Source of the DNA: an uncultured Gemmatimonadales bacterium
Lineage (GTDB): Bacteria > Gemmatimonadota > Gemmatimonadetes > Gemmatimonadales > GWC2-71-9
DNA: 64,000 nt
Reading direction: 5' to 3'
Assembly: GCA_963815325.1 (NCBI GenBank)
Contig: CAWFGG010000002.1
Coordinates: 709,472-773,471, forward strand
Part shown: positions 1 through 64,000 of the stretch, piece by piece
How the letters are laid out: every line of letters starts with the position of its first letter
How positions within the stretch are numbered: the first letter of the stretch is position 1
Position numbers and translations under genes: made by a program
Notes under the pieces: generated by a model
What the model was told of the DNA's origin: nothing
What the model saw: the letters and a program-made list of their open reading frames with translations, nothing else
The model's database searches: none

Positions 1-222
1 GTGGTGGCCAACAGCATGGCACCTACCGTGTGCCGTTGTCCTGCCCTGGAGTCATTGCTCGAGCTCGAGCTGTTGGTGACCTCGCCGGAGGACCTGCTCC
101 CCGCCATCCGACAGGACGTCGCGCCCATCGACGACATCCGGTCGACGGCCCGCTACCGCGAGACGGTCATGGCGCGGGTGCTGTACTTCGGGCTCAGGGA
201 CAGATGTCCGTTCATTCACTGA
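1..222 (+). CDS. 3' end of a xanthine-dehydrogenase/CO-dehydrogenase-family FAD-binding (medium) subunit; gene starts upstream of the window
   Basis: Frame is open from base 1 to TGA 220-222. The tail 'APIDDIRSTARYRETVMARVLYFGL' resembles the CO-dehydrogenase flavoprotein C-terminal domain. Partial gene, so this is a family-level call only. Confidence 0.55.
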   Translation: MVANSMAPTVCRCPALESLLELELLVTSPEDLLPAIRQDVAPIDDIRSTARYRETVMARVLYFGLRDRCPFIH

Positions 223-237
223 CGCCGAGGCTCGGCG

Positions 238-1581
238 ATGGGGGCTGACCTGCCCCGGCGCAGCCTCTCTCGGACCTATCTGGTCCTCTTGCTCGGCGGA
301 ATCTTTCTGTTCCGGCTGGCATTCGGGCTCATGGGCAGGCGCTGGGGCTCGAGCGCGGATGACGCTCAGGTGTATCTCCTGGGGCTCAAGTTCTACACCA
401 CAGGAGCCTGGCCCTACTTCGGACCCGATGTGGTCTGGACCAAGAGTCAAATCCCAGGAGCGCTTCAAGGGCTCTTGGTCGGCGGGCCTCTGTATCTCAT
501 ACCGATACCCGAGGCTCCGTTCGTCTTGTTGAACCTGCTGTCCTTCGGTGCCCTGGCGTTTCTTGCGTGGTACATGGAGCGTCGGGTGCCCGGCGTGCCC
601 CGGTGGTTCGTGTGGATGTGGCTCTTGCTGTCGCCCTGGACGATCAACTTCTCGACTCACGTGATCAATCCGTCCTATGTCCTCCCCGGCGCAGTGCTCT
701 TCCTGATCGGCCTCTTGGAAGGAATGCCGCGTTGGCGCCTCGGCGCAATCCCGATCACCTGGGCCTGGGCCATGATGGGATTCGGCGTTACCTGGGTCTT
801 TCAGCTCCACATGTCGTACCCAATCATGCTGCCGTTCTTGGCCTTGGCGGCGTTCGACCTCCTTCGCCGCCAGGCGGCGCACTTTCCCAAAGCACTCGGT
901 GGCCTCGTGCTGGGTGCGGCCGTTCCCGGCAGCCTCCTCTTGCCCACCTTCATGCAGTATGGACTCGGTGGAGGATTGGGTGGTACCGAAGCCAACGTCG
1001 TGACGGGCTTCGAGTTGAGTAAGCTCCTCGAATTGCTGTTGACGATCCTCGCCCGGTTTCTCTCCTTTGCGAGCTACGAGCTGCCACGTTTCTTGGGGTC
1101 ACACACCGTTGACCGGATGGCGTTTCTGAGCCGGCAGCCATGGGTCATCCCATTCGCCGCGTTCGCGGGCGTAGTCGGGTTGCTTCAGCCCATCGCACTC
1201 CTCGTGCTCTTCTTCCGGCCAAACCCGACCCCCCATTGGCAGCGCATTCGCTGGCTGGCCTTTGGCACCGTGATGCTCTTGTTCGTCTCCTTCTTATTTT
1301 CCATTCGAGGACCGCGGTCACATACGTTCTACCTGGTCTATCCCATCGCGAATCTCTTTGCCTTTGCATGTTGGGCACCCTACTTCGAGCGGCGTCTATG
1401 GCGCGGAGTCGCTATCGCGCTCCTCGTATCCGGAGTATTGGTCAACGTGAGTCAAGTGGTCGACCGATTCCCTTCCCAGTCCTTCTACCAGGACCGGCCA
1501 GCCATTAAGCGGGCGATCGACGCGCGCGACTATAGGGTATATGGCGAACGACGGGCAGATATCTGGGGATGCTGCTATTGA
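238..1581 (+). CDS. polytopic membrane protein, possibly a GT-C-type (ArnT/PMT-like) glycosyltransferase
   Basis: 447-aa ORF with its ATG 16 nt after the preceding stop. Many hydrophobic segments. Acidic 'SSADDAQVY' motif in the first predicted loop, as in GT-C enzymes. Function is inference. Confidence 0.6.
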   Translation: MGADLPRRSLSRTYLVLLLGGIFLFRLAFGLMGRRWGSSADDAQVYLLGLKFYTTGAWPYFGPDVVWTKSQIPGALQGLLVGGPLYLIPIPEAPFVLLNLLSFGALAFLAWYMERRVPGVPRWFVWMWLLLSPWTINFSTHVINPSYVLPGAVLFLIGLLEGMPRWRLGAIPITWAWAMMGFGVTWVFQLHMSYPIMLPFLALAAFDLLRRQAAHFPKALGGLVLGAAVPGSLLLPTFMQYGLGGGLGGTEANVVTGFELSKLLELLLTILARFLSFASYELPRFLGSHTVDRMAFLSRQPWVIPFAAFAGVVGLLQPIALLVLFFRPNPTPHWQRIRWLAFGTVMLLFVSFLFSIRGPRSHTFYLVYPIANLFAFACWAPYFERRLWRGVAIALLVSGVLVNVSQVVDRFPSQSFYQDRPAIKRAIDARDYRVYGERRADIWGCCY

Positions 1582-1612
1582 TGGGCGTACGCGGCCCGGT
1601 TCCCCGAGACCC

Positions 1613-2470
1613 TCATGACGTAAGTGCTGTACGATGGTCTTCGAGACGCCTGCGATTCGCTCCAGTAACCAGCACCGCTATCCCCCCGGCCACGAGCATC
1701 AAACACATCCACTGCGACGTCGAGAGCAGATCGTTTGCTGCGGCGCCTCCCCCAGCCGGATCGCGCAGGAACTCCCACGGAAAGCGCGTGGCACCGTAGA
1801 TCAGCAGGAACGACCCAAAAGTGACGCCAGGCCGGTCGCGCCAGCGCCGCCAGATCGCGGTCACGATCAGGAACACCACCAGACCATTCACCAACAGGTA
1901 CAGCTGGAACGGATGGACCGCGAGCGACGCCTCGGCGGTGGGTGGGAGTAAACCGGCAGCGACGTGAGCCTGATACGGCAGGCTCCCGGCGGGAAACTGG
2001 ACCGCCCACGCCACGTCGGTGACCCTCCCGAAGTCATCTCCCTTGAGGAAGCAGCTCCAGCGCGCGATGAACGGCCCGAGCGCGACGACCGACCCGGCCG
2101 TGTCGAGATAGGGCCAGACCGGGATTCGACTGAACCCGGTGTACAGCAGCGTCCCGATGATCCCACCGAGGTAGGCGCCCCAGGACGCCGTGCCTCGCGA
2201 GAGGTTGAACCACGCGAGGAAATCGAGCCGCAACAGGTCCCCGGTCGTGACCAGGTAGAAGAGCCGCGTGCCGATGACCGCGCCGACTGCCGCCGAGAGC
2301 ACGATCTCGAGCGCGCGCTGATGGTCGAGGCCGGCGATCCTCGCGCGGCGGAGAAACACAAATGTCAGGAGCACCAAGGCGATCCCGTACATGAGGCCAG
2401 GTCGCGGCACCAGGGCGGCGAGCCAGCCGAAGCCGGCACCCTCCAGGTATTGCATGATGGTCGGGCGCAT
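1613..2470 (-). CDS. lgt: prolipoprotein diacylglyceryl transferase
   Basis: 285-aa membrane ORF with Lgt-like blocks 'GTASWGAYLGGIIG', 'ARWSCFLKGDDFGRVTDVAWAVQFP', 'HPFQLYLLV' and 'IYGATRFPWEFLRD'. Confidence 0.75.
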   Translation of the reverse strand: MRPTIMQYLEGAGFGWLAALVPRPGLMYGIALVLLTFVFLRRARIAGLDHQRALEIVLSAAVGAVIGTRLFYLVTTGDLLRLDFLAWFNLSRGTASWGAYLGGIIGTLLYTGFSRIPVWPYLDTAGSVVALGPFIARWSCFLKGDDFGRVTDVAWAVQFPAGSLPYQAHVAAGLLPPTAEASLAVHPFQLYLLVNGLVVFLIVTAIWRRWRDRPGVTFGSFLLIYGATRFPWEFLRDPAGGGAAANDLLSTSQWMCLMLVAGGIAVLVTGANRRRLEDHRTALTS

Positions 2471-2556
2471 GGTACGTCAGCTCCCAGCGGCGCTCACTGC
2501 CTATCTAGCGCGCCTTGGCGACTCATGGATAGGTTGTCACGGAATGATGACCTGGC

Positions 2557-3555
2557 TTGCCGCCAAGGTACACCGTGGTCGTCAAAAATACAGCGAGGCG
2601 TATGCAGGCGCTCTGGCTCGACAAGCAGCACCTGACCCTTCGGGATGATATCCCCCGGCCCAAGCCGCCTACGGGCGAGGCGCTGGTCCGCGTGCTCCAG
2701 GCCGGCATCTGCAACACCGACCTGGAGCTCGTGCGGGGTTACTACCCCTACAATGGAATTCTTGGGCACGAGTTTGTGGGCCTAGTCGAACAGGGGCCAA
2801 GCGAGTTGGTAGGAAGTAAGGTGGTGGGGGAGATCAATGCCGTGTGTCACCAATGCCACGCCTGCCGCGAGGGCCGGTCGACCCACTGCGCCAACCGCAC
2901 GGTCCTGGGAATCGTGAACCGACATGGCGCCTTCGCCGAGTACCTGACGCTGCCGGTCGAAAATCTCTACATGGTACCGGACAACGTCACGACCGATGCC
3001 GCGACCTTCACCGAGCCGCTCGCGGCGGCGCTCGAGATCCAGCAGCAGATCGCCGTCACCCCCGACGACCACGTGCTGGTGGTGGGCGACGGGAAGCTGG
3101 GCCAGCTGATCGCGCAGACGCTGGCGCTCACCGGTTGCGAGCTTCTCGCGGTAGGCCGGCACCAGGAGAAGCTCGACCTGTTGGAACAACGCGGCATCCG
3201 GACCGGACTGGGCGACCGGGTCGAGCCCGGCCGCTACGACGTCGCGGTCGAGTGCACCGGCAACCCGGACGGATTCGCCCTGGCCCAACAGGCCCTCCGG
3301 CCGCGCGGCACGCTGGTCATGAAGAGCACCTATGCCGGCCAGCTGACCTTCGACGCCTCGGCGGTCGTGGTCAACGAGATCACGCTGGTGGGCTCGCGCT
3401 GCGGGCCGTTCCCTCCGGCCCTCCGGCTCCTGGCCGAACGGCGCGTGGACGTCCTCCCACTCATCGACGCGCGCTACCCATTGAGCGACGGGTTCGCCGC
3501 GATGGAGCACGCGGCCCGGAAGGGAACGCTCAAGGTGCTCCTGACGATGGAGTGA
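2557..3555 (+). CDS. zinc-dependent alcohol/threonine-dehydrogenase-family oxidoreductase (MDR superfamily)
   Basis: 332-aa ORF. Catalytic-Zn region 'GICNTDLELVRG...GHEFVG', structural-Zn Cys cluster 'CHQCHACREGRSTHC', Rossmann 'VVGDGKLG'. Confidence 0.85.
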   Translation: MPPRYTVVVKNTARRMQALWLDKQHLTLRDDIPRPKPPTGEALVRVLQAGICNTDLELVRGYYPYNGILGHEFVGLVEQGPSELVGSKVVGEINAVCHQCHACREGRSTHCANRTVLGIVNRHGAFAEYLTLPVENLYMVPDNVTTDAATFTEPLAAALEIQQQIAVTPDDHVLVVGDGKLGQLIAQTLALTGCELLAVGRHQEKLDLLEQRGIRTGLGDRVEPGRYDVAVECTGNPDGFALAQQALRPRGTLVMKSTYAGQLTFDASAVVVNEITLVGSRCGPFPPALRLLAERRVDVLPLIDARYPLSDGFAAMEHAARKGTLKVLLTME

Positions 3556-3560
3556 TGGTG

Positions 3561-3623
3561 AGCTAGTTGCTAGTCTCTGGTCGCTAGTCTCTAGTCTCGG
3601 TTCTCCTTACTCCTTACTCCATT
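3561..3623. repeat. heptamer microsatellite tracts: TAGTCTC-like units (3561-3598), then CTCCTTA x3 (3603-3623)
   Basis: Read directly: 'gctagttgctagtctctggtcgctagtctctagtctc' followed by 'ctcctta ctcctta ctccatt'. Starts 6 nt after the ADH stop codon. Confidence 0.8.
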
Positions 3624-3660
3624 ACCCTCGGTGCTGTCATCTACCCTCGGTGCTGTCATC
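3623..3660. repeat. perfect 19-bp tandem duplication 'taccctcggtgctgtcatc' x2, including the left terminus of the MITE-like element
   Basis: 3623-3641 and 3642-3660 are identical. The second unit runs straight into 'ccgagcgaagcgaggg'. Confidence 0.9.
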
Positions 3661-3793
3661 CCGAGCGAAGCGAGGGATCTCCTCAACGGTTCCCCGAAAG
3701 CGGCCTCGCCATGCGGCTCCCCGACCATGCGTTAATGAGATCCCTCGGGCACTTCGTGCCCTCGGGATGACAATTGGAGAAATGATCGACCTC
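3653..3793 (+). mobile_element. MITE-like / REP-like palindromic element, copy A (141 bp)
   Basis: Terminal inverted repeats: 'tgtcatcccgag' at the left end and 'ctcgggatgaca' at the right. Inner arms 'gagggatctc'/'gagatccctc'. A same-length, same-orientation copy lies at 8114-8254. No coding capacity beyond shadow ORFs. Confidence 0.6.
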
Positions 3794-3843
3794 CTCACTC
3801 CTTACTCCTTACTCCTTACTTCTTGCTCCTCAGTCCTCACTCC
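3791..3843. repeat. heptamer microsatellite (CTCCTYA)n, about 7.5 units; reads (TRAGGAG)n on the minus strand
   Basis: 'ctcctca ctcctta ctcctta ctcctta cttcttg ctcctca gtcctca ctcc'. Overlaps the stop codon (3837-3839) of the minus-strand amidohydrolase gene. Confidence 0.85.
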
Positions 3844-4542
3844 CCGCCAGTTCCCCGCACAGGGCAGCCACGCACCGCGCGCCGCACTTCCCGGCCGCGA
3901 GCGCCACGCCCCTTCATGTGCTTCTGGTTCACCTCGAGCTCGATCCCGAGATAGGCCGACGGGGGGAACCGGGTTCGCAGGTACGTGGTGAGGCCGTCGG
4001 TGTTGCCCCGATAGGGATAGTTCCGGCGCACGACGATCCGGGGACTCACGCCGCGGATCCTCTGCTGGATGGCTTTGCAGAACGACACTTCGAGACGGCG
4101 TGCGGGATCGTACAGGAGGCCGACGTCGGCCGTGCGGGTGACGTCGCGAAGACGAGGGGTGAAGCTGTGCACGCTCAGGTGCACCACCCGCCGACCGTCG
4201 CGGACCAGTCGCGCAAGTGCGACCATCGAGTTCGGTGCGGAACGGGACGTAGTACCGCTCGAGCACCAGGGCGCGCTCGTCGGGCCCGAGGCTGCGGGAG
4301 AACTCGGAGAACACGCGCGGGTGGTGCGGTGAGCGGTTGAGCTCGACCAAGAGTCGGGTCGTCCGGGAGGCCACGAGCGGGGCACGGAGCCGCCGGGCAA
4401 GTCTCACCGCGAGATCGAGCGCGCCCGCGTCATAGCCGCGATGGCTGGACAGGACCCGCCCGGCAGACGCGAACAAGTGGGCATAGCGCCGTGGAACCGT
4501 GTTGCCGCCGTGCTCGCACGACACCACCACGGCGCTAGGCAT
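3837..4542 (-). pseudogene. N-formylglutamate-amidohydrolase-fold (FGase/HutG-like) hydrolase, disrupted by a 1-nt frame change near 4227
   Basis: The N-terminal half 'MPSAVVVSCEHGGNTVP...ERYYVPFRTEL' is in the frame of ORF 3802-4575. The C-terminal half 'MVALARLVRDGRRVVHLSVHSFTPRL...YLGIELEVNQ' is in the frame of ORF 3837-4400. Together they give a colinear FGase-like protein. This could be a true pseudogene or an assembly indel. Confidence 0.7.
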
Positions 4543-5781
4543 CGTGGCCTGAGCTGCCTCCCCTCGGCCAGGCACGCCGCCAACTCCCGGTAGAGCGGCA
4601 CCATCCCGTCGCGAGATGGTCTACTGCCCAACCTGGCCAGCATGCGACGGGCGAGGCATCCGTCGCGCCCGATGACACCGAGCGGCGCATGCAATTCGGC
4701 CGCAATGGTGCCGTTGGTGCAGTATCGCTCCGCCAGCGCCCGCCAGAGATCCCCCACCGTGCGGCTCGGCGCGCCGCCACATCCCAACAGCATCAGGTAG
4801 TCGCCGTCCGGAACCGGTGCCGTGTCAGCCTGGTGAATGGTCGACTCCAGGAGTGCCCGCAACGCGGCACCCGGATAATCGCGCTGATCGGTCCACCGGC
4901 TGGTCTCCTCCGTGGCGAGCGCCTCGACCACCGCCGACACGAGGGCCGCGATGGCCACGTCGGCCTGGGGACATTCCTGCATGTCGATCACCCGGATCTC
5001 GACCGTGCCGCGGTCGAATCGAGCGATGGCCCCCCGGGCGTTTACCCACTCGTCCCGAAGGATTCCTTCGGGATCGAGCGGTGCCAAGTCGCGGTAGATG
5101 GGTTCGAGGATGCGTTCATTGTACTCCGCTTCCGACTCGACCGGTTCGGGAATGACCGCGCCGGCAATGGACGGGACGCGGGCGGCATTCGACTGATAGA
5201 CCGCGAGCCGGGTATCGAGCGAGCCGCTGACCACGCCGTCCGCGATGGGCGTGCTCGCGGCCAGGGCGGGGATGATCGGCAGCACTCAGACGAATAGCCG
5301 AGTGGAGCCTGGCGAACTCCGCGTCATCGGAGAAAGGCAGGTTGACGTGAACGCTTTGGAGATTGGCCCACCCGTGGCGGGCGCAATCGAACAGGCGATC
5401 GAATGTGGCGTACACCTCGTGGAACTCATGCGGCCAAATACGAAATTCCTGCTGCGGGTCCATCCAGGGGTGGGTGCCGGTTGGCAGGAGGCGCGCGTCC
5501 CACGACTCGAGCCGCTCATTGATGTACGCGACTTCGCCCTGGAATTGATCTGCGAGCCCGACGAGCGTGTCGACCGGGCCGTTGGTCTTGAGCTCGATCA
5601 GATGGAGCGCCAGCTCGTTGGACCAGCCCATGTTGCCGCGCTCGACATCGCACACGATGGTACCGGCCTCGGCTTCGAGCAGCCGGTCGGCAATGGGACG
5701 AACGACGAGAGACTCGGCATCGACGATCATGTACTCGAGCTCGATCCCGATCGCCTCGAACAGGCCGAGACGGGCGGTCAT
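4404..5781 (-). pseudogene. GCS2-type carboxylate-amine ligase (glutamate-cysteine-ligase family 2), frame change near 5286; true 3' end uncertain
   Basis: ATG 5779-5781 overlaps the upstream TGA (ATGA). 'MTARLGLFEAIGIELEYMIVD...FARLHSAIRL' is in one frame and 'VLPIIPALAASTPIADG...VEIRVIDMQECP...' continues in another. The second frame has no stop until 4404, which is 138 nt inside the next gene. The natural end is probably near 4535-4545. Confidence 0.7.
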
Positions 5782-7253
5782 AGCCTGGCCGGAGCCACGC
5801 CTCGTTCGTCGAGTTTGGTCCGGAAGTACTGCATGATGGACAGGTAGAGCTGGTCCCCCAGGATGGTGTCCTCGTACCCGGCGTCGATGGAGGGGTTGTC
5901 GTTGATCTCGATGATCCGGAACTTCCCGTCGATCTCCTTCACGTCCACACCGTAGAGTCCGTCGCCGACCAACGAGGCGGCCTTGACGCCCAACTCGACG
6001 GCGCGGGCCGGCGCGTCCTCCAACGCCACCGCTTCCACCTTGCCGTACCGTCGGCGGCCAGGGCGCCCACTGATGATCTGCCAATGGCCCCGTGCCATGT
6101 GGTATTTGCAGACATAGAGCGCCTCGCGATTCAGCACGCCGATCCGCCAGTCGAACCCGGTCGGCAGCCATTCCTGCACGATGGCCAGGTCGGACTGCTC
6201 GAACACCTGCTTCAAACACTCCACGAATTGGTCGTGCCCCTGCTCGATCTTGATGACCCCCTGCGAGAACGAGCTGTCCGGCAGCTTCACGACACAGGGA
6301 AACCCGATGGCGGCGGCGACCTCCTCGACATTGTCCTCATGAACCACCATGGTCTTCGGACACGGCAGGTCATAGCGGTCGAACAGCTCCGCCTGGTACA
6401 CCTTGTTCGAGCACCGGATGATCGATTCGGGGTCGTCCACGACAATCAGCCCCTCGGTCGCGGCGCGTTGGGCAAATCGAAATGTGTGGTGATCGACCGA
6501 GGTCACTTCGCGAATAAAGAGGGCGTCGAACTCCGCAATGCGACCGTAGTCCTCGGGACCGATGACGCTCGCGGCGATGCCGACGTCCTGCCCCGCTGCA
6601 ATGAACTTCTTGATCGAACGTTCCCAGGACGGGGCGTTTTCATCGAGTGGGTTCCAGAGAATCGCCAGATCGTAGCGGGCCACCTGGGGCTTCGCTCGGC
6701 GCGCGTGCTTCGGCTTGGCGAAGTACCGCCCCGCCTCGGCCTCCACGAAATCCTGGTGGGCTTCGGGGATTTCGCTGGTCGCAATGGCGCGGAGTCCCTG
6801 CAACTTCCAGCGCGCGTCCTCCCAGACAAAGCTGGCGCGGAGAAACGGCGCGGGAAACTGATTGAAGAGCGCACGGCTCAGCCGATCGTAGCGCTTCGCC
6901 AGGTTGCGCCCGAAGTAGATGCTCAGCTCGAATGATTCGGACTTGAGCGGCGCCAGGTTCCGTTGAATCAGATCGTCCAGGTCCTCCCCCACGATGCGCA
7001 GAATGGGCGAGAGCTGGAGCGCCTGGATGGTGGCCACCGAGGGCATGGGTTTGTGCCCCCGAGCGGCAGCGAGCAGCGATACGTAATAGCCCAGCCCTTG
7101 GTAGCCGTACCGGCGGCAGAGGTTGTAGACCGTGGTTCGGCGCAGTTCGGCGTAGCGCGGATCGGTCAGATAGGCGCGAGCCGAGACGACGTCCACGCCG
7201 GGAATCGTGAAGTGCCACCGCTTGGTGTTCTCGATGACGACGAGTGGCTTCAT
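5778..7253 (-). CDS. RimK-like ATP-grasp amidoligase with a roughly 200-aa N-terminal extension
   Basis: Intact 491-aa ORF. ATP-grasp blocks 'GFPCVVKLPDSSFSQGV', 'AIVQEWLPTGFDWRIGVL', 'GVDVKEIDGKFRIIEINDNPSID'. The N-terminal region 'YGYQGLGYYVSLLAAARGH' resembles the RimK-like ATP-grasp N-terminal domain as I recall it. Start ATG overlaps the upstream stop. Confidence 0.85.
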   Translation of the reverse strand: MKPLVVIENTKRWHFTIPGVDVVSARAYLTDPRYAELRRTTVYNLCRRYGYQGLGYYVSLLAAARGHKPMPSVATIQALQLSPILRIVGEDLDDLIQRNLAPLKSESFELSIYFGRNLAKRYDRLSRALFNQFPAPFLRASFVWEDARWKLQGLRAIATSEIPEAHQDFVEAEAGRYFAKPKHARRAKPQVARYDLAILWNPLDENAPSWERSIKKFIAAGQDVGIAASVIGPEDYGRIAEFDALFIREVTSVDHHTFRFAQRAATEGLIVVDDPESIIRCSNKVYQAELFDRYDLPCPKTMVVHEDNVEEVAAAIGFPCVVKLPDSSFSQGVIKIEQGHDQFVECLKQVFEQSDLAIVQEWLPTGFDWRIGVLNREALYVCKYHMARGHWQIISGRPGRRRYGKVEAVALEDAPARAVELGVKAASLVGDGLYGVDVKEIDGKFRIIEINDNPSIDAGYEDTILGDQLYLSIMQYFRTKLDERGVAPARL

Positions 7254-7975
7254 GGTTGGCTGGTGCCAGGCTGGATGACGAGCAGGTTAGCATCGTAGGT
7301 CAGTGCGCCGAGCAGCACCGCGCCCAACAGCCGCTGAATGCCCACCGAATAGTAGTGGGTGCCGAACCGCGGGTTGTCTTGGAAGGGATCTGCCACCAAT
7401 GCCTCGCGACTATCCGGGTCGTACCCGTAGAGCACCACGAAGTGCCCGGCCGGCTCTCCCCGGACATCGTCGTAGTAGAGCTTTTCCTTCCCACGCTCGC
7501 GCGCGCACCCGAACAGGTAGGTGGCGCTGAGCCCGGTTAGGACCGGGTGGCCACGGTTCAAGTATCGTCTTATCAAATCAGGGTTCAGTTCCTTGAACCG
7601 GATCCGGCCGCCCAGTTCGAGGAACCGGAGGTAGGCCTTCGTCGCAAAGCGAAGCTTCGCCGAGCGCTTGACCTTGGCCTGCGACCTGAGCCGTCCCGCC
7701 AAATCGACCTTCCGATCACCAAACCAGCTCGGGTCGAACACGTCGAGGTTGTAGGTGAAGATGGTGGCTTGGTAACCACGCTCGAGCGCGTGGCACGCCA
7801 AGAGGACCGCCAGGGTCCCGCCGCCTTTCAGTGGCTTGATCTCGTCGATGACCTGGCCCAGCGAGATAGTGTCGCCATAGTAGCGATAGACCGCATGCAG
7901 GCAAGTCGGCCCACAGGTCATGTCGTTGGGCTGGGGAAGGATCTCGAGGGTGAGCTTGGAGCTGCGGGGGTCCAC
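7250..7975 (-). CDS. papain-like cysteine peptidase (C39-like)
   Basis: 241-aa ORF with a GTG start. Catalytic-Cys motif 'QPNDMTCGPTCL' and His motif 'GHFVVLYGYD'. Stop overlaps the ATG of the ATP-grasp gene (7250-7253). Confidence 0.75.
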   Translation of the reverse strand: MDPRSSKLTLEILPQPNDMTCGPTCLHAVYRYYGDTISLGQVIDEIKPLKGGGTLAVLLACHALERGYQATIFTYNLDVFDPSWFGDRKVDLAGRLRSQAKVKRSAKLRFATKAYLRFLELGGRIRFKELNPDLIRRYLNRGHPVLTGLSATYLFGCARERGKEKLYYDDVRGEPAGHFVVLYGYDPDSREALVADPFQDNPRFGTHYYSVGIQRLLGAVLLGALTYDANLLVIQPGTSQP

Positions 7976-8113
7976 TGCAATTACGCCTTTCGTGCGGCAG
8001 TACGCGGGCGAGAAGTCTCAATGGTGCCGGGTCCGTCGTCAAGGGCAGGGATGTCTGACGCCTCAGCGGTTGGGCGGCCCGAAGGTTAGGCACGCACGGT
8101 TGCCCATCCCAGG

Positions 8114-8254
8114 CTGTCATCCCGAGCAAAGCGAGGGATCTCCTCAACCGTGCCCCGAACGCGGGCTCGTCCACGTAACCTACCGGCATGAGTCAGTAAG
8201 ATCCCTCGGGCGCTTCGCACCCTCGGGATGACAATCGGAGAAATACCCGACCTC
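8114..8254 (+). mobile_element. MITE-like / REP-like palindromic element, copy B (141 bp)
   Basis: Same termini and orientation as copy A. By-eye alignment shows the left ~50 nt and right ~57 nt nearly identical and the centre divergent. One compensatory a-t to g-c change in the 'gggcac ttc gtgccc' mini-hairpin. Confidence 0.6.
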
Positions 8255-8328
8255 TAAATCTTCCCACCTACCGCAGTCCGCGGCTGAAGCCGCGACTCGG
8301 CTGCTGTCGCTAAAGCGACTCCGCACCC

Positions 8329-8349
8329 CTCCCTACTCCCTACTCCTCC
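8329..8349. repeat. short heptamer tract CTCCCTA CTCCCTA CTCCTCC
   Basis: Read directly. Related to the CTCCTTA tract next to copy A. Confidence 0.6.
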
Positions 8350-8425
8350 CGCCTTCCCGCCTCGCCGTGTGCAAATCTCCCCCCTAGACGCATCTCCCGC
8401 GCGAACAGTCACTCAGGAGGACGAA

Positions 8426-10693
8426 ATGTACCGCCAACTGACGCTCGTTGCCGCCCTGACGGTGGGGGCCGCGACGGCCTTGCCCGCCCAGGGGTGGGTT
8501 GAACTCGAGACCCCCCGGAGGCCCGGCATCGTCATGGGGCCGGTCGTTCGGGTGAGTTCCAACGTCCGGACCACCATCGATGGGCGCGTCGCCCGGGTCG
8601 AGGTGGAGGAGCAGTTCAGAAACACCGGCCCCAGCATCGCGGAGGGGAGTTACCTCTATCCTCTGCCCAAGAACGCCGTGTTCAGCGACTTCTCGCTCTG
8701 GATGGGCGAGCAGGAGATCACCGGTGAGATCATGAACGCCGATGAGGCGCAGAAGATCTACGAGGACATCGTGCGCCGGCTGAAGGACCCTGCCCTGCTT
8801 TCCTTCGAAGGCCACGGTCTCATTCGCGCTCGGGTCTTCCCCATCCAGGCGGGTGAGACGCGCCGGGTGAAGCTCCGCTACACGCAGGTGCTCGACCGGG
8901 CCGGCGATGCCCTCCGGCTGCGTTACAGCATCGGGCCGCGCCATCACGGACCCGAGCACGGCCAGGGTGGAACCGACGCCTCCTTCCGCGACAACTTCAG
9001 CTATCAGGTGACAGTTCCGAGCGCGGATGACATCGGGACACCCTATTCGCCGACCCACCCGATCGAGACCGAACGACGGAACGGCCGGTTGATCGTCACG
9101 TTGAGCCCCAATGCCGTCGGCGACGTAGATCTCTTCATTCCGCTCCGCCGTGGTTTGGTCGGCACCAGCATCCTGACCCACGCCCCTGGTGGTGAAGACG
9201 GCTTCTTCATGCTGCTCCTCGCCCCGCCGCACAACGAGACGGGCCAAGTGGTCCCGCGCGACCTTTCGCTCGTGGTGGACGTCTCCGGCTCCATGTCGGG
9301 GGACAAGTTGGAGCAGGCCAAGCAGGCTATGACGCAGGCCTTGGGGACGCTGCGCCCGGCGGACCGTTTCCAGCTCGTCGCGTTCTCCTCCGGCATCCGC
9401 CATTTCCGTGAGGGGTTCACCCCTGCCACGGCGGCCAACCTTGCTCAAGCCCGCCGATTCGTGGCAAATCTGACCGCGACCGGAGGCACCAATATCGCCG
9501 GCGCGCTCGACGCGGTACTCGGCAGCGCGGTTGCCGAGGACCGGTTGCCCATCATCGTGTTCATGACCGATGGGTTACCCTCGGTTGGCGAGCGGGAACC
9601 CGATCGTATCGCCGAAGCAGCGTCGAATCGGATCGGACGCGCGCGCATCTTCACCGTCGGCGTCGGCCACGACGTCAACACCTATCTGCTCGACCGGCTC
9701 GCGGTCGAGGGGCGCGGAAGCGCCGAATACGTCGCACCAGATGCCGACGTGGAGGTCGCGGTAGGATCGCTGCTGTCCAAGATTCAATTCCCGGCGCTGG
9801 TCAACCTGCGGATCGTCAGCTCGCCGGTCGAGTTCCGCCAGGACTACCCGGCCGAGCTTCCCGACTTGTTCTACGGCGAGGAATTGGTGGTGTTCGGCCG
9901 GTATCATGGCCAGGCCACCGGGACCGTGGTGATCGAAGGCGAGCGGAACGGCCGTCGAGAGCGGTTCACCGCCCGGGCAGCCTTCCCACGAAGCGAGCAT
10001 GACAACGACTACATCCCGCGGCTCTGGGCCGCGCGCAGAATCGGCGACCTGACCCGGACCATCCGGATCGAGGGATCAACCCCCGACCTGATCAACGAAG
10101 TGCGGGACCTGGGCCTTCGGTACGGCATCATCACGGAGTACACGTCCTACCTGGTGCTGGAACCGGGCATGCAACCAGGGGTGGCTCGGGATGACATGCG
10201 CCAGAACGCGCCCATGACCCCAGCGCTGCAAGGCGGGGCGAGACAGGCCCGGGCCCAAACCGGCCGGGAAGCATTCAAACGGGCCGAGGCCAGCTCGGAG
10301 ATGGCGAGTGCCAAGACCCTGGCCGCGGCAGATGCGGTCGCGGAAAGCCGCATGCGGGCCATAGGCGGCCTGTCGGATGAGCGGGAGGGAGATGCGGTGA
10401 ACGCCCGCGAGGCCCAGGTTCGCCGAGTAGCCGGCCGCCTGTTCGTGCGGCACGGTGCGACGTGGACCGACGCACGGCACAGCGATAGCCTCACGGTCAT
10501 CGAGGTCGCGCCATTCAGCGATGCCTACTTTGCCCTGGTCCGGGCACTGCCCGAGATCAGACCTTACCTTTCAACCGACGGCAGCGTGTTGGTCGCCGGC
10601 CGGCAGGTCAGCATCAAGTTCGCAGCAGCCGGGCTCGAATCGATGTCGGAACGCCGCATCAACCAGGTGGTTCGTATGTTTCGAGGTACATGA
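8426..10693 (+). CDS. secreted VIT-domain + von Willebrand factor A-domain protein
   Basis: ATG 8426 is preceded by 'aggagg' 6 nt upstream; the track ORF starts at GTG 8369. Signal peptide 'MYRQLTLVAALTVGAATALPAQG'. VIT-like N-terminus 'ARVEVEEQFRN...YLYPLP...FSLWMGE'. vWA MIDAS motif 'VVDVSGSMSG'. Confidence 0.85.
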   Translation: MYRQLTLVAALTVGAATALPAQGWVELETPRRPGIVMGPVVRVSSNVRTTIDGRVARVEVEEQFRNTGPSIAEGSYLYPLPKNAVFSDFSLWMGEQEITGEIMNADEAQKIYEDIVRRLKDPALLSFEGHGLIRARVFPIQAGETRRVKLRYTQVLDRAGDALRLRYSIGPRHHGPEHGQGGTDASFRDNFSYQVTVPSADDIGTPYSPTHPIETERRNGRLIVTLSPNAVGDVDLFIPLRRGLVGTSILTHAPGGEDGFFMLLLAPPHNETGQVVPRDLSLVVDVSGSMSGDKLEQAKQAMTQALGTLRPADRFQLVAFSSGIRHFREGFTPATAANLAQARRFVANLTATGGTNIAGALDAVLGSAVAEDRLPIIVFMTDGLPSVGEREPDRIAEAASNRIGRARIFTVGVGHDVNTYLLDRLAVEGRGSAEYVAPDADVEVAVGSLLSKIQFPALVNLRIVSSPVEFRQDYPAELPDLFYGEELVVFGRYHGQATGTVVIEGERNGRRERFTARAAFPRSEHDNDYIPRLWAARRIGDLTRTIRIEGSTPDLINEVRDLGLRYGIITEYTSYLVLEPGMQPGVARDDMRQNAPMTPALQGGARQARAQTGREAFKRAEASSEMASAKTLAAADAVAESRMRAIGGLSDEREGDAVNAREAQVRRVAGRLFVRHGATWTDARHSDSLTVIEVAPFSDAYFALVRALPEIRPYLSTDGSVLVAGRQVSIKFAAAGLESMSERRINQVVRMFRGT

Positions 10694-11190
10694 GTCACGA
10701 CATCGGTCAGTTGTACCAAGAGTACCACGGGTCCCTCGTCCGGATGCTCTACCGCCGGACGGGGGATCCGGACCGGGCGGAAGACCTGGCACAGGAGGTC
10801 TTCGCCCGGGCGGTGCAGGCTCCGCCAAGGAATCCACGACCGTGGCTGTTTGCAGTCGCGCTCAACCTGGTGCGGGAGGACGGACGCAAGGCCGTCCGGC
10901 AGGGCCGGCGGCTGGAACTCTACCGGGCGGAGACGACGCGCTCGGCGCCGGCGCCGGATACGGAAATGGAACGGGACGAGCAAATCGCCGACGTGCGTGC
11001 CGCGCTCGACCAGCTTACCGAGCGCGATCGGGAGGCACTCTTGCTCAAGGCGGAAGGGTTCAACTACGAAGAGATCGCCGCGACGCTGGGGCTGGCAAAG
11101 GGAGCCGTGGGAACGACACTCGCACGGGCCCGCCGCCGATTGGTCGAGGCGTATCACGGTGAAGGACGGAAAGACAATGCCGCACCCTGA
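10690..11190 (+). CDS. ECF (sigma-70 family, group 4) RNA polymerase sigma factor
   Basis: 166 aa. Region 2 'DRAEDLAQEVFARA' and region 4 HTH 'NYEEIAATLGLAKGAVGTTLARARRRL'. ATG overlaps the VIT-vWA stop (ATGA at 10690-10693). Confidence 0.85.
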   Translation: MSHDIGQLYQEYHGSLVRMLYRRTGDPDRAEDLAQEVFARAVQAPPRNPRPWLFAVALNLVREDGRKAVRQGRRLELYRAETTRSAPAPDTEMERDEQIADVRAALDQLTERDREALLLKAEGFNYEEIAATLGLAKGAVGTTLARARRRLVEAYHGEGRKDNAAP

Positions 11191-12436
11191 AGAAGGAATG
11201 TTCCACGCGTTGCTCGACGGAGAGTTGACTCCCGACGAGGTGCGCATCATCGAAGCCCACGTGGCGTCGTGCGCCGCGTGCGCCGGACGGCTCGAGGACG
11301 TGCGCGCCATTTTCGACGAGTCCACGGGCCTGGTGGAACGGCTGGAACTACCAGAACGAAAAGCCTCGGGCTCCTCCGCTCCACCACCCGACCTGGTCCG
11401 CGCCAAGCGAGCCCGGACCATCCCGAGTCAACGGCTCCGCACCTTGGCATGGGCGGCCACGGTGGTCATCGCCGCCGGCGCAGGATACCTGGCGGGCGAT
11501 TGGCGTCACCGCGTGCCCGGTCAAACACCGGCCTCCGCGATGAATGAGAGGGGCCAAGTTCCGGCCGTTTCCACTGAAGAGGCGATGCGCGACGAGGCAG
11601 CGAAAGCGGTAGTCCAGGCGGAACTCCCGAGGGCTAGCGAGGCGCGGCCTGCCGAACAAGAGCAACAGCGGGCCACGGGAAAGGACGACGACGCTCCGGT
11701 CCCCACCACCCCGGCGCCGGTCGATGCCGTGGTGGGCGGCGCGGCCCAAGGTGGAGCGGCGCGAGGCAACGTGAGCGGCAAGCCCGGACCCGAGTCTCCC
11801 GCGGCGCGCCGTGACCGTCTCGCCCAGGTCGCGAGGGCCGAGGAGCGCGATGCGGGGCGCGCCGCCGATGCGCCGGCGGTCCAAGCACCCGGAGCGGATG
11901 CCGCGGCATCCCGGGCCGCTGTCTCGGGGCTGGTCGAGGACGCCCGGCGCGAGGCCGACTTTGCGAAGGCCGCCGATGCGGCGCCGGCCGAAGGATTCAG
12001 GGCCCAGGTGACTCGACCCCGGCCCGTGACCCTGGAGGAGGCGGTCGATGCCTTGAACGGAGCGATCCGCCTCGTTGATGGTGCCTCGCTCACCCGCGTG
12101 GAGACGAGCGATCCGCCGGCCGTGCCCTGGGCCGAAGTCGAGGGTCCGCTGGTCAGGGTGGTCTATCGACTCGAAGGCGCCGAGGTCGTGCTCAGTCAGG
12201 TTCGGGTGAATCCGGGACGCGAGGGAGTCGCGGAACGAGCCGCCGCCAAGCGCGCGCTGGACGCCGTTGGGGATGTTGGCACGGTCCCACACCTCGCTCC
12301 CGGCGATACCCTCGTCGTAGCAGAACCGGGCGGCGGGTACCGGTTGTGGTGGCTGGACGGTTCCCGCCGGATCCTGTCACTGTCGGGGCCACTCGGCCAA
12401 GATGCCCTGAAACGGATCGTCGATCGGATCCGTTAG
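11177..12436 (+). CDS. zf-HC2 anti-sigma factor, single-pass membrane protein with a conserved C-terminal periplasmic domain (paralog 1)
   Basis: ATG 11177 lies inside the long track ORF 10850-12436 and overlaps the sigma gene end by 14 nt. 'HVASCAACAGRL' matches the H-x3-C-x2-C motif. TM segment 'LAWAATVVIAAGAGYLAG'. Ala/Arg-rich linker, then a C-terminal domain shared with the next two genes. Confidence 0.8.
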   Translation: MPHPEEGMFHALLDGELTPDEVRIIEAHVASCAACAGRLEDVRAIFDESTGLVERLELPERKASGSSAPPPDLVRAKRARTIPSQRLRTLAWAATVVIAAGAGYLAGDWRHRVPGQTPASAMNERGQVPAVSTEEAMRDEAAKAVVQAELPRASEARPAEQEQQRATGKDDDAPVPTTPAPVDAVVGGAAQGGAARGNVSGKPGPESPAARRDRLAQVARAEERDAGRAADAPAVQAPGADAAASRAAVSGLVEDARREADFAKAADAAPAEGFRAQVTRPRPVTLEEAVDALNGAIRLVDGASLTRVETSDPPAVPWAEVEGPLVRVVYRLEGAEVVLSQVRVNPGREGVAERAAAKRALDAVGDVGTVPHLAPGDTLVVAEPGGGYRLWWLDGSRRILSLSGPLGQDALKRIVDRIR

Positions 12437-12518
12437 GCCTGTCTCGGTCCTCGCCCGGCCCCGGTCCCGCGTGGTATCTTTGTAGGACCCCTTTGATTCA
12501 GGACCAGACGCCCGGACG

Positions 12519-13454
12519 ATGGACCACGTCACCGAAGAGACCCTCAAGAGCCTCCTGGAGAACCGGATGAGCCGGGTCGCCCAGGCACAGGTGCGTCATC
12601 ACATCAGCACCTGCTTCCGCTGCGAGGAAAAGGTGCGGCAGTGGCGGGCATCCATCGACGCACTGAGTGACGCTTCGGAGAAGGCCAGGACGCCCTACCC
12701 CAAAACCGAGGGCTCCGAGCCGACCATCCTCGTTCCAGCGAAGCCTGTCATTCTATCGAAGCATTCGCGATGGGCTGTCCGCTCGGTGTTGGCTGTCGCG
12801 GCGGTGCTCGTCGTGGCACTCGCCGTCGAGACCATCCGGCAAGACCGCCAACAAGAGGGTGGTGAGGGAGCCCAGGCAGGATCGCTCATCCAACGAAGCC
12901 AGGCGGCTCTTCAAGCCGGTATGGACAGCACGCTCGCCGTCCGGGGCTCTGCCCTCCCGGTACCTCCGACCGAGAGCGGCACATCGCAGGAGCCCACCGC
13001 TACGCCACCCGCCCCGGTTCGATCGGACAGCGCAAGTCCCGCCGCCGTGCCGAGACCGGTGCCGTTGGAGCCGGCGGCACCAACGGTCACGGGGCCCGGG
13101 TTCACCATGCTGACCGTGCGTGAGGCCATCGAGCGAACCGGCGGGCCGATCCTGCTCGTGCGGGGCCTCCTGCCGGACCACCTCGAGGTTGCCCCGGCAA
13201 GCGCAGTTCCGGGTGCCCTGCCCGGAAGCGAAGTGATCCGGGTGGTGTACCGGGAGCCGGGCGGCCGGATCTTGCTTCTGGACCAGCAGAAGATCCCCGA
13301 GGCCTACCGGTCCGGGCTCGCGGCCGACACCCTCATCGATTCGGACCCGGGTGGAAGGTCCATCGCCATCTGGGTGGGCGGCGATACCCGCGTCACCCTC
13401 TCGGGCCGGATAGACCCCGAAACCCTCATGGTCTTCGTGCGCCGGGTCGACTAG
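12519..13454 (+). CDS. zf-HC2 anti-sigma-like membrane protein (paralog 2)
   Basis: 311 aa. 'HISTCFRCEEKV', TM segment 'AVRSVLAVAAVLVVALAV', Pro-rich linker, C-terminal block 'EVIRVVYREPGGRILLLDQQ...TLSGRIDPETL'. Confidence 0.8.
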   Translation: MDHVTEETLKSLLENRMSRVAQAQVRHHISTCFRCEEKVRQWRASIDALSDASEKARTPYPKTEGSEPTILVPAKPVILSKHSRWAVRSVLAVAAVLVVALAVETIRQDRQQEGGEGAQAGSLIQRSQAALQAGMDSTLAVRGSALPVPPTESGTSQEPTATPPAPVRSDSASPAAVPRPVPLEPAAPTVTGPGFTMLTVREAIERTGGPILLVRGLLPDHLEVAPASAVPGALPGSEVIRVVYREPGGRILLLDQQKIPEAYRSGLAADTLIDSDPGGRSIAIWVGGDTRVTLSGRIDPETLMVFVRRVD

Positions 13455-13490
13455 CCGGGAGAAGAGGACCCGGTCCGATCGCCCGTCATT

Positions 13491-13524
13491 GGGGCCGTGA
13501 GCTAGATCACGGCCCCTTTTTCTT
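13491..13524 (+). terminator. canonical Rho-independent terminator
   Basis: Perfect 10-bp stem 'ggggccgtga'/'tcacggcccc', 6-nt loop, then 'tttttctt'. Confidence 0.8.
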
Positions 13525-13543
13525 GCCAGCGACATCATAAGGT

Positions 13544-14446
13544 ATGAAGCACCCCCCCGACGACGCCCAGGCCCACCTCGACCACCTGGAACTGGCTGCG
13601 GCCGTCGCGGGAAGGCTGGATCAGGTGAGCACACAGCGTCTGGTGCGGCATCTCCAGCAATGTGAAGCCTGTGCCACCGAGGCATACGCATGGGGTATCC
13701 ACCTCGATGACGAGGGCAACTTGAAGACGAGCCAGCCGTCCTCGATGGCGGCCCCTCATCGGATCCTCTTCCCGGTGGGTCATGCCGGCTACGACATGCC
13801 GACCCGGAGGCCGAAGCGCTCTCCGGCCGTGTGGTTGGCGGGGGTCTTGGTCATTACGGCGCTGGGGGCGGCGCTGTTGCTGCTGCCGCCGGCCGACGCG
13901 TCGCGGCCCTTGGTCGCCCACGATTCATCCGCCCCCGCCGCCGCGGGCTCCACGAATCTGCTCGCCGGCATGTCGCCGCCCATCGTCGCCGAAGCACCCT
14001 CCCTCTCCTCAGACCAAGAGTTCCCGGCGTCAGTGGCGCAAGCGATGGTGACGGCAGAAGTCGTGACCATGCCGCAGTTCCGGGTCATCACCCCGGAAGA
14101 GGCCAAGGCCAGGCTCGCCGGGTCACTCCGGACCATTCCCGCCCTGAGTCTCACGCGGGTCGAACTCGGGCCCGGCGCCGCCGTGCCACTCGCGCTGCCC
14201 GACATCGAGGTGATTCGTCTGGTCTATCAGTCTCCGACCGGGGAACTGTTACTGCTCGATGAACAGCGGCTGCCCGTGAACGCGGACCTCGGCGACGTGG
14301 GCATCGCCCCGGGCGACACGCTCATCTACAGCGACACGCGCGGCATCACCGTCGCGACGTGGCTCGCCAGCCGCACACTCAGACTGTCGCTCGCGGGGCA
14401 AATGGATCATGAGGCCATCCGCCAAATCATGACCGGCATCCGGTAG
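13544..14446 (+). CDS. zf-HC2 anti-sigma-like membrane protein (paralog 3)
   Basis: 300 aa. 'HLQQCEACATEA', TM segment 'AVWLAGVLVITALGAALLLL', C-terminal block 'EVIRLVYQSPTGELLLLDEQ...LSLAGQMDHEAI'. Confidence 0.8.
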   Translation: MKHPPDDAQAHLDHLELAAAVAGRLDQVSTQRLVRHLQQCEACATEAYAWGIHLDDEGNLKTSQPSSMAAPHRILFPVGHAGYDMPTRRPKRSPAVWLAGVLVITALGAALLLLPPADASRPLVAHDSSAPAAAGSTNLLAGMSPPIVAEAPSLSSDQEFPASVAQAMVTAEVVTMPQFRVITPEEAKARLAGSLRTIPALSLTRVELGPGAAVPLALPDIEVIRLVYQSPTGELLLLDEQRLPVNADLGDVGIAPGDTLIYSDTRGITVATWLASRTLRLSLAGQMDHEAIRQIMTGIR

Positions 14447-14464
14447 CCCACACTCGCTCCGCCC

Positions 14465-15001
14465 TCAGCCCTCTGGCGTTCGATCCCGAGGGATGGTGGT
14501 GATGCCCATCCCAACAACAAAGAATCCGTAGCCTGGATCGGCACCCGCAAGGAAACGGCGTTCGACATCGAATCGGAGCCCGATCGACGGTGCGATTTGG
14601 ATGATCGTTCCTGCTCCCGCATAGACATTGAAGGCACCACCACCGCCACCTTGCGCGACCGCGGCCAGCACCGACGCGCCTCCGCGGGCGAACACGGTCA
14701 CCCGAGACAGCCGGGCGGGCACGACCAATCCCACGTCGGTCAAGAACACCAGAGCCCCGTCGCTGAAGCCGGCCGGAAAGAATGAGAATGCGAAGTCCGC
14801 CCCGATGCCTTCCTTCGCGAGGTTGGTCGCTCGTAGGGTGAGGGTCGATGTGGCGAACTCGTCGAACCAGCCCACCCGCTGAACCGAACCACCAATCGCC
14901 CAACCGGCCGGCATTCGGGTGGGGGAGGGTCCCTGGGCCGCGAGCGTGCCCGACAAGGTCCAGGGAAGAAACAGCGTGAGCATGAAGGTGGCCTGCCGCA
15001 T
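14465..15001 (-). CDS. small secreted, Gly-rich, probable outer-membrane beta-barrel protein
   Basis: Start chosen at 'MRQATFMLTLFLPWTLSGTLAAQ' (signal peptide) inside track ORF 14465-15115. Alternating hydrophobic pattern. Function unknown. Confidence 0.55.
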   Translation of the reverse strand: MRQATFMLTLFLPWTLSGTLAAQGPSPTRMPAGWAIGGSVQRVGWFDEFATSTLTLRATNLAKEGIGADFAFSFFPAGFSDGALVFLTDVGLVVPARLSRVTVFARGGASVLAAVAQGGGGGAFNVYAGAGTIIQIAPSIGLRFDVERRFLAGADPGYGFFVVGMGITTIPRDRTPEG

Positions 15002-15041
15002 GGGATCGTCCTGTGTCAGGGTCACCGACACGTTGCACCGG

Positions 15042-15062
15042 ACCCGTGACCTACCCGTGACC
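15042..15062 (+). promoter_or_regulatory. two direct repeats 'acccgtgacc' with 11-bp periodicity, plus an inverted 'ggtcac' at 15020-15025, in the divergent intergenic region
   Basis: 15042-15051 and 15053-15062 are identical. They sit where a -35 would be for a possible -10 'tatctt' (15067-15072), 30 nt upstream of the BTAD regulator ATG. Confidence 0.35.
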
Positions 15063-15101
15063 CACCTATCTTTGAGGGATGCCAGGCCAGACGAGCCCTG
15101 A

Positions 15102-17834
15102 ATGATCAGGCTCAAGACCCTCGGGTCCCTCGAGCTTCTGGGCGCCGGGACGTCCGATTGTGAGGCCGTCCTGCGTCAGCCCAAGCGGCTGGCCCTCCTG
15201 ACCTACCTGGCCTGCGCCGCGCCGCGCCGCTTTCATCGGCGCGACTCCCTGCTTGCTCTCTTCTGGCCGGACCTCGACACCTCGCACGCCCGCGGCGCAC
15301 TACGCCGGGCGTTGTACTTCCTGAGAAATGCCCTCGGTGATGACGTCGTGGTCGGACGGGGCGAAGAGGAGATCGGCGTCGACGACGACGTGCTCTGGTC
15401 GGACGTCCGGGCCTTCGAGCGCGCACTGGCCGACGGCCGGCGCGACGAAGCGCTCGGGCTCTATCACGGCGATCTGCTCGAGGGGTTCTTCATCAGTTCC
15501 GCACCGGACTTCGAGCGGTGGCTGGACACCGAGCGCGCCGCCCTCAGGACCGCAGCGGCCCGGGCGGCGTGGTCGATCGCCGAGGAAATGGAAACGACAG
15601 ACCCTCGGAAGTCGCTCGAGTGGGCCAAGCGCGGAGCCGATCTCACTCCATACGAGGAAGAACCGCTTCGCCGCCTGATGGAGTTACTCGACCGCCAGGG
15701 CGACCGCGCAGCCGCGCTGTCGTCCTTCACCGCATTCGAGCGGCGGCTGGCCGAGGAGTTCGAGCTTACGCCGTCGCAGGAGACCGTAACGCTGGCCGAC
15801 CGGATTCGGGCGCAGAGCGCTACACCGGAAGTCGTGCCAGGCGAGACAGTCCCGGTCGCGCCGTCACCGGACCTCGTTGCGGTCCTGCCATTCACCGTAT
15901 CGGCCCCGGACAAGTACGCCTACCTGGCCGAGGGCATGGTCGACCTGCTGAGTACCAAGCTGGATGGCACCCGCGCGCTGCGCGTGCTGGACCCGCGAGC
16001 ACTCCTCGGCTGGCTGGCTCAACACGGGCAGCCAACGGCAGTGCCCGGTGACGTCTCGGCGCGCTTCGATGCGGCCCACGTTTTGACTGGCAGCGTGGTA
16101 GTAGGCGGCGATCGCGTTCAGCTCTCGGCCACGCTGTACGATCGGCGTGGCACGGTCGAGCTGGTGGCGGAGGCCGCGGGTGAGGCCGAGAATGAACTGT
16201 TCGATTTGGTCGACGAGATCGCGCGCCAGCTGTTGGCCTCCCGGAGTGCCGGGCCGGCCGGCCGGGTGGCCCGACTCGCGGCGCGCACGACCCGGTCACT
16301 GCCGGCCCTCAAGCATTATCTGGAAGGCGAGCATGCATTCCGAGGGGGAGAGTACTTCCAGGCAATTACGGCATATCAACAGGCCGCGGCCACCGATCCG
16401 GATTTCGCACTGGCGCACTACCGGTTAGCAGCGGCGCTCGCCGCGTGTGCCATGCCCGAAGGCGCGCGCCTCGCGGCAAATCAGGCACAGACACATCGCT
16501 CACGCCTCGCGCCTCACGATCGCTTGTGGTTGGACGCCCAGTTCGCGTGGCTCGAGGGACGCTCAACCGAGGCCGAGCGATTGTACTCGGACATTGTTGC
16601 CCTCTACCCCGATAACGTCGAGGCCTGGTATCTCCTGGGCGACTTGTTGTTCCATCACAATCCGTACCGCGGTCGGTCCATCACCGAGGCGCGAGTGCCG
16701 TTGGAACGGGCCATCGCGCTCGATCCGGATCACGTGAGCGCCATGGGGCACCTCGCGCGGATCGCGGCGCTCGAGGGCCGTTCGGACGATGTCGCCGATC
16801 TGGTGGACCGGATCTTCGTCACGAACCCAGCGGGCGACCAGGGGCTCCCCATGCGCGCCCTAAGGGCGTTTACCGTGTCCGACCTTCGTGAAGAGTCGGA
16901 TGTGCTCGACGGATTGAAGAATGCCCGTGCCCTGACGATCGGGATCGCCTTCTCGGACGTGGCCCTATATTCGGGCAACCTGGCAGGGACCGACCGCTTC
17001 GCGCGACAGTTTCTCGCGGTGGCCCGATCACCGGAGCTTCAGGCGCTGTGCCACATCATCCTGGCCCACATGGAGGCCATGCGCGGACGGCACGCCCTCG
17101 CGCTCGAGGCATTGGACAGGGCACAGGAGCTCGACCGCGCCTGGGCGCTCGAGATGCGGGGACTGTTCGCCGCCTGGCCGTTCTTCATCATTGAACCCGA
17201 CCAGGTGGCCCGGATCCGTGACGAGCTGGGCGAGTGGGATGCCGCGGCGACCCCACCGAGCCCACAGCTGCCGTTACGCGTCCACAACGACCAGCACCCC
17301 CATCTCCGTTTCTACCTTCTCGGACTTCTCAATGCCCGGCTTGGTCATTTCGATCGAGCGAGTGAGTGCGCGGCTGCCCTCGAGTCGGCAGCTGAGGCCG
17401 GAGCAGTTGGCGCATTTCCGGCATCGCTCGGTGCCGGGGTCAGGGCCCGGATCGCCTGGGAAGAGGGAGATCACGCGAACGCCCTACAGGCGCTCGAGGC
17501 CGATCGCCCGGAACTCTGGTTTCAGCAGGCGGTGAGCTCTCCCTTTTTCGGCCGGATTCTCGAACGCTTCATGCGGGCCGACTTGCTTTGGAGCCTGGGA
17601 CGACACGCGGAATCGGCGTCGTGGTATCGGAGTCTGGTCCAACGCTCGCCGTTTGAGCTGGCGTACCGCCCCATGGTCGAGGCCCGCCTGTACGAGCTGG
17701 CCCTGGAAGACGGCGACGCCGCGGCGGCCCGCACCCACGAGATCCGCGTGCGTGCCATGTTGGAGGATGCGGACGCTCGGCTCCTCGATACCATGGCGAG
17801 GTATGCGCCAACGCTGTTCGCTGGAGGGAAATGA
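15102..17834 (+). CDS. SARP/BTAD-family transcriptional regulator with a C-terminal TPR region
   Basis: 910 aa. OmpR-type winged helix 'LRQPKRLALLTYLA...SLLALFWPD', then BTAD 'DVRAFERAL...ALGLYHGDLLEGF...ERW', then a 'LVAVLPFTV...' module, then TPR-like repeats. Confidence 0.8.
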   Translation: MIRLKTLGSLELLGAGTSDCEAVLRQPKRLALLTYLACAAPRRFHRRDSLLALFWPDLDTSHARGALRRALYFLRNALGDDVVVGRGEEEIGVDDDVLWSDVRAFERALADGRRDEALGLYHGDLLEGFFISSAPDFERWLDTERAALRTAAARAAWSIAEEMETTDPRKSLEWAKRGADLTPYEEEPLRRLMELLDRQGDRAAALSSFTAFERRLAEEFELTPSQETVTLADRIRAQSATPEVVPGETVPVAPSPDLVAVLPFTVSAPDKYAYLAEGMVDLLSTKLDGTRALRVLDPRALLGWLAQHGQPTAVPGDVSARFDAAHVLTGSVVVGGDRVQLSATLYDRRGTVELVAEAAGEAENELFDLVDEIARQLLASRSAGPAGRVARLAARTTRSLPALKHYLEGEHAFRGGEYFQAITAYQQAAATDPDFALAHYRLAAALAACAMPEGARLAANQAQTHRSRLAPHDRLWLDAQFAWLEGRSTEAERLYSDIVALYPDNVEAWYLLGDLLFHHNPYRGRSITEARVPLERAIALDPDHVSAMGHLARIAALEGRSDDVADLVDRIFVTNPAGDQGLPMRALRAFTVSDLREESDVLDGLKNARALTIGIAFSDVALYSGNLAGTDRFARQFLAVARSPELQALCHIILAHMEAMRGRHALALEALDRAQELDRAWALEMRGLFAAWPFFIIEPDQVARIRDELGEWDAAATPPSPQLPLRVHNDQHPHLRFYLLGLLNARLGHFDRASECAAALESAAEAGAVGAFPASLGAGVRARIAWEEGDHANALQALEADRPELWFQQAVSSPFFGRILERFMRADLLWSLGRHAESASWYRSLVQRSPFELAYRPMVEARLYELALEDGDAAAARTHEIRVRAMLEDADARLLDTMARYAPTLFAGGK

Positions 17835-17863
17835 ACCGCCCTACCTGAGGCACACGGGCGGTT
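17834..17863. terminator. hairpin between convergent genes
   Basis: 8-bp stem 'aaccgccc'/'gggcggtt' overlapping the regulator stop codon. No clear T-tract. Confidence 0.3.
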
Positions 17864-17903
17864 GGGTCGTTACGAGGAGAGCGTCGGTCCGGACTCCGAG
17901 CGG

Positions 17904-19106
17904 TCAGCGCCGTTGCCCGGCGCCGTTGCCTTGTTCCTCATCGTGGGCCAGTATGAGCCCTTCCGGCCCGATGAGTACCACCTGCCGTTCCATCCGTCGC
18001 ATGAAGCTGACGAACGTGCTGGCAACGCCAGTGTCAAAAATGGTTCCGGCTCCCTGTTCGATATACCGGAGCGCTTCGGCCGGTTCCCAGGCGGGACGAT
18101 AGCTCCGCGGCGTCCGGAGCGCGTCATAGGCATCGCACACCGAGATCACCTTGCTCACGTAGTGGAAGTCACGGGTGTAGTGCAGATCGGGATACCCGTG
18201 GCCATCCGGCCGGCCGTGGTGCTCGTAGGCCGCGATGGCAGCCAGCTCGAACTCCGACTCGCGCCGGAGCAAGAGCCGGGCACCTTCCTCTGGATGCCGT
18301 TGGACCAGCTTCCGATCCGCTTTCGAGAGGGTGTGTTGCTGCAGCAGTTTTTGGGGCACGCGGCTCATGCCGATGTCATGCAGCAGTCCGGCGGTCCCAA
18401 AGGCGCGGATGTCCTTTGATCCCATGCCGAGCGATTCGGCGAGCGTCATCGCCAGGACGGCCACGTTGATGGCGTGCATGGTGGAGTAGTCGTCGTGCGA
18501 CTGGAGGTCGAGGAGCGGGATCAGCACCTCGCCTTCCGCCCGCATCGCGACGGCCAGCGATCGGATCACCGCCTCCACTTCGTCAAGCGGGACCATCTCC
18601 TCGAGTGCAGCTCGCTGGTACAGCCACCGCACGGTTTCGGTCTCTTCGCCGAGGCGATACGGAATCGTGGCGGTCCGGAGGAACTCATCGGACAGCTCGA
18701 GGTCTCCGTCTCCGGTCACGCGGAGCATGCCGGAGGTGATGCCGGGTCGAGCCGGAAGTTTTTCGGACGGGCCGGTCGTGCCCAAGCGCGAAAAGACATC
18801 GTCGAGGAATTGGCCGTACGCTTCGCGTGCTACCTCGGGTGCAAACTCCATGCGTTGGGCCCCGAGCGCGCCGAACCGTTCGGCCCACGGCCATTGATGC
18901 ATGTCGTGCAGGGTGCGCTGGCCATAGATGACCGAGCCGTCGATGAAGGAGAACGTCGCGGGCGATTCCTCGTCGAGGAGTTCACGGAGTTTTTCGAATG
19001 ATCGATCGACGACCCGGGCGCGCGCCGGGTGGCCCTCGCCGTAGAGCTGCATGGCGGACAACACATGGGCCATGGAGTGCAGGAAGAGGACGGGGCGCTC
19101 ACTCAT
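17904..19106 (-). CDS. HD-GYP domain protein (putative c-di-GMP phosphodiesterase/receptor)
   Basis: 400 aa. 'HAINVAVLAMTLA', 'AGLLHDIGM', 'HHGRPDGHGYP'. About 190-aa N-terminal domain of unknown function. Confidence 0.85.
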   Translation of the reverse strand: MSERPVLFLHSMAHVLSAMQLYGEGHPARARVVDRSFEKLRELLDEESPATFSFIDGSVIYGQRTLHDMHQWPWAERFGALGAQRMEFAPEVAREAYGQFLDDVFSRLGTTGPSEKLPARPGITSGMLRVTGDGDLELSDEFLRTATIPYRLGEETETVRWLYQRAALEEMVPLDEVEAVIRSLAVAMRAEGEVLIPLLDLQSHDDYSTMHAINVAVLAMTLAESLGMGSKDIRAFGTAGLLHDIGMSRVPQKLLQQHTLSKADRKLVQRHPEEGARLLLRRESEFELAAIAAYEHHGRPDGHGYPDLHYTRDFHYVSKVISVCDAYDALRTPRSYRPAWEPAEALRYIEQGAGTIFDTGVASTFVSFMRRMERQVVLIGPEGLILAHDEEQGNGAGQRR

Positions 19107-19108
19107 GG

Positions 19109-21295
19109 CTAGACGATCACCTTGAGCCGCGGGTCGTCGGTTACCTGCCGGAGCTGGAGGTGCGCGCCTGCCGCGTCCCGCACCTGCTTGTCACGATGCC
19201 GTTCGGCGCGGCGCAACAGCGGCAGCGCCTTCGGATTCCAGCGCCAGTGAATGGTCAACGCCGTGATGGCGGCCAGCATTGTCGGAGACTTGGGGGCGAT
19301 GCGTCGGAACCAATACCACCGCCGCGGACCCATGGCCGTGTCGATCAGGCATTCGAGCACCGACGGATCATCCGACGGTGCGATGGCTCGCACGGCCAGC
19401 GGCACCAGATCTTCCGGCAGGTCGTTCTTCCGCATCCGATCCACGATCGCCTGCACGGCCTCGGGCGGGCACCCTTCGCCCGCGGCGACCAATCCCAGAC
19501 GGACGGTGGGCGGATCCGGTGCGCCGACCGCTTCCCGGATGGCGCGGCCGCGGTTCGCGGGGTCCTGCAGCAGCAGCTTGAACCCTTCATGCCGCACACG
19601 GGCATCGGCGTGTGCCAGGCATGCCGTTGGCGAGAACTCCGGAGGCAACTCCGGCAGCATCGACAGGAGTCGGATGAGATTGCGCTGCACGTACCAGGGC
19701 GCGCCGCCGATTCGCTCCACGGCTTCCGGGCCGACCTCCGACCCAAACCGCGCTAGATATTCGAGCAGCTTGGCCCGAACCTTTCGATCCTGGGACGTCG
19801 CCAGGGCGTCGAACATCACGCCGGCCGCGTCCGGCCCGCACGCCGGCACCATGCGGCCCAACGTTTCGGTATCGACCGACGTCTCGCTGAGGAGCACGCC
19901 GACCGTATAGGGATGCACCACGCGGGCTCGCAGCTCCTGGACGACCGCATCGCCCTCCGGAGCCTGATCGATCACATCCAGCAATTCACCGGCCCGCCCG
20001 GTGGCAATCAGATAGTCGGCCGCACGCAGGGTGCCGGCCTCCATCACATCACCTTCCAGGCTCATCTGCACGATGCGCGCGGGTTCCGGCGCGTAGGCCG
20101 ACACCTCGTCGAGTTCATCGGGGAGGAACCGCGGCAGGCGGGCCAGGGTGCGTTCGTAGACGGCCGGCAGGGTGCCCTGAGCGTCCTGCTTGTCCCAGCG
20201 CTCGAGGAGCTGACGGATCATCTCCCGCAACGAATCGTCGGCCGCCTGACGCCGCGGACCGCCGTCATCCTCCGCGTGCGTGGCCAGCTTCTGCAGCAGC
20301 TGCAGCAGCGCCGGTGACAGGCTGCGATTCGAGGCGTTCGCCGCGGCTTCCACCAGCCGGATCACCACCTTCGCCGCCATCACGTGGGAGCTTTCGAGCA
20401 GGAAACGACGCTGCGTCCTTCCGTTGTCGCGCATGGCCAGCAACCGCTTGAGCGCATCCTCCGAGAGCTGGCCGATCAACTTGGCCAGGTGCTTCTGCAC
20501 GGCGACGGACTCGCCCCGGCCGCGATCGCGGCACGCCTCGGTGGACTCGGTCAATGCGCCGAGGACTCGGGTGACGTAGTCCGGGTTCTCACAGTGTTCT
20601 TCGATAGCCGCGGCGAGGGCCTCTGCGTCCAGCGCCGACCCCTCGTCGTCGGTCAGCTCGTCTGATACGGCGGCCCGGGCCAGCCCAAGCCAGATGAGTT
20701 TCGACCACGCCTCCGCCGCCGACGTGTCCTGCTCGTCGTCGTCCGAGTCGTCGAAGAGGATGAGATGATCGTAGGAAGGCGGATAAACCCGAATGTGCGG
20801 CCAGTGCGAGCGTGGCTTCGGCTCGCCCGGTTGCTCCGAGTCGTCACCGGAGGACCGGAGCAGCGTGGCGAAGAGTTCCGTCAACTCCGTTCGCTTGACA
20901 CCGCGCAGCAGCTTGACGCCGCCGACGTCGCGGCGGTGCAAGTGATCGGCGAGGTCGCGCAGCAGGACGTGCTTCGGGTCGGTCGGAATTCCCGCCACCA
21001 GCAACTGGCCCGGGGCGACCCCAACCGCCACCGCGCCACGGTCGAGGAACACCATTTCCAATTTCTTGGCGAGATTGTGGATGGCCGTTTCGAGCGCCGG
21101 GTGCCCATCCGGATACATCGAGAAGCGCTGGAAGGCGCCGGAGAAGGCCACGACGAACTCCGCCAGCTCTCGCGAGAGCACCAACTTGTCGCTGCTCCCG
21201 CTTCGAGTCAGCGCATCCGTCATCGCGCCTGGATCGCCGAGCTCGGCGTCATAGCGTTGCTCCGAGAGCCGGTGCTCGAGCGGCTGTTGCGTCAC
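19109..21295 (-). CDS. large alpha-helical (HEAT/ARM-like) protein of unknown function, coupled to the HD-GYP gene
   Basis: Long ORF (track 19109-21427). Stop lies 2 nt before the HD-GYP ATG. Start uncertain: GTG 21295, ATG 21223 or ATG 21427. The N-terminal segment resembles the HD-GYP protein's N-terminus. Confidence 0.6.
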   Translation of the reverse strand: MTQQPLEHRLSEQRYDAELGDPGAMTDALTRSGSSDKLVLSRELAEFVVAFSGAFQRFSMYPDGHPALETAIHNLAKKLEMVFLDRGAVAVGVAPGQLLVAGIPTDPKHVLLRDLADHLHRRDVGGVKLLRGVKRTELTELFATLLRSSGDDSEQPGEPKPRSHWPHIRVYPPSYDHLILFDDSDDDEQDTSAAEAWSKLIWLGLARAAVSDELTDDEGSALDAEALAAAIEEHCENPDYVTRVLGALTESTEACRDRGRGESVAVQKHLAKLIGQLSEDALKRLLAMRDNGRTQRRFLLESSHVMAAKVVIRLVEAAANASNRSLSPALLQLLQKLATHAEDDGGPRRQAADDSLREMIRQLLERWDKQDAQGTLPAVYERTLARLPRFLPDELDEVSAYAPEPARIVQMSLEGDVMEAGTLRAADYLIATGRAGELLDVIDQAPEGDAVVQELRARVVHPYTVGVLLSETSVDTETLGRMVPACGPDAAGVMFDALATSQDRKVRAKLLEYLARFGSEVGPEAVERIGGAPWYVQRNLIRLLSMLPELPPEFSPTACLAHADARVRHEGFKLLLQDPANRGRAIREAVGAPDPPTVRLGLVAAGEGCPPEAVQAIVDRMRKNDLPEDLVPLAVRAIAPSDDPSVLECLIDTAMGPRRWYWFRRIAPKSPTMLAAITALTIHWRWNPKALPLLRRAERHRDKQVRDAAGAHLQLRQVTDDPRLKVIV

Positions 21296-21593
21296 AACAA
21301 CACCCTGGCGAACCCGGACTGGTCTGGGGCAGTGGCCGTCACGAAACGTCCCCCCTAGAATAGCGGCAAATGCCATCGAGAGCGAGGTTTGGCAATGCAA
21401 GGCATGGCACGCTGTACCGCCCCACACCCCAAGGCCCGCTCACTCAGGCTTACCCGCTTGAAAGAGCAGGAGTTATGCCGCAGCGCGGCGGTCTGAAGAC
21501 GTCCACGGATTCGGGCAGGATTCGCTCCCGGATGGGCTATATTCCGTCGTTCGTCAGCGGCTTAACCCTCGCATCCTTACCCGTGAGCCACGC

Positions 21594-22850
21594 ATGTCGA
21601 CCACCGCGCGCCCTACCTTCGAGAGCCTAAAGCCCCCAACCGGCGGCAGCCCAATCACCGTGAAGGACGGCGTCCTCACCGTCCCCACCCACCCGATCAT
21701 CCCGTTCATCGAAGGAGACGGCACGGGCCCCGACATCTGGCGGGCCTCCCAGCTGGTGTTCGACGCGGCCGTTGAGAAGGCATACGGCAGGGAGCGGTCG
21801 ATCGTGTGGTTTGAGGTCCTGGCGGGCGAGAAGGCCAAGGACCAGACGGGCAACTGGCTTCCGGACGACACCCTTCACGCGATCCGCCACTACCTGATTG
21901 CCATCAAGGGTCCGCTCACCACGCCAGTGGGCGGTGGGTTTCGGTCGCTCAACGTGACGCTGCGCCAACGGCTGGACTTGTACGCCTGCGTCCGGCCGGT
22001 GCGCTACTTCAGCGGCGTGCCGTCGCCGGTCAAGTCTCCCGAAAAGGTCGACATGATCATCTTCCGGGAGAACACCGAGGACATCTACGCCGGAATCGAG
22101 TACCAGGCCCAGACCGACGATGCGCGCAAGCTCATCGCTTATCTGCAGGACACGCTCGGGGTCAAGTCGATCCGCTTCCCGAACACCGCCGGCATCGGCA
22201 TCAAGCCCGTCTCGGCAGAGGGAACCAAGCGCCTGGTGCGTGCGGCGATCGAGCATGCCGTGAACCGTGGTCGCAAGAGTGTCACGCTGGTGCACAAGGG
22301 CAACATCATGAAGTACACGGAAGGCGCGTTCCGTGACTGGGGCTACGAGCTGGCACGTGAGGAATTCGGTGCAACGCCGATCGACGGCGGTCCGTGGTGC
22401 ACACTGCCCAACGGAATCGTGATCAAGGATGTCATCGCCGACGCGTTCCTCCAGCAGATTCTCACCCGCCCCGCCGAGTATGACGTGATCGCCACCCTCA
22501 ATCTGAACGGCGACTACATCTCCGACGCGCTCGCTGCCCAAGTGGGCGGCATCGGCATCGCGCCGGGCGCCAACATCAACTACCAAACCGGGCACGCCAT
22601 CTTCGAGGCGACGCACGGGACGGCACCCAAGTACGCCGGGCAGGACAAGGTGAACCCCGGATCGCTCATTCTCTCGGGCGAGATGATGCTCCGGCACATG
22701 GGCTGGGAGGAGGCCGCCGACCTGGTCATCAAGAGCCTCGAAGCGACCATCAGCCAGAAGCGGGTGACCTATGATTTCGAGCGCCTCATGACGGGGGCGA
22801 CACTCCTCAAGACCAGCGAATTCGCCCACGCCATGGTCGGCAACATGTAG
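21594..22850 (+). CDS. icd: NADP-dependent isocitrate dehydrogenase
   Basis: 418 aa. '[14 protein letters not shown]', '[20 protein letters not shown]', '[25 protein letters not shown]'. Confidence 0.9.
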
Positions 22851-22863
22851 CGCCCGCTCCGCC

Positions 22864-24339
22864 ATGCCCGCCACGGCCGCGGCATCCCCAGCTTCCCGCT
22901 TGCAGCGACTGGCCCGCTGGGCCGGACCGGCCGGGTACGGCGCGACCATCCTCCTCGCCCCGCAAAGCCTCAACCCCGACGCCCGACACGTCCTCGGGAT
23001 CACCGTGTGGATGGTGATCTGGTGGGTCACCGAGGCGCTGCCGCTCGCCGCGACCTCACTCCTCCCCCTGGCCCTGTTCCCACTGCTCGGCGTCGCGAGC
23101 CCGCAAGAAGCCGCCCTACCCTACGCCAACCAGCTCATCTTCCTGTTTCTGGCGGGCTTTCTGCTCGCGGCCGCCCTCCAGGCGTGGAACGCGCACACCC
23201 GCATGGCCTACGGCATCGTCTCCCGCATCGGCTTCGGAGGGCGGCGCGTGGTGCTCGGCATCATGCTGGCGACCGCCTTCTTGTCGATGTGGATCTCGAA
23301 CACGGCCACCGCCGCCATGATGTATCCCATCGCCATGGCCATCGGGGGCCTGCTCGGCCACAGCAAGGAGGCCGACACCACCCGGACCGCGCTCATGTTG
23401 GGAGTGGCCTACGCCGCGTCCATCGGCGGCATGGCAACGCTCATCGGCACGCCGCCCAACCTGATCTTCTCGGCCTTCGTCGCGCAGGAGACCGGCCGAA
23501 CGATTGGCTTCGGCGAGTTCATGGCCATCGGCCTCCCGACGGCGGCGGTGCTCCTACCGCTCTGTTGGGTGCTCCTGGTCTTCGTGGCCTTCCGACATCA
23601 TGCGAGTATTCCGGCCGAAGCGGCCGCCGCCATTCAGCGACGGCGGGCCGCGCTTGGCGTCCTCCGCGGCGGAGAGGCAAAGACCCTCGTGGTCTTCGTC
23701 GTTACGGCATTGGCCTGGCTCTTCAGAGCGCCCAAGGACTTCGGCGCCTTCCGCATTCCGGGGCTCAGCGACGTCGCGCCCGGCATCGGGGACGCCACCA
23801 TCGGGATCACGGGCGCACTCCTGCTCTTCCTGATCCACACCACGCGAGACGGCAGCCGTCGACCACTGCTGACGTGGGACGAGGCCCGGGCCATCCCGTG
23901 GGGTGTGCTCCTGCTGTTCGGCGGCGGGCTGTCCCTCGCCGCCGCGATGGAATCGACCGGGCTCACCAATTGGCTCGGTCAGCACATGGCGATCCTTCGT
24001 TCGCTCCCGACTCTGCTCCTGCTTGGTGGGTTGGCGCTCACCGTGCTGGCCCTCGGCGAGCTGGCATCCAACACCGCCCTGGCCGCCATGGCCATGCCGC
24101 TGGTCGCCTCGCTCGCCGCCGGCATCGGGCAGCCGCCGCTCCTCTTGTTGCTGGTGACGGCGCTGGCCGCATCGACCGGGTTTGCCCTCCCCATCGCGAC
24201 CCCGCCCAACGCCATCGTGTTTGGATCGGGACAAGTCAGGGTTCGCGACATGGTCCGGGCCGGCCTCATGCTCGACGTGGCCGCCATCGTGGTTGTCGTC
24301 GTGATGGTGAGCCTACTGTTCCCCATCGTGCTGGGATAA
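22864..24339 (+). CDS. DASS/SLC13-family anion (di/tricarboxylate or sulfate):sodium symporter
   Basis: 491-aa polytopic ORF. 'WWVTEALPLAATSLLP', 'SNTATAAMMYPI', 'GTPPNLI', 'ATPPNAIVF'. Confidence 0.8.
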   Translation: MPATAAASPASRLQRLARWAGPAGYGATILLAPQSLNPDARHVLGITVWMVIWWVTEALPLAATSLLPLALFPLLGVASPQEAALPYANQLIFLFLAGFLLAAALQAWNAHTRMAYGIVSRIGFGGRRVVLGIMLATAFLSMWISNTATAAMMYPIAMAIGGLLGHSKEADTTRTALMLGVAYAASIGGMATLIGTPPNLIFSAFVAQETGRTIGFGEFMAIGLPTAAVLLPLCWVLLVFVAFRHHASIPAEAAAAIQRRRAALGVLRGGEAKTLVVFVVTALAWLFRAPKDFGAFRIPGLSDVAPGIGDATIGITGALLLFLIHTTRDGSRRPLLTWDEARAIPWGVLLLFGGGLSLAAAMESTGLTNWLGQHMAILRSLPTLLLLGGLALTVLALGELASNTALAAMAMPLVASLAAGIGQPPLLLLLVTALAASTGFALPIATPPNAIVFGSGQVRVRDMVRAGLMLDVAAIVVVVVMVSLLFPIVLG

Positions 24340-24357
24340 CGCCCGGTCCCTACTGAA

Positions 24358-25622
24358 TCAGGACGCTGACACCGGGGCGATCAAGCGATCCAGTGCATCA
24401 TCGGCCGGGGCACGGCCCTGTCTCGTGTAGCGCTCGAAGAAAGCCCGGGTAACCTCGAGGTCTCGCCCGGCGACGAACTCCGGCCCGAAGCGGCCGCATC
24501 CTTCCAAGGCAATTGCGAACAGGTCCGAGGCCACGTCCGCAATGTCCGGATCGGCCAGGCCATCGATTCCCGCTCGGAGGAGGAGTTCAGGATCGGGTGT
24601 GCCGATGAGATCGGCCGCCGCGTGGAGGCTCACGTGGTCGTACACGATGCCGGCGAGGAAACAGATGGGCACGGCATACCATTCGGGTGGAAGGGCGTCG
24701 ACCGAGCGGCATTCGAGATACCCCCTCGGCCGGACCTCGGGAAACAGGGTGGTGAGATGCGCGTGCCAATCGTCGAGGCTGGCCCCGCCCTCGGTCCACC
24801 ACCAGCTGAACGGACGGTATGCGCCACCGTCGAGCGGCAGCAACATGGCCGGCGCGTTCAGGGCAAATTGGAGATACTCCCCGACCGGGTCGGCAGATTG
24901 TGCCAAGAGTCCGGTCCGGCTCCGATCCGTGTTGCGCCATGTCTCCGCCCGGTAACTCTGGCATCCGGTGGGCACACCCCGGTAGATCGGAGAATTGGCG
25001 AAGATGGCAGTGAGGTAGGGGGCCAACGCGTTCAGCACCGTCCACCGCAGCGTCGGCTCTTCCAGGAAATCGAGGTTCACCTGGATGGCGGCGGTTTGAC
25101 GCATCATGCGCACACCGGTCCCACCGCGGGCCTCGAAATAGGCTGTCATCTTCCGATATCGAGGGGCGGAAAGCTGGAGCGGCACCTGGGCGAGGTCGTT
25201 CAGGGGGTCGATGCCTGTCGAGAGCATGGCAATGCCGGCATCTGATGCCGCCCGCACCAACGGCTGCATGGCACTCGCCATGCGCGGCATGAGCTCCGTG
25301 ATCGAACGGCACCGGGGAGAGCTGTACTCCAGCTGACCGCCGGGTTCCGGTGTCAACGTCCCTCCATCGGGAAGGCGAAACATCCAGGCGCCGCTGGGAT
25401 GCCGTGTCTCGACCCAATCCCGGGATGCACCATAGTGGCGCAAGAACGCGAGGCTCGAGCGACCCGACTCGGACTCGAACCGGCATACGGCACCTGATTC
25501 GGCGTCGACGGGGATGACCTCGACCTCGGCTCCAATGCCCCGGAGGGGCCTTCTGCCGCCTGGGTCGGAAGGCGTGCCGTTCCAAATCGATCGGCGAGGG
25601 GATCGGTGGCTCGGGTGGTCAT
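24358..25622 (-). CDS. egtA: EgtA-type glutamate-cysteine ligase; 5' end ambiguous (possible frameshift at 25545-25548)
   Basis: Body 'IGAEVEVIPVD...GGQLEYSSP...AAIQVNLD...TTLFPEVRPRGYLECRSVD'. An ATG at 25620-25622 overlaps the egtD stop (ATGA) but is in a different frame from the body. The in-frame ATG is at 25650. Confidence 0.75.
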
Positions 25623-26539
25623 GACGCGCCCTCCGCGAGCGCCAGGGCAAACCACTCCTTGGCGTCGGTCTTCCACTTGGTCAGCCGCAGGCCGGCGGCC
25701 TCGAGGAGGGCTGCGATGCTCTCCCGGTCGTACTTGCAGCTGATCTCGGTCCGGAGCGGCTCATTCTGTTTGAATCGGATCGCCCCGACGCCGGGAATCG
25801 TCACGCGTTGCTCCCGGAGGGAGTCCAGGTACATCTCGATCCGGTGCGCATTCACGTTGTAGACGGCGCGGTGCCGGAACTGCTCGAGATCGAAATCCGC
25901 ACCGAGCATGCGGTTGAGCACGCGCAGCACATTGCGATTGAACTCGGCGGTCACTCCTTCCGCATCGTTGTACGCGGCCTCCAGTACGCTCGAGTCCTTG
26001 CGCAGGTCGATGCCGAGGAGGAAGTAGTCGCCGCGATTCATGGCGGCGTGAACCCGCCGGAGCAGCGCTGTGGCCTTCTTCGGGCGGAAGTTGCCGATCG
26101 TGCTTCCGAGGAAGGCAAACAGGCGCGGCGCGGGAAGCGCGGTCGGGAGCACCAGCGGATCGGCCAGGTCCGCCACGGTTGGAAGCACCTTGAGTCCTGA
26201 GTATTCCAGCCGGAGGCGGTCGGCGGAGGCCTCGAGAAACTCGGCGCTCACGTCGATCGGTAGGTAGACAATCGGCGAGTGATCGGCCAGCATCGCATCG
26301 AGGATCGCGCGTGCCTTCTCGCCGCTGCCCGCTCCTAACTCCACCAACGTGCGGACGCCAAGGTGGGGAATGAGCTCAGGCATCCAGGTATCGAGGATTT
26401 CACGTTCGGTCCGGGTGGGATAGTACTCGGGTAGCTCGGTGATCCGTTCGAAGAGCTCGGACCCGCGGTGATCGTAGAAATATTTGGGCGGAATTTCTTT
26501 TGGCGAACGGGCGAGACCTGCCCGGATTTCCTCCGCCAT
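25619..26539 (-). CDS. egtD: L-histidine N-alpha-methyltransferase
   Basis: Start at 'MAEEIRAGL' within track ORF 25619-26803. 'IPPKYFYDHRGSELFERITELPEYYPTRTE', 'LVELGAGSGEK', 'FLGSTIGNF'. Confidence 0.9.
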   Translation of the reverse strand: MAEEIRAGLARSPKEIPPKYFYDHRGSELFERITELPEYYPTRTEREILDTWMPELIPHLGVRTLVELGAGSGEKARAILDAMLADHSPIVYLPIDVSAEFLEASADRLRLEYSGLKVLPTVADLADPLVLPTALPAPRLFAFLGSTIGNFRPKKATALLRRVHAAMNRGDYFLLGIDLRKDSSVLEAAYNDAEGVTAEFNRNVLRVLNRMLGADFDLEQFRHRAVYNVNAHRIEMYLDSLREQRVTIPGVGAIRFKQNEPLRTEISCKYDRESIAALLEAAGLRLTKWKTDAKEWFALALAEGAS

Positions 26540-26579
26540 GGAGGAGCCGATCGCCGCACGTCGGGAGGTGCCGGAACGG

Positions 26580-27887
26580 CTAGGCATCGGCCGCACAGCG
26601 GAAGCCACTGAAGATCTGCCGCCGGATGGGGTAGTCCCAGTTCCGGAAGGTGCTCCGGATGGCGCCGGCGCGCGTGGCCCAGGAGCCGCCGCGCAGCACC
26701 TTGTACTCCGACCCGAAGAACACCTCGGAATACTCCGGATAGGGATACGGCTGAAAGCCTGGATAGCCGCGGAAGTCGCTGCTGGTCCACTCCCACACGT
26801 CACCGATCATGCCATAGCACCCCAGCGGTGAGACATTCCGAGCGAACGAGCCGATCACGGCGGTGTCGAAGGCCGATTGGTCGACGTTGGCCAGGTCGGG
26901 AGTTGGGGGCGCCTCGCCCCAGGGAAACGCCGCGGCTCGTCCCGTTGCCGGATCCCACGTGGCGGCAACCTCCCACTCGATTTCGGTCGGCAACCGCTTG
27001 CCTGCCCACCGCGCATAGGCCTCCGCCTCATGGTAACACACATGGCACACCGGTTTGTTCCCCTCGATCGGCCCGGTGGCGTCCATGACCCGGGTGTGCC
27101 ACGCTCCATCCCGCTGGAACCAGTACTTCGGGGCGTTGACGTCGGATTCCGTCCGCCAACGCCAGCCCTCGGGAGACCACAGCTCCGGGCTGTCGTAGCC
27201 GCCCGCCGCCATGAACTCCAGGTACTCGCCGTTCATCACCGGCGTGCGATCGATGCCAAACGGCCGGAGTTGCTCGTGGTGCCGGGGACGCTCGTTATCG
27301 TACGCGGCGCGCCGGTCTTCGGTCCCGATTGAAACGTCACCGCCATCGAAGCGTGCTATACCGCTCGGCTCCAACTTTGGAGCGGGGAGAACACGCCGCC
27401 CAACCGGGTGATACGGCTCACCCTGCTTCAGCTGGAGCGTCTGCAGGATGGTCTCATTGTGCTGGTACTCGTGCTGGAGCACCATGTGATACACATACCC
27501 GTTGCGCAGCAACGGGTGAGCCGACCCGAGATCCGCCCGGGCGAGACGGTCCAGCACCCGATGGCGGATGTCGGCCATGCGCCGGATGATCTCCGCGAGG
27601 TCGGGCAGTTTCAGCGACGCGCGCTCGCTCCGCGGGTGTTCCATGGGGTTGAACAGCCCGGGCATCTCCACGAACTTGATGTCACCGTCCACATTCCGGG
27701 TCAGCCACAGCTCCTCGAAATGCGAGATGTGGCCGAGGTCCCAGAGGATCGGGCTCATGAGCGGGTCGTGCTGGATGCTGAGATCCTCGCGTGTGAGCGG
27801 GCGGATCAGCTCGAGCGTGCGGGCGCGCGCCTCGCCCAGCCGTTCGGCGATGTGCTCGTTGAGTGAGGAAGTCGTGCTGAGGGACAT
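26580..27887 (-). CDS. egtB: hercynine oxygenase / sulfoxide synthase (DinB_2 + FGE-sulfatase fold)
   Basis: Start at 'MSLSTTSSLNEHI' within track ORF 26580-28016. 'SPILWDLGHISHFEELW', 'NVWEWTSSDF', 'KVLRGGSWAT'. Confidence 0.9.
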   Translation of the reverse strand: MSLSTTSSLNEHIAERLGEARARTLELIRPLTREDLSIQHDPLMSPILWDLGHISHFEELWLTRNVDGDIKFVEMPGLFNPMEHPRSERASLKLPDLAEIIRRMADIRHRVLDRLARADLGSAHPLLRNGYVYHMVLQHEYQHNETILQTLQLKQGEPYHPVGRRVLPAPKLEPSGIARFDGGDVSIGTEDRRAAYDNERPRHHEQLRPFGIDRTPVMNGEYLEFMAAGGYDSPELWSPEGWRWRTESDVNAPKYWFQRDGAWHTRVMDATGPIEGNKPVCHVCYHEAEAYARWAGKRLPTEIEWEVAATWDPATGRAAAFPWGEAPPTPDLANVDQSAFDTAVIGSFARNVSPLGCYGMIGDVWEWTSSDFRGYPGFQPYPYPEYSEVFFGSEYKVLRGGSWATRAGAIRSTFRNWDYPIRRQIFSGFRCAADA

Positions 27888-28110
27888 CGGGGATGGAACT
27901 CCGCGCTGAGCCGGAAGTCTAGGGAATCTGGCCGGCTGCGTCGGATGTGCAAGGCCGGTGCACGGTGTGAGGGGCACGTCCATGACACCGTGAGCCACGA
28001 CTGCGGCGGCACCCACCGCGAACGTATCCAGAATCGGTGCCGGCGGTTATGATGATGGGAGTCCCTGCCCATTGCCTCTCAGCCGGAGTCCAGGCCACCA
28101 GGAGTCCAGC

Positions 28111-29742
28111 ATGATACGCCGAGATTTTCTCCATCGAGGCACCGTTGCTGCCGGCATCCTCGGCATCCATCCATGGGGTAGACGGCTTGGCGACTGGGTT
28201 GGAGCACTCACCCCGATTCCGACCGCCGACAAGAAGCGCCTCGCCGATGTGGCCCTCGAGGCCGCCCGCTCGGCCGGGGCGAGCTATACGGACGTGCGCA
28301 TCGGCCGATACCTGAACGAGTCGCTGAGCGCCAGGGAAACCAACATTCAGAGCATAACCACCAGCGAGTCCTATGGCGCCGGCATTCGCGTCATTGCGGA
28401 CGGTACCTGGGGGTTTGCCGCTACCAATGATGTGACGGAAGACGGAATGGCCGCGGCCGCGCGTCAGGCGGCCGCGATGGCCAAGGCCAATGCGCCACTT
28501 CAATCCGAACCAGTCAGGTTGGCCCCCCAACGCGGCTTCGGCGAGGTATCGTGGCGCACGCCCATCGAGACCAATGCCTTCGAGGTGCCGATCGGGGAGA
28601 AGGTCGACCTCCTGCTCGAGACCAACAATGCGGCGCTGTCCGCCGGAGCGAGCTATATCAGCTCGGCGCTCTATTTCGTCAATGAGCAGAAATACTTCGC
28701 CTCGAGCGACGGATCGTACATCGACCAGGACGTCCACCGTCTTCGACCAGGCTTCACGGTCACGGTGGTGGATCCCGAGTCTGGTCGCTTCGAGACCCGT
28801 GAATCCCTTAGCTCACCCATGGGGATGGGCTACGAGTACCTCTCCGGGAGAGCGAGCGGTAAGATCGCGGGGCCGGCCACCACGGTCTACGGCCAGTATT
28901 ACGACATGATCGAGGACGCCAGGAACGCGGCAGTCGAGGCCCGCGCGAAACACGACGCGACCTCCGTCGCGGCCGGGACATACGACCTCGTGCTCGACCC
29001 CAGTCATCTCTGGCTCACCATCCACGAATCGGTGGGCCACCCGTTGGAGCTCGATCGCGTGCTCGGCTATGAGGCGAATTACGCCGGGACCAGCTTCGCC
29101 AGTCTCGACAAGTGGCGGAGCGAGAGTTTCCAGTATGGCAGCCCGATCGTGAATTTTGTCGCCGACAAGACCCAGGCCACGTCGCTTGCCGCGGTGGGGT
29201 ACGACGACGAGGGCGTCCAAACCAAGCAGTGGGATCTGGTCCGGAATGGCATCCTGGTCAATTACCAAGCGACCCGTGATCAGGTGCACGTCCTCGGTGA
29301 GGCCGAAGGACAGGGATGCTCGTTTGCCGACCATTGGAGCACGATCCAGTTCCAGCGCATGCCCAACGTCTCGCTCGAGCCCGGCACGGCCCCGCTGACC
29401 GTCGCGGAGATGATCGCCGGCGTGGAGAAGGGCATCTATATCCTGGGTGACGGTTCCTACTCCATCGACCAGCAACGCTACAATTTCCAGTTTGGTGGCC
29501 AGCTGTTTTATGAAATTCGGAACGGCCGCATTGCCGGCATGCTCAAGGACGTCGCCTACCAAGCGAACACCCAGACGTTCTGGAACTCCTGCAGCCGGAT
29601 CTGCGATCAGCGCGATTATCGGCTGGGCGGGTCGTTCTTCGACGGGAAGGGCCAGCCCGGCCAGGTCAGCGCCGTCTCCCACGGGACGTCGACCGCGCGG
29701 TTCGATGCCGTCAATGTGCTGAATACGGCCCGAAAGGTCTGA
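28111..29742 (+). CDS. TldD-family metalloprotease with a twin-arginine (Tat) signal
   Basis: 'MIRRDFLHRGTVAAGILGI' matches the Tat consensus. TldD blocks 'SYGAGIRVIADGTWGFAAT' and 'HESVGHPLELD' (HExxxH). Confidence 0.85.
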   Translation: MIRRDFLHRGTVAAGILGIHPWGRRLGDWVGALTPIPTADKKRLADVALEAARSAGASYTDVRIGRYLNESLSARETNIQSITTSESYGAGIRVIADGTWGFAATNDVTEDGMAAAARQAAAMAKANAPLQSEPVRLAPQRGFGEVSWRTPIETNAFEVPIGEKVDLLLETNNAALSAGASYISSALYFVNEQKYFASSDGSYIDQDVHRLRPGFTVTVVDPESGRFETRESLSSPMGMGYEYLSGRASGKIAGPATTVYGQYYDMIEDARNAAVEARAKHDATSVAAGTYDLVLDPSHLWLTIHESVGHPLELDRVLGYEANYAGTSFASLDKWRSESFQYGSPIVNFVADKTQATSLAAVGYDDEGVQTKQWDLVRNGILVNYQATRDQVHVLGEAEGQGCSFADHWSTIQFQRMPNVSLEPGTAPLTVAEMIAGVEKGIYILGDGSYSIDQQRYNFQFGGQLFYEIRNGRIAGMLKDVAYQANTQTFWNSCSRICDQRDYRLGGSFFDGKGQPGQVSAVSHGTSTARFDAVNVLNTARKV

Positions 29743-29744
29743 CC

Positions 29745-31061
29745 ATGACACTCATTTCCGAACGCGACGCGCGGCGTCTGCTCGAACGGGTCCTGGCGTT
29801 CTCGCGCGCCGATTCCTGCGAAGCTCGGGTCACGGGACGCCGTGGCGGTAACATCCGATATGCCAGAAACACCGTGACCACCAGCGGGAGCAGCGACAAC
29901 GCCACTCTCGACGTGACCTCCACCTTCGGCAGGCGAAGCGGCACCGCGTCCATCAACGAGTTCGACGCCGACAGTCTCGAGCGTGCCGTGCGGCGGTCCG
30001 AAGAGTTGGCGCGGCTCGCGCCCGAGAACCCCGAGTTCATGCCGTTCCTGGGCCCCCAATCGTACGTCGACACCTCGCCCTGGGCCGATGCCACGGCGGC
30101 CATCACTCCCGACGTCCGGGCCCGGGCCGCCGGGGCCGGCATCGCGGGTGCCAAGACGAGCGGACTCGCCGCCGCGGGCTTCTGGGAGGATGAAGCGTCG
30201 ACCCGCGCTCTCATGAATACCGCGGGGCTGTTCGCCTACTCCCGGGACACACACGTTGATTTCTCGGTCACGGCCCGCACGCCCGACGGCACCGGATCCG
30301 GCTGGGTGGGCCAGAGCTACAATGACGTCTCCAAGCTCGACGCCGGGCAGGCCTCCGAGATCGCACACCAGAAGGCGATCGCCTCAAAGAACCCCACGAC
30401 GCTCGAGCCAGGGCAGTACACCGCGGTTCTCGAGCCAGCGGCCGCGGCGCCACTGGTCGGCAACCTGCTCTACAACATGGACGCGCGGCAAGCGGACGAA
30501 GGCCGGAGCTTCTTGTCGATGCCGGGCGGTGGGACCAAACTCGGCGAACGGGTCCTGGGAACGGACATCACCATCGCGTCCGATCCCACCCACCCCGACG
30601 TGCCCACGGCGGCATGGGCGTCCGACGGCCGGCCCCTCCAGCCCATCACCTGGATCAATCGCGGCGTGGTCGAGTCGCTGTTCTCTTCCCGGTTCTGGGC
30701 CGACAAGCAGGGCGTCAGCGCCACGCCCCGACCGTCCAACATCATCCTGTCCGGCGGGACGGACTCGCTGGAGGACCTCATCGCCACCACCGAACGGGGC
30801 GTGCTGGTCACGCGGACATGGTACATTCGGACGGTCGATTCGCAGACGCTTCTGTACACCGGGCTCACGCGAGACGGGACGTTCTGGATCGAAGGCGGGG
30901 TGGTGCGCCACGCCATCAGAAACTTCCGGTTCAACGAGAGCCCCATCGCCATGCTCAACAACGTCGAAGCCCTCGGTCGATCCGTCCGGACCGGCCGGCA
31001 TATGATTCCGCCCATGCGGGTAAGCAATTTCACCTTTTCGAGCCTCTCCGATGCCATCTGA
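29745..31061 (+). CDS. PmbA/TldE-family partner protein (no signal peptide)
   Basis: 438 aa, ATG 2 nt after the TldD stop. 'NIRYARNTVTTSG' and 'RGVLVTRTWYIR' are PmbA/TldD-fold blocks. Confidence 0.8.
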   Translation: MTLISERDARRLLERVLAFSRADSCEARVTGRRGGNIRYARNTVTTSGSSDNATLDVTSTFGRRSGTASINEFDADSLERAVRRSEELARLAPENPEFMPFLGPQSYVDTSPWADATAAITPDVRARAAGAGIAGAKTSGLAAAGFWEDEASTRALMNTAGLFAYSRDTHVDFSVTARTPDGTGSGWVGQSYNDVSKLDAGQASEIAHQKAIASKNPTTLEPGQYTAVLEPAAAAPLVGNLLYNMDARQADEGRSFLSMPGGGTKLGERVLGTDITIASDPTHPDVPTAAWASDGRPLQPITWINRGVVESLFSSRFWADKQGVSATPRPSNIILSGGTDSLEDLIATTERGVLVTRTWYIRTVDSQTLLYTGLTRDGTFWIEGGVVRHAIRNFRFNESPIAMLNNVEALGRSVRTGRHMIPPMRVSNFTFSSLSDAI

Positions 31062-31593
31062 TATGAACCGACTGCGCTGCGCGATCTCCTGGGCCGTCCT
31101 GCTAAGCCTCACGGTCCTCGTCACCACCAATCTGACCGCGCAGGCGCGCCGGGGTCGGGCGCCAAATACCTTCGAGCGCACCATCGAGGCCGGCATCCGA
31201 ACCGGGTATGACTTCGACACCAAGGACTGGGCGCTCGGCCTTCAGGTCCGACTGCCAGTCGCCAGTATCATCGAGCTCATCCCGAGCGGTGATTATTTCC
31301 TGGTAGACAACGGCAGCAGCTTCCAGGTCAACGCCGATCTCGCCGTGCCTCTCGCACCCCGCGGGGCACTCTACGGCGGTGCCGGTGGCGGATTCTTCGT
31401 GCGCGACCCGGGGCTCCCCGGAGTCGATACCCGGACGAAGCTGGGGCTCAACCTGTTCGTGGGGCTCGAGCCTGGACGGCTCCGGCAGTCCCGGCTTCGC
31501 TGGTTCGCCGAGGCACGCTGGTTCGTGATCGAGGGGGATAACCTGTTTCGCCTGGCGGTCGGGGTGAACTTCCCGTTGGGCGGGCGGCGCTAA
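31051..31593 (+). CDS. small secreted probable beta-barrel protein
   Basis: 180 aa, overlaps the PmbA end by 11 nt. Signal 'AISWAVLLSLTVLVTTNLTAQA'. Alternating-hydrophobic strands ending 'FRLAVGVNFPL'. Confidence 0.55.
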   Translation: MPSDMNRLRCAISWAVLLSLTVLVTTNLTAQARRGRAPNTFERTIEAGIRTGYDFDTKDWALGLQVRLPVASIIELIPSGDYFLVDNGSSFQVNADLAVPLAPRGALYGGAGGGFFVRDPGLPGVDTRTKLGLNLFVGLEPGRLRQSRLRWFAEARWFVIEGDNLFRLAVGVNFPLGGRR

Positions 31594-31631
31594 TCCTCCA
31601 GCGACCCCCTGGGTCGGCCCTCGCCGGCTCG

Positions 31632-33740
31632 TTAGGGAATGGCGATCATCACGCGCCCATCAACGGCCGTGACCCCGTCCGCAAAGGCCAGGAGCGGGTT
31701 GATGTCCAGCTCACGGATCTCCTTGTTGTCGACCGCCAGCTGGGAGACACGAAGCAGCACCTCCTCTAACGCGGCGAGGTTGGCGGGGGCCTGCCCGCGA
31801 ATGCCCGTCAGAATCTTGAATCCGCGGAGCCCGCGCACCATGTCGCAGGCGTCGTTTTGTGACAGCGGGGCAATCCGGAACAGGACGTCCTGAACCGCCT
31901 CCACCAGCACTCCACCCAAACCGAACATCACCATCGGTCCGAACGAAGCGTCGCGGGTCGCGCCGACGATGGTCTCCCGCCCACCCTTCACCATGCGCTG
32001 CACCAACACGCCGCTGATCGTCGCGTCGGGACTGGTGGCCCGTACACTTGCGACGATCTGATCGAAGGCCTCGCGTACCTCGTGCGCCTCATCGCACCCG
32101 AGCACCACACCACCCACGTCGGTCTTATGGATGATTTCCGGTGATACGATCTTCAGGGCCACCGGGTACCCGAGCTCCTCGGCGATGGCCGCCGCCTGTG
32201 GGGCGCTGCTGGCAAGCCGCGCCGGCGCCACGGGAATACCATAGGCATCGAAGATGTCGAGCGTCTCGATCTCGCTCAGCTTGCTGAGGCCAGCCGCGAC
32301 CGCGCGATCGAGGATGGCGCGCGCCCGAGCCGCGTTCACCGAATAGACCGGCGTCTCGAGCCGAGGACGCTCCTTCCATTCCCGATACCGACAGAGGGTC
32401 GCCAAGGCGCGAGCCGCCGACTCGGGAAAGATGTACGCCGGAATGCCCACCTCGTGAAGCTCGGCCTTGCCCTGGGGAAGCCCCTCACGACCCATGAGGA
32501 CCCCCAGCACCGGCTTGTCCTTGTGGATCAGTCCGATTTCGGCAATGGCTTCGGCCACATCCGCTTGCTTGATGCCGAGGGGAGGCACGAAGATGGCCAT
32601 GGCAGAGTCGATGTTGGGGTCGCTCAGGAGCGCATCGAGTGCCGCCCGATAGCCCGATGGCTTGGCCGAGGCGATCATGTCCAGGGGATTGCCGATGGAG
32701 GCCTCGGCTGGAAAATGCGGCCGGAGCCGCTCGAGCGTCTCGAGCTGGAGGCGGGGAAGCTCGAGCCCGTTCATCACCAGCGCGTCAGCGGCGAGAATGC
32801 CCGGCCCGCCGGAATTGGTCATCACAGCGGTACGCCGGGACTTCGGCAGCGGCTGGCCGCTGAAAGCCATGGCGATATCGAAGACCTCTTCCACCGAGCC
32901 CGCGCGGATGACCCCCGCCTGCTGCATCAGGGCGTCCACCGCCGTATCGCTCGCCGCCAGGGCGCCCGTGTGCGAGGACGCCGCCTGGGCGCCAACCGCC
33001 GACCGGCCGGACTTCACCACGATGATGGGCTTGTGTTTGGAAATTCGCGTGGCGATCTCGAGGAAATTCCGCGGATTGCCGAAGTTCTCGACGTACATCA
33101 AGATGGTATCGACCGTGTCGTCATGCTCCCATTGCAGGAGCAAGTCGTTGCCGCTCACATCCGGCTTGTTCCCCATCGACACAAATTGCGAGATCCCGAT
33201 GCCGTACTCGCTCGCGTAGTCGAGGACGCTCAGCCCCATCGCGCCGGACTGCGACACGAACGCCAACCGGCCGAACGGCGGCCAGCTCGGCGCAAACGTG
33301 GCATTCATGGAGAATTCCGGGTTCGCGTTCAGGACGCCCATGCAGTTCGGACCGATCATGCGCATTCCGTACCGCCGAATGACCTTCACCAGTTCCCGCT
33401 CGCGCTCGGCGCCCTCGGTCCCCACCTCCCGGAACCCGGCCGAGATGACCACCAACCCCTTCACCCCGTTCTGGCCGCATTCTTCGGCTGCGGGGATCAC
33501 GGCCTGTTTGGGGACCACGATGATGGCCAGATCCACCGGTTCCGGCACGGCGCCTATGCTCGGATAGGCCCGGACCGAATGGATGGCGTGCGCGTGGGGA
33601 TTGACCGGATACACCGCTCCCGTGAAGCCGCGGCTGATCAGGTTGGCCAGAATCTCGTGGCCGATGGTGTAGCGAGACCGGGAGGCACCGATCACCGCGA
33701 TGGTCTTGGGCTTGAGGATGGGGTCGAGGGCGTTTGCCAT
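31632..33740 (-). CDS. ADP-forming acetyl/acyl-CoA synthetase (fused alpha/beta, NDP-forming)
   Basis: Roughly 700 aa. 'IAVIGASRSRYTIGH', 'GPNCMGV', 'SQSGAMG' and a C-terminal ATP-grasp_5-like region. ATG 33740 preferred over TTG 33749. Confidence 0.85.
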   Translation of the reverse strand: MANALDPILKPKTIAVIGASRSRYTIGHEILANLISRGFTGAVYPVNPHAHAIHSVRAYPSIGAVPEPVDLAIIVVPKQAVIPAAEECGQNGVKGLVVISAGFREVGTEGAERERELVKVIRRYGMRMIGPNCMGVLNANPEFSMNATFAPSWPPFGRLAFVSQSGAMGLSVLDYASEYGIGISQFVSMGNKPDVSGNDLLLQWEHDDTVDTILMYVENFGNPRNFLEIATRISKHKPIIVVKSGRSAVGAQAASSHTGALAASDTAVDALMQQAGVIRAGSVEEVFDIAMAFSGQPLPKSRRTAVMTNSGGPGILAADALVMNGLELPRLQLETLERLRPHFPAEASIGNPLDMIASAKPSGYRAALDALLSDPNIDSAMAIFVPPLGIKQADVAEAIAEIGLIHKDKPVLGVLMGREGLPQGKAELHEVGIPAYIFPESAARALATLCRYREWKERPRLETPVYSVNAARARAILDRAVAAGLSKLSEIETLDIFDAYGIPVAPARLASSAPQAAAIAEELGYPVALKIVSPEIIHKTDVGGVVLGCDEAHEVREAFDQIVASVRATSPDATISGVLVQRMVKGGRETIVGATRDASFGPMVMFGLGGVLVEAVQDVLFRIAPLSQNDACDMVRGLRGFKILTGIRGQAPANLAALEEVLLRVSQLAVDNKEIRELDINPLLAFADGVTAVDGRVMIAIP

Positions 33741-33999
33741 GGACGGCAAAATAACACGTCTTGGGTGTCAATTCCTGGTGCACCATGTGGAGATGAAGGC
33801 CGCTTGCTGTCCCGCGGGTCGCCTGGAGCAGGCTCAGGAAGGATTCCTCCACGAGAGACCGCAGCGATCCTCGACCGCACGGGCGACCGTCGAGCTGCGA
33901 CGCTGTTCGCCGGAGGAACATCACCTAGTTTGAGTCAGGTCTACTCCCTGCCTCGCCGCATAGACTGACTGAACTCTGTCTCGAGGTCCTGATGCGCCC

Positions 34000-35229
34000 A
34001 TGCAGCATGGCATTCGTGTGCTCCCCCCTGCTCTGCTGGCAGGATGCAGCGACGCCGGTGGGGCGGCCGCCGCCGCCACCGTCCGCGACAGCGCGGGCGT
34101 GACCATCGTGGAGAACGCCGGCCCCGTGTGGCCCGAGGGCCTGGGTTGGCACGTGGCCGAGGAGCCCGCCTTCGAGATCGGTGGCGAGTTGGACGACCCG
34201 GCCTACGACCTGAATCAAGTACGGGCCGTGCTCCGGCTCAGCGATGGCCGCGTCGTGGTAGCAGACGGGGAGACCCGCGAACTCCGCTTCTTCGATGACG
34301 CCGGCGAGCATCTCACGACGACGGGTCGTCAGGGCGGCGGCCCGGGGGAGTTCCAGAATATCGGCCTGGTGTGGCTCGGCCCGGCGGACACGCTGTGGAT
34401 CTACGACTTCAATTCCCGCCGGCTCTCCACCCTGGACGCCAATGGCGCGTATCTCGATGGCTACGTTCTCAGGCCGCCGGGGCAGTTCCAAGCCGTGGTG
34501 CCGGCGGGGCGGCTGTCCGATGGCCGGCTCGTTGCCCCGGTCTTCGTGTTCGACACCACGGCCAAGTCCGGCGTCTATCGTGACCCGCGGCCTCACGTGG
34601 CTTACCAGGTCGACGGGACCGTGAGCGACACGCTGGGCATGTTCCCCGGCCCCGAGATGTACACCACCACCATGACCTTCAACGACCAGACGTTTCCTCG
34701 GCCGACCCAGCGGCCGTTCGGACTGAACACCCAGGTGACCGTCTTTCAGGATGAGATCTTCGTCGGGACCAACGAGGGCTATGAGATCCAGGTGTATGAC
34801 GCGACGGGAAGCCTCCGGCGAGTGATCCGTGCGGCGCATCCGCGCGAGGCTGTCGGGCCAGATGACGTCGCCGAGTATAAGCGGTTCATGCATGAGCTCA
34901 TCCTCGACAATCAGGGCAACATCCCCGAGCAGGTGCGGGAACAACTGGAGGAACAATTCGAGGATGCCCCCTACCCCGATGCGTTCCCCTATTACAGCGG
35001 CATTCGTACCGATACCGAGGGAAATCTCTGGGTCCAAGCCGGAACCCAGCGTCACCAGCGTGACGTCCACCGCTATACCGTCTTCGATACGACCGGGCAG
35101 GAGCTGGGACCGGTCACCATGCCGGAGCGGTTCATACCCATGCAGATCGGCGGGAGCTTCGTGCTGGGAGTCTGGCGGGACGACGACGACGTGGAATACG
35201 CGCGGCTGTACGACCTGATCAAGGAATAG
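34000..35229 (+). CDS. beta-propeller lipoprotein (6-bladed, NHL/TolB-like), paralog 1
   Basis: Lipobox 'LLAGC'. Repeated 'GxGPGEF' and 'DG...V.D' blade motifs. Confidence 0.7.
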   Translation: MQHGIRVLPPALLAGCSDAGGAAAAATVRDSAGVTIVENAGPVWPEGLGWHVAEEPAFEIGGELDDPAYDLNQVRAVLRLSDGRVVVADGETRELRFFDDAGEHLTTTGRQGGGPGEFQNIGLVWLGPADTLWIYDFNSRRLSTLDANGAYLDGYVLRPPGQFQAVVPAGRLSDGRLVAPVFVFDTTAKSGVYRDPRPHVAYQVDGTVSDTLGMFPGPEMYTTTMTFNDQTFPRPTQRPFGLNTQVTVFQDEIFVGTNEGYEIQVYDATGSLRRVIRAAHPREAVGPDDVAEYKRFMHELILDNQGNIPEQVREQLEEQFEDAPYPDAFPYYSGIRTDTEGNLWVQAGTQRHQRDVHRYTVFDTTGQELGPVTMPERFIPMQIGGSFVLGVWRDDDDVEYARLYDLIKE

Positions 35230-35235
35230 GGAATC

Positions 35236-36474
35236 ATGCTCACGTGGATGCTCGCGCGACGGGTGGGATTGGGGTGCGTGATCGGCATGATGATCAATGC
35301 CGGGTGCAGCGGCTCGGACCGACCCGGAGACCGGGTAGCGGTCCGGGACAGCGCCGGCATCACCATCGTCGAGAGCACGGCACCCGCCTGGGCCGAAGGA
35401 GCGGGCTGGCGCGTGGTCGACACGCCGAGTGTCGACATCGGGGGCCGGGCGGACGAGTCGGCATACGACCTGTTTCAGGTCTTTGGCGCGCTCAGGTTGA
35501 CGGACGGCCGGGTGGTCATCGCCGACGGCAGCACCCAACAGCTGCGGTTCTACGCCCCGGACGGGGCTCACCTGCATACCGTAGGGGGTGTTGGAGAGGG
35601 CCCAGGAGAATTCACCGGGCTGGGCCTACTGGTCTCCGCCCCCGGCGACACACTCCTGGCGTTCGACTTCCGTCAGCTCCGCATTTCACGGTTCGATCCA
35701 AACGGGAGCTTCCTCGATGCGCATTCGCTCGCCGGAATCGAGAGGGCAACGCTCCAGATGGTCGGGGTCCTCGACGATGGTACCGTCCTCTCCCGGTCCG
35801 GGGGAGCGTTTGCCCCGGGGAGTAAGCCCAGTGGTCTGGGTCGCGACTCGGCCCTCTACGTGTTCCACCAACTCCCGCTCACGCACCTCGACACGCTCGG
35901 CTGGTTCCCTGGCAGTGAGGCCTTCACAAAGAGCACGGACGGGGGAGTGTCCGTAAGGACGCTCCCGTTCGGAAAACACACGACCGTTGCTGTTCACGGA
36001 CCTCGGGTCTTCGTGGGGACAGCCGACGCGTACCGGATCATGGCATTCGACAAGAACGGCGCACTCCAGATGGACATTCGGCGACCGCACCAGCCAATCC
36101 CCGTGTCCGCGGATATGATCGCAACCTACAAACGGAGCCAACGAGACAATGCGGCGGTCCAAGGAGAGATGGCTCCCAACTTCAGGGCCATGTTTGACGC
36201 AATGTTGGAGGAAATGCCATATCCCGACGTGCACCCACCCTATCAGGAAATCACTTCAGATCGCGCCGGCAATCTGTGGGTGTTCGACCCGATAGTCTTA
36301 GGTGACGGCGCCCGCACCTACCACGTGTTCGACGCGACCGGCAGTTGGCTCGGACCCGTAAAGATGCCGATGCAATTCAAGCCCACCGATATCGGTTCCG
36401 ATTACGTCCTCGGAATTCGGTGGGACGAGGACCTCGTCGAGCACGTGCGGCTCTACCCGCTCCTCAAGCCGTAG
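35236..36474 (+). CDS. beta-propeller lipoprotein, paralog 2
   Basis: Lipobox 'INAGC'. Colinear similarity to 34000-35229, e.g. 'VRDSAGITIVE' vs 'VRDSAGVTIVE' and 'GEGPGEF' vs 'GGGPGEF'. Confidence 0.7.
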   Translation: MLTWMLARRVGLGCVIGMMINAGCSGSDRPGDRVAVRDSAGITIVESTAPAWAEGAGWRVVDTPSVDIGGRADESAYDLFQVFGALRLTDGRVVIADGSTQQLRFYAPDGAHLHTVGGVGEGPGEFTGLGLLVSAPGDTLLAFDFRQLRISRFDPNGSFLDAHSLAGIERATLQMVGVLDDGTVLSRSGGAFAPGSKPSGLGRDSALYVFHQLPLTHLDTLGWFPGSEAFTKSTDGGVSVRTLPFGKHTTVAVHGPRVFVGTADAYRIMAFDKNGALQMDIRRPHQPIPVSADMIATYKRSQRDNAAVQGEMAPNFRAMFDAMLEEMPYPDVHPPYQEITSDRAGNLWVFDPIVLGDGARTYHVFDATGSWLGPVKMPMQFKPTDIGSDYVLGIRWDEDLVEHVRLYPLLKP

Positions 36475-37737
36475 CCCCGGACTCCACGCCGCCGCTCACC
36501 ACCCCCGCGAAATCACGCCCGCTCGGGTTCTGGAACACCCGGAGGTCGAACTGCGGGGCGATCGAAAGAATGTGATCGAAGATGTCGGACTGGATACTCT
36601 CGTACGACGCCCAGCGGTATCATTCGAAAAGCAATAGAGCTGCATGGGCAGGCCGTGGGGCGTCGGCTCCAGTTGCCGCACGATCTGGGTCATCCCCTGA
36701 TGCACCTTCGAGTGACGGCGAAGATACTCGACCAGATACGCGCGGAGCGTGCCGACATTGGTGAGCCGCTTGGTGTTCGAGATGATCTCGGGATCCTGCA
36801 CGTGGGTGGCGTTGTACTCCGTCAGCTCCCGGCGTTTCGTCTTGATGTAGTCCTCGAGCAGCGCGAAGCGCTCGAAATAGGCGAGGTCATCGTCGTCGAG
36901 AAAGCGGATCGAATTGGTGTCGATGTAGAAGGTCCGCTTGATCCGTCGACCGCCCGATTCCGACATCCCACGCCAGTTCTTGAACGATTCGCTGATCAGC
37001 CGGTGGGTGGGAATCGTGGTGATGGTCTTGTCCCAGTTCTGCACCTTGACCGTGTGGAGCGCGATGTCGATCACGTCGCCATCGGCCCCGAAGGTCGGCA
37101 TTTCGATCCAGTCGCCCACGCGCACCATGTCGTAGCTGGCCAACTGCAGGCTGGCCACAAACGACAGAATGGTGTCGCGGAAGATCAGGAGAACCACCGC
37201 GGTCATGGCCCCGACGCCGCTCATCAGCACCAGGGGCGATTGCCCGGTGAGCGTGGCAATGATGAGCACCGCCCCGATCACGTAGATGAAGATCTTGGCG
37301 AGCTGGAGATGGCCCTTGATGGGCTTCCCGTCGGCGAGCGTGCTGGTCTCGTAGATGGCGTTGACGGCCGTGATGAGCGCCCCGGCCGCGAGCAACACCG
37401 CCAACACCATGAGGGCGAGCGCCATCCGCTGGATGATGAGCACCGCCGTATCCGACAGGCCCGTGACCAAGCCCAGGCCGAGATAGACGGTGACCACCGG
37501 GGCGAGATACGCAGCTCGCTCGAACACCCTCGCCTCGAGGAATTGATCGTCCCACTTGACGGTGGAGGTACGGACGACACGGCGCACCAGCACGAGGAGC
37601 ACGCGTTTCGTGACCAGGTACACCACGATCGCCAGGAGCCCCAAACCGAGGACTCCCACCCAGTCCGTGAGATAGGCCTGAGCCGTCAGCCGGTCGAGGA
37701 TCGATGTCGGAGTGTTTGCTGCCTGGATCGAGAGCAT
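36464..37737 (-). pseudogene. MscS-family (YbdG/MscM-like) mechanosensitive channel with a 1-nt frame disruption near 36613
   Basis: Intact through '...PMQLYCFSNDTA'. The conserved C-terminus 'WASYESIQSDIFDHILSIAPQFDLRVFQNPSGRDF' is readable only after shifting one base (observed 'gctgggcg', expected 'gcttgggcg'). The called ORF ends at 36496; the shifted frame ends at 36464. Confidence 0.8.
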
Positions 37738-37905
37738 GTGAACTTCCCGGTCAACGTCGGGCCGTCAGCGGATCGGATTTTCCAAATGTAGCATCGAATG
37801 GCCGCACACAGGTGAATCGAGGATGATAGGTGTCCGGCTGCCGGCTTCTGGCCTTTTCTGCCGAGCCCCTGGCATGAGACACCGTTCGGCTCTAGGCTTC
37901 CGGGC

Positions 37906-38670
37906 ATGACTCCCTGGGTAACCCGCATTCTGTTCGCCACCGTGGGCATGTACTTCGCAAGCCGGGCCGCGCCCAGCCTGGCATCGGCGCTGGTCCTGGT
38001 GCCCCGTGCAATCGTCCTCAGACCCTGGACCCCGATTACCTATATGTTCCTGCATGCCGACTTCTGGCATCTGGCCTTCAACATGCTGGGCCTCTACTTC
38101 TTCGGGCCCAGATTGGAGTTGCGCCTGGGCGGGCGGCGGTTCCTGTGGCTCTACTTCCTGAGTGGCATCAGCGGTGCGCTGCTCTCGTTGATCTTCACGC
38201 CGTCGGCTGCGATCATCGGAGCCTCGGGCGGCGTGTTCGGCGTCTTCCTGGGCTTCGCGATGTTCTGGCCCCGCGAACGAGTATTCATCTTCGGCATCCT
38301 GCCGATGGAGACATGGCTCTTGGTCACGCTGATGACCGTGGCGGCCCTCTTCGGCGGCGTCACCTCCTCACGCGGCGGCATCGCGCATTTCGCCCACTTG
38401 GGCGGCTTCCTGGGCGCCCTGCTCTACCTCAAATTCCTCCAGCGCACCTCACCAGCCCGCAAATTCAAGCAGCGCGCTAAGGCTTCGCCCGGGCGGACCA
38501 GCGGCAGCGACCGGACCAGCCTGGAGCGCTGGGCCAAAATTCCCCGCGAATCCATGCACGAGATCAACCGCTCTGAAGTCGAGCGGCTGCTCCACAAGGC
38601 CCAAACGCAAGGCGTGAGCAGCCTCACCCAGAGCGAACGGGACTGCCTCGACCGATTCAGCCCCTCGTAG
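37906..38670 (+). CDS. rhomboid-family intramembrane serine protease
   Basis: 254 aa. 'HADFWHLAFNM', 'GASGGVFG' and 'HLGGFLGG'-type motifs. Confidence 0.85.
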   Translation: MTPWVTRILFATVGMYFASRAAPSLASALVLVPRAIVLRPWTPITYMFLHADFWHLAFNMLGLYFFGPRLELRLGGRRFLWLYFLSGISGALLSLIFTPSAAIIGASGGVFGVFLGFAMFWPRERVFIFGILPMETWLLVTLMTVAALFGGVTSSRGGIAHFAHLGGFLGALLYLKFLQRTSPARKFKQRAKASPGRTSGSDRTSLERWAKIPRESMHEINRSEVERLLHKAQTQGVSSLTQSERDCLDRFSPS

Positions 38671-38690
38671 GAGCGTGTGTGTCATGCGAA

Positions 38691-38732
38691 AGCCCGCCCG
38701 CTGTCGCTCTCGTGCCGGACAGCGGGCGGGCT
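38691..38732. terminator. strong hairpin between convergent genes
   Basis: 15-bp perfect stem 'agcccgcccgctgtc'/'gacagcgggcgggct' with a 12-nt loop. Weak T-tract. Confidence 0.5.
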
Positions 38733-38754
38733 CGTCTGTGGGAGGAATCGGCGG

Positions 38755-39354
38755 CTAGTGCTGGTGCTCGGGGGAGTTCAAGTACTGCTCCGGAATCGGG
38801 AGGTCCGGGTATTCCGGCTGCCAGAAGATGGTCACGACCCACCAGCGGCCCTTCTCGTGCAACAACTGGAAGCTGTTGATCCCCCGCATGAAAGGCTCGG
38901 CGTCGTCCGCGCTCCGGCGCGATTCATAGGTGCTGAACACGTGCACTACGTTCCCGTATCGCTCCATGCGGCGGGCAACCTCCACCTCGAAGAACCCACC
39001 GCCCTCGAGCTGAGGCCCGGCGCGCGAGACGTAGTCCCCGATGGTCATGATGCGGTGACCCGTTTCACCTGTGTCGCGGTTCCGCCCGGTAGGAATGAGC
39101 CGTGCGCCGTCGATGAACAGCGATCGGAACCTGTTCCAGTCCCGTTTCTGACCGGCGGGCCCGGAGATGACGTCGTACACCGCCGTCATGATGGCGTCCA
39201 CCGATGCCACGTCCGCCGGATTCGCCGCGACGGGGGCGGCGGGAGCTGGCGCAGGCGCCTCTTGAGCCGAGCCGGCTGTTGGATTCGTGGCGATCAGCCC
39301 CAGCGACAAGAGGGCGGCAGGAACGGATAGAGCAATGCGCATTGCGGTCCTCAT
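38755..39354 (-). CDS. secreted SnoaL/NTF2-like (DUF4440-like) protein
   Basis: Start at ATG 39354, or ATG 39342 behind 'gagga'. Signal 'MRIALSVPAALLSLGLIA'. Core 'RFRSLFIDGARL...VFSTYES...INSFQLLHEKGRWWV'. Confidence 0.6.
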   Translation of the reverse strand: MRTAMRIALSVPAALLSLGLIATNPTAGSAQEAPAPAPAAPVAANPADVASVDAIMTAVYDVISGPAGQKRDWNRFRSLFIDGARLIPTGRNRDTGETGHRIMTIGDYVSRAGPQLEGGGFFEVEVARRMERYGNVVHVFSTYESRRSADDAEPFMRGINSFQLLHEKGRWWVVTIFWQPEYPDLPIPEQYLNSPEHQH

Positions 39355-39445
39355 TATTCGGGAAACGTCCGGAAGGCGACGGACACTGCCTCGCCCGGCA
39401 TTCCCTACGGAAGGGCCGGCCTGAAGATTCGAAGTCCTCATAACG

Positions 39446-39479
39446 GAGCGGGTGGCCCAGGAGACAGGGCCACCCGCTC
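39446..39479 (-). terminator. hairpin downstream of the 39503-40762 gene
   Basis: 13-bp perfect stem 'gagcgggtggccc'/'gggccacccgctc' with an 8-nt loop. No T-tract. Confidence 0.35.
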
Positions 39480-39502
39480 AGAGGACAGAGCCTACTGCTG
39501 AA

Positions 39503-40762
39503 TCAATTCGGCGCGTGTACCGTCGGTCCGCCGTAGTTTCGGTTCCGGCCTATCGCGGGGCCGCTCTCCAACACGATGTCGTTGTCGATCGTGGCGATCA
39601 CTTGGCGGATGGAGCCCGGGAAGGGCTCGGTCCTGGCGTTCTTGCCGAATGGATCGGAGTACCACACGTCCGGACCGTCCGCGTTGGTGATCCGGTTGCT
39701 GTTGATGTCGACGAATCGTTGGACGCCGTCGAAATCCGACCGCGGATCGTCGAATGTCACGCCGAGGAGTGTGCCGTCGGCCGTCGAGTTGTCGCAGAGG
39801 GAAGTCTGGGCATAGTCGCCGTTCGGCTCGACCTCGTAACAGGCGTCTAGGGGCCGCCCCACTCCGTTCGGCAAGGCCGGGTCGTAGAACCGGCTGGGAT
39901 GGAGCACCTGGTAGTACGGATTGATGCTGGCGATGGTCTGCCCGCCCTCCGTCCGGATACTCTGGGAAATCTGCCAACTCTCGCGAAGCGCCGTACCGAT
40001 GTTGGACGACTGTCCTGCGGGAACCAAGAAGAACTCCTCGATGCATCCACGGTCTGGGAGAATCCGCTTGCCGCCTCCGGACGGCGAGCCGGCCGGTGTG
40101 GCGGGTCCCACCTGAACATGCGCGTCGCGATCGCACGAGCGGACGAACTCCCCGGGCGTTCCGATGGCCGCCATCATGGTGAGATGCATCTCTGTGCCGT
40201 CGATGCACCGGATGTGATACACCAATTCGTGCAGGTTGTTGGTGAAGGCATCCTTCGAATGGGTGCCTTGATGCAGCTTGGTCAGCACGTCGCAGGTGAT
40301 GCGCAGGCCGGCCGAGGCGGCGTCCCCGTTCAGCCGCATCTCGACGTCGTTCTCCCATTCGACCTTGTGGCCCACGTGGTCCTCATGCCGCGGGGTCGCC
40401 GGATCGTAGATGTCGAGCGCCTCGTTGGCGTACCCGAATGCAATGTCTCCGACTTCCTGATACAGATCCGACCCGCGCGGATCCCGACCATGTTCGTGGC
40501 CGAAGGAACATCCCGTCGCCGGATCGACCGGTGGATGCCAGGTGGGGTAGAGCTGCCGATCCGGCCCGACCACCGAGTAGGCGTCGTGAATGGCCGCCGA
40601 GCATTCGCCCGGGCCCGGAGTCCACTTGCCAAACGCCGTCGCCGGACCGGTCGCCGTCTCGGGCCCGGTCGACTTGTCAAACGCCGAGGAACATCCGGCG
40701 AGCATGATGGTCAGCGGCAGGATGACGGCACCCAGCATTCGGTTCCCACGAATCGAACCCAT
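39503..40762 (-). CDS. His/Cys-rich lipoprotein of unknown function
   Basis: ATG 40762 behind 'ggaggag'. Lipobox 'IMLAGCSS'. Motifs 'CSFGHEHGRDP' and 'PRHEDHVGHKVEWEND'. Confidence 0.65.
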   Translation of the reverse strand: MGSIRGNRMLGAVILPLTIMLAGCSSAFDKSTGPETATGPATAFGKWTPGPGECSAAIHDAYSVVGPDRQLYPTWHPPVDPATGCSFGHEHGRDPRGSDLYQEVGDIAFGYANEALDIYDPATPRHEDHVGHKVEWENDVEMRLNGDAASAGLRITCDVLTKLHQGTHSKDAFTNNLHELVYHIRCIDGTEMHLTMMAAIGTPGEFVRSCDRDAHVQVGPATPAGSPSGGGKRILPDRGCIEEFFLVPAGQSSNIGTALRESWQISQSIRTEGGQTIASINPYYQVLHPSRFYDPALPNGVGRPLDACYEVEPNGDYAQTSLCDNSTADGTLLGVTFDDPRSDFDGVQRFVDINSNRITNADGPDVWYSDPFGKNARTEPFPGSIRQVIATIDNDIVLESGPAIGRNRNYGGPTVHAPN

Positions 40763-40932
40763 CGACTCCTCCTCACGAAACGGCGTGCCGGCCAACGCCG
40801 TGCGACGATGACCGGACATAGTGCAATGCGTTGCATGCACTTACACTTTCAGGATGTGTCAAACTGCTGGTGCGACGGATGCTGCACCGTGATCCGTGTC
40901 ACAGGGAAAGCATTGCGCCCCTTTGCGGCGGC

Positions 40933-41502
40933 TCAGTGCCAGGTCATACCGAGGCCGACTTGGAGAAAGCTGAGTGTGGCGTCGCCGGCGATGCGGGTGC
41001 CGTTGAAGTTGCGATTGCCGTGGGCCGATCCGATGGCCGTCACAAACGGCACGAGGGACATGTTGCGGCCAACCTGGAACTCGTAGCCCACCCCGAGCTG
41101 GGCCGCCAGGGCGCGGGAGGTCAGCGCGTCGGCATCATCGTCCAGCCGGTCGGCAATGACGCCGAGGCCGCCTTTGACGTACCACGACCCGCGGTTGGGA
41201 TACCAGAGCGCGATGGCGCTGAGCGAGCCCATGGCCCGGTCGATGGCGTTTTCATCATGCATCCACCCGTTTGCCTCGACACCCAGCAGGAACCCGGGTG
41301 TGATGGTCCCACCCAATCTGAAGTACGCGGAATACGAGCTGTGCCGATCGCTGACGCAAATGGTACAAGCCGTCTTGGCAAAGCCCACACCGAGTCCGGC
41401 ACCATACCAGAAACCTTGATTGAGACTGCTCTGCGCGGCAGCCGGCGAAGCGCCCGCGCCGAAGGCGAGGGCACCCGTGATGGTGAGGGAGCTGAAACGC
41501 AT
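40933..41502 (-). CDS. outer-membrane beta-barrel protein (OmpA-N/OmpW-like small barrel)
   Basis: Signal 'MRFSSLTITGALAFGAGASPAAAQ'. Ends 'LSFLQVGLGMTWH', with an aromatic near the C-terminus. Gly/aromatic strand pattern. Confidence 0.65.
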   Translation of the reverse strand: MRFSSLTITGALAFGAGASPAAAQSSLNQGFWYGAGLGVGFAKTACTICVSDRHSSYSAYFRLGGTITPGFLLGVEANGWMHDENAIDRAMGSLSAIALWYPNRGSWYVKGGLGVIADRLDDDADALTSRALAAQLGVGYEFQVGRNMSLVPFVTAIGSAHGNRNFNGTRIAGDATLSFLQVGLGMTWH

Positions 41503-41779
41503 CGAATCCTCGAGGCAACGGTTCATGGCTTGCCGGGCGGCCGGGCGGCGCGAACAAGCCTGTGCCAAAAGCAGAAACCGTGCCCTCGCGGCGTGCGCCG
41601 GCGCAACACCGGGCGCATCTCATTGCCTTGAGACGGCATATCCGACAATCTCATAGCTGGCGCGCCGCGAGCCCCACGCTCTCGAGCGAGCCGCCACTCT
41701 AGCAGAGTGCCCGAGTCCCAAGGGTCCACCCCAGCGTCCCGGGCGGAGCCACCGCAATTCCTGCATGGAGCCTTCGACA

Positions 41780-42784
41780 ATGCACCGGCTGCTGCACTAT
41801 CACCCGCGCTCGAGTCTGGGTCTCGCGTTCGCTGCGGCGGTACTCCTGCACCCAGGATCACCCCTGGTGGGCCAAGCCGACGCCCCGTACCTGATCGTGC
41901 TCGGCATCGCCCAGGACGGTGGTGTTCCCCAGGCCGGTGCCAGGCCCAGTGGAGACCAGGAATCCGACGAGTTTCGCCGACATGTGGTATCACTCGCGGT
42001 GGTCGATCCCGAGACCGGTGAGCGCTGGATGTTTGAGGCCACGCCCGACTTTCCGGCCCAGCTCCGCGCGCTCGATCGCATCGCGCCCGCCCCCGCTGCA
42101 CCCGGGCTCCAGGGCATCTTCCTGACGCACGCGCACATCGGCCACTACACCGGGCTGATGCATCTGGGCCATGAAGCGATGGGAGCCCGAGGGATTCCGG
42201 TGTACGCCATGCCCACGATGGCCGAGTTCCTTAGCACCAACGGCCCGTGGAGCCAACTCGTCCGCTTCGAAAACATCACCCTCCGGCTCCTCGAAGACGG
42301 CGTGCCCGTCCAACTGAATGAGCGGCTGTGGGTCACGCCGCTCTTGGTACCGCACCGGCAGGAGTATTCCGAAGTGGTCGGGTATCGCATCCAGGGACCG
42401 GACCGGAGGGCGCTGTTCATTCCAGACATCGACCGGTGGGACGCATGGGATCGCGAGGGACATCGCATCGAGGACGTGCTCGCCGGCGTCGACGTGGCGT
42501 ACCTCGACGGCACCTTCTTCGCGGATCGTGAAGTCGGGGGACGCGACATGTCGTCCTTCCCGCATCCTTTCATTACCACCACCATGGAACGACTCGGCAC
42601 GCTCCCGCCGGACCAGCGCGCCAAGGTGCGCTTTATTCATCTGAACCACACCAATCCGGCGCTGCAGGCATCGAGCCCGGCCCGAGCGGCCATCACCAGA
42701 GCGGGCTTCAGGGTGGCCGAGGAATCCGAGCGGGTGCCTCTCGGGAAGGTTGGCCCAGCACAACCCAACAGGGGCGGTAGGTGA
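41780..42784 (+). CDS. MBL-fold metallo-hydrolase (PqqB-like)
   Basis: 'LGIAQDGGVPQAG' and 'FLTHAHIGHYTGL' (HxHxxH-type). Probable signal peptide. Track ORF starts at 41765. Confidence 0.75.
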   Translation: MHRLLHYHPRSSLGLAFAAAVLLHPGSPLVGQADAPYLIVLGIAQDGGVPQAGARPSGDQESDEFRRHVVSLAVVDPETGERWMFEATPDFPAQLRALDRIAPAPAAPGLQGIFLTHAHIGHYTGLMHLGHEAMGARGIPVYAMPTMAEFLSTNGPWSQLVRFENITLRLLEDGVPVQLNERLWVTPLLVPHRQEYSEVVGYRIQGPDRRALFIPDIDRWDAWDREGHRIEDVLAGVDVAYLDGTFFADREVGGRDMSSFPHPFITTTMERLGTLPPDQRAKVRFIHLNHTNPALQASSPARAAITRAGFRVAEESERVPLGKVGPAQPNRGGR

Positions 42785-42882
42785 TGATCAAGCATTGCCG
42801 CACCAATGGGTTACCTGGCGTAGGTATCAAGATGAAACAAGCAGGAACGGTTCATCGTATGGGAAGGCAACGGAGAACCACG

Positions 42883-43146
42883 ATGACCGCATTCGCCCTG
42901 CCGCTCGACCAGGTAGTGTGCTCGGGAGCCTTCGACTCCATCGCCGCAACGGCGCTCGAGTTCCTGAGCCGGACCCGGGCAGATGCGCGCCCTCGAGTGG
43001 CCAAGGCCGAGCGCGGGATCACGCTCGAGCGCAAGAACTACGTGTTGCTGACGCAGGAGGGCGAGCGGATCGGCATTATCCCGGTTCCCGAGCGGCGGCC
43101 GGTCCTGGGCCGGCTCCAGCCGACGCTATTGCTGCGACGCTGTTGA
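42883..43146 (+). CDS. small hypothetical protein (87 aa)
   Basis: ATG 42883 inside track ORF 42781-43146. No recognisable motif. The upstream 100 nt are visibly less GC-rich. Confidence 0.35.
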   Translation: MTAFALPLDQVVCSGAFDSIAATALEFLSRTRADARPRVAKAERGITLERKNYVLLTQEGERIGIIPVPERRPVLGRLQPTLLLRRC

Positions 43147-43267
43147 CCTCGGGCTTCAGACGGAGCTCCTACTTCCCTGCCCGGTCCTAGTGCGAGGCCC
43201 GCAGGATCCCTACCTTCCTGTTCCACGTCTCTGCACAGCGATCGACATTCCAGCACTGGAGCATTGA

Positions 43268-43747
43268 ATGGCGAGCAGGTCGGCGTCTCCCGGGACTCTC
43301 ATGTTGAATTCCTGGGAGCGGCTCCGGTCGAAGCCCGGCGGGAAATGGCTGTTCAATCGGTTCCTCGCGTTCCGCGTGCCCTACACCGGCACCGCGGGCC
43401 CGAGTGTCCAGGAGCTTCGACCCGGCTACGCCAAGGTGTCGATGCGCGACCGACGCCGGGTGCGGAACCACCTCAACTCGATCCACGCGATTGCAATCGC
43501 CAACCTGGGTGAGGTCACGAGCGGCCTGGCGATGCTGGTCGGACTACCGGCGAGTGTGCGTGGCATCGTACTCGGCCTTTCGGTCGAGTACCTGAAGAAG
43601 GCCCGCGGCACACTGGTCGCCGAGTGCGCCACCGACATACCGCAAGTAGCGGAGCCGACGGAGCACTCGGTCGTGGCGGACATCCGCGATGCCGAGGGCG
43701 ACACGGTGGCGCGGGTCACCGCCCGATGGCGGCTGAGCCCCAGTTAG
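43268..43747 (+). CDS. hotdog-fold protein (DUF4442 / PaaI-like thioesterase family)
   Basis: 159 aa. '[20 protein letters not shown]' and '[12 protein letters not shown]' are typical of the DUF4442 hotdog family as I recall it. Confidence 0.6.
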
Positions 43748-43828
43748 CAGCGGCTCGCTGGTTCGCCACCCTCCTACTCCCGCAGCACGGCCCTTGTAAA
43801 CGCACCGCCCTCGAGCAGCGTATCATCA

Positions 43829-44455
43829 GTGCATGAACGAGAGACCGGACTCATCGTGAGCGCGCTCCGGGACCTCAACGAATCGGTTGCGCCGCTGATC
43901 GTGCGGGCCCAGCACGGCGACGCGGCGGCCTTTGCCGACCTCGTTCGGGCCTGCCGGCCCCTGGTCTACCGCTGGTCGGTGGTGGCCTCGGGAGATCCGG
44001 ACGAAGCCGAAGACGTGACCCAGGAGGTGCTAGTGCGGCTCTACCTCTCGCTCGATCGGTACCGAACCGACGCAACCTTCACGACCTGGCTCTATCGTAT
44101 GACGCGCAATGCCGCGACCGACCGGTTCCGCCGGTACCAGAGCCGACTGAGGCTCATCCGATCGAACGAGGCGTTGCCTGGCACCTCGGAGCGCGATCCC
44201 GGCACCAGCCCGTCCGCCGGGGTGCTCGCGACCGAGGCGCGTGGCATCGTCCGCCGATTTCTGGCGTGGCTCCCCGCGCGGCAGCGGCAAGTGCTGGACC
44301 TGGTCGACCTGCAGGACTTCACACCGGCGGAAGCGGCGGACATGCTCGGCCTCGACGGCGGCACCGTCCGGGCCCACCTCCACCGGGCCAGGCGGACCCT
44401 GCGGTCGAAGATCACCGAGCGCTATCCCGAATATGGAAAAGGAGAAGGCGAGTGA
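43829..44455 (+). CDS. ECF sigma factor (second in window)
   Basis: GTG start (alternative GTG 43856). 'DEAEDVTQEVLVRLY', 'FTTWLYRMTRNAATD', region 4 'TPAEAADMLGLDGGTVRAHLHRARRTL'. Confidence 0.85.
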   Translation: MHERETGLIVSALRDLNESVAPLIVRAQHGDAAAFADLVRACRPLVYRWSVVASGDPDEAEDVTQEVLVRLYLSLDRYRTDATFTTWLYRMTRNAATDRFRRYQSRLRLIRSNEALPGTSERDPGTSPSAGVLATEARGIVRRFLAWLPARQRQVLDLVDLQDFTPAEAADMLGLDGGTVRAHLHRARRTLRSKITERYPEYGKGEGE

Positions 44456-44901
44456 CCTGTACCCAGATCCAAGACCAACTGCTCGAGGCCGCTCCATCGG
44501 AATTGCGGGGCGAAGGCGAGTCGGCGGTGGCGCAGCACGTGCGAAGCTGCCCGCGCTGTCGCCAACTGGCCGAGCGGATCGTGGCGGAAGAGCGCCGCCT
44601 CCAGAGTGCCCTGGCCGCGCTCGAGCCACGGCAACCGGTCGATGACGCCGTACGTACCGCCGTCAGGCAGGCGCGGCAGCGCCGGCGACGGCGACGGGTG
44701 TTGGCGGCGGGCCTAGCGGCGGCGGCCATCGCGACCTTTGCCCTCTGGCACAGCGGTCGGTCGGCACTGCCACCCTCTCCGCCACCAACCGCCATGGCCC
44801 AGCCGTTTGTCCAAACCAGTGCGGACCAGAATGTCATCGTGTACCAAACCGCCAACCCCGACATCGTCGTGGTCTGGCTGTATCAACGGAACGGGAGCTG
44901 A
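44452..44901 (+). CDS. zf-HC2 anti-sigma factor (short)
   Basis: GTG 44452 overlaps the sigma TGA (GTGA). 'HVRSCPRCRQLA'. TM segment 'VLAAGLAAAAIATFALW'. Confidence 0.7.
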   Translation: MTCTQIQDQLLEAAPSELRGEGESAVAQHVRSCPRCRQLAERIVAEERRLQSALAALEPRQPVDDAVRTAVRQARQRRRRRRVLAAGLAAAAIATFALWHSGRSALPPSPPPTAMAQPFVQTSADQNVIVYQTANPDIVVVWLYQRNGS

Positions 44902-44904
44902 TTT

Positions 44905-45573
44905 ATGCGTCTACTCACCCTCGTACTCGTGGCTGCGATCGCGGCCGCCTGCGGGACCGCGCCCTCACTCGACACGGAGACCTTCACCCTCGACCACATC
45001 GGCGGGGGCCAAGCCGCCACCCTCGTCGAGCCGTATGTTTTTGCCGACCGTCCGAATGCGCCGGGATCGATCAGTCACTCGGGCAACATGCTGACCGTGA
45101 GGGAGACGCGCGATAACCTCGACAAGATCCGCCGCGTCCTCGGCGAGATCGACCTACCCCGACCAACCGTCCGGCTCCACTTCCAGCTGATAGAGGCCGA
45201 CGGCGCTGGGAAGTCCGACCCCGCCATCGCCGAGGTCGAGACCGAGCTACGCAAGCTGTTCCGCTATCGAGGTTACCGCCTGTTGCACGACGCGGTGGTT
45301 GGGGGGACCGAGGGCAGCCACATCGAGCAGGTCGTCGGGCGGGAGGACGATGCCAATGCCGGATACATGCTCATCGCGAACATCGGCGCGGTCCGGGCGT
45401 CGGGAGACTCCGGTACGGTGCAACTGGATGTCGGCGTCCGGAACCCCATGCGCGGCGCGCTCATGACCAGCGTCAATGCTCGAGCCGGTCAGACGCTGGT
45501 GGTGGGCAACGCCCAGCTCATCCAAGGCGGCGGGACACTGATCCTCACCGTACGGCCGGAGTTCATGCGCTGA
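44905..45573 (+). CDS. lipoprotein with a secretin-N (NolW-like) module and a secretin-like C-terminal segment
   Basis: Lipobox 'AIAAACG'. 'MLTVRETRDNLDKIRRVLGEIDLPRPTVRLHFQLIEA' and 'GQTLVVGNAQL...LILTVRPEF'. Only 222 aa. Confidence 0.6.
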   Translation: MRLLTLVLVAAIAAACGTAPSLDTETFTLDHIGGGQAATLVEPYVFADRPNAPGSISHSGNMLTVRETRDNLDKIRRVLGEIDLPRPTVRLHFQLIEADGAGKSDPAIAEVETELRKLFRYRGYRLLHDAVVGGTEGSHIEQVVGREDDANAGYMLIANIGAVRASGDSGTVQLDVGVRNPMRGALMTSVNARAGQTLVVGNAQLIQGGGTLILTVRPEFMR

Positions 45574-45667
45574 GTAGCATGCGCGCCGTACCACATTGGG
45601 CTGCTACGGTCTAGATTTCCGCCGTAGAGGGTCGGCGGCGGACCTGTCGGACCGTGAGGAGGCACCA

Positions 45668-45958
45668 ATGTACCCAGCCAGCGCAGCCGCAGGCGGAGCG
45701 GCCGCGGCCGCGGCCATCGCCCAGGCCATCAAGGCATCGGGCGTCATCGTCGGACTGGAACCCGATGAGTTCCAGAAGATCCTCCGCCGCCAGGAGGCTC
45801 CACTCGTGGTGGAGGCCCTCGGCGGATTCCGGAACAAGACCAGACACTACTTGACGAGCTACAAGGGACTCGCCTTCCACACCAAGACCAAGGACCGCAT
45901 CATCCTGCCGTCGCGGGCCGAGGTGGTGCTCGCTAAGAAGATCTGGCTGCCTGCGTAG
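45668..45958 (+). CDS. small conserved-looking protein with an Ala-rich N-terminus (96 aa)
   Basis: ATG 45668 behind 'gaggagg'. 'MYPASAAAGGAAAAAAIAQAIKASG...YLTSYKGLAFHTK'. Function unknown. Confidence 0.55.
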   Translation: MYPASAAAGGAAAAAAIAQAIKASGVIVGLEPDEFQKILRRQEAPLVVEALGGFRNKTRHYLTSYKGLAFHTKTKDRIILPSRAEVVLAKKIWLPA

Positions 45959-46652
45959 CGCTTTCGGGCACCGGGACGTCCGCCGGGACGACCTCGAAGT
46001 GCGCGATCGAAAGCTCGAGCCCGTGGTTGACCCGTAACCCAACGATCCCGTCCACATCGATGTCCGACCGAGGGAGGCGGGCCACTTCCTCGCCGTTGAT
46101 GCTGAACGTCACAGCGTCAGGGCCCGCATCGATCCGCAGGGTGTTCTCGGGAGCATCGCCACCGTCCGGCTGGCGCGCGATCGCAGCATGATCGGTCCAG
46201 TCCTCGATGGTGGATGTCTCGGCGCCGATCCGGCGCTTGATGAGGAACTTCCCGTCCTGCCGTATCATGAAATACACGTACGACTGCACCACCGACTGTA
46301 AGTCCTTCCCGCCGACGAACAGGCCGTAGGCCTCGCCATGTGCCGTGGGCTTCAGCTGGACGAAGCGCGCCACGGCATAGAAGTCCTCCGAGATGGTCAG
46401 CACCGGGTTGAACAGAATGGCGGCGGGGCCGGTGCGCACCATGTAGCCGGGCTCGGCGTTCCGGAACTCGACGCCGGAAGGGTCGTCCCCCGGCTGATCG
46501 AGTCGGACCTCCCAGCCCGTGGGAAGTCCGGTCGTGGACTCCGGGACTGCCGCGTCGGGGGTGGTGTTCGACCGACGATCACTCTGACACGCAACGGCTG
46601 CCAGGAGGAGTAACGCGGCACCGGCCGTTCGGAAGCGTGGGTAAGAACTCAT
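45933..46652 (-). CDS. lipoprotein with a DUF1080/LamG-like (3-keto-disaccharide-hydrolase-like) domain
   Basis: ATG 46652 inside track ORF 45933-47075. Lipobox 'LAAVACQ'. 'YGLFVGGKD...YFMIRQDGKFLIKRR...VGLRVNHGLELSI'. Confidence 0.6.
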   Translation of the reverse strand: MSSYPRFRTAGAALLLLAAVACQSDRRSNTTPDAAVPESTTGLPTGWEVRLDQPGDDPSGVEFRNAEPGYMVRTGPAAILFNPVLTISEDFYAVARFVQLKPTAHGEAYGLFVGGKDLQSVVQSYVYFMIRQDGKFLIKRRIGAETSTIEDWTDHAAIARQPDGGDAPENTLRIDAGPDAVTFSINGEEVARLPRSDIDVDGIVGLRVNHGLELSIAHFEVVPADVPVPESATQAARSS

Positions 46653-46754
46653 TGGGTACTCCGCAAACGATGTTAGGTTAGGACACATGGACCGGCACGA
46701 ATGTAGTCCGCTGCCCTGGCCTGAGCCAGCGCCGCCTGCGTGGAGGCTGACATC

Positions 46755-47330
46755 ATGACGCGCGATCCGGCTCCCGTCCAGATCACCCTCCCGCCCTGGG
46801 TCGACGAGGTGGTGGAGTGGACGAAGCGATACCCCGCGGATGAGGACCGGATGCGGCTCGCCATCACGCTCGCGCGCGAGAACGTTGCCCGCAATACAGG
46901 GGGGCCGTTCGGGGCGGCGATCTTCGTGGAAGAGACCGGTGAGCTGGTGGGCGTCGGGATGAACAGCGTGCAGCGCCTTACCAACGCCACGCTTCATGCC
47001 GAGATGATGGCCTTCATGATGGCCCAGCACGCAGTGGGTGCCTATTCCCTGAGCGCACCGGGCCTCCCCCACCACACGCTGGTCACTTCCTGCGATCCCT
47101 GCGCAATGTGCCTGGGTGCCGTCCTGTGGAGCGGGGTACAGCGGGTGGTCTGCGGTGCCAGCCGGGACGACGCGACCCGGCTCGGCTTCGACGAGGGCCC
47201 GGTCTTCCCGGAGTCCTATCGCTACCTCGAGGATCGCGGCATTACGATTGTGCGCGGGGTGTTACATCACGAGGCGCGCGCCGTGCTCGAGTTATATCGC
47301 CAGCGCAGCGGAATCATCTACAACGGCTGA
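46755..47330 (+). CDS. CMP/dCMP-type zinc deaminase (guanine/nucleoside deaminase-like)
   Basis: ATG behind 'ggagg'. 'HAEMMA' plus 'PCAMCLGA' zinc-binding motifs. Confidence 0.8.
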   Translation: MTRDPAPVQITLPPWVDEVVEWTKRYPADEDRMRLAITLARENVARNTGGPFGAAIFVEETGELVGVGMNSVQRLTNATLHAEMMAFMMAQHAVGAYSLSAPGLPHHTLVTSCDPCAMCLGAVLWSGVQRVVCGASRDDATRLGFDEGPVFPESYRYLEDRGITIVRGVLHHEARAVLELYRQRSGIIYNG

Positions 47331-47346
47331 TGCTGGATGGGTGCGC

Positions 47347-47871
47347 TCAGCCGCCGGTCTTACCCCGCCCGGTCCATCGATCCGAACCGACCACATCATC
47401 GATCAGGCGTTCGAGCGCGGTGAGCGCCCGCGGCACATCGGCACAGCCGTAGTCGTGCTCGACCCGCTTGGTCGCGCCGCTCCGGGTGAGTGAGGTGATT
47501 GCGGTGGGTGAGTCGGGCACGTACGAAGGACAGCTGGCCTGGCCGGCGGTGTAATGATCCGCCAGCTGGTCAAAGCCCGCGCGTTCGAACTCCACAAGCA
47601 GGCGGCGCACCTCGCTTTGGGGAATGCCCGCCGAGTCCTGGCCGACCACCGCGACGTGCGCTTTGCCCTCGTACCGGACCTGGCCGGCTCCGTCCACTGT
47701 GAGTCGATACACCGGGCAGGTGCCGAAGCACGATCCACGCTCCAACGTGATCAGGACATCCTCGAGCGACGCCGGTGTCTGGACGGCCGGCCGCGGCGCG
47801 CACGCGAGCAGTGCGAGAGCGGCGGACCACGGAGCCCATGCCGCGGCGCGCGAGATCATGGGAGTTCTCAT
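47347..47871 (-). CDS. small lipoprotein (DUF6438-like)
   Basis: ATG overlaps the upstream TGA (ATGA at 47868-47871). Lipobox 'ALLAC'. 'ERGSCFGTCPVYRLTVDGAG.VRYEG'. Confidence 0.6.
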   Translation of the reverse strand: MRTPMISRAAAWAPWSAALALLACAPRPAVQTPASLEDVLITLERGSCFGTCPVYRLTVDGAGQVRYEGKAHVAVVGQDSAGIPQSEVRRLLVEFERAGFDQLADHYTAGQASCPSYVPDSPTAITSLTRSGATKRVEHDYGCADVPRALTALERLIDDVVGSDRWTGRGKTGG

Positions 47872-50354
47872 CGACCGGAGACGGTGACTCTGGCGGGAGT
47901 GCTTCGGACGCCGTCCGAGTACAGTAACTCGACCTCCCGCCCCGTGGTCCACACGGTGGCGGCGCCACCGCGGGCGAAGGAGAGGATTTCGCGGGTCCGC
48001 GGATCGCGAACGAGGAGCATCGGGAATTGCGAGCGATCCCACCGAAGCTCGATACGGTCGGGGGCGACGGACTCGACCGACGCAGCCGGCGGCTGCTGCA
48101 GCGCTTGCGCACCGGGCGCCGCGCCGCGGGACATCGCGACCGCCTGCCCTGCCGGACCCGTCACCCTGAGGCTCGCAGGCCGAGCGCGGATCGGCACGGT
48201 AAAGGCAAAGTGGCCTTCCCACTGCGGCGCATCGGCCACCGTCCGGGGCGAGAACGCATAGCGGAAGAGCCGGGTGCCATCGGCGGCCAAACCCTCGAGC
48301 GTGTAGGGCCCCGTGCCGGACGGGGTCACGGGCGCGGCATCGAGTTCGAAGGCCGGCTCGAGCTCGATGGTCCCACTGCGCACCCGTCCCCAGACCAGGA
48401 GCACCGGCTGCCGGGCCGCGCCGGGTTGTGACACCGAGAAGCTCGCCTGGACATGGTTGACCACGCCGGTATAGGTGTAGTCGCTGACCCAGTCGTTGGA
48501 GCAGTACCCCATGATGTCCGGGCGCGTCGGTGGTATCAGCGTCGCCGAGCCCACATCGTAGCCCCAGACTCCGATCACGCCGCCGGGGTACGGGTAGTTC
48601 GGATCCGGGTTCCCCGCCCCGCCGCACGGCGCATGCTGCCGCCCCCAGTTGTGACCCCACTCGTGCGCCGCGACACCGCTCGCGCTCGGCAGCTTGTCCC
48701 ATCCCACGGCCGCCTTGCCGGGCACGTAGCCGATGCCGGCGATGCCGCTCGAATACGTCGTATTGACCACGCCGAAATAGTACCGGGAGCTGGCGTCCGC
48801 GGTTCTCAGCGCGTTGATCTCGCTCAGCACCCGGCTCCAGGTTCCGGTCGCGTTGTCGCTCTCGATGGGGATGGTATCGGTGAAGGTGTACGGCGCCCGG
48901 ATGTCGGCGCTGTACGACTCGAGCGGGAAGAGCTGCTGCGTCACGGCCAAGAATTGATCTTGATTGCCGACCGTGACATTGCCGGTCAGACCGTTCACAC
49001 TCTGGAGCACCGGCACGAAGCGCAGGGTGAACGGATTGATCGAGCGCACGTCCATCGCCTGCGGCGTACCGGAGGCTGGGAAGTTGTTGTCGCCCTCGTC
49101 CTGCTCGACGATGGCATTGCTCGGGTCGACGTCCGCCACGAGTTCCAGCCCGGGTCCGATGGCCGACGCCGGAAGGGCCAGGTTCCACGATTTGTTCAGA
49201 TCGCCTTCATCGACAATGGTCGGGACCCCGATGGTGGGTGCCGGAATCGTCGACGTGGTAACCAGCGAACCATTGTCGTAAACCCTCAGCCGGACGTCCG
49301 GCTGCTCGACGTTGGTTTGGTTGGCCCGGACGAAGATCCGTACGAATCCGTCACGCCCGGCCACCAGGGGCACATTGCCACCATAGTCCTGGACGCTCTG
49401 CGTGACGTACATCCCGTCGATGAACAGATTGAGCGTGGCTGGCGATGCCACCTGGTAGGTGACCGATGCGGAAGCTGTGGCCCCCGCCGTGACCGACACG
49501 GTCTGGGTCGAAGGGTTGGGGACATAGGCGACCGCACCGTCCGATACGTTGCGCGCATCGACCGTGTAGCCACCGGCCGCGATGTTCGACAGGGTCGTCG
49601 TCTGCGTGACCGCCGCGCTGTACCCCGGTCCGGTTACCGTGACGTCCGCATCGACCCCATTGGGCAGGCCCGTGATCGTCACTGCGAGCGACCCCGAGGA
49701 CAGGACGTAGGTCACGCTGCTGGTGGCCGGCGTGGGCGTGGCAGTGACCGCGACGGTTTGCATGGGCACGGTGGCATCGTACGTCGAGCTGCCCGCTTGG
49801 ACTCGTGCCGCCGCCACCGTGTAGGTGCCCGGTGTCAAGTTCGACAACGTGGTCGTGGCCGCGAGTGCGACCGAGAAGCCTCCCGCACGCGTGACGGTGA
49901 CGCCGGCGGCCGCGCCGCTCGGGAGTCCAGCAACGGTCACCGTCAGGCTCCCCGTTGAGAGAGCGTAGCTCACGGTCACTGCCACCGGGGCATCAGCTGC
50001 AACGATGCTCACCGGCTGCGACGCCAGGGCGGGAGAGTAGGTCGCCGATGGGGTGCTGACAGCGGTGGCGCTGACGAGGTACTGCCCGGGAACCAGGTCG
50101 GCGAGGGTTTCCGATCCGGTCAGGGAGCGGTTGAAGCCGCCCGGACCACTGATAGTGATGGCGGCGGCCGTTCCCTGGCCCAGGCCACCGACCGTAACGG
50201 CCAGGCTGCCGGTCGTCGGGCCGGCGACCTTCTCCCCGCCCCCACAGGACACCGCGAGAACGGCCACGGCGGCCACGAAGGCTACCCGCGCCCGCGCCCG
50301 AACCGAGTGCCGGATCGGGACCGATAGACTGTGGGGGCCGAACAGGACAGACAT
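47868..50354 (-). CDS. secreted metzincin-type zinc metalloprotease lipoprotein with three N-terminal Ig-like repeats
   Basis: Start 'MSVLFGP...LAVSCGGG' inside track ORF 47868-50483. Three ~85-aa repeats 'GSL.VT..GLP.G....VT..G.GF......TTTLSNL.PG.YTV'. Zinc motif 'HEWGHNWGRQH' (HExxHxxGxxH). Confidence 0.75.
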   Translation of the reverse strand: MSVLFGPHSLSVPIRHSVRARARVAFVAAVAVLAVSCGGGEKVAGPTTGSLAVTVGGLGQGTAAAITISGPGGFNRSLTGSETLADLVPGQYLVSATAVSTPSATYSPALASQPVSIVAADAPVAVTVSYALSTGSLTVTVAGLPSGAAAGVTVTRAGGFSVALAATTTLSNLTPGTYTVAAARVQAGSSTYDATVPMQTVAVTATPTPATSSVTYVLSSGSLAVTITGLPNGVDADVTVTGPGYSAAVTQTTTLSNIAAGGYTVDARNVSDGAVAYVPNPSTQTVSVTAGATASASVTYQVASPATLNLFIDGMYVTQSVQDYGGNVPLVAGRDGFVRIFVRANQTNVEQPDVRLRVYDNGSLVTTSTIPAPTIGVPTIVDEGDLNKSWNLALPASAIGPGLELVADVDPSNAIVEQDEGDNNFPASGTPQAMDVRSINPFTLRFVPVLQSVNGLTGNVTVGNQDQFLAVTQQLFPLESYSADIRAPYTFTDTIPIESDNATGTWSRVLSEINALRTADASSRYYFGVVNTTYSSGIAGIGYVPGKAAVGWDKLPSASGVAAHEWGHNWGRQHAPCGGAGNPDPNYPYPGGVIGVWGYDVGSATLIPPTRPDIMGYCSNDWVSDYTYTGVVNHVQASFSVSQPGAARQPVLLVWGRVRSGTIELEPAFELDAAPVTPSGTGPYTLEGLAADGTRLFRYAFSPRTVADAPQWEGHFAFTVPIRARPASLRVTGPAGQAVAMSRGAAPGAQALQQPPAASVESVAPDRIELRWDRSQFPMLLVRDPRTREILSFARGGAATVWTTGREVELLYSDGVRSTPARVTVSGR

Positions 50355-50660
50355 GCGTACCCTTCCCGATGAGTCATCGCGGGGCGTGCCGAAGCCTAAG
50401 CTAATCCCAATCCGGGGAGCAACAGGTGTGCCAGGGAAGGCCCAGACCGGCACTTCAGCCCTAAGATATTGGTACGGCAACACCTCAGGGGTGAGCAGCG
50501 GCGTCTCGCCGCGGCGCCCGGATGTCCACCATCAGAATCTGCAGTGGATATGTCCAGACAGCAAAGATATCGTGGCAGGCCTCTGGGCGCTCCCGCCCCC
50601 CGGAGACTCGCTGTATCTTCTCTGCGTCACCACTCGCTCTCTCGACCAGGGCCGCTTGCG

Positions 50661-50813
50661 ATGGAACCGATCATCTTCGTGGTATTGCTCGCTCTTGGCG
50701 TCTACCTGGCCTTCAAGGTCGTGAAGGTGATCGTGCGACTCGCCATCGCGACCGGCCTGGCCCTGGCGTTTTATTTCTTGCTCTATCCTCGGATCGCCAA
50801 CTTCCTGCAGTAG
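50661..50813 (+). CDS. 50-aa two-TM small membrane protein
   Basis: 'MEPIIFVVLLALGVYLAFKVVKVIVRLAIATGLALAFYFLLYPRIANFLQ', followed by a terminator. Short, so tentative. Confidence 0.4.
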   Translation: MEPIIFVVLLALGVYLAFKVVKVIVRLAIATGLALAFYFLLYPRIANFLQ

Positions 50814-50859
50814 CCTGGCCCTCCCCATGGGAAGGGCCGCAGCCTACCAGGAAAGCACA

Positions 50860-50898
50860 GGCCCGGCTTCCGCAAGGGAGGCCGGGCCCAGTTTGTGT
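50860..50898. terminator. bidirectional intrinsic terminator
   Basis: Stem 'ggcccggcttcc'/'gggaggccgggcc' with a GCAA tetraloop, followed by 'tttgtgtg' on the plus strand. Lies between convergent genes. Confidence 0.65.
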
Positions 50899-50914
50899 GC
50901 GCCACGGCATCGGC

Positions 50915-51427
50915 CTAGGTGAACACGATGTGACCGCCGCCGGCCATTTCGTAGAATTCCCCAACGGTGATGACACGCTCGACCTGCGGAATGAAGTCGT
51001 CCATCGACCAGCCGAACATGTCGACCGAAGCCTTGCAGGCAAACAGCTTGCCACCGGAATCGGAGATCATCTCGAGGAACTCGGGAATCGGCGGGATGTC
51101 GAGCTTCTCCATGGTCTTGGACATTTGCCGGGTCACCATGGCCGACATTCCCGGCACGCCGCCGAGCCAGGTCATGAGATGGAGCCCGGGATTGCCCACG
51201 GTCGCGACCTTCACGCGGTGGGTCCGATCCTTGTGGATGGCATCCATTCCGAAAAAGGTGAAGAACACGTTGGCCTCGATACCCTCCATCCGGGCTCCGT
51301 TCGCCATGATCAGGCCGGGATAGATCCCTTCGAGCGATCCCTTGGAAACAATGATCGAGACTTTCTTGATCGCCTCATCCACCGGTGTGGGCACCGCCGT
51401 GGATTCGGGCATGATCGTGCTGGTCAT
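50915..51427 (-). CDS. DsrE/DsrF-like sulfur-relay family protein (COG2210-type)
   Basis: 170 aa. 'VSIIVSKGSLEG', 'FFTFFGMD' and the conserved Cys block 'KLFACKASVDMFG'. Confidence 0.7.
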   Translation of the reverse strand: MTSTIMPESTAVPTPVDEAIKKVSIIVSKGSLEGIYPGLIMANGARMEGIEANVFFTFFGMDAIHKDRTHRVKVATVGNPGLHLMTWLGGVPGMSAMVTRQMSKTMEKLDIPPIPEFLEMISDSGGKLFACKASVDMFGWSMDDFIPQVERVITVGEFYEMAGGGHIVFT

Positions 51428-51442
51428 GGACTTCTCCTCCTC

Positions 51443-51769
51443 TTAGATACACCCGCGCGGCTTGGGAATCCCGGCGATCCTGGCGGCCAGTTTGGCCGGA
51501 CCCTTGGGAAACAACTGGTAGAGTTCCTTGATCGGCACGCCCGATTCCTTACCGAGGGCCCGGATCGAGGGCGCACTGCCGGCCTCGAGAAACCGCTTTC
51601 GCATGAATTCGATGACCATCCAATGCTTCGGGGTGAGTTCGCCAATCCCGATGTCGTCAGCGATTTCCTCGGCAATCGACTTGGTCCACTGCTCTGGCTT
51701 CTGCATGTACCCTTCGCCGTCGACATCGACGGTCTGTCCGGCAATTGTGGTCTGGCTCGTCGCGGTCAC
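51443..51769 (-). CDS. TusE/DsrC-family sulfur carrier
   Basis: 108 aa. 'LTPKHWMVIEFMRKRFLE' and the C-terminal arm 'GIPKPRGCI', which has a single Cys (TusE-like). Confidence 0.8.
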   Translation of the reverse strand: MTATSQTTIAGQTVDVDGEGYMQKPEQWTKSIAEEIADDIGIGELTPKHWMVIEFMRKRFLEAGSAPSIRALGKESGVPIKELYQLFPKGPAKLAARIAGIPKPRGCI

Positions 51770-51790
51770 AGGCTTGACTCCTTCTCGTAA

Positions 51791-53104
51791 CTAGGCAACC
51801 TGACTGGGGATTTCTTCGGGTGATACCTCTGGTACCGGCTCCTGGGGTGTATGCGGGAGCGGTCGCTTGCCGCGCATCGACATGTGGCTCGACGTGCCTG
51901 GAATGTGCCGACCAGGCAACAGCATGTTCCAATAGATCCACCGAAACGCCAACTTGCCGATGTGGTTGAGCCGGCTCTCCTTGAGAAGCGGCAACGGACC
52001 GAGCACGGGAATGGGAAACATCCCCGGCAACGGCTCAACATTGTAGTTGAAGTCGATCAGCAGCGCCTTGTTGAATCCGGTTTCGATGAAACAATTGGCA
52101 TGGCCGTCGAAGCCATGCTCGAGCGGGCTGTCCTGCAGGTAGAGTCGGACATTGTGCTCGAGGATTTCCGCCTGGAAATGCGCCACCGATCCGGCCTTGG
52201 AGGCCGGTACGTTGGTGGCGTCGCCGATGGCGAAGATGTTCGGCTTGACCTCGGCCTGCAGGGTCCGCTGATCCACTATCACAAAGCGCTGATCGTCGCC
52301 AAGCCCATCCGTCTCAGCAATAAACTCCGCGCCCATATGCAGCGGAACGCTCACCAGGAGATCGAAGTCTACCACGCGGTCGTCCCACGACACTAACCGT
52401 CCGTTGGGACCGTCGACCTCCCCCGCGTTGAATTCCGTCACGAGACGGACACCCTTCTCGGTCAGGAGATGGGTCAGGGCTTTGGCACACGTCGGCTTGG
52501 TAAACGCGCTATCCAACGGTGTCACATAGGTGATGTCGACCTTGTCCCGAATCCCGCGCTCGGTGAAGTACCAGTCCGCCAGAAATGCGAACTCGAGCGG
52601 GGCCACCGGACATTTGATCGGCATATCCACGATGTCCACCACGAGGCGCCCGCCCTCCCACCGCTCGAGGGCGTCCGCCAAGGCTACCGCGCCTTCCAGG
52701 GTGTAGAACTCGAATATGCGTTCACCCCATCCGGCACCGGTCAGCCCAACCGTCTCTTCGGGAGCGATCTGCGTGCCCGTTGCGATGATGAGCACGTCAT
52801 AGGGCAGCTTCCGCCCGTCTGCCAGCACGACCTCATTGGTGTCCGTCAGGACACGACGGATCCCGCTCTCGATCCGGTTCACTTCGCTCGGAAGGCAATC
52901 TACCTGACGCCGGACGAGATCCTCCGGTTGGTAGATCCCGAAGGGAACGAACAGCAATCCCGGCTGATACAGGTGAGTCCTATCCTGATCGACGATGGTG
53001 ATACTCAGGGCCTCGCACTTGATCTCCTTCCGGTAGAGCCGTGAGAGGCGATTGGCCATGATGGTCCCAGCAGTTCCCGCTCCCAAGATCACAATTTGCT
53101 TCAT
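51791..53104 (-). CDS. sulfide:quinone oxidoreductase-like FAD-dependent disulfide reductase
   Basis: ATG 53104 'MKQIVILGAGTAGT' inside track ORF 51791-53332. 'IKCPVAPLEF', 'IFAIGDATNVPASKAG', 'HANCFIETG'. Confidence 0.75.
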   Translation of the reverse strand: MKQIVILGAGTAGTIMANRLSRLYRKEIKCEALSITIVDQDRTHLYQPGLLFVPFGIYQPEDLVRRQVDCLPSEVNRIESGIRRVLTDTNEVVLADGRKLPYDVLIIATGTQIAPEETVGLTGAGWGERIFEFYTLEGAVALADALERWEGGRLVVDIVDMPIKCPVAPLEFAFLADWYFTERGIRDKVDITYVTPLDSAFTKPTCAKALTHLLTEKGVRLVTEFNAGEVDGPNGRLVSWDDRVVDFDLLVSVPLHMGAEFIAETDGLGDDQRFVIVDQRTLQAEVKPNIFAIGDATNVPASKAGSVAHFQAEILEHNVRLYLQDSPLEHGFDGHANCFIETGFNKALLIDFNYNVEPLPGMFPIPVLGPLPLLKESRLNHIGKLAFRWIYWNMLLPGRHIPGTSSHMSMRGKRPLPHTPQEPVPEVSPEEIPSQVA

Positions 53105-53122
53105 CGGTGCGGCACTCCAGGG

Positions 53123-53161
53123 TCGAATTGGGCGAATCGCCAAAACCCAATTGCGATTCGA
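53123..53161. promoter_or_regulatory. interleaved inverted repeats in a GC-poorer divergent intergenic region
   Basis: 'aattggg' (53126-32) with 'cccaatt' (53146-52). 'cgaatcgc' (53133-40) with 'gcgattcg' (53153-60). Outer 'tcgaat' (53123-28) with 'attcga' (53156-61). Begins 19 nt upstream of the SQR ATG. Confidence 0.35.
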
Positions 53162-53391
53162 GTTGCCGGAAATTGTCATGAAACCTATAAAGACAGCCCC
53201 AATGCCATCTGAAGATATCTTCATTCTTTGAGCCTGAGCCCTCCTCACGGTTGCCGCTTCGAGCGTTCCGGAACGGCGCCACAGGGGCCTGGGGCATGGA
53301 CATTGCGCCGCTCCTGGCCAGCCTGCGTGCAAGAATGAGAGGCCCCGGCATCTCCCCCTCGAGCACGCTCGACCCGAACCCGGGAGCCCTC

Positions 53392-53973
53392 ATGCTTCGA
53401 GTCCACTACATCCTGGGCGCCGCCTACCTGGCCCTCTGCATCATGTTGCTCCGGGGCTCGGCCTCTCGACCGGAGTTCCTGCCCCATCCGACGGGTACGA
53501 CCCAAATCGTCCCCGCGACCGGCGAGGCCGGCGCATGGTTCGCGAGCATGAAGCCCTATTGCAACGCGGTCGAAGTGGAGACCCGGCAACGGGCCACGCC
53601 CCCACCCGGGACGCTGGAAGGATTGGGCTACAGCGCCGGCTGCTACGCGTTGGGCGGGAAGATCGACCTCGCGCGCGAAACGATCCGACGCGCTCCCGCC
53701 GATCAGCAGTACAAGGCAGCCGGTATTGTGTTCGCTCTGGCGCATCCGGTGGCAGACGCCGGTGACGACAAGTCGGCCGGACCGATCATGGAGCTGGTCC
53801 TGGAGTTCTGGCCCAACCACTACCAGGCACGCTATCACGCCGGGATGTCGTCCTACATCCTCGGCGACGCCGGACGGGCCCGCCTGCATCTCACGCAGTT
53901 CGTCGAGGAGTATCGGCAGAACGACGGCTGGCGCCGGAATGCAGAGGCCGTGCTGCAACGCCTCGGCAACTGA
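53392..53973 (+). CDS. membrane-anchored hypothetical protein
   Basis: ATG 53392 'MLRVHYILGAAYLALCIMLL' (TM) inside track ORF 53251-53973. Stop lies 5 nt before the kinase ATG. Confidence 0.5.
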   Translation: MLRVHYILGAAYLALCIMLLRGSASRPEFLPHPTGTTQIVPATGEAGAWFASMKPYCNAVEVETRQRATPPPGTLEGLGYSAGCYALGGKIDLARETIRRAPADQQYKAAGIVFALAHPVADAGDDKSAGPIMELVLEFWPNHYQARYHAGMSSYILGDAGRARLHLTQFVEEYRQNDGWRRNAEAVLQRLGN

Positions 53974-53978
53974 CGGTT

Positions 53979-55841
53979 ATGGCTACCCCGGCAGCGTATC
54001 TCCCCCTCGGGACCGTGCTTGCGGATCGCTATGAGATCCTGCGGGAGATCGGCCGCGGGGGATACTCGGTCGTGTTCGCGGCCCGGGATCGCGACCTGGG
54101 CGCCGACGTCGCCATCAAACTCCTGGTGCCGCCTCCCGCGGTCGCCCACATTGCGCGGGAGCGCATGCGACGCGAGGTCCAGGCCGTCCGGGGACTGGCT
54201 CATCAACATATCGTTGCGGTCCACGATTTCGTAGAGGACGGCCCGCACAGCTTCATCGTCATGGAGTTGATCAATGGGTCCGATCTCGGCGTCCGTGTGG
54301 CTGAGCGGCAGCCGCTCGCTATCGACGAGGTCGCCCGAATCGGAGAAGAGGTGGCGGAAGCCCTGGCCTTCGCCCATGCACGCGGCGTCCTCCACCGCGA
54401 CGTCAAGCCGCAAAACATCCTGATCGACTCCGAGGGCGGGGGCCGCGCTCGCCTCACCGACTTCGGCTCAGCCAAGCTCGATGGTCAGATGACGGTGACC
54501 CAGACCGGCGGGCTGGTCGGAACGATCCCGTACAGCGCTCCCGAGGTCCTGAGTGGGCACCGCGGCGACGCGCGCGCCGACATCTATGCCCTCGGCCTGA
54601 CACTGTTCTACGCCGTGACCGGACGACTGCCTGGAAACCCAGGCTCTCGCCTCCCGCCGCCTGCCATGCCGGGCGGACACCATCCCGGCGAGTGCCGTGA
54701 CGGGGTCCCGGACTGGCTCGATCAGATCATCGCGCGCGCGACGGAGGCGGAGCCCGGCTTTCGATTCCCCGCCGCCACCGATCTCCGCGCGGCACTCGAA
54801 GCCCGCGCCGGAGGACACCTCGCCATTTCGTCGGCAGGGCCTCGGACAGTCGAGTTCTGCCTGAGCTGCGGCAGCAGCGACACGTTCGGGATGAGTCCCT
54901 GCCCGGAGTGCGGAGGGACGAGACCGAGACACGCCGACACGTTGGTCTTCGTAGTCCCTCCCGCCAAGCGGAAGGACCGGCTCGCGGTTGCCCTCAATCT
55001 TGCGGGGTTATCCCCGCACCCGGTCTCCCAGGCCGAACTCAGGCACGCCACCCGTGGACGCAGGGCCCTGGTACGCATTCCGGCGCACCGCGCGGCATCC
55101 GTGGTCAGGCACCTCACTGCCCGGGATATCCCGGTGCAAGCAGTCCCCAAGGCCCACGCCTGGGCGGCGGTTCCCCTCCCGCTCTACGCTCTGGCGGGCG
55201 CCATCGTCGTGGTCGGAAGCCTGGCCGGCATGCTCGCGTTGCCCGTTATGCTCTGGACCAGTCCGGTCGTGGCCGTGCTCCTCGTCATCGGAGGGCACCG
55301 GACCGCCCACACACCGATTCTCCACGCCGCTCGCGACAACGCTGCGAAACTCCCGCACGAACTCGCGTCCCGCGTCACTCGCACCATGGCGAGGCTCGGC
55401 CCTGGAGCGACGCGCCGCATGGTGGCGGACATTGTGACATTGGGCCAGGCTGTCCTGGCGGATTTTCCCGCGACCGATGGAAACGGCGATCAGCACGCAG
55501 ATATTATCGAACTCCTCGCACGTGTCAGCGACGTTGCCGATGACCTGGCGAATCTCGAGCGAGCCCTGGCCACGCTCGAAACCCATCGCGATCGCTTTGC
55601 CGCCGACCCCGCTCGATGGCTCGACGCGTTGTCGCAATGCGAGCGGGCGCACGATCGCCAGGTACAGCAGCTGCTCGACGTGCTTTCGATCCTGGCCCGA
55701 CTCAAGGCGCAGGGAACGATGTCGGACGCGACGTCGAAGGAGGAATTCGGCGAGTTGACCCGGCGGCTCGAACGAGACGCCGACGCACAGGCACTTGCAG
55801 AGGCGGAAATCGAGGAACTGCTTGCACCGGACGGTGCGTGA
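53979..55841 (+). CDS. Hanks-type Ser/Thr protein kinase with zinc-ribbon, two TM segments and a C-terminal coiled-coil region
   Basis: 'GRGGYSVVFAA', 'HRDVKPQNILI', 'DFGSAK', 'YSAPEVL'. Then 'CLSCGSSD...CPECGG'. Hydrophobic 'AAVPLPLYALAGAIVVVGSLAGMLALPVMLWTSPVVAVLLVIGG'. Confidence 0.85.
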   Translation: MATPAAYLPLGTVLADRYEILREIGRGGYSVVFAARDRDLGADVAIKLLVPPPAVAHIARERMRREVQAVRGLAHQHIVAVHDFVEDGPHSFIVMELINGSDLGVRVAERQPLAIDEVARIGEEVAEALAFAHARGVLHRDVKPQNILIDSEGGGRARLTDFGSAKLDGQMTVTQTGGLVGTIPYSAPEVLSGHRGDARADIYALGLTLFYAVTGRLPGNPGSRLPPPAMPGGHHPGECRDGVPDWLDQIIARATEAEPGFRFPAATDLRAALEARAGGHLAISSAGPRTVEFCLSCGSSDTFGMSPCPECGGTRPRHADTLVFVVPPAKRKDRLAVALNLAGLSPHPVSQAELRHATRGRRALVRIPAHRAASVVRHLTARDIPVQAVPKAHAWAAVPLPLYALAGAIVVVGSLAGMLALPVMLWTSPVVAVLLVIGGHRTAHTPILHAARDNAAKLPHELASRVTRTMARLGPGATRRMVADIVTLGQAVLADFPATDGNGDQHADIIELLARVSDVADDLANLERALATLETHRDRFAADPARWLDALSQCERAHDRQVQQLLDVLSILARLKAQGTMSDATSKEEFGELTRRLERDADAQALAEAEIEELLAPDGA

Positions 55842-55940
55842 GGAGAAGAGCGGCGCGACTTCTCTTGACATCCCCACCGACTTTGCGTTCTAGTTCTCCT
55901 GCCAGCCCAACTTTCCACCGCCACCACACCGGTTCGACTC

Positions 55941-56675
55941 GTGACTGCTGATCACCCGCTGCTTGCCGTCATTTGGGACTTCGACGGGACTCTCATCGAC
56001 ACGCACGCGAAGAACCTGAACGTCACGCGGACAATCTTCGCGCTCCTCACCGGAAGGGATCCGGACGGCGTTCCAGCACTTACGTCCGTCGAAACGTACG
56101 GTCGGCTGATTCGAAAGACGTCGAACTGGCGGACGCTCTATATGGACGAGTTCGGGTTTAGCGCCGAGCAGACCGATCAGGCCGGTAACCTCTGGGCCGA
56201 GTATCAGTTGAGGGATGGCACTCCCGCCCTCCTCTATCCGGGCATTCCGGAGGTGGTGCAGGCCCTCGCCCACACCCCGCAAGGCATCTTCTCCCAAAAC
56301 AGCCGCGAGACCATTTCAGGGGTGTTGAAGCGAGAGCGCCTCGCCGGGCATTTTCGGATGATCGTGGGGTACGAGGAAGTATCCTGGGAGAAACAGAAGC
56401 CGGAGCCGGACGGGCTGCTCGCATGCATCGAGGCGCTCACCGACCGTACCGCCGGCTCTGTGTTGTACGTCGGCGACCACGAAACCGACGCCCGCTGCGG
56501 ACAGAACAGCAATCGCGCATTGGCATTGCGGGGCGTGGATATCCGAGTCCGGGTGGTCGGTGCGGCGTATGGGGGCGGAGCTCCCGAAGATTGGACCTCG
56601 GGCGTTGACCACACCGCGACGACGGCCCACGACGTCCTTGCGATCGCGCACCACTACGCGGGCACCAATCGCTAG
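55941..56675 (+). CDS. HAD-superfamily hydrolase (phosphoglycolate-phosphatase-like)
   Basis: GTG start. Motif I 'VIWDFDGTLID', 'GIFSQNS', 'YVGDHETD'. Confidence 0.75.
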   Translation: MTADHPLLAVIWDFDGTLIDTHAKNLNVTRTIFALLTGRDPDGVPALTSVETYGRLIRKTSNWRTLYMDEFGFSAEQTDQAGNLWAEYQLRDGTPALLYPGIPEVVQALAHTPQGIFSQNSRETISGVLKRERLAGHFRMIVGYEEVSWEKQKPEPDGLLACIEALTDRTAGSVLYVGDHETDARCGQNSNRALALRGVDIRVRVVGAAYGGGAPEDWTSGVDHTATTAHDVLAIAHHYAGTNR

Positions 56676-56698
56676 CGCTGAGGCGAGACTCTGGAATG

Positions 56699-56731
56699 AC
56701 GAAAGCCCCGTCCAGCGACGGGGCTTTCGTT
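56699..56731. terminator. bidirectional intrinsic terminator
   Basis: Perfect 14-bp stem 'acgaaagccccgtc'/'gacggggctttcgt' with loop 'cagc'. Lies between convergent genes. Confidence 0.65.
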
Positions 56732-56757
56732 CACCCTCGGGCCCGCGAAGGTCCGAT

Positions 56758-57204
56758 CTATAGAGGGAATTCGCGCCGCGCGGTGTTGCCGCGGGCGTCC
56801 TTGTAGCTCATGATGCCGCGCCGCACGCCGGCCTGGAACACGGCGACAATGCCCGAACCGCACGTGACCCGGGCAATCACGGTCTCCTGGGAGCCGGTCG
56901 AGCGGCGGCGCAGCGCCTCCCGAACCGCCACCGCCCGGCACACTTCATCCGAGTCGGTGTGGAAGCGAAGCTCGCACACGGTGGCTGCCGCGCCTGGCTG
57001 GCAGTCCACCCTGAGGCCCTGTTCGGGGATCTCCGCCAGACGTGTGGCGGGAATGCCCAGGCGCCTGAGGACATCGGGTGTGTCAGGGTCACCGGCCTGG
57101 CCGGCAAGCAGCCGGGGTGTCCCCAGAGCGATACAGATGATCGATAGCGCGACGGCCTTCAGGCCCATCGAGCCTCGTTTTTGCCCGTTCGGTATGCAGA
57201 ACAT
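56758..57204 (-). CDS. small secreted Cys-containing protein of unknown function
   Basis: ATG 57204 behind 'ggagg'. Hydrophobic N-terminus 'MGLKAVALSIICIALGTPRLLAG'. Four Cys residues. Confidence 0.5.
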   Translation of the reverse strand: MFCIPNGQKRGSMGLKAVALSIICIALGTPRLLAGQAGDPDTPDVLRRLGIPATRLAEIPEQGLRVDCQPGAAATVCELRFHTDSDEVCRAVAVREALRRRSTGSQETVIARVTCGSGIVAVFQAGVRRGIMSYKDARGNTARREFPL

Positions 57205-57412
57205 TGCACTCCTCCCTTCCAGGGCGGTCCAACACCATAGGGTAGGGGCAAGGGGCATACCGTGACCGTGATTACTTCGGGTTATATTCGGTGTTCCAGG
57301 ACGAGCCTGGCTCGAGCGGCTGAGGAGGTAGTGAAACGGGATCTCTTTACCCATATTGGCAGTGCGCCGTCCGTTGGCGCACCGGTGTCCGCGCCCAATG
57401 TGTCCCCGAACC

Positions 57413-57426
57413 AAGGAGGTGATCCA
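57413..57426 (+). promoter_or_regulatory. extended Shine-Dalgarno 'aaggaggtgatcca' (14 nt complementary to the canonical 16S rRNA 3' end)
   Basis: Read directly. The reverse complement 'tggatcacctcctt' equals the conserved bacterial 16S 3' terminus (established knowledge). A TTG follows at optimal spacing. Confidence 0.45.
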
Positions 57427-57489
57427 TTGTCTAGTCCGTGTACCGTCTGCGTCCCGGCATGGGCAAGCGATCGCCGTCTCGGTAGCTAA
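57427..57489 (+). CDS. candidate 20-codon mini-ORF 'MSSPCTVCVPAWASDRRLGS'
   Basis: TTG 7 nt after the GGAGG core, TAA at 57487-57489. In frame with track ORF 57262-57489. Very short and speculative. Confidence 0.2.
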   Translation: MSSPCTVCVPAWASDRRLGS

Positions 57490-57555
57490 CGGGTAGCAAT
57501 CGCGAATCTCCGCGACGTTCGGTGCCGATCGGCATCGTGCCGGGTCGCAGAGGTG

Positions 57556-57592
57556 AAGAAGCGCCGTGGCCACTCGAGCCTCGGCGCTTCTT
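57556..57592 (+). terminator. strong hairpin in the long intergenic region
   Basis: 11-bp stem 'aagaagcgccg'/'cggcgcttctt' with a 15-nt loop, followed by 'gtgt'. Could terminate a short transcript. Confidence 0.3.
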
Positions 57593-57740
57593 GTGTCGAC
57601 GGACCGGCCTCGCGGGGGACTGGCGCAGGGCCAGGACCATGTTATTCCTTCATCCGCTCACGAGCGACCATGCCGGCCACGTGGGAGCGGGGGCCGACGT
57701 CATACATCATCTCCCTACAATTCGGTGTTGTGGAGGCAGT

Positions 57741-58322
57741 ATGTTTTCGAAGTCGCTGCATACCGTGGCGGCGGTAGGTGCCCTCATGTTCCTGGCCGGC
57801 TGCGCCAACCAACGTGTGCCAGCCGAGGCCGCCCTCCAGGCGGCAGAGCAGGCCGTGGCGGCGGTACGCCCCGAGGCCGAGCAGTATGCTTCGGACGGCC
57901 TGAAGGCGGTGGACGACGAGCTCGCGTTCATCAAGGAGAGCATGGACGAGAAGAAGTACGGAGCCGCCATGAGCGCGGCCAAGGACTTGACCGCCAAGGT
58001 CACAAAGCTGGAGCAGGCGGTGACGGCCAAGAAGGACGAGCTGACCCAGGGCTGGGGTCCGATGGCCGACAGCCTGACCACCATGGTCGGTCAGCTGGAG
58101 GCGCGGGTGGCCCAGCTCGCGTCGTCCCGCCGCCTGCCGGCCGGGATGACCAAGGGTCAGGTTTCCGAGGCCCAAGCATCAGTTCAACAGCTCAAGGATT
58201 CGTGGACCCAGGCCGCGGAGAGCTTCAAGGGCGGTAAGCTTGCCGAGGCCGTGACCATGGCCGCGAGCGTCAAGTCGAAGGCAGCCGAGCTGATGAACAA
58301 GCTCGGGTCGACGGGCGCCTGA
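57741..58322 (+). CDS. alpha-helical lipoprotein of unknown function
   Basis: ATG behind 'ggagg'. Lipobox 'FLAGC'. Ala/Lys/Glu-rich helical sequence. Confidence 0.65.
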   Translation: MFSKSLHTVAAVGALMFLAGCANQRVPAEAALQAAEQAVAAVRPEAEQYASDGLKAVDDELAFIKESMDEKKYGAAMSAAKDLTAKVTKLEQAVTAKKDELTQGWGPMADSLTTMVGQLEARVAQLASSRRLPAGMTKGQVSEAQASVQQLKDSWTQAAESFKGGKLAEAVTMAASVKSKAAELMNKLGSTGA

Positions 58323-58351
58323 CCTAGACCGAAGAGATGTCGCAGCTGGGG

Positions 58352-58386
58352 ACGCGGGGCCCAGCCTACCAGGCTGGGCCCCGCGT
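58352..58386. terminator. hairpin between convergent genes
   Basis: Perfect 16-bp stem 'acgcggggcccagcct'/'aggctgggccccgcgt' with loop 'acc'. Confidence 0.55.
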
Positions 58387-58392
58387 TCGTCA

Positions 58393-58677
58393 CTACCCCT
58401 GACGCAGAAGCGCCAGCTTGCGCGCGCGGGAGAGCCGCTTGATCTCGGCCTCGCGTTTGAGCGCCGCGGAACGGCTCGGGCTGTGTTCCCGATATACCAC
58501 CGAGACCGGTGTGCGGGCTCGGGTGTACTTGGACGCGGTTCCGTCCCGGTGTGCCGCGAGCCGCTGGGCGACGTCCCGAGCGATCCCGGTGTACAGCGAG
58601 CCGTCGCGGCACTCGAGCATGTAAACCCACCAGCCGTCGGCCTTCACCCGGCTGGTGGCCACCGGCTTCCGGATCAC
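58393..58677 (-). CDS. small GIY-YIG nuclease-family protein (UPF0213/YhbQ-like)
   Basis: GTG 58677 overlaps the upstream TGA (GTGA). 'WWVYMLECRDGSLYTGIARDVAQRLAAH...KYTRARTPVSVVY...REAEIKRLSRARK'. Confidence 0.8.
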   Translation of the reverse strand: MIRKPVATSRVKADGWWVYMLECRDGSLYTGIARDVAQRLAAHRDGTASKYTRARTPVSVVYREHSPSRSAALKREAEIKRLSRARKLALLRQG

Positions 58678-59435
58678 TCGGGCTGGGTGAGCGCCCGAAC
58701 TTCGTCGGGCAACGCGAACATCGAGTCCGGCACTTCGCCGCTCTCCATGCTGGTAAAGGTCATGATCTGCTCCATGCCCATGACCCGCTGCACCGTCTTG
58801 TGCGGCAGCAGTACCCCACCCACGGGCTGCCAATCCGACACGAGCGACGTGGCTTCCATATCGCCCATCGCGGTCGAGCGGGTTCGGACAGAGCCCACGA
58901 GAAGACCGGTCGTGCGATCGAAGAAGTCGAAATATTCCTCGCCACCCGCGGTGGTTACCTTCACGCGGTAACAGGGGGTGCCCTCGAACTCCTCCTCGCC
59001 GATGGTCTCGACCGCCGCGAAGAGCCGCTTGGGATAGAGCATGCTGTAGAAATCGGCGCTTTGCTGCATCTGCTGGAGGGACAGCCCATCGAGAAGCATG
59101 GGTCCTTCCATCGGATTGAGCGTCCAACCGACCGTTCCGTCGTAGCCATTCTTGACGGTAACCATCCCGGGGATCACGACCGTGACGGCCAGCTTGTTCG
59201 GGGCCTTCGCATATACCTCGAGATCACCGACGACACCTTGGGCCGGCACCTCGAGGCGACCCGTCACATGGCGCGCGGTCTGCTGCATGACGGCCGCTTC
59301 GCCGCCAACGGCCTCGACGAACCGGCGGATGACGGCGGGCCCATCGGGCAACGTTGCCCCCTGGGCGACAACCGTCGTGGGGAGCAGGGCAAGCAACAGG
59401 GCACCGGGTACCAACTGCACGCGAAGCTTCATCAT
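58674..59435 (-). CDS. secreted LolA-like / lipoprotein-sorting-fold protein
   Basis: ATG 59435 behind 'aaggag'. Signal 'MMKLRVQLVPGALLLALLPTTVVAQG'. Fold call is a weak by-eye impression. Confidence 0.5.
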   Translation of the reverse strand: MMKLRVQLVPGALLLALLPTTVVAQGATLPDGPAVIRRFVEAVGGEAAVMQQTARHVTGRLEVPAQGVVGDLEVYAKAPNKLAVTVVIPGMVTVKNGYDGTVGWTLNPMEGPMLLDGLSLQQMQQSADFYSMLYPKRLFAAVETIGEEEFEGTPCYRVKVTTAGGEEYFDFFDRTTGLLVGSVRTRSTAMGDMEATSLVSDWQPVGGVLLPHKTVQRVMGMEQIMTFTSMESGEVPDSMFALPDEVRALTQPE

Positions 59436-59729
59436 AAGTAAAGACTCCTTCATAGTCTCTTCGGGCGTCGTCGCGTAATCCAAACAGCCGTTCCACAGAT
59501 ACGCCGAAAACGCCGGCAAGTTTCAACGTCGAGAACCTCGGGATCTCGAAACCCACCCCGAACGAGAGCATCGGAGCTGCCGCCAATCCCGGCCGAAGGG
59601 TAATGAATCCCTGCCGTGGCGCCAAGGAACACGGGAGTGGTGCCGGTGCGGCTCACGACTATCTTCCACACTGCGGCCGATTCGGAGTTCGATCGTGCCG
59701 GCATCCGTGCATATCATGGAGGAGTGGCA

Positions 59730-60515
59730 ATGGTACAGCGCACAACACTCGTGAGCGCCGGGTTTGTGTTCAGTCTTCTCGCAATCCCTGGTGTCGCGTC
59801 GAGCCAGGCTCCGCCCACTCAGGTCATGGTCCGTGTCACCTCCCACGATGCGAAGATCATCGGGTCGGGCGTCGGCGGGGCGACGGTGACGATTCGCGAC
59901 GCCGTGACCGGACAGGTTCTCGCCCTCGGCAAACAGGAGGGCTCGACCGGTGACACCCGCCGCATCATGACCGAGCCGCGCGTGCGGGGCGGCACCGTCT
60001 TCGATACCGAGGGCGCTGCGGGGTTCCTCGCCACGCTCGAACTCGACGAGCCGACCCTGGTGGAGATCAGCGCGGAAGGCCCCCTCGGCACTCCGCATGC
60101 CAGTCAGCGGGCCTCGAAGACGATGCTCCTCGTACCCGGCAAGGACGTATTGGGCGAAGGCGTCATCCTCGAACTCATGGGCTTTACGGTGGTCCTGGAG
60201 GCGCCGAGCGACACAGGATCGGTGAAGGCGGGCCAGACATTCGAGGTGCGCGCGAGCGTGACGATGCTGTGCGGCTGCCCCACCGAGCCCGGCGGACTGT
60301 GGAACGCGGACGATATCGAGATCGTGGCGGTCCTCAAGCGCGCGACGCACGTCTTGACGACGGTGCCGCTCGCGTACGCGGGGAAGCGGAATACCTACCA
60401 TGCGACGGTCGTGGTGGACCAGCCGGGGCCACTGCTGATCCAGGTGTTGGCGATGAATCCGGCCACGGCCAACTTCGGCATGGCCACAGGCGCCCTCGAC
60501 GTGCTGCCGCGTTGA
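59730..60515 (+). CDS. secreted hypothetical protein (Ig-like/beta-sandwich impression)
   Basis: ATG behind 'ggaggag'. Signal 'MVQRTTLVSAGFVFSLLAIPGVASSQA'. Confidence 0.55.
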   Translation: MVQRTTLVSAGFVFSLLAIPGVASSQAPPTQVMVRVTSHDAKIIGSGVGGATVTIRDAVTGQVLALGKQEGSTGDTRRIMTEPRVRGGTVFDTEGAAGFLATLELDEPTLVEISAEGPLGTPHASQRASKTMLLVPGKDVLGEGVILELMGFTVVLEAPSDTGSVKAGQTFEVRASVTMLCGCPTEPGGLWNADDIEIVAVLKRATHVLTTVPLAYAGKRNTYHATVVVDQPGPLLIQVLAMNPATANFGMATGALDVLPR

Positions 60516-63326
60516 TCACCGGCCGATAGACGCCGGGTCGCTTTCGAGCGCGATCTCCACGGTAACGATGCGATGCGGCGCGACCGTCACCCGGAGTCGC
60601 CTGCCCTCCGCAACGAGCTCCTCCTGGCGCGCCTCGAGAAGATCCACCATCCACGCTCCCACGATGTTCTGCCCAAGGGTAAGCGTTTCTTCGACAGGGT
60701 CTGCCGTGAGATTGTAGAGCCGGACGACCAACGAGTCGCGGGCCGCGTGCTGTTTCACGGCACTGATGGCCGTCGACGCGGATGCTTTCCGTAGGAAACT
60801 CACCCCGCCCGCGATGGCGTTGTCGGCAACGCCCTGGACCACGAGCACCGGGGTGCGCCAGCCCGCGGCCATGCCTTTGATATCCGCACTGATGCAGTCA
60901 CCTGCAAAGGGCACCACGGCGTAACGGAACCGGTGTCGGCCGAGGCACTGCGCATCCGGCGTCGCGAGCGTCGGGCCGGCGTTCGCGAAGTTTCGCGTAG
61001 GGAAGTCGTCCCTCGAAAGCCACCCGACAGCCCGCAGCAGTGTCAATACCAGGACGACCCCCGAAGCCGGTGGCGTTGCTTCAACCGCCTGGATCTCCGG
61101 GAGGCCCCGGTTGAGCACCGCCAAGCCGCGTCCTTGCCCCTCCACCAACGAGAAGTCCTGCTGAGGATAAGTCCCCGGTGGCGGCTGGGCCCAACCGGCT
61201 CCGTCGGGCTGCTCAACCGGGCGTCGGTTCAAATAGAAGTGGCCGTCCGAGACGACCGTGTCACTTTCGATTCCGGTGGGAAAGGCGAGCCGAAGCCGGT
61301 GGTCTTCGGCTCGATTCTCGATGGTCGTCTCGACGTCGACGAGCGGACTGCCGCGTGTCAGCCGCACGCGGGTGGTGACCAAACAGGCGACACGTTCCTC
61401 GCTTCTCCGGCGACGATCCGCCTGGATACGCGCCGGCAGCATCAACTCGAAGATCGTCTCCACGGCCCCTGCGAGACCGGTGGCCTCGACGATCGTCGTC
61501 TGCCCGCTCAGGCTTTCCGCGGTGACCGTCTCCGACTGCTCGGACGGCGAATAGTCGTACTCGTCGCCGACGTCCTCGGTGTCCTCCAGGAGGTTGAGCC
61601 CGCTGTAGCGATGCCCGGTGACCTTGTCGACCAGATCGAACGTCCCGTTCGGATAGAGGCGAAGCGCACAGCATTCGTTTTCGATCGTCTCGTTGGTGAC
61701 GGTCACGCCACCAGCGAGCGGCGCGGGTCCATCCGCTGTCGTGGTCTCCCGCAACGCGAAGGTGGCGTGCCCCAGAGCCGGAAGATCCTCCGCCAAGAAC
61801 TGGATCGTCAGGAAGCAATCGGTGGCGGGGGTTTGCTGTGACTCCTTCCGCATGCGGTCGGGAAACCGGTCACGACAGACCCTGAATTGCTCGCGCTGGT
61901 CGCCGAACCAGAGCTGGGTGCGATAGTCGATGCCCCAAAACCGTTCCATGAAACGTGTTTCAACCACTACGAACGGAACCCGTCGCCCGGCTTCATCGAA
62001 CAGGCCGAGCCGTTCGATGTCGTAGCCCAGCGGCTGCAACACGACGAGCCGGTCGACGACCTGCGTCCGGCCCGCTGGCAGGGCATTGGCCACGCAAAGG
62101 ACCGTATCCCGATCCGCTGCGGCATGGCGCCCGAACGAGGGGGCCAACCGTGTCAGCTGGGTTCTGAGCTCTTGTTCCGCGGTCTGGATGACGCCGTCGA
62201 ACCGCGGGCCCATGTCACGATGGACCTCGTCGGTGCTGCAGCCACAAATGGAATCGTGCGGGTGGTTCTGGAGCAGGAGCCTCCAGGCGTACCCGGCCAG
62301 CCCCGCGGGATATGGCAGGCCAAGGACGAAGTGCCCATAGGACGACCACGGCTCCAGGTACTGGGTCAGCATGGCCTGGGCGGCGTCGTTCTGCTGCTTC
62401 AAGTACATCCGGGCGGACCAGACCCCCGACAGGATGAAGTGGAGCCTGCCCTGAACCAGCTCGCCCGCGTAGCGGTGGGTCACGAAGCCGGCGGATCGGA
62501 CGGCCTCGAGGTAATCGGCCAAACTCGCATGCCGGAACGCCGTACCCGGAAAGGCCTGGCGCAACGCGTCGAGGATCGGCCCGAGTTTCGGCTGCGGCGG
62601 ATAGTGATCGCAGCCATTGTTCACGAGGTAGATATCGCCCGCTGAACGCACGGCGAGCGCGTCGAACAACTTCCGGACTTGGTGCACCGCCAGGGCCGGA
62701 TCCACCTCGCGCTCTGTGTGGGCGTGCCATCCCTCTTCGAGACCGAGTGCTCCGGCATTGCAGTAGCCGCCGCATTGGTTGATGGCCAGCACCTCGCTTC
62801 CGTCCGGCGCTTCCCACCAATACTCGTGTCCCAGGTCGTCGATCTCCGCCCCGTTGCCCCGCGTGTAAATGAAGGAATCGATACCAGCCTGCCTCAGGAT
62901 CTGCGGCATCTGCGCGATATGGCCGAAGGAGTCCGGCATATAGCCGACCTTCTGCACCGGCCCGACCCTCGCGCCGGCAGCATGGCCCAGCATGAGGTTC
63001 CGGACCGTCGCCTCCGCGCTCACCAAGAATTCATCGGGCAGGATGTACCACGGGCCGATGGAGAGGGCTCCCCGGCGCACGAGCGCCGCAATTCGCGACT
63101 CGTCTTCCGGACGGACTTGGAGATAGTCATCCAGCAGGATCGACTGACCGTCCAGCAGGAAATGCTCGAAGGCGTCATCACGTTCCAGCCGCTCCAGCAC
63201 CTCCTGGACGACGTTCACCAGCATGCCGCGGAAGCGATGAAAGGTCAGGTACCACTCGCGGTCCCAATGGGTGTGGGACACCACGTAGGCGGCCTTCGGG
63301 GCGGGGCTCACGGATTCCTCACGCAT
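60516..63326 (-). CDS. GH38 alpha-mannosidase (cytoplasmic, mannosylglycerate-hydrolase-like)
   Basis: 'VVSHTHWDREWY', 'GPWYILPDEFL', 'GYMPDSFGH'. ATG 63326 inside track ORF 60516-63392. Confidence 0.85.
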   Translation of the reverse strand: MREESVSPAPKAAYVVSHTHWDREWYLTFHRFRGMLVNVVQEVLERLERDDAFEHFLLDGQSILLDDYLQVRPEDESRIAALVRRGALSIGPWYILPDEFLVSAEATVRNLMLGHAAGARVGPVQKVGYMPDSFGHIAQMPQILRQAGIDSFIYTRGNGAEIDDLGHEYWWEAPDGSEVLAINQCGGYCNAGALGLEEGWHAHTEREVDPALAVHQVRKLFDALAVRSAGDIYLVNNGCDHYPPQPKLGPILDALRQAFPGTAFRHASLADYLEAVRSAGFVTHRYAGELVQGRLHFILSGVWSARMYLKQQNDAAQAMLTQYLEPWSSYGHFVLGLPYPAGLAGYAWRLLLQNHPHDSICGCSTDEVHRDMGPRFDGVIQTAEQELRTQLTRLAPSFGRHAAADRDTVLCVANALPAGRTQVVDRLVVLQPLGYDIERLGLFDEAGRRVPFVVVETRFMERFWGIDYRTQLWFGDQREQFRVCRDRFPDRMRKESQQTPATDCFLTIQFLAEDLPALGHATFALRETTTADGPAPLAGGVTVTNETIENECCALRLYPNGTFDLVDKVTGHRYSGLNLLEDTEDVGDEYDYSPSEQSETVTAESLSGQTTIVEATGLAGAVETIFELMLPARIQADRRRRSEERVACLVTTRVRLTRGSPLVDVETTIENRAEDHRLRLAFPTGIESDTVVSDGHFYLNRRPVEQPDGAGWAQPPPGTYPQQDFSLVEGQGRGLAVLNRGLPEIQAVEATPPASGVVLVLTLLRAVGWLSRDDFPTRNFANAGPTLATPDAQCLGRHRFRYAVVPFAGDCISADIKGMAAGWRTPVLVVQGVADNAIAGGVSFLRKASASTAISAVKQHAARDSLVVRLYNLTADPVEETLTLGQNIVGAWMVDLLEARQEELVAEGRRLRVTVAPHRIVTVEIALESDPASIGR

Positions 63327-64000
63327 GGCAGGACGCGAGCAGGTCGCGAATGGTCGTGGTGGCAAGCCCGACACAGGTATCGGCCGCGCCATAGTACACC
63401 AACACCAGACTGTCAGGCTCGGCGAAGCCTGCCTCGTCGTACCGCTCGACGATCATGCCGCTGGGAAAGACGACGTTGGGCACCTGCCCCACCAACTCAT
63501 AGAGCTCCCGCGGCTCCAGAATGTTGTTCCGGCTCCGCGCAAGTACCCGGGACGGATCGTCGAGGTCCAGGAGGGCGACGCCGGCCTGGTAGATGTTGCA
63601 GCTTCCGAAATGCGTGGCGATCCCGTGGTACAGATGGAGCCAGCCCTGTTTGGTCTTGACGGGTGGCGGACCGGACCCGATGCGCTCGTCCCAGTACTGC
63701 GGGCGCCCTCGCATCACCCCACGGACCGCGGTCCAGTCCACCAAGTCGGTCGACTCGGATAGCCGGATCTCGTCTCCCGACGTCGGCCCGCCCGGGAGGG
63801 ACACCCGGTTGGGACGGTCGAGTCGCACATACTTCCCGCCGATGCGCTCCGGAAACAGCACGCCGTTCCGAATGTCCGGCTCGGCGCCGAAGCCCAGGAA
63901 GTCGAACCGCTCGAACGTCTCCGTGCGCGCCACGCCAAGCCGGCATCCGTCGTCGGTGTCGGCCGCGAACATCACGACGTAGGCGCCGTCGATCTCCGTG
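63319..64000 (-). CDS. GH130-family beta-mannoside phosphorylase/hydrolase, 5' end outside the window
   Basis: 'NGVLFPERIGGKYVRLDRP', 'GWLHLYHG', 'LVLVYYGAADTCVGLA'. The frame continues to the window edge. Confidence 0.75.
   Translation of the reverse strand, partial: TEIDGAYVVMFAADTDDGCRLGVARTETFERFDFLGFGAEPDIRNGVLFPERIGGKYVRLDRPNRVSLPGGPTSGDEIRLSESTDLVDWTAVRGVMRGRPQYWDERIGSGPPPVKTKQGWLHLYHGIATHFGSCNIYQAGVALLDLDDPSRVLARSRNNILEPRELYELVGQVPNVVFPSGMIVERYDEAGFAEPDSLVLVYYGAADTCVGLATTTIRDLLASCHA

What the first reader, a model, noticed from the sequence alone, without database searches (positions are those of the whole stretch)
3653..8254. The cassette is bracketed by two same-orientation copies of a 141-bp hairpin-forming MITE-like element
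Copy A is 3653-3793 and copy B is 8114-8254.
- Both are 141 bp and share the same orientation.
- Both carry the terminal inverted repeats 'tgtcatcccgag' and 'ctcgggatgaca', and the inner arms 'gagggatctc'/'gagatccctc'.
- By-eye alignment shows the left ~50 nt and right ~57 nt nearly identical while the centre has diverged.
- One stem position in the 'gggcac ttc gtgccc' mini-hairpin changes a-t to g-c, which is compensatory.

Copy A ends 44 nt from the last gene's stop. Copy B starts 139 nt upstream of the first gene's start. The two copies therefore delimit the whole operon. Direct repeats like this could mediate excision or loss by recombination, mark a former composite insertion, or supply promoter and terminator structure.
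Basis: seen in the sequence. Interest (0 to 1): 0.6.

Follow-up and report, generated by a model that had tools for sequence, protein, structure and literature searches.

The report
Mobile hairpin repeats flanking an operon
The two 141-bp hairpin repeats on either side of this four-gene operon are gene-less copies of a tiny, widespread element that normally carries a small single-strand-DNA nuclease gene, and they arrived after the operon was already in place, so they mark selfish-DNA insertions and not a mobile gene cassette.

Summary
Copies A (3653-3793) and B (8114-8254) are real, share orientation and are the only two in 64 kb. Their ends are about 91% identical and the centre is scrambled (11/29).

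Each copy is an inverted doublet of two 28-36-nt arms built as GTC|ATCCC-hairpin-GGGAT|C. This is the plan of the Neisseria NTS / "Ssn-related motif" hairpins (Chenal et al. 2025). Those hairpins are the ssDNA targets of small GIY-YIG nucleases (Ssn).

A 507-bp full-length element has ends 34/35 identical to copy B's and carries a 106-aa GIY-YIG gene. It occurs at another locus (L151). It apparently also sits at the copy-B site itself in a 99.5%-identical strain (L148).

The arm 25-mer occurs in at least 120 genome stretches from many phyla.

The composite-cassette reading fails. Three relatives at 85-90% identity keep the order ADH, cassette, VIT-vWA with no element. Relatives at 95% or more carry the copies.

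No promoter or terminator signal was found. Verdict: a new member of a known kind, a MITE-like derivative of an Ssn-type element. The bracketing is probably incidental.

The parts
3653..3793 (+). Copy A: gene-less (MITE-like) doublet of two inverted Ssn-type hairpin arms, a 49-nt variable centre, and a 21-nt tail shared with copy B
3654..3681 (+). Copy A simple arm, TGTCATCCCGAGCGAAGCGAGGGATCTC. It reads as GTC|ATCCC..GGGAT|C on the + strand.
3737..3772 (-). Copy A extended arm, TGTCATCCCGAGGGCACGAAGTGCCCGAGGGATCTC on the - strand, with a 6-bp inner stem
8114..8254 (+). Copy B: same architecture. Its ends are 34/35 identical to the ends of the 507-bp full-length element.
8115..8142 (+). Copy B simple arm, TGTCATCCCGAGCAAAGCGAGGGATCTC
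8198..8233 (-). Copy B extended arm, TGTCATCCCGAGGGTGCGAAGCGCCCGAGGGATCTT on the - strand
3623..3660 (+). Perfect 19-nt tandem duplication (TACCCTCGGTGCTGTCATC x2). It includes the first 8 nt of copy A.
3603..3625 (.). Heptamer array (CTCCTTA)n to the left of copy A. With 3791-3843 it shows that copy A sits inside a heptamer array.
3791..3843 (.). Heptamer array (CTCCTTA)x7.6 immediately to the right of copy A
8329..8346 (.). Heptamer array (CTCCCTA)x2.6 to the right of copy B. It is much longer in L154.
7250..7975 (-). First gene of the bracketed operon: C39-like peptidase (context, not part of the element)
5778..7253 (-). RLAN/RimK-type ATP-grasp ligase (context)
4535..5781 (-). GCS2-family carboxylate-amine ligase. 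In this window it is broken by 1-nt insertions at about 5286 and about 4544 (context).
3837..4542 (-). N-formylglutamate amidohydrolase-family gene. It is broken by 1-nt insertions at about 4217 and about 3871 (context).

Best explanation
**What the copies are**
- Copies A and B are non-autonomous, MITE-like doublets of an Ssn-type hairpin element.
- The autonomous form is about 507 bp. It consists of an extended arm, a 122-nt leader, a 106-aa single-domain GIY-YIG nuclease gene and an inverted simple arm.
- Each arm has the plan GTC | ATCCC - G.A/A.G - inner stem-loop - GGGAT | C. This is the plan of the Neisseria NTS / Ssn-related motifs.

**Shown here**
- The architecture of the arms.
- The shared ends with the gene-bearing element.
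- The tight physical link of these arms to this GIY-YIG gene family.
- The cross-phylum spread of the arm.
- The copies are present in relatives at 95% identity or more and absent from relatives at 90% or less that have the same gene order.

**Inferred from Chenal et al. 2025, not tested here**
- A cognate Ssn nuclease binds the folded arm only in single-stranded DNA and nicks a few nt 5' of GTC.
- Because each doublet carries one forward arm per strand, either strand of the region would be cut just outside both ends of the cassette.
- This nicking probably drives spread or conversion of the element.
- In a transformable host with the nuclease, it would lower recombination across the bracketed genes.

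**Why the operon is bracketed**
- The bracketing is most likely a by-product.
- The two insertions landed in the two long, heptamer-repeat-rich spacers that flank the operon in all relatives.
For: **Arm architecture**
- ssDNA folds of all four arms give the same shape as the NTS consensus.
- The inner stem varies in sequence but stays paired across the family: mean 1.76 outer-in pairs against 0.60 in shuffles, reached by 0 of 500 shuffles.

**Link to the GIY-YIG gene**
- L048 has arm + GIY-YIG ORF + inverted arm in 364 nt.
- In L091 the gene's stop codon lies inside an arm.
- Of the 120 best of 7518 homologs, 48 end in the arm-encoded ...PSLRSG*.
- All are PF01541.

**Same lineage**
- L151 carries a 507-bp full-length element whose ends are 34/35 identical to copy B and 32/36 and 32/34 identical to copy A.
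- L148 is 99.5% identical to the window. It carries that element, 97.2% identical to L151's, next to the identical left flank of copy B.

**Timing of insertion**
- Empty sites in L122, L123 and L153.
- Filled sites in L001, L149, L154 and L155.

**Spread**

**Published biochemistry of the family**
- PMC11893778.
Against: **Membership gaps**
- The arms do not match the published degenerate SRM search pattern. There are 0 hits in the window and all four arms fail. The cause is the tandem G.A mismatch in the stem.
- Membership of the associated proteins in the Ssn clade (cd10448) could not be tested. No CDD tool and no Neisseria SsnA sequence were available. The best PDB relative is a UPF0213 protein at E = 2e-8.

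**No nuclease gene in the window**
- No Ssn-type gene lies in the 64-kb window.
- The only GIY-YIG gene (58393-58680) is UPF0213-like, 36% identical to the L148 protein, and has no arms beside it.

**Relation to the full-length element**
- The 49-nt centres of A and B do not align to the interior of the full-length element. They are not simple deletion products.
- L148 could be a k=31 de Bruijn chimera joined through the 32-nt shared arm.

**Missing signs of transposition**
- No target-site duplication was seen.
- No clean empty site at near-identity was obtained, because the spacers of the 85-90% relatives are unalignable.

**Adjacent placement**
- Two random insertions landing on adjacent spacers has a probability of only a few percent. 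This is my estimate, not a computation.
Confidence: 0.8

Rival explanations
1. Adaptive 'NTS-gene-NTS' insulation. The two doublets are kept because, with a resident Ssn nuclease, they cut incoming single-stranded DNA on both sides of the cassette. This limits replacement or repair of the genes by transformation, as shown for Neisseria.
For: - Same plan of arms as the NTS.
- The published 5-fold effect of the NTS-gene-NTS configuration on transformation.
- These are the only two copies in 64 kb, and they flank one operon.
- Both copies are retained in relatives at 95% identity or more.
- The window's GCS2 and FGase carry four private frameshifts. This would fit poor recombinational repair, though the link is weak.
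Against: - No Ssn gene in the window.
- Competence of Gemmatimonadales is unknown.
- Relatives at 85-90% identity keep the operon without any element.
- The spacers are heptamer-rich and long in all relatives, which makes them permissive landing sites.
Confidence: 0.12
2. Composite mobile cassette. The two direct repeats are the ends of a unit that brought the four genes in, or that can excise them by recombination.
For: - Same orientation, with 51/56 and 42/46 identical stretches. These could support RecA-dependent deletion.
Against: - The order ADH, cassette, VIT-vWA is conserved in L122, L123 and L153 without the elements.
- The cassette occurs in many more distant loci with no arm nearby.
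- No cassette-less allele and no solo-element allele was seen.
Confidence: 0.03
3. Transcript-level element. The hairpins act as terminator, attenuator, RNA-stability or promoter-proximal structures for the operon.
For: - Strong predicted RNA hairpins, better on the operon's strand.
- Copy A lies between convergent genes and copy B between divergent genes.
Against: - No T-run terminator or sigma-70-like promoter in or beside the copies.
- No Rfam family.
- The same arms occur in every kind of context across phyla and at the ends of a nuclease gene.
- Neisseria SsnA does not act on RNA.
- Relatives express the same operon without the elements.
Confidence: 0.04
4. REP/REPIN of a RAYT (IS200/IS605-like Y1 transposase). 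This is an ordinary extragenic palindrome doublet mobilised by a tyrosine transposase.
For: - The doublet of two inverted, individually palindromic units with a short spacer looks like a REPIN.
- No target-site duplication.
Against: - The gene found between or beside these arms is GIY-YIG (PF01541), not Y1_Tnp.
- The 5' tetranucleotide is GTCA, not GTAG.
- The arm is conserved across phyla, unlike species-specific REPs.
Confidence: 0.01

Closest known systems
NTS / Ssn-related motifs (SRM) with SsnA GIY-YIG ssDNA nucleases (Chenal et al., Nat Commun 2025, PMC11893778)
   Same: - Oriented hairpin repeat: GTC + A(T)TCCC...GGGA(A)T + C.
- 20-50-nt hairpins found at both ends of a gene of about 100 aa for a single-domain GIY-YIG protein.
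- Intergenic, multi-copy, found in several phyla, and sometimes surrounding gene groups.
   Different: - The arms fail the published degenerate search pattern, because of a tandem G.A mismatch and a longer inner stem.
- Here the repeats occur as inverted doublets with one simple and one extended arm and no gene between them (MITE-like). The words MITE, doublet and REPIN do not occur in that paper.
- The nuclease activity of these particular proteins is untested.
Neisseria dRS3 repeat (ATTCCC-N8-GGGAAT)
   Same: Our core is ATCCC-N(11-19)-GGGAT, the same palindromic frame. About half of the dRS3 copies are NTS.
   Different: One T shorter in the outer stem, a longer interior, and a different phylum.
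REP / REPIN with RAYT transposases, and the IS200/IS605 family (my own knowledge, and as discussed in PMC11893778)
   Same: - Hairpin units recognised as ssDNA.
- Inverted doublets forming a long hairpin.
- A single small gene flanked by the repeats.
- No target-site duplication.
- Intergenic accumulation.
   Different: - The enzyme fold is GIY-YIG, not HUH/Y1.
- The conserved 5' motif is GTCA, not GTAG.
- The arm sequence is conserved across phyla.
Classical bacterial MITEs (for example Neisseria Correia elements; my own knowledge)
   Same: - 100-150 bp with terminal inverted repeats shared with a gene-bearing partner.
- Unrelated interior.
- Intergenic.
- Breaks short-read assemblies.
   Different: - The partner encodes a GIY-YIG nuclease of 106 aa, not a DDE transposase.
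- No target-site duplication detected.
Integron attC sites (my own knowledge)
   Same: Imperfect palindromes with conserved ends and a variable centre that flank gene cassettes in one orientation and act as folded single strands.
   Different: - No RYYYAAC/GTTRRRY core sites.
- No integrase.
- The 'cassette' is a syntenic chromosomal operon.

Membership tests
Ssn-related motif (SRM/NTS) hairpin repeats | Hairpin-forming imperfect palindrome of 20-50 nt | tested here: met
   All four arms fold as ssDNA hairpins: outer stem ATCCC/GGGAT, a 2x2 G.A loop and an inner stem. The extended arms give -8 to -10 kcal/mol with z of -2.1 to -3.8. The simple arms are weak by the nearest-neighbour model, at -3.5 kcal/mol.
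Ssn-related motif (SRM/NTS) hairpin repeats | Conserved non-palindromic 5' flank (..GTC) that gives orientation, and a C directly after the palindrome | tested here: met
   GTC|ATCCC...GGGAT|C in all four arms, against NTS CGTC|ATTCCC...GGGAAT|C.
Ssn-related motif (SRM/NTS) hairpin repeats | Match to the published degenerate pattern HGTCWYN(0-2)YYVSBRHN(0-5)WNVSBRGN(0-2)RNCYNB | tested here: not met
   0 matches in the window and none in any arm. Simulated sequence gives about 1 match per window.
Ssn-related motif (SRM/NTS) hairpin repeats | Found flanking genes for small single-domain GIY-YIG proteins | tested here: met
   L048, L091, L148, L151 and L152. Arm-encoded C-termini occur in 48 of the 120 best homologs.
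Ssn-related motif (SRM/NTS) hairpin repeats | Many copies per genome, mostly intergenic | tested here: inconclusive
   Only 64 kb of the source genome is held, with 2 doublets, both intergenic. Family-wide there are at least 120 stretches, with the scan cut at its limit. Short-read contigs break inside the arms.
Ssn nuclease family (cd10448) for the associated protein | Single GIY-YIG domain, about 90-110 aa, no extra domain | tested here: met
   PF01541 covers residues 2-72 of 106 aa in L148 and L151, and 6-76 in L091 and L048.
Ssn nuclease family (cd10448) for the associated protein | Assignment to CDD cd10448, or BLASTP E < 1e-10 to N. meningitidis SsnA | not testable with these tools
   There is no CDD search, no SsnA sequence is held, and the paper's supplements are not held. 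NCBIfam gives no match. The nearest solved structure is UPF0213 BH0048, E = 1.9e-8.
Ssn nuclease family (cd10448) for the associated protein | Site-specific cleavage of ssDNA only, a few nt 5' of the motif | not testable with these tools
   This needs biochemistry.
MITE (non-autonomous derivative of an autonomous element) | Shares terminal inverted repeats with a gene-bearing partner in the same lineage, and has no coding capacity itself | tested here: met
   Copy B's ends are 34/35 and 34/35 identical to the 507-bp L151 element. The interior is 49 nt with no ORF.
MITE (non-autonomous derivative of an autonomous element) | Presence/absence polymorphism among related genomes | tested here: met
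   Absent from L122, L123 and L153. Present in L154, L155, L001 and L149.
MITE (non-autonomous derivative of an autonomous element) | Target-site duplication | tested here: inconclusive
   There are no direct repeats at the element borders of A, B or L151. The empty sites are too diverged to align. A 19-nt tandem duplication spans the left edge of copy A.
REP/REPIN-RAYT | Associated Y1 (IS200-like) transposase and a GTAG 5' motif | tested here: not met
   The associated genes are GIY-YIG. The motif is GTCA.
Composite transposon / mobile cassette | The bracketed genes move with the repeats and are absent from the same site in relatives | tested here: not met
   Same synteny without the repeats in three relatives.

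The most novel reading that the evidence does not exclude
**The reading**
- Ssn-type GIY-YIG genes framed by these hairpins are true, currently active mobile elements.
- At about 507 bp they would be among the smallest autonomous elements known.
- They spawn MITE-like doublets and move without target duplication through ssDNA hairpin nicking.
- They have spread horizontally across many bacterial phyla with an almost invariant 25-nt arm.

**What the data contribute**
- In this Gemmatimonadales lineage the same site would switch between a full-length and a gene-less form in strains 99.5% identical.
- Chenal et al. raised the IS-like architecture only as a hypothesis.
- The presence/absence series and the two-locus full-length copies found here would be the first comparative evidence for mobility.
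Probability: 0.45. Interest if true: 0.65.

Novelty: new member of a known kind. Interest (0 to 1): 0.38.

Why it matters
**For this window**
- It removes the idea that the peptide-ligase operon is a mobile cassette.
- It explains the repeats as insertions of a known class of hairpin element.

**More widely**
- It extends the 2025 Ssn/NTS system to Gemmatimonadota and Acidobacteriota.
- It adds an arm variant that the published search pattern misses.
- It supplies a defined candidate recognition sequence, GTCATCCCGAGCGAAGCGAGGGATC, and matching 106-aa proteins for ssDNA-nuclease work.
- It gives comparative evidence (empty, gene-less and full-length alleles) bearing on whether these elements are mobile.

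**Practical consequences**
- Many contigs in soil metagenomes end inside these arms.
- Many 'hypothetical proteins' and the C-termini of GIY-YIG proteins carry arm-encoded peptides such as PSLRSG, VIPSEARDL and IPRFARDD.

Tried and rejected
**Searches that found nothing**
- Rfam at gathering and at E <= 10: nothing relevant.
- Full-text search for the arm sequence and five variants: 0 papers.
- The published SRM and NTS patterns in the window: 0 hits.
- NCBIfam on the GIY-YIG proteins: no family.
- The supplements of the Ssn paper are not held.
- A 2026 bioRxiv paper that mentions SsnA could not be opened.
- Exact look-ups of the ADH and VIT-vWA proteins with two start codons each, meant to find near-identical empty alleles: not on record.

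**Analyses that led nowhere**
- Aligning the 49-nt centres of A and B to the interior of the full-length element gave only noise. A simple-deletion origin is rejected.
- Aligning the empty spacers of L122 and L123 to define exact insertion borders failed, because the spacers are unalignable heptamer arrays.
- Heptamer arrays as a specific target: 19% of Gemmatimonadota arms lie near one against 4% of random positions. Both features are intergenic and only 5 of 27 arms are involved, so no claim is made.

**Leads judged to be chance or irrelevant**
- The 13-mer CTGTCATCCCGAG at 10184-10196 inside VIT-vWA is a coding coincidence. It encodes VARDDM, and the same residues occur in L123 with different codons.
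- The window's own GIY-YIG gene (58393-58680) as the cognate nuclease: it is UPF0213-like, 36% identical to the L148 protein, and has no arms nearby.
- Promoter and terminator scan: nothing in the elements.
- Viral contigs: 7 carry the arm, none with an ssn gene nearby.

Full report
**Observation**

Identity between them is 51/56 over positions 1-56, 11/29 over 57-85, 42/46 over 86-131 and 7/10 over 132-141. The terminal inverted repeats TGTCATCCCGAG/CTCGGGATGACA and the inner GAGGGATCTC/GAGATCCCTC are present in both.

The 28-nt end occurs twice in the window and never in 100 shuffles. BLAST with short words and a structure-aware scan for GTC-stem-loop-stem-C find only these four arms above a background of about five chance hits.

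Both copies fold into a long hairpin. The - strand, which is the strand of the bracketed operon, folds better: -68 and -71 kcal/mol with z about -4.6, against -58 kcal/mol for the + strand.

The 'compensatory' A-T to G-C change is real. The adjacent pair, however, becomes C.A on the + strand and is a T.G wobble only on the - strand. Distances to the genes are as stated, 43 and 138 nt.

**What lies between and around the copies**

All bracketed genes are on the - strand:
- a C39-like peptidase (7250-7975);
- an RLAN/RimK ATP-grasp ligase (5778-7253);
- a GCS2-family ligase (5781 to about 4535);
- an N-formylglutamate-amidohydrolase-family gene (4542-3837).

A Zn-dependent alcohol dehydrogenase (2557-3555, +) lies to the left and a VIT-vWA protein (8369-10693, +) to the right. 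Cluster mates at 90% identity or more are named Gemmatimonadales bacterium, and the source contig is 838,076 bp long.

**Anatomy of the element**

Each copy is an inverted doublet.
- The left end read on the + strand is the simple arm, TGTCAT CCCGAGC GAA GCGAGGG ATCTC.
- The right end read on the - strand is the extended arm, TGTCAT CCCGAG GGCAC GAA GTGCC CGAGGG ATCTC.

As single-stranded DNA every arm folds the same way: GTC, then an outer stem ATCCC/GGGAT, a 2x2 G.A/A.G internal loop, an inner stem closed on a GAA-type triloop, then C.

I collected 252 arms from other genomes.
- The short inner segment is C-NNN-G in almost all of them, with CGAAG in 132.
- At least ten unrelated longer inner hairpins occupy the same place.
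- Mean nested pairs are 1.76 against 0.60 in shuffles, and 0 of 500 shuffles reach the observed value.

So the arm is a structured unit with a conserved frame and a free interior.

**The family elsewhere**

The hosts include Acidobacteriota, Gemmatimonadota, Alpha-, Beta- and Gammaproteobacteria, Verrucomicrobiota, Kiritimatiellia, Planctomycetota, Armatimonadota, Chloroflexota, Patescibacteria, Omnitrophota and a Clostridia MAG.

- Most occurrences are inverted doublets of 65-120 nt with a variable loop.
- Some are lone arms or same-orientation arrays.
- Seven IMG/VR contigs also carry the arm.
- No Rfam family matches.
- A full-text search for the sequence found no paper.

**The partner gene**

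- In L091 a 106-aa GIY-YIG ORF ends inside an arm...GAT CCC TCG CTT CGC TCG GGA TGA, read as DPSLRSG*.
- In L048 a GIY-YIG ORF sits exactly between two inverted arms in a 364-nt unit.
- A database search with the L091 protein returned 7518 homologs.
- Of the best 120, 48 end in ...PSLRSG*.
- Others end in peptides of arm variants, and several N-termini contain VIPSEARDL, the arm read in another frame.
- All are single-domain PF01541 proteins.

**The same lineage as the window**

L148 is a Logan contig of run ERR12037365, 99.5% identical to window 6396-8157. It continues from the C39 gene through the identical flank GACAGCCTGGGATGGGCAACCGTG into the simple arm. It then runs through a 106-aa GIY-YIG ORF and a 122-nt leader to the extended arm, where the contig ends.

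L151, an ENA contig, holds a 97.2%-identical copy of this 507-bp element. There it lies between an NmrA-like gene and another gene, so it is at a different locus.

- Copy B's two ends are 34/35 identical to those of the full-length element.
- Copy A's ends are 32/36 and 32/34 identical.
- The 49-nt centres are not alignable to the interior.

This is the usual relation between a MITE and its autonomous partner.

One caveat applies. The arm shared by L148's interior and site B is 32 nt, so a k=31 assembly could in principle have joined them wrongly. L151 does not depend on this.

**Is the operon a mobile cassette?**

No. Relatives fall into two groups.

| Locus | Identity to window | Gene order | Element at site A | Element at site B |
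|---|---|---|---|---|
| L122 | 90% | ADH, cassette | absent | spacer only partly covered (99 nt); no arm in it |
| L123 | 85-91% | ADH, cassette, VIT-vWA | absent | absent |
| L153 (GCA_035464955.1) | 88-90% | cassette, VIT-vWA | not covered | absent |
| L154 | 96-98.5% | cassette, VIT-vWA | not covered | copy B present |
| L155 (GCA_004525115.1) | 95% | cassette | copy A present | copy B present |

- In L122, L123 and L153 the spacers are 82-330 nt of heptamer arrays.
- In L154 and L155 the copies sit at the same positions as in the window.
- Short-read contigs L001, L149 and L150 end inside the arms of copy B.
- More distant homologs of the cassette in 20 other loci have no arm nearby.

The operon was therefore in place before the elements arrived. 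Both insertions fall on the branch leading to the clade at 95% identity or more.

**Comparison with what is known**

Chenal et al. (Nat Commun 2025, PMC11893778) described the Neisseria NTS, CGTCATTCCCGCGMAVGCGGGAATCYRG, which contains the dRS3 repeat. They also described its relatives in other bacteria, the 'Ssn-related motifs' (SRM). Their main findings were:
- These hairpins are the ssDNA-only binding sites of SsnA, a 94-aa single-domain GIY-YIG nuclease.
- SsnA cuts a few nt upstream of the motif.
- The three bases before the palindrome (GTC) govern cutting, and the C just after it governs binding.
- 71% of ssn homologs have an SRM nearby, and 42% have one on both sides.
- The NTS-gene-NTS configuration lowers transformation about 5-fold.
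- The authors note that NTS-ssnA-NTS looks like an insertion sequence and compare it with REP/RAYT.

Our arm has the same frame: GTC|ATCCC...GGGAT|C against GTC|ATTCCC...GGGAAT|C. It shows the same association with the gene.

Two points temper membership.
- The arms do not match the published degenerate pattern, because of the G.A mismatch.
- I could not test whether the proteins fall in cd10448.

The words MITE, doublet, REPIN, Acidobacteria and Gemmatimonadetes do not occur in that paper.

**Mechanism**

Shown here:
- the structure of the arms;
- the shared ends with the gene-bearing element;
- the gene association;
- the presence/absence series among relatives.

Inferred by analogy:
- A cognate nuclease, not encoded in this window, binds the folded arm in ssDNA and nicks 5' of GTC.
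- Each doublet has one forward arm per strand.
- Either strand of this region would therefore be cut just outside the cassette on both sides.
- Such nicks could drive copying or conversion of the element.
- In a transformable host they could reduce recombination across the bracketed genes.

Whether the bracketing is selected cannot be decided from 64 kb. Two random insertions into adjacent spacers have a probability of a few percent (my estimate). Against that, the two spacers are the long, heptamer-rich ones in all relatives.

No promoter- or terminator-like signal lies in the elements.

**Verdict**

The MITE reading is right and now has a partner gene. The composite-cassette reading is wrong. 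The element is a new sequence member of the Ssn/SRM kind, in a doublet form that the describing paper does not treat.

Noticed in passing
window about 5286, 4544, 4217 and 3871 (GCS2 5781 to about 4535; FGase 4542-3837, - strand): Four single-base insertions, none in a homopolymer run, split GCS2 and FGase into two frames each. They are absent from L122, L123, L154 (which covers two of them) and L155. No other indel occurs in 8.5 kb aligned to L154. They are either recent pseudogenisation of the last two operon genes or local consensus errors of a long-read assembly.
   Followed up: partly
window 3563-3625, 3791-3843, 8329-8346; L122, L123, L153 and L154 spacers; L151 flanks: The spacers on both sides of the operon consist of tandem heptamer arrays whose unit differs between relatives: CTCCTTA, CTAGTCT and CTCCCTA here, GGCTATT/CCAATAG in L122, L123 and L153, and GGAGTGA/GGAGTAG x14 in L154. 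Period-7 arrays are common in other Gemmatimonadota loci too. Their function is unknown.
   Followed up: partly
window 3623-3660; also L008, L014, L019, L032, L048, L097, L103, L111: A truncated 5' stub of the arm (TGTCATCC, sometimes up to ...CGAGCGAAG) sits about 20 nt upstream of many full elements in several phyla. In the window it takes the form of a perfect 19-nt tandem duplication. It may be a footprint of insertion or nicking near the arm, or of slippage at the hairpin base.
   Followed up: no
window 58393-58680 (- strand): A UPF0213/YhbQ-like GIY-YIG gene, 36% identical to the L148 Ssn-type protein. It has no arms beside it and shares a terminator-like hairpin with the convergent upstream gene.
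   Followed up: partly
L091 4478-5226, L100 321-855 and 4446-4624, L116 3917-7183: Arrays of up to seven same-orientation arms and arm fragments lie on both sides of a GIY-YIG gene or of ordinary genes in Acidobacteriota. This architecture differs from the inverted doublet.
   Followed up: no
L001, L149 (end at window 8228), L150 (ends at 8147), L148 (starts inside the extended arm), L155 (ends inside copy A): Independent short-read contigs stop inside the arms. This shows that the repeat breaks assemblies and is multi-copy or polymorphic in those samples.
   Followed up: yes
window 3773-3793 and 8234-8254: Copies A and B share a further 21 nt beyond the right inverted repeat (AATYGGAGAAATNNNCGACCTC). 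This tail is not present next to the full-length element in L151, so the copied unit of the two MITEs is longer than the palindrome.
   Followed up: partly
L156-L162 (IMG/VR contigs): Seven predicted viral contigs carry the exact arm, and one carries three copies. No Ssn-type gene was detected next to them.
   Followed up: partly
window 10184-10196 (- strand): An exact 13-mer of the element terminus lies inside the VIT-vWA gene. It is a coding coincidence: it encodes VARDDM, and the same residues occur in L123 with different codons.
   Followed up: yes

What the first reader, a model, noticed from the sequence alone, without database searches (positions are those of the whole stretch)
3837..7975. 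Four-gene 'two ligases + two hydrolases' amidoligase cassette of unknown product
Minus-strand genes running from 7975 to 3837 are translationally coupled. TGA and ATG share bases at 7250-7253 and 5778-5781. The last start, at 4542, lies inside the tail of the preceding frame.

The four products are:
- a papain-like C39-type Cys peptidase ('QPNDMTCGPTC', 'GHFVVLYGYD')
- an ATP-grasp ligase that is RimK/GshB-like ('IIEINDNPSID'), behind a roughly 200-aa N-terminal extension
- a GCS2-type carboxylate-amine ligase ('IGIELEYMIVD')
- an N-formylglutamate-amidohydrolase-fold enzyme ('SCEHGGN', 'HLSVHSFTP')

Two ATP-dependent amide-bond formers plus two amide-bond breakers fits a ribosome-independent peptide or gamma-glutamyl-conjugate pathway. 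It also fits a protein C-terminal tagging and untagging system. I recall similar neighbourhoods being noted in comparative-genomic surveys of amidoligases. I know of no experimentally defined product or phenotype.
Basis: partly seen in the sequence, partly recalled or inferred. Interest (0 to 1): 0.75.

Follow-up and report, generated by a model that had tools for sequence, protein, structure and literature searches.

The report
Orphan glutamyl-ligase cassette, two genes frameshifted
This is a real, widely conserved four-gene operon (cysteine peptidase, RimK-type ligase, GCS2 ligase, FGase-type hydrolase) whose product nobody has identified; comparative genomics had already noticed it, and in this genome two of the four genes are broken by single-base insertions.

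Summary
The four family assignments and both ATGA overlaps are confirmed. The genes are a C39-like Cys peptidase, an RLAN+RimK-type ATP-grasp ligase, a GCS2 carboxylate-amine ligase and an FGase-fold amidohydrolase.

The cassette is conserved in the same order across at least ten phyla. More than 598 species-representative genomes carry the ligase. Of 65 loci with full flanks, 56 have peptidase-ligase-GCS2 and 38 have all four genes. No other neighbour and no small ORF is conserved.

No curated NCBIfam model reaches its cut-off, PADLOC finds nothing, and no experimental paper was found. I recall the neighbourhood from Iyer et al. 2009 and the Pfam RLAN entry, so this is a new member of a known but uncharacterised kind.

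In this window GCS2 and FGase carry four +1 insertions, at 5286, 4543, 4217 and about 3871. At every site each close relative covers, it lacks the insertion. None lies in a homopolymer, and no other frame-breaking indel or split domain was found in the rest of the window that was examined. The insertions are present in the public 838-kb contig. dN/dS is low and every ≥95%-conserved residue is kept, so this is either very recent inactivation or a local consensus error.

Most likely function: ribosome-independent synthesis and trimming of a small glutamate-containing peptide or conjugate. This is inferred, not shown.

The parts
7250..7975 (-). Stand-alone cytoplasmic papain-fold Cys peptidase (C39-like), 241 aa, GTG start. 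The catalytic residues Q15, C21, H178 and D196 are invariant.
   Evidence: - Pfam PF13529 and PF03412.
- Invariant residues in 42 homologues.
- AF2 model with pLDDT 88.8.
- Foldseek hits: PeiR endoisopeptidase 9e-7, PCAT1/ComA C39 domains, and phytochelatin synthase Alr0975 1.4e-5.
5778..7253 (-). RLAN plus RimK-type ATP-grasp ligase, 491 aa, intact. Its ATG overlaps the peptidase stop (ATGA).
   Evidence: - Pfam RLAN 4.7e-47 and RimK 2.6e-5.
- 98% identical to a 'RimK family protein' of a Gemmatimonadales MAG.
- Aligns to LysX and RimK across the catalytic core, including the GVDV...EINDNP motif.
6741..7181 (-). RLAN domain (residues 25-171), very strongly conserved. Its predicted fold resembles part of an ATP-grasp enzyme.
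   Evidence: - Invariant residues include N44, Y51, Q52, G55-S59, R65 and W149.
- AF2 model with pLDDT 87.7.
- All 50 Foldseek PDB hits listed are ATP-grasp enzymes, but the match is weak: E 2.6e-4 and TM about 0.55.
- No sequence-level signal supports the fold match.
4535..5781 (-). GCS2-family carboxylate-amine ligase, 414 aa when repaired. It is broken by +1 insertions at 5286 and 4543.
   Evidence: - Pfam GCS2 is split across two frames.
- Insertions located by alignment to relatives.
- Repaired translation is 91-97% identical to intact relatives and keeps every ≥95%-conserved residue.
3830..4542 (-). FGase-fold (N-formylglutamate-amidohydrolase family) enzyme, 236 aa when repaired. It is broken by +1 insertions at 4217 and 3871/3872.
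   Evidence: - Pfam FGase is split across two frames.
- Insertions located by alignment to relatives.
- Closest solved structure is Atu2144 (2ODF), 9e-25.
5286..5286 (-). Inserted base 1 (A on the minus strand, CGTCTG[A]GTGCTG), mid-GCS2.
   Evidence: Absent in L001, L084 and L088.
4543..4543 (-). Inserted base 2 (G, GGCCAC[G]ATGCC), three codons before the GCS2 stop and just 5' of the FGase ATG.
   Evidence: - Absent in L001, L084, L085 and L088.
- The read-through 293-aa fragment is on record in the public 838,076-bp contig.
4217..4217 (-). Inserted base 3 (C, GTCGCA[C]TTGCG), mid-FGase.
   Evidence: Absent in L001, L084 and L085.
3871..3872 (-). Inserted base 4 (C or G, GCGGTG[CG]TGGCTG). 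It alters the last 14 residues of FGase.
   Evidence: - Absent in L084 and L085.
- Removing it restores ...RRAVLAALCGELAGSED*, as in the relatives.
8113..8254 (-). Upstream copy of a roughly 140-bp MITE/REP-like palindromic element in the peptidase 5' region.
   Evidence: Only two copies occur in 64 kb, against 0 expected by chance. Alignment.
3652..3793 (-). Downstream copy of the same element, just 3' of FGase, in the same orientation.
   Evidence: Copies located and aligned. It folds as a long hairpin, -64 kcal/mol, z = -4.4.

Best explanation
A self-contained, translationally coupled operon of four soluble enzymes. It belongs to a widespread, horizontally spread and experimentally uncharacterised cassette.

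Most likely role: it builds and trims a small glutamate-containing peptide or conjugate without ribosome or NRPS.

Proposed steps, all inferred rather than shown:
1. The GCS2 ligase uses ATP to join the gamma-carboxyl of glutamate to an amine X. This is the EgtA/GshA type of reaction.
2. The RLAN-RimK ATP-grasp ligase adds L-glutamate through its amino group to a free carboxylate of that intermediate. This is the chemistry shared by the RimK, LysX, MptN and CofF family. The RLAN domain would act as a docking or substrate module.
3. The papain-fold Cys peptidase, always next to the ATP-grasp gene, trims or transfers the product, as RimB does for RimK.
4. The FGase-fold hydrolase, always directly after GCS2 and sometimes replaced by an EgtC-like class-II amidotransferase, removes a glutamyl group, as EgtC does after EgtA.

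In this genome the deposited sequence carries four +1 insertions that break GCS2 and FGase. As written, only the peptidase and the ATP-grasp ligase can be made. Whether this reflects very recent inactivation or a local consensus error cannot be decided without reads; I put it at roughly 50:50.
For: Shown:
- Family assignments.
- Intact catalytic residues.
  - Peptidase Q15, C21, H178 and D196.
  - ATP-grasp K323, D437, E449 and N451.
  - GCS2 E14, E16 and H60, and FGase H11.
- Conserved order across phyla, with no other conserved neighbour.
- No conserved small ORF, so no dedicated precursor or carrier protein is encoded nearby.
- MFS transporters adjoin the cassette in 6 loci, which fits a small-molecule product.
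- Some loci replace FGase with an EgtC-like GATase_4 gene, or carry a divergent FGase, directly after GCS2.
- GNAT-RLAN-RimK fusions exist, which suggests N-capped small acceptors.
- The best NCBIfam similarities are LysX, MptN and RimK, all glutamate- or aminoadipate-adding ligases.
- The structural neighbours of the peptidase include an isopeptidase and a gamma-Glu-Cys transpeptidase.
- RimB-RimK is an experimentally characterised precedent for a ligase-peptidase pair (PMC11957791).

Frameshift evidence.
Against: - No substrate, product or phenotype is known for any member.
- All NCBIfam hits are far below their cut-offs, so substrate inference by homology is weak.
- The MFS association holds in only 6 of 80 loci.
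- The hydrolase pairings rest on gene adjacency and analogy.
- A trans-encoded protein target cannot be excluded.
- In this window two of the genes are unreadable as deposited.
Confidence: 0.5

Rival explanations
1. Protein tagging and untagging. The RLAN-RimK ligase (poly)glutamylates the C-terminus or a side chain of a protein encoded elsewhere, as RimK does on S6 or LysX on LysW. The Cys peptidase and the FGase-fold (carboxypeptidase-superfamily) enzyme act as deglutamylases. GCS2 adds a gamma-linked branch or primes the tag.
For: - Membership of the RimK/LysX family.
- The RimK+RimB ligase/protease precedent.
- The large, invariant RLAN domain could be a protein-docking surface. Its best structural matches include LysX and ArgX, which dock LysW.
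- The peptidase resembles endoisopeptidases and C39 peptide-processing domains.
Against: - No conserved target, carrier or small ORF lies near the cassette in 80 loci.
- MFS transporters and GNAT fusions point to small molecules.
- RimK curated cut-offs are missed by a wide margin.
Confidence: 0.25
2. A glutathione-like or phytochelatin-like thiol pathway. GCS2 makes gamma-Glu-Cys and the ATP-grasp ligase acts like GshB, adding a third residue (probably Glu). The papain-fold enzyme acts as a phytochelatin-synthase-like gamma-Glu-Cys transpeptidase. The product could be plain glutathione or a close analogue.
For: - GCS2 plus an ATP-grasp ligase mirrors GshA plus GshB.
- A weak NCBIfam hit to a glutathione synthetase model, 2.9e-12.
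- Foldseek similarity of the peptidase to Alr0975 phytochelatin synthase, 1.4e-5.
Against: - All gamma-Glu-Cys ligase equivalog models score 18-59 bits against cut-offs of 249-437.
- The ATP-grasp is closer to RimK, LysX and MptN than to GshB.
- No Pfam Phytochelatin hit.
- TM-score to Alr0975 is only about 0.42.
- The window already encodes a separate EgtA-like GCS2 next to egtB and egtD.
Confidence: 0.15
3. The four insertions are a local consensus or polishing error in a long-contig MAG assembly built from mixed strains. The real organism has an intact, functional cassette.
For: - All four changes are +1 insertions outside homopolymers.
- They cluster in 1.4 kb. None is seen in the first 2.6 kb of the cassette against L083, in 3.4 kb of neighbouring sequence against L088, or in about 20 other genes tested by Pfam coverage.
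- dN/dS is unchanged. GCS2 is 0.14 and FGase 0.26 (window against L001), against 0.10 and 0.23 between intact relatives.
- No ≥95%-conserved residue is lost.
- At 4543 and 3871 the extra base equals the alternative allele of an adjacent SNP seen in relatives. This is the pattern expected when two alleles are written in series.
- The locus is strain-diverse and mosaic.
- An independent short-read contig of the same strain ends 62 bp before the first site.
Against: - The insertions are in the public assembly, because the exact 293-aa fragment is on record.
- No independent read-level data were available.
- Sites 5286 and 4217 do not match known alleles.
- No intact copy at ≥99% identity was found in the databases.
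Confidence: 0.5
4. Genuine recent pseudogenisation. This strain has lost GCS2 and FGase and keeps only the peptidase and ATP-grasp ligase, so the cassette is non-functional or rewired here.
For: - Disruptions are confined to the two distal genes, consistent with decay after a first inactivating hit.
- They are present in the deposited contig.
- About 10% of surveyed loci naturally lack GCS2 and FGase next to the ligase.
Against: - Four indels with no excess of non-synonymous change and no hit to conserved residues is unexpected for neutral decay.
- All four are insertions, although bacterial decay is deletion-biased (established knowledge).
- None lies in a slippage-prone run.
Confidence: 0.45

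Closest known systems
The RLAN-RimK / GCS2 / FGase / papain-like-peptidase neighbourhood predicted by Iyer, Abhiman, Burroughs & Aravind 2009 (Mol Biosyst 5:1636), the source of Pfam PF14401 RLAN. Cited from memory; the paper is not held.
   Same: Same four families, same domain architecture (RLAN N-terminal to a RimK-type ATP-grasp) and same gene order. The GNAT-RLAN variants I recall from the Pfam description were also recovered.
   Different: Nothing essential differs. This copy has two frame-broken genes. The ATP-grasp-like predicted fold of RLAN is not, to my knowledge, part of the original description.
RimK-RimB(-RimA) ribosomal protein S6 polyglutamylation system (PMC11957791)
   Same: A RimK-family ATP-grasp ligase paired with a dedicated peptidase that trims what the ligase adds. 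The chemistry adds glutamate.
   Different: - Here the peptidase is a papain-fold Cys enzyme, not a retropepsin.
- The ligase carries a 180-aa RLAN domain and misses the RimK cut-offs.
- A GCS2 ligase and an FGase hydrolase are added.
- No RimA is present, and the target is unknown.
EgtA/EgtC of ergothioneine biosynthesis, and the gamma-glutamyl protecting-group logic of butirosin BtrJ/BtrG/BtrH (own knowledge)
   Same: A GCS2-family ligase installs a gamma-glutamyl group that a dedicated amidohydrolase later removes. In some cassette loci the hydrolase is a GATase_4, the EgtC family. There is a weak BtrH_N hit for the peptidase.
   Different: No EgtB, EgtD or EgtE and no aminoglycoside genes lie in the cassette. 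The usual hydrolase is FGase-fold, not Ntn. The amine substrate is unknown.
Glutathione synthesis (GshA + GshB) with phytochelatin synthase
   Same: A carboxylate-amine ligase, an ATP-grasp ligase and a papain-fold enzyme acting on gamma-glutamyl peptides.
   Different: Curated GshA and GshB models are not reached. The ATP-grasp belongs to the RimK/LysX branch. The peptidase is only a remote structural neighbour of Alr0975.
LysW/LysX amino-group carrier protein system
   Same: LysX is the best NCBIfam and PDB relative of the ATP-grasp core and of the RLAN model.
   Different: No LysW-like small protein is encoded nearby, and no lysine or arginine biosynthesis genes are present.

Membership tests
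RLAN-RimK/GCS2/FGase/papain-peptidase cassette (Iyer et al. 2009; Pfam PF14401) | RLAN domain fused N-terminally to a RimK-type ATP-grasp | tested here: met
   PF14401 at 4.7e-47 (residues 25-171) and PF08443 (residues 282-457) in one 491-aa ORF.
RLAN-RimK/GCS2/FGase/papain-peptidase cassette (Iyer et al. 2009; Pfam PF14401) | Adjacent GCS2 ligase, FGase hydrolase and papain-fold peptidase on the same strand | tested here: met
   All three are present and translationally coupled. GCS2 and FGase are frame-broken in this copy.
RLAN-RimK/GCS2/FGase/papain-peptidase cassette (Iyer et al. 2009; Pfam PF14401) | Same neighbourhood recurs in unrelated genomes | tested here: met
   Of 65 loci with full flanks, 56 have peptidase-ligase-GCS2 and 38 have all four genes in the same order. 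Phyla include Planctomycetota, Myxococcota, Pseudomonadota, Bacteroidota, Acidobacteriota, Nitrospirota and Spirochaetota.
RimK (ribosomal protein S6--L-glutamate ligase) | Score at or above the curated NCBIfam cut-off (TIGR00768 143.4; PRK10446 331) | tested here: not met
   60.8 and 22.4 bits.
RimK (ribosomal protein S6--L-glutamate ligase) | ATP-grasp catalytic core with Mg/ATP ligands | tested here: met
   Invariant K284, K323, D437, E449 and N451. Aligns to LysX, RimK and 7QYR across GVDV...EINDNP.
RimK (ribosomal protein S6--L-glutamate ligase) | Modifies the C-terminal Glu of S6, with partner RimB/RimA | not testable with these tools
   No retropepsin or EAL gene lies in the cassette. 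The target is not determinable in silico.
Gamma-glutamylcysteine ligase, GCS2/YbdK/EgtA type | Pfam GCS2 above the gathering score | tested here: met
   45.4 and 31.2 bits for the two halves, against a threshold of 21.
Gamma-glutamylcysteine ligase, GCS2/YbdK/EgtA type | Reaches an NCBIfam equivalog or subfamily cut-off for Glu-Cys ligase or YbdK | tested here: not met
   Best score is 60.1 bits against 176.4. The others score 18-59 against 249-437.
Gamma-glutamylcysteine ligase, GCS2/YbdK/EgtA type | Uninterrupted reading frame | tested here: not met
   +1 insertions at 5286 and 4543.
N-formylglutamate amidohydrolase (HutG) | Pfam FGase domain | tested here: met
   The N half scores 39.3 bits against a threshold of 28.9. 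The C half scores 25.0. Together they cover profile positions 2-216 of 219. 2ODF matches at 9e-25.
N-formylglutamate amidohydrolase (HutG) | Histidine-utilisation (hut) gene context or an NCBIfam name | tested here: not met
   No NCBIfam family hit. No conserved neighbour other than the cassette genes.
Peptidase C39 (bacteriocin leader peptidase) | C39 or C39_2 domain with a Gln/Cys/His/Asp active site | tested here: met
   PF13529 at 42.9 bits and PF03412 at 27 bits. Q15, C21, H178 and D196 are invariant.
Peptidase C39 (bacteriocin leader peptidase) | Fusion to or adjacency with an ABC exporter and a double-glycine precursor peptide | tested here: not met
   The protein is a stand-alone 241-aa enzyme. 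No conserved small ORF or ABC transporter occurs in 80 loci.
Pup-type tagging (PafA/Dop) | Small tag protein gene and a ligase/deamidase pair of the PafA/Dop family | tested here: not met
   No conserved small ORF. The ligase is GCS2, not Pup_ligase.
Known anti-phage defence systems | Match to a PADLOC model | tested here: not met
   0 hits for all four proteins.

The most novel reading that the evidence does not exclude
The cassette is a self-sufficient glutamyl 'writer/eraser' module. It would make a still-unknown, widespread bacterial metabolite of the gamma-Glu-X-Glu(n) type, or modify a trans-encoded protein. Its RLAN domain would be a degenerate, catalytically dead half ATP-grasp that docks the substrate or a partner enzyme. 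That would be a new class of small peptide or post-translational mark, present in hundreds of environmental species across more than ten phyla.
Probability: 0.3. Interest if true: 0.7.

Novelty: new member of a known kind. Interest (0 to 1): 0.4.

Why it matters
The cassette is an orphan. It has four well-conserved enzymes at 45-65% identity across phyla, and more than 598 species-representative genomes carry the ligase. It has no known product.

Defining that product would add a ribosome-independent peptide or conjugate pathway, or a bacterial glutamylation mark. It would also give a function to the RLAN domain.

For this particular window the practical message is different. Two genes are frame-broken in the deposited assembly. 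Experiments should therefore use an intact relative, and the locus is a useful test case for consensus errors in long-contig MAGs.

Tried and rejected
1. **Link to Ngg, the N-acetylglutaminylglutamine synthetase.** GNAT-RLAN-RimK fusions exist. A tblastn of one against 72,556 plasmids and chromids returned 17 records, none of them a Sinorhizobium replicon, so no link to Ngg was found. I did not check that pSymB, which carries ngg, is in that collection. The idea is dropped.
2. **RiPP or carrier-protein system.** No conserved ORF of 20-89 aa lies within 1.2 kb of the cassette in 80 loci. Only antisense shadows of the core genes appeared.
3. **Extra conserved components.** All-vs-all clustering of ORFs of at least 90 aa found only the four families.
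4. **Riboswitch or other RNA upstream.** No Rfam hit, even at E ≤ 1.
5. **Defence system.** No PADLOC hit.
6. **Programmed frameshifting.** The four sites have no slippery or homopolymer context, and relatives are in frame.
7. **Sequence homology of RLAN to ATP-grasp.** hhalign of RLAN against its own ATP-grasp gave probability 0.6%. An hmmsearch of the RLAN profile against PDB found nothing. Only the Foldseek match supports the fold relation.
8. **An independent intact copy of the same strain.**
   - The nearest short-read contig stops 62 bp short of the first insertion.
   - The repaired proteins are not in the collection.
   - The best intact GCS2 is 96.9% identical.
9. **GC3 frame-tracking to find further frameshifts.** The method was too noisy. 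Pfam coverage was used instead.

Full report
**What is in the sequence**

On the minus strand between 7975 and about 3830 lie four consecutive genes.
- The 241-aa product of 7975..7250 is a C39-like papain-fold peptidase (PF13529 9.5e-11, PF03412 4e-6).
- The 491-aa product of 7253..5778 has an RLAN domain (PF14401, 4.7e-47, residues 25-171) followed by a RimK-type ATP-grasp.
- Next come a GCS2 carboxylate-amine ligase and an FGase-fold amidohydrolase.
- The ATGA overlaps at 7253-7250 and 5781-5778 are real.

**The frameshifts**

GCS2 and FGase are each split between two reading frames. Pfam profile positions are 2-146 | 150-282 for GCS2 and 2-122 | 121-216 for FGase.

The closest public relatives are Gemmatimonadales MAG and metagenome contigs:
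- L001 (GCA_035464955.1), L002, L084 and L085, at 79-92% nt identity.
- L088 at 96% nt identity.

In the relatives the genes are intact, at 241, 491, 414 and 236 aa where the contig reaches the gene end.

Pairwise alignments show four uncompensated single-base insertions in the window. They lie at 5286, 4543, 4217 and 3871/3872. At every site each relative covers, it lacks the insertion. Removing them restores full-length proteins. The restored GCS2 is 91-97% identical to its intact relatives, and the restored FGase 90% to L001. Both keep every residue that is ≥95% conserved in the family.

The natural stop is at 3832-3830.

**Are the insertions real?**

They are in the public assembly. The exact 293-aa fragment encoded by 5285..4404 is on record from the same 838,076-bp NCBI/ENA contig as the window's ligase and peptidase.

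They are local.
- A 99.76%-identical short-read contig (L083) shows no indel from 8228 to 5348, but it ends 62 bp before the first site.
- The 3.4 kb of neighbouring genes shows no indel against L088, apart from an intergenic simple repeat at about 8326-8334.
- No coding indel is seen against L001.
- About 20 other genes across the window have full-length Pfam coverage in one frame.

Several features are unusual for neutral decay.
- dN/dS for the repaired genes is 0.14 (GCS2) and 0.26 (FGase). Between intact relatives it is 0.10 and 0.23.
- All four events are +1 insertions outside homopolymers.

There is a hint of a mixed-strain consensus error. At 4543 and 3871 the extra base equals the alternative allele of an adjacent SNP in relatives. 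The locus is strain-diverse and mosaic.

I cannot decide between a very recent pseudogene and a local consensus error without reads, and I rate the two about equally.

**Is the cassette more than chance?**

Each of the ligase, the peptidase and GCS2 has more than 7,000 homologues at 50-65% identity in public data.

Counts among the 80 best loci:
| Feature | Loci |
|---|---|
| Peptidase directly upstream of the ligase | 71 of 77 |
| GCS2 directly downstream of the ligase | 61 of 71 |
| Peptidase-ligase-GCS2, among loci with full flanks | 56 of 65 |
| All four genes in the same order, among loci with full flanks | 38 of 65 |

The loci come from Planctomycetota, Myxococcota, Gamma- and Betaproteobacteria (Thiobacillus, Nitrosomonas, Legionella), Bacteroidota, Acidobacteriota, Nitrospirota, Spirochaetota, Verrucomicrobiota and others.

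Clustering of all flanking ORFs found no further conserved gene and no conserved small ORF.

Where FGase is missing, the slot after GCS2 can hold other genes:
- a divergent FGase;
- a class-II amidotransferase of the EgtC family (GATase_4);
- an MFS transporter, seen adjoining the cassette in 6 loci.

One further locus (L011) has a GNAT plus CN-hydrolase gene between GCS2 and FGase.

**The parts**

Peptidase:
- It keeps an invariant Gln15, Cys21, His178 and Asp196.
- I saw no N-terminal hydrophobic stretch by eye, so it is probably cytoplasmic.
- Its AF2 model has pLDDT 88.8.
- The model is remotely closest to the pseudomurein endoisopeptidase PeiR, to C39 domains of PCAT1 and ComA, and to the gamma-Glu-Cys transpeptidase Alr0975. 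TM-scores are about 0.42-0.5.

ATP-grasp core:
- It aligns to LysX and RimK through the Mg/ATP motifs.
- It scores best against LysX, MptN and RimK family models, all enzymes that add glutamate or aminoadipate through its amine. It remains far below every curated cut-off.

RLAN domain:
- It is extremely conserved.
- Its AF2 model has pLDDT 87.7.
- All 50 Foldseek PDB hits listed for the model are ATP-grasp enzymes, but the match is weak, at E 2.6e-4 and TM about 0.55.
- No sequence or profile signal backs this up. I treat 'degenerate ATP-grasp-like module' as a lead only.

The RLAN family is compact, at 739 clusters at 50% identity. It includes GNAT-RLAN-RimK and GNAT-RLAN variants.

FGase is closest to the structural-genomics protein Atu2144.

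**How it most likely works (inferred)**

Gene adjacency and analogous replacement suggest two ligase/hydrolase pairs.
- The RimK-type ligase pairs with the Cys peptidase, as RimK pairs with RimB. RimB trims and stimulates RimK (PMC11957791).
- GCS2 pairs with the FGase or EgtC-like hydrolase, as EgtA pairs with EgtC in ergothioneine synthesis (own knowledge).

The simplest scheme has four steps:
1. GCS2 makes a gamma-glutamyl amide.
2. The ATP-grasp adds alpha-linked glutamate to a free carboxylate.
3. The hydrolases trim, mature or recycle the product.
4. The result is a small Glu-containing peptide or conjugate.

I favour a small molecule over a protein tag, at about 0.5 against 0.25. The reasons are the lack of any linked precursor or carrier gene, the occasional MFS transporters and the GNAT fusions.

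A glutathione- or phytochelatin-like thiol is a sub-case I rate at about 0.15. The curated Glu-Cys ligase and GshB models are missed by a wide margin, and the window has a separate EgtA-like GCS2 beside egtB and egtD.

**Comparison with what is known**

The neighbourhood matches the one I recall from Iyer et al. 2009, which also gave rise to Pfam RLAN. The paper could not be opened here.

RefSeq annotation of a Legionella adelaidensis copy uses only generic names. Literature searches found no experimental work on the cassette.

A suspected link to Ngg (NAGGN synthesis, PMC8070244) was tested: a tblastn of a GNAT-RLAN-RimK fusion against the plasmid/chromid collection returned no Sinorhizobium replicon, so the link was dropped.

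**Verdict**

The system is a new member of a known, computationally described but experimentally orphan kind. This particular copy is frame-broken in the deposited sequence.

Interest is moderate (0.4). It is a good target for product discovery, but it is not a surprise to a specialist, and intact relatives are better material for experiments.

Noticed in passing
window 8113-8254 and 3652-3793 (minus strand): Two direct copies (about 83% identical) of a roughly 140-bp palindromic MITE/REP-like element (GTCATCCCGAGGG...CCCTCG...CGGGATGAC) bracket the cassette exactly. They are the only copies in 64 kb. The element folds into a long hairpin (-64 kcal/mol, z -4.4). The relative L085 has the downstream copy and L084 lacks it.
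   Followed up: partly
window 3600-3650, 3795-3840, 8320-8345: Purine-rich simple repeats (GGAGTAAGGAGT / GGGAGTAGGGAG) flank the palindromic elements. Their length varies between relatives, and they are the only indel-rich spots against L088.
   Followed up: no
window 24358-28046 (minus strand): An ergothioneine-type cluster: EgtB-like (DinB_2 + FGE-sulfatase), EgtD-like (Methyltransf_33, 7.7e-109) and a second, intact GCS2 ligase (EgtA-like, 1.1e-42). No EgtC was looked for.
   Followed up: partly
window 27994-31061 (plus strand): A tandem TldD/PmbA metallopeptidase pair lies next to the egt cluster.
   Followed up: no
window 50915-51790 (minus strand): Adjacent DsrE-like and DsrC-like genes (sulfur relay), separated only by a stop codon in the same frame.
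   Followed up: no
window 8000-4400 vs L088, L001, L084: The divergence pattern is mosaic. The window is nearly identical to L088 over 8000-6700 and closer to L001/L084 over 6600-6300. The short-read contig L083 confirms this haplotype up to 5348. This indicates recombination among co-existing strains at this locus.
   Followed up: partly
L086 (P. aeruginosa plasmid pZYPA1927; by memory the PAO1 homologue would be PA1345): A divergent RLAN-RimK protein (529 aa, 'RimK family alpha-L-glutamate ligase') sits beside a glutamate/aspartate ABC transporter, ggt and an aminotransferase. It has no peptidase, GCS2 or FGase nearby, so RLAN ligases also occur in other glutamate-related contexts.
   Followed up: no
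L089/L090 (ENA metagenome contigs): The GNAT-RLAN-RimK tri-domain variant (646 aa) sits next to a CitMHS/DcuC carboxylate transporter and a second GNAT. No C39 peptidase lies upstream and no GCS2 downstream.
   Followed up: partly
cluster 1: The 90%-identity protein cluster returned for the ligase also contains the 414-aa GCS2 proteins of the same contigs. This is an oddity of the clustering and not biology, but it can mislead cluster-based counts.
   Followed up: no

What the first reader, a model, noticed from the sequence alone, without database searches (positions are those of the whole stretch)
8426..11190. Secreted VIT-vWA protein translationally coupled to an ECF sigma factor
The 755-aa VIT+vWA protein has a signal peptide and the MIDAS motif 'DVSGSMSG'. 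It ends in an ATGA overlap with the ECF sigma gene (10690-10693). The sigma gene in turn overlaps its anti-sigma gene by 14 nt.

ECF operons usually start with the sigma gene. Here a large extracytoplasmic adhesion/ligand-binding-type protein is the first cistron. That suggests it is an output or the sensory partner of the sigma/anti-sigma switch, for example a vWA-mediated metal- or protein-binding signal relayed to the periplasmic domains downstream. I am not aware of a characterised ECF system with this architecture.
Basis: partly seen in the sequence, partly recalled or inferred. Interest (0 to 1): 0.65.

Follow-up and report, generated by a model that had tools for sequence, protein, structure and literature searches.

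The report
ITIH-like vWA protein heading ECF operon
In a group of soil bacteria (Gemmatimonadales), a secreted protein resembling human inter-alpha-trypsin-inhibitor heavy chains is the first gene of a probably self-activating stress sigma-factor operon, a real and conserved arrangement that is a lineage-specific variant of something already noted in other bacteria.

Summary
A 755-aa VIT+vWA protein (8426-10693) overlaps an ECF sigma gene by ATGA. The sigma gene overlaps a zinc-finger anti-sigma gene by 14 nt.

The window comes from a Gemmatimonadales MAG. The three-gene cassette recurs in many relatives with different flanking genes.

A conserved bipartite motif, TGTGCAA-N15-GCATCTCC (8368-8397), lies 25-45 nt upstream of the vWA start in every locus with upstream DNA. 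The same motif sits directly before the sigma gene wherever the vWA gene is absent or separated from it. I therefore read it as the sigma factor's own promoter, which makes the vWA protein a sigma-dependent first cistron, that is, an output.

The proposed sensor role is untested and somewhat weakened:
- Only 10 of 17 sigma-anchored loci in this sigma clade carry the vWA gene.
- The anti-sigma has its own conserved periplasmic domain with weak MucB/RseB-like fold similarity.
- vWA homologues in other phyla are rarely sigma-linked.

The architecture has precedent. The ECF classification describes ECF255 with a secreted vWA protein at position -1, and ECF226/ECF289 with vWA fused to the anti-sigma.

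Verdict: a real, conserved, uncharacterised module and a new variant of a known kind. Interest is moderate.

The parts
8368..8397 (+). Candidate autoregulatory ECF promoter. The -35-like element is TGTGCAA (8368-8374), followed by a 15-nt gap, then the -10-like element GCATCTCC (8390-8397). It ends 28 nt before the vWA start codon.
   Evidence: It is conserved at fixed spacing upstream of the vWA gene in every Gemmatimonadales locus with upstream DNA, while the surrounding intergenic DNA is not conserved. The same motif lies directly before the sigma gene where the vWA gene is absent or separated from it. The exact pattern is expected 0.01 times per window. No sigma-70-type promoter is found in 7900-15200. 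This is an in-silico inference; no transcription start site has been mapped.
8415..8420 (+). Shine-Dalgarno sequence AGGAGG, 5 nt upstream of ATG 8426
   Evidence: Read directly from the sequence.
8426..10693 (+). Secreted ITIH-like VIT+vWA protein, 755 aa. Layout: signal-peptide-like N-terminus (res 1-23); VIT (res 44-152; nt 8555-8881); vWA (res 279-434; nt 9260-9727) with the MIDAS DVSGS at nt 9278-9292; ITIH-like region to about res 604; variable Ala/Gln-rich linker (res ~585-660); conserved C-terminal domain (res ~665-755; nt 10418-10690).
   Evidence: Pfam and NCBIfam hits. PDB sequence hits to ITIH4 (E 2.9e-40, res 46-604) and ITIH1. The AF2 model matches ITIH1 6fpy at E 1.2e-34. MIDAS residues are invariant in 25 orthologues. 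There is no LPXTG or hydrophobic C-terminal anchor. The C-terminal domain has no Pfam hit.
10690..11190 (+). ECF (group 4) sigma factor, 166 aa. Its start overlaps the vWA stop codon (ATGA). An SD-like GAGG is formed by the conserved final Arg-Gly codons of the vWA gene.
   Evidence: Sigma70_r2 and Sigma70_r4_2 hits. TIGR02937 passes its cut-off; every specific equivalog or subfamily model among the 25 best NCBIfam hits shown (of 80) is below cut-off. The closest solved relatives are M. tuberculosis SigE and SigL. Orthologues are 72-99% identical. Junctions are shown.
11177..12436 (+). Anti-sigma factor, 419 aa. Layout: N-terminal zinc-finger anti-sigma domain (HVASCAAC); one moderately hydrophobic segment (res 89-107); Ala/Pro/acidic low-complexity linker (res ~111-273); conserved periplasmic C-terminal domain, here called CTD (res 274-419; nt 11996-12433).
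   Evidence: zf-HC2 at 3.9e-08. Hydropathy is 1.49 over 19 aa. The CTD model has pLDDT 76 and pTM 0.73. Its best PDB matches are MucB 6in9 (E 7.7e-3, TM 0.50) and RseB 3m4w. A CTD HMM hits every clade-A anti-sigma and none in clade B.
12519..13454 (+). Second anti-sigma-like paralogue (orf4), 311 aa. It has HxxxCxxC (HISTCFRC), a clear TM segment (res 85-103) and the same CTD. It is probably the last gene of the operon.
   Evidence: Translation; weak NCBIfam anti-sigma hit; TM score 2.39; CTD HMM E 2e-51. No terminator is predicted between 12436 and 12519.
13491..13526 (+). Intrinsic-terminator-like hairpin with a T-run, the likely end of the operon
   Evidence: 10-bp stem with 8 G-C pairs, followed by TTTTTCTTGC.
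13544..14446 (+). Third anti-sigma-like paralogue (orf5), 300 aa. It has HLQQCEAC, a TM segment (res 96-114) and the same CTD. It lies downstream of the terminator.
   Evidence: Translation; weak zf-HC2 hit; TM score 2.55; CTD HMM E 1e-58.
53327..53354 (+). Second exact copy of the promoter motif (GTGCAA-N15-GCATCTCC), 38 nt upstream of ORF 53392-53973. That ORF is 193 aa with a hydrophobic N-terminus and no Pfam hit. It is followed by a Ser/Thr kinase gene at 53979-55841. This is a candidate second regulon member.
   Evidence: Pattern search found 2 matches against 0.01 expected. Sequence. Pfam Pkinase 1.6e-44 for the downstream ORF. Hydropathy. Conservation in other genomes was not tested.

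Best explanation
This is a positively autoregulated ECF sigma/anti-sigma operon of a Gemmatimonadales-specific sigma clade. A secreted ITIH-like VIT+vWA protein has become the promoter-proximal cistron.

**Proposed mechanism**
1. In the resting state, the membrane anti-sigma holds the sigma factor through its cytoplasmic zinc-finger domain.
2. An envelope or redox signal inactivates the anti-sigma. The signal is sensed either by the anti-sigma's own periplasmic domain, which is possibly MucB/RseB-like, or by its Zn-Cys site.
3. The freed sigma factor directs RNA polymerase to the promoter TGTGCAA-N15-GCATCTCC at 8368-8397.
4. One transcript carries the vWA protein, the sigma factor, the anti-sigma and the second anti-sigma paralogue, ending at the terminator at 13491-13526.
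5. Stop/start overlaps (ATGA, then 14 nt) couple translation, so every induction event produces the vWA protein together with more sigma and anti-sigma.
6. The vWA protein is exported and uses its complete MIDAS site to bind an acidic ligand in the periplasm or on the cell surface.

The vWA protein is therefore at least the main co-expressed output of the switch.

**Shown from sequence:** gene content, the overlaps, the domains, conservation of the cassette, and conservation and placement of the motif.

**Inferred:** that the motif is the sigma factor's own promoter, that the genes are co-transcribed, that the vWA protein is exported, and the nature of the signal.
For: - **Cassette conservation:** all 9 vWA-anchored Gemmatimonadales genome loci with downstream DNA carry the cassette. 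Sigma-anchored look-ups with unrelated flanking genes carry it too.
- **Co-divergence:** vWA and sigma identities fall together: 93/96, 65/72, 62/69, 49/65 and 49/56 %.
- **Motif upstream of vWA:** it sits at fixed spacing in every locus with upstream DNA.
- **Motif in the vWA-sigma gap:** in L006 and L010, where a 78-nt gap separates the two genes, a second motif copy sits just before the sigma gene.
- **Motif in vWA-less clade-A loci:** it lies upstream of the sigma gene.
- **Motif in the sister clade B:** TGTGCAAG-N14/15-CGTC(C/T)T lies 50-110 nt before the sigma gene. The -35 element is kept, and the -10 element varies with the sigma clade, including the classic ECF 'CGTC'.
- **Background rate:** a relaxed pattern gives 18 hits in 1.24 Mb of unrelated loci.
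- **No alternative promoter:** no sigma-70-type promoter is found in the region, and a terminator follows orf4.
- **Translational coupling:** ATGA overlaps with an SD-like GAGG occur at at least 11 of 19 junctions.
- **Intact binding site:** the MIDAS is invariant and the protein is ITIH-like.
Against: - No transcription start site or expression data exist. The promoter assignment rests on comparative placement only.
- In sigma-anchored samples, 7 of 17 distinct clade-A loci lack the vWA gene. The vWA protein is therefore dispensable for the switch in some lineages.
- An internal or weak promoter for the sigma gene inside the vWA gene cannot be excluded.
- Export is inferred from a short hydrophobic N-terminus only.
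- The MucB/RseB resemblance of the anti-sigma domain is weak (E 7.7e-3, TM 0.50). It comes from a 4-sequence alignment model.
Confidence: 0.68

Rival explanations
1. The vWA protein is a regulatory partner, either a co-sensor or a feedback modulator, and not merely an output. After export, it binds the periplasmic part of the anti-sigma (the acidic linker or the C-terminal domain) or an envelope or metal ligand through its MIDAS site. This binding gates proteolysis of the anti-sigma. The role would be comparable to RseB/MucB on RseA/MucA or CnrX on CnrY. This reading is compatible with the vWA protein also being sigma-dependent.
For: - The gene order is tight and long-lived, and translation is coupled. 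This suggests fixed stoichiometry with the sigma and anti-sigma.
- In other ECF groups a vWA+DUF3520 module is fused to the anti-sigma (ECF226, ECF289) or encoded at -1 (ECF255). This is a domain-fusion argument for a link between vWA and anti-sigma.
- A Spirochaete MAG (L029) independently links ECF sigma > zf-HC2 anti-sigma > vWA > VIT-vWA.
- The anti-sigma linker is rich in Asp and Glu (26 of 163 residues), which are potential MIDAS ligands.
Against: - vWA-less clade-A loci keep the same anti-sigma C-terminal domain and the same promoter.
- The anti-sigma periplasmic region evolves much faster (about 30% identity, 315-419 aa) than the vWA protein (62-65%).
- None of the 150 best representatives of the VIT-vWA family has an N-terminal extension, so no fusion to a sigma or anti-sigma domain is seen there. 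The family has 5751 clusters at E <= 1e-30.
- 18 of 19 distant homologues that share the whole fold, C-terminal domain included (L011-L029), have no ECF sigma gene within 8 kb.
- No interaction test was possible.
Confidence: 0.22
2. The conserved upstream motif is the operator of a different transcription factor, or some other non-promoter element. The sigma gene would then be transcribed from an unrecognised promoter, and the vWA protein would not be sigma-dependent.
For: There are no experimental data. The -35-like TGTGCAA lacks the canonical GGAAC. The motif could in principle bind a dimeric regulator.
Against: - The motif follows the sigma gene, not the vWA gene, across clade A without vWA, clade B and the L006/L010 gap copies.
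- It is bipartite and not palindromic, with a fixed 16-nt spacer between GTGCAA and C[A/G]TC.
- It has the expected distance and orientation relative to the start codons.
- Its -10 half changes with the sigma clade (CATCT versus CGTCC).
- Promoter motifs with TGCAA-type -35 and CGTC or GCATCT -10 elements are reported for other ECF groups.
Confidence: 0.06
3. The adjacency has no functional meaning. A common periplasmic vWA gene simply sits upstream of an ECF operon and is retained by vertical inheritance.
For: The VIT-vWA family is very large and mostly not sigma-linked. Several clade-A loci lack it.
Against: - Flanking genes differ completely between loci while the cassette stays intact.
- ATGA overlaps are maintained across about 50% protein divergence.
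- The only conserved intergenic element lies upstream of the vWA gene, not between the vWA and sigma genes.
Confidence: 0.04

Closest known systems
ECF255 (Bacteroidetes) in ECF classification 2.0 (Casas-Pastor et al. 2021; Suppl. Text S2 and Table S2 of bioRxiv 10.1101/2019.12.11.873521)
   Same: A secreted or soluble vWA-domain protein is encoded at position -1, immediately upstream of the ECF sigma gene. A single-pass anti-sigma is at +1. The predicted target promoter has the same -10 element, GCATCT. As far as the text says, it is described only bioinformatically.
   Different: - The phylum differs.
- The partner there is vWA+DUF3520+CarboxypepD_reg. Here it is VIT+vWA (ITIH-like) with an unrelated C-terminal domain and no DUF3520.
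- The anti-sigma there carries TonB_C. Here it carries a zinc finger plus a domain that is possibly MucB/RseB-like.
- The -35 element is TATGGAT there and TGTGCAA here.
- Group membership of this sigma factor could not be tested.
ECF226 and ECF289 (anti-sigma factors fused to vWA + DUF3520); ECF35 subgroups with DUF3520 proteins at -1/-2
   Same: A vWA-type extracytoplasmic module is associated with an ECF sigma/anti-sigma pair.
   Different: In those groups the vWA domain is part of the anti-sigma polypeptide (ECF226, ECF289), or the partner is DUF3520 only (ECF35). Here the vWA protein is a separate, secreted, VIT-containing protein. None of the 150 best representatives has an N-terminal extension that could hold a fused domain.
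RpoE-RseA-RseB / AlgU-MucA-MucB
   Same: An autoregulated ECF operon encodes a periplasmic accessory protein that modulates the anti-sigma. The periplasmic domain of the anti-sigma here gives MucB and RseB as its best structural matches.
   Different: - In E. coli and Pseudomonas, RseB/MucB is a separate protein encoded downstream. Here the MucB-like fold, if real, is fused to the anti-sigma.
- The extra protein here is an unrelated vWA protein encoded upstream.
- The similarity is weak, with no sequence-level match.
CnrYXH (ECF291, Cupriavidus metallidurans)
   Same: The sigma gene is not the first gene of the operon. A periplasmic sensor protein, CnrX, is encoded upstream and relays a metal signal to the anti-sigma. 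This rests on established knowledge; CnrH is also among the PDB hits of this sigma factor.
   Different: CnrX is a small helical metal sensor and CnrY is a short anti-sigma also encoded upstream. Here the anti-sigma is downstream, and there is no homology between the accessory proteins.
Eukaryotic inter-alpha-trypsin inhibitor heavy chains (ITIH1, ITIH4), and bacterial VIT-vWA surface proteins such as TIGR03788 'marine proteobacterial sortase target'
   Same: They share the VIT + vWA(MIDAS) + following region architecture. Sequence homology covers residues 46-604 (E 2.9e-40), and there is a fold match to 6fpy. TIGR03788 is the best NCBIfam hit.
   Different: - The TIGR03788 score of 307 is below the cut-off of 552, and there is no LPXTG or other C-terminal sorting signal.
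- The family-specific C-terminal domain (res ~665-755) is absent from ITIH.
- None of those proteins is known to be linked to a sigma factor.

Membership tests
ECF (group 4) sigma-70 factors | Only the sigma-2 and sigma-4 domains are present, with no sigma-3 or sigma-1.1 | tested here: met
   The 166-aa protein hits Sigma70_r2 (res 8-68) and Sigma70_r4_2 (res 101-151) only. TIGR02937 scores 76.7 against a cut-off of 42.9.
ECF (group 4) sigma-70 factors | A cognate anti-sigma is encoded next to the sigma gene and co-transcribed with it | tested here: met
   A zf-HC2 protein overlaps the sigma stop codon by 14 nt. This is conserved in all related loci. Co-transcription is inferred, not measured.
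ECF (group 4) sigma-70 factors | An autoregulatory bipartite promoter lies upstream of its own operon | tested here: met
   A conserved TGTGCAA-N15-GC[A/G]TCT motif tracks the sigma gene across clades. This is in silico only.
A named ECF group of classification 2.0 (for example ECF255) | The sigma factor scores above the group HMM threshold | not testable with these tools
   The ECF Hub HMMs are not available. Signature peptides of this sigma factor are absent from the held supplement. The Gemmatimonadetes ECFs that are grouped there fall in ECF12, 19, 22, 25, 41, 42, 56 and others, and none of those whose entries were retrieved (ECF19, ECF22, ECF25, ECF248, ECF272, ECF273) is described with vWA at -1.
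ECF255 | The -1 protein has vWA + DUF3520 + CarboxypepD_reg, and the anti-sigma has TonB_C | tested here: not met
   The -1 protein here is VIT + vWA with no DUF3520 or CarboxypepD_reg hit. The anti-sigma has zf-HC2 only.
ECF255 | Promoter TATGGAT-Xn-GCATCT | tested here: inconclusive
   The -10 element GCATCT is identical, but the -35 element differs (TGTGCAA).
ZAS-type (class I) anti-sigma factors | An N-terminal anti-sigma domain with the HxxxCxxC zinc motif | tested here: met
   HVASCAAC in the anti-sigma, HISTCFRC in orf4 and HLQQCEAC in orf5. zf-HC2 scores 3.9e-08 for the anti-sigma and 1.3e-3 (below cut-off) for orf5, with no Pfam hit for orf4.
ZAS-type (class I) anti-sigma factors | A single transmembrane helix separates the cytoplasmic and extracytoplasmic parts | tested here: inconclusive
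   The anti-sigma has one segment at res 89-107 with mean hydropathy 1.49, just under the 1.6 threshold. orf4 and orf5 have clear segments (2.39 and 2.55). No dedicated TM predictor was available.
VIT-vWA / ITIH-like proteins | A VIT domain followed by a vWA domain with a complete MIDAS (DxSxS...T...D) | tested here: met
   Pfam VIT 6e-23 and VWA_3 1.5e-18. D285, S287, S289, T355 and D382 are invariant. ITIH4 E 2.9e-40, and a fold match to ITIH1 at E 1e-34.
TIGR03788 marine proteobacterial sortase target protein | A score above the equivalog cut-off and a C-terminal LPXTG sorting signal | tested here: not met
   306.9 bits against a cut-off of 551.65. The C-terminus '...RINQVVRMFRGT' has no LPXTG or hydrophobic tail.
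MucB/RseB family (for the anti-sigma C-terminal domain) | Sequence membership (Pfam MucB_RseB) or a clear fold match | tested here: inconclusive

The most novel reading that the evidence does not exclude
The ITIH-like VIT-vWA protein is a new kind of periplasmic co-sensor for an ECF switch. Through its MIDAS site it binds the acidic linker or the MucB/RseB-like domain of one or more of the three paralogous anti-sigma proteins, or an envelope ligand. This controls anti-sigma proteolysis. Because the protein is itself the first product of the induced operon, it also sets a feedback loop. That would make vWA/MIDAS-mediated signalling a general input mode for ECF systems, linking this cassette with ECF255, ECF226 and ECF289.
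Probability: 0.2. Interest if true: 0.6.

Novelty: new variant of a known kind. Interest (0 to 1): 0.4.

Why it matters
- **An uncharted sigma clade.** Most ECF sigma factors of Gemmatimonadota appear to be ungrouped (only 14 ECF groups are listed for the phylum's 531 ECFs), and I know of none that has been studied. This analysis defines one clade with its likely promoter (TGTGCAA-N15-GC[A/G]TCT), its anti-sigma architecture and its main co-expressed product.
- **An orthogonal part for synthetic biology.** The result gives a ready-made sigma/promoter/anti-sigma set that can be tested as an orthogonal switch.
- **A tractable test of vWA function in ECF systems.** vWA proteins recur next to, or fused with, ECF anti-sigma factors (ECF255, ECF226, ECF289), and I found no study of their function. 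This cassette offers a way to ask whether they act as effectors or as sensors.
- **A regulatory handle on bacterial ITIH-like proteins.** The family is very large (more than 5000 clusters at 50% identity) and I know of no assigned function. Here one branch is placed in a defined regulatory context.

Tried and rejected
- **Sigma-70 promoter scan** of 7900-15200: 0 sites. It was uninformative for an ECF promoter.
- **Rfam scans** of the whole window, and of the long leaders of vWA-less loci: no hits.
- **Third homologue search**, using the anti-sigma C-terminal domain: only one hit because of the word index. The structure model therefore rests on 4 sequences.
- **Fusion search.** The full-library search gave 150 best representatives that are all colinear with the query, with no N-terminal sigma or anti-sigma fusion.
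- **ECF group assignment.** The PMC version holds no supplements. The bioRxiv supplement has no sequence with this sigma factor's signature peptides.
- **Literature searches** for VIT or vWA with sigma factors found no characterised case.
- **Sortase or exosortase surface protein (TIGR03788, PEP-CTERM types):** rejected. The scores are below cut-off and there is no sorting signal.
- **GTG 8369 as the start codon** (774-aa ORF): rejected. It overlaps the promoter motif, whereas ATG 8426 has an AGGAGG and matches the conserved N-terminus of orthologues.
- **The vWA gene as a universal partner of this sigma clade:** rejected after the sigma-anchored scan.

Full report
**1. Observation**

- The vWA gene starts at ATG 8426, 5 nt after an AGGAGG at 8415-8420. 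It ends at 10693 and encodes 755 aa.
- Pfam finds VIT (res 44-152, E 6e-23) and vWA (res 279-434; VWA_3 1.5e-18, VWA 4.5e-15).
- The MIDAS string DVSGSMSG is present.
- The ECF sigma ORF is 10690-11190 (166 aa, Sigma70_r2 + Sigma70_r4_2). It starts inside the ATGA at 10690-10693.
- The zf-HC2 anti-sigma is 11177-12436 and overlaps the sigma gene by 14 nt.
- Two further anti-sigma-like ORFs follow, at 12519-13454 and 13544-14446. A terminator-like hairpin at 13491-13516 separates them.
- The signal peptide is plausible: a hydrophobic segment at res 7-19, with no other hydrophobic segment standing out in the protein. It was not tested with a dedicated predictor.

**2. Source organism and conservation of the cassette**

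The nearest proteins come from Gemmatimonadales MAGs.
- In a scan of one genome per species, 10 Gemmatimonadota loci encode a 62-93% identical VIT-vWA protein.
- All 9 of those with downstream DNA have the sigma gene (69-96% identical) and a zf-HC2 anti-sigma directly downstream.
- Look-ups anchored on two sigma orthologues returned 8 places, representing 3 distinct loci. All have vWA > sigma > anti-sigma with 4-nt and 14-17-nt overlaps.
- Their flanking genes are unrelated: RCC1/EamA/MutS in one case and ArsC/ABC-F/OMP in the other. In the window the flanks are C39 peptidase/RimK-like and BTAD-TPR.

The three-gene cassette is therefore the conserved unit. ATGA overlaps occur at at least 11 of 19 junctions. 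The conserved last two residues of the vWA protein (Arg-Gly) are encoded by codons that form an SD-like GAGG or GGGG 4-8 nt before the sigma ATG.

**3. A conserved ECF-type promoter**

The upstream intergenic regions of the vWA gene are otherwise unalignable. They share one element, (G)TGTGCAA-N15-GCATCTCC(C)G, ending 25-45 nt before the vWA start. In the window this is 8368-8397. Four observations identify it as the sigma factor's own promoter and not a vWA-specific element.
- **(i) Gap copies.** In L006 and L010 a 78-nt gap separates the vWA and sigma genes. A second copy (GTGCAT-N15-GGCATCTC) lies in that gap, directly before the sigma gene.
- **(ii) vWA-less loci.** In clade-A loci without a vWA gene, the motif lies 90-360 nt upstream of the sigma gene.
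- **(iii) The sister clade.** In the sister sigma clade (51-56% identity, never vWA-linked), TGTGCAAG-N14/15-CGTC(C/T)T lies 50-110 nt before the sigma gene. The -35 half is kept. The -10 half changes with the sigma clade and takes the classic ECF 'CGTC' form.
- **(iv) Geometry.** The motif is bipartite, non-palindromic and of fixed spacing: 16 nt between GTGCAA and C[A/G]TC.

The exact pattern is expected 0.01 times per window. A relaxed pattern gives 18 hits in 1.24 Mb of unrelated loci. No sigma-70-type promoter is found in the region.

The window holds one more exact copy at 53327-53354. It lies 38 nt upstream of a 193-aa ORF with a hydrophobic N-terminus, followed by a Ser/Thr kinase gene. 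This is a candidate second target.

**4. Limits of the association**

I ran a sigma-anchored metagenome scan and built a neighbour-joining tree.
- vWA linkage is spread over the whole of clade A (56-100% sigma identity), including its deepest branches L057, L007, L056 and L053.
- vWA identity falls together with sigma identity, from 93/96 down to 49/56 %. This argues for long co-inheritance.
- However, 7 of the 14 metagenome loci in this clade lack the vWA gene: L045, L046, L049, L050, L051, L052 and L054.
- Together with the sigma-anchored look-ups, 10 of 17 distinct sigma-anchored loci have it.
- Sigma relatives below about 50% identity never have it.
- Distant VIT-vWA homologues (33-38% identity) come from Planctomycetes, Pyrinomonadaceae, Verrucomicrobiota, Ignavibacteria and others. 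They share the whole fold including the C-terminal domain. In 18 of 19 such loci (L011-L029) there is no ECF sigma gene within 8 kb.
- The exception is a Spirochaete MAG (L029) with sigma > zf-HC2 anti-sigma > vWA > VIT-vWA on one strand.
- The family is very large, with 5751 clusters at 50% identity at E <= 1e-30. The 150 best representatives are colinear with the query and show no N-terminal extension that could hold a sigma or anti-sigma domain.

**5. The proteins**

*The vWA protein* is a bacterial relative of inter-alpha-trypsin-inhibitor heavy chains.
- ITIH4 matches at E 2.9e-40 over res 46-604, and ITIH1 at 2.7e-28.
- The AF2 model has pLDDT 66. It is high in the vWA domain and in the C-terminal domain. 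It matches ITIH1 6fpy at E 1.2e-34 over 593 columns.
- All five MIDAS residues are invariant.
- After a variable Ala/Gln-rich linker, a conserved domain of about 90 aa (res 665-755) has no Pfam match.
- There is no sortase or exosortase signal, and TIGR03788 scores below its cut-off.

*The anti-sigma* has the following layout:
- an HxxxCxxC anti-sigma domain;
- one moderately hydrophobic segment;
- a 160-aa Ala/Pro/acidic linker;
- a 146-aa C-terminal domain that is shared with orf4 and orf5.

An HMM of that C-terminal domain hits the anti-sigma of every clade-A locus, whether vWA-linked or not, and none in clade B. Its AF2 model (pLDDT 76, pTM 0.73, from 4 sequences) has MucB (6in9, E 7.7e-3, TM 0.50) and RseB (3m4w) as its best PDB matches. 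This is suggestive but weak. There is no sequence-level match.

**6. Mechanism**

Best supported (confidence about 0.68):
1. This is an autoregulated ECF operon.
2. The sigma factor, once released from the zinc-finger anti-sigma, initiates at 8368-8397.
3. It transcribes vWA-sigma-anti-sigma-orf4 up to the terminator.
4. Translation is coupled through the overlaps.
5. The secreted ITIH-like protein is therefore made in step with every induction.

On this reading the vWA protein is at least the principal output. Its MIDAS site points to metal-dependent binding of an acidic ligand in the envelope.

This is not excluded (about 0.2).
- In favour: the vWA-anti-sigma fusions of other ECF groups and the independent linkage in L029.
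- Against: the vWA-less loci that keep the anti-sigma domain, the fast evolution of the anti-sigma periplasmic region, and the fact that the anti-sigma has a candidate sensor domain of its own.

**7. Comparison with what is known**

The main text of the ECF classification 2.0 mentions ECF289 anti-sigma factors fused to DUF3520 + vWA. Its supplement adds the following:
- ECF226 has the same fusion as ECF289.
- ECF35 subgroups have DUF3520 proteins at -1/-2.
- ECF255 (Bacteroidetes) is the closest case. [quoted passage not shown] Its promoter is TATGGAT-Xn-GCATCT.

The present cassette works like ECF255 in layout and shares the -10 hexamer, but it fails ECF255's defining features:
- the accessory protein has no DUF3520 or CarboxypepD_reg;
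- the anti-sigma has no TonB_C;
- the -35 element differs;
- the phylum differs.

Group membership by HMM could not be tested. According to the same supplement, Gemmatimonadetes ECFs are listed under only 14 groups, which suggests most are ungrouped, and none of the listed groups whose entries I retrieved has vWA at -1. CnrYXH and RseB/MucB are functional analogies only. No experimentally characterised vWA-ECF system was found in the literature searches.

**8. Verdict**

'Output' rests on comparative promoter evidence. 'Sensor' is untested.
- This is a new variant of a known kind: an ECF module with a vWA accessory protein, here an ITIH-like VIT-vWA protein in Gemmatimonadales, combined with an anti-sigma domain not described in Pfam.
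- Interest is moderate (0.4). It is useful for ECF biology and as a handle on a large uncharacterised protein family, but it would not surprise a specialist.

Noticed in passing
window 53327-55841 (+): A second exact copy of the promoter motif (GTGCAA-N15-GCATCTCC; 0.01 expected per window) lies 38 nt upstream of a 193-aa ORF with a hydrophobic N-terminus and no Pfam hit. A 620-aa Ser/Thr protein kinase gene follows. This may be a second member of the sigma regulon.
   Followed up: partly
window 11177-14446 (+): Three paralogous zinc-finger anti-sigma-like membrane proteins share one periplasmic C-terminal domain, but only one sigma gene is nearby. The third lies after the operon terminator. 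The close relatives L001 and L002 also show all three (L002's third copy is cut by the contig end), L003 has two, and other lineages have one. These could be decoys or multiple inputs.
   Followed up: partly
L046 2881-3245; L049 550-771; L051 1038-1259; L045 74-305: vWA-less loci of the same sigma clade have a 200-360-nt leader between the promoter motif and the sigma gene. The leader contains a partly conserved element (CCCGATAGGATGCG.ATCACAGTCA..CTGTCT). Rfam gave no hit. It could be a regulatory 5' UTR or a remnant of a lost gene.
   Followed up: partly
L029 4910-10076 (Spirochaetes MAG): An independent linkage in another phylum: ECF sigma > zf-HC2 anti-sigma > 372-aa vWA protein > VIT-vWA homologue (33% identical), all on one strand. 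In L012 (Ignavibacteriaceae), a 374-aa vWA protein also precedes the VIT-vWA gene, without a sigma gene.
   Followed up: partly
window 8330-8365; L001 about 7770-7830; L003 about 1800-1850; L089 about 1650-1700; L055 about 1560-1750: Short tandem or CT-rich repeats lie just upstream of the promoter motif in several lineages (CTCCCTACTCC, TATTGGC, CAATCCCT, CTATCGG, GCACGAC...). Their sequences differ between lineages.
   Followed up: no
window 5116-7975 (-) and 15102-17834 (+): The cassette is flanked by what looks like a peptide-modification gene set. On one side are a C39-like peptidase, a RimK-like ATP-grasp with an RLAN domain, and a GCS2 ligase. On the other is a BTAD-TPR protein with a weak hit to TIGR04510 'peptide modification system cyclase'. 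These flanks are present in L001 and L002 (the BTAD-TPR side only in L001; L002 ends before it) and absent from more distant cassette loci.
   Followed up: no
L058-L067, about 400 nt upstream of the sigma gene: The vWA-less sister sigma clade is always preceded, on the same strand, by a conserved Cys-rich gene (...CCRDLQIEIMCT...SPYLCKVER...). The gene ends just before the TGTGCAAG-N-CGTCCT motif. It was not identified.
   Followed up: no
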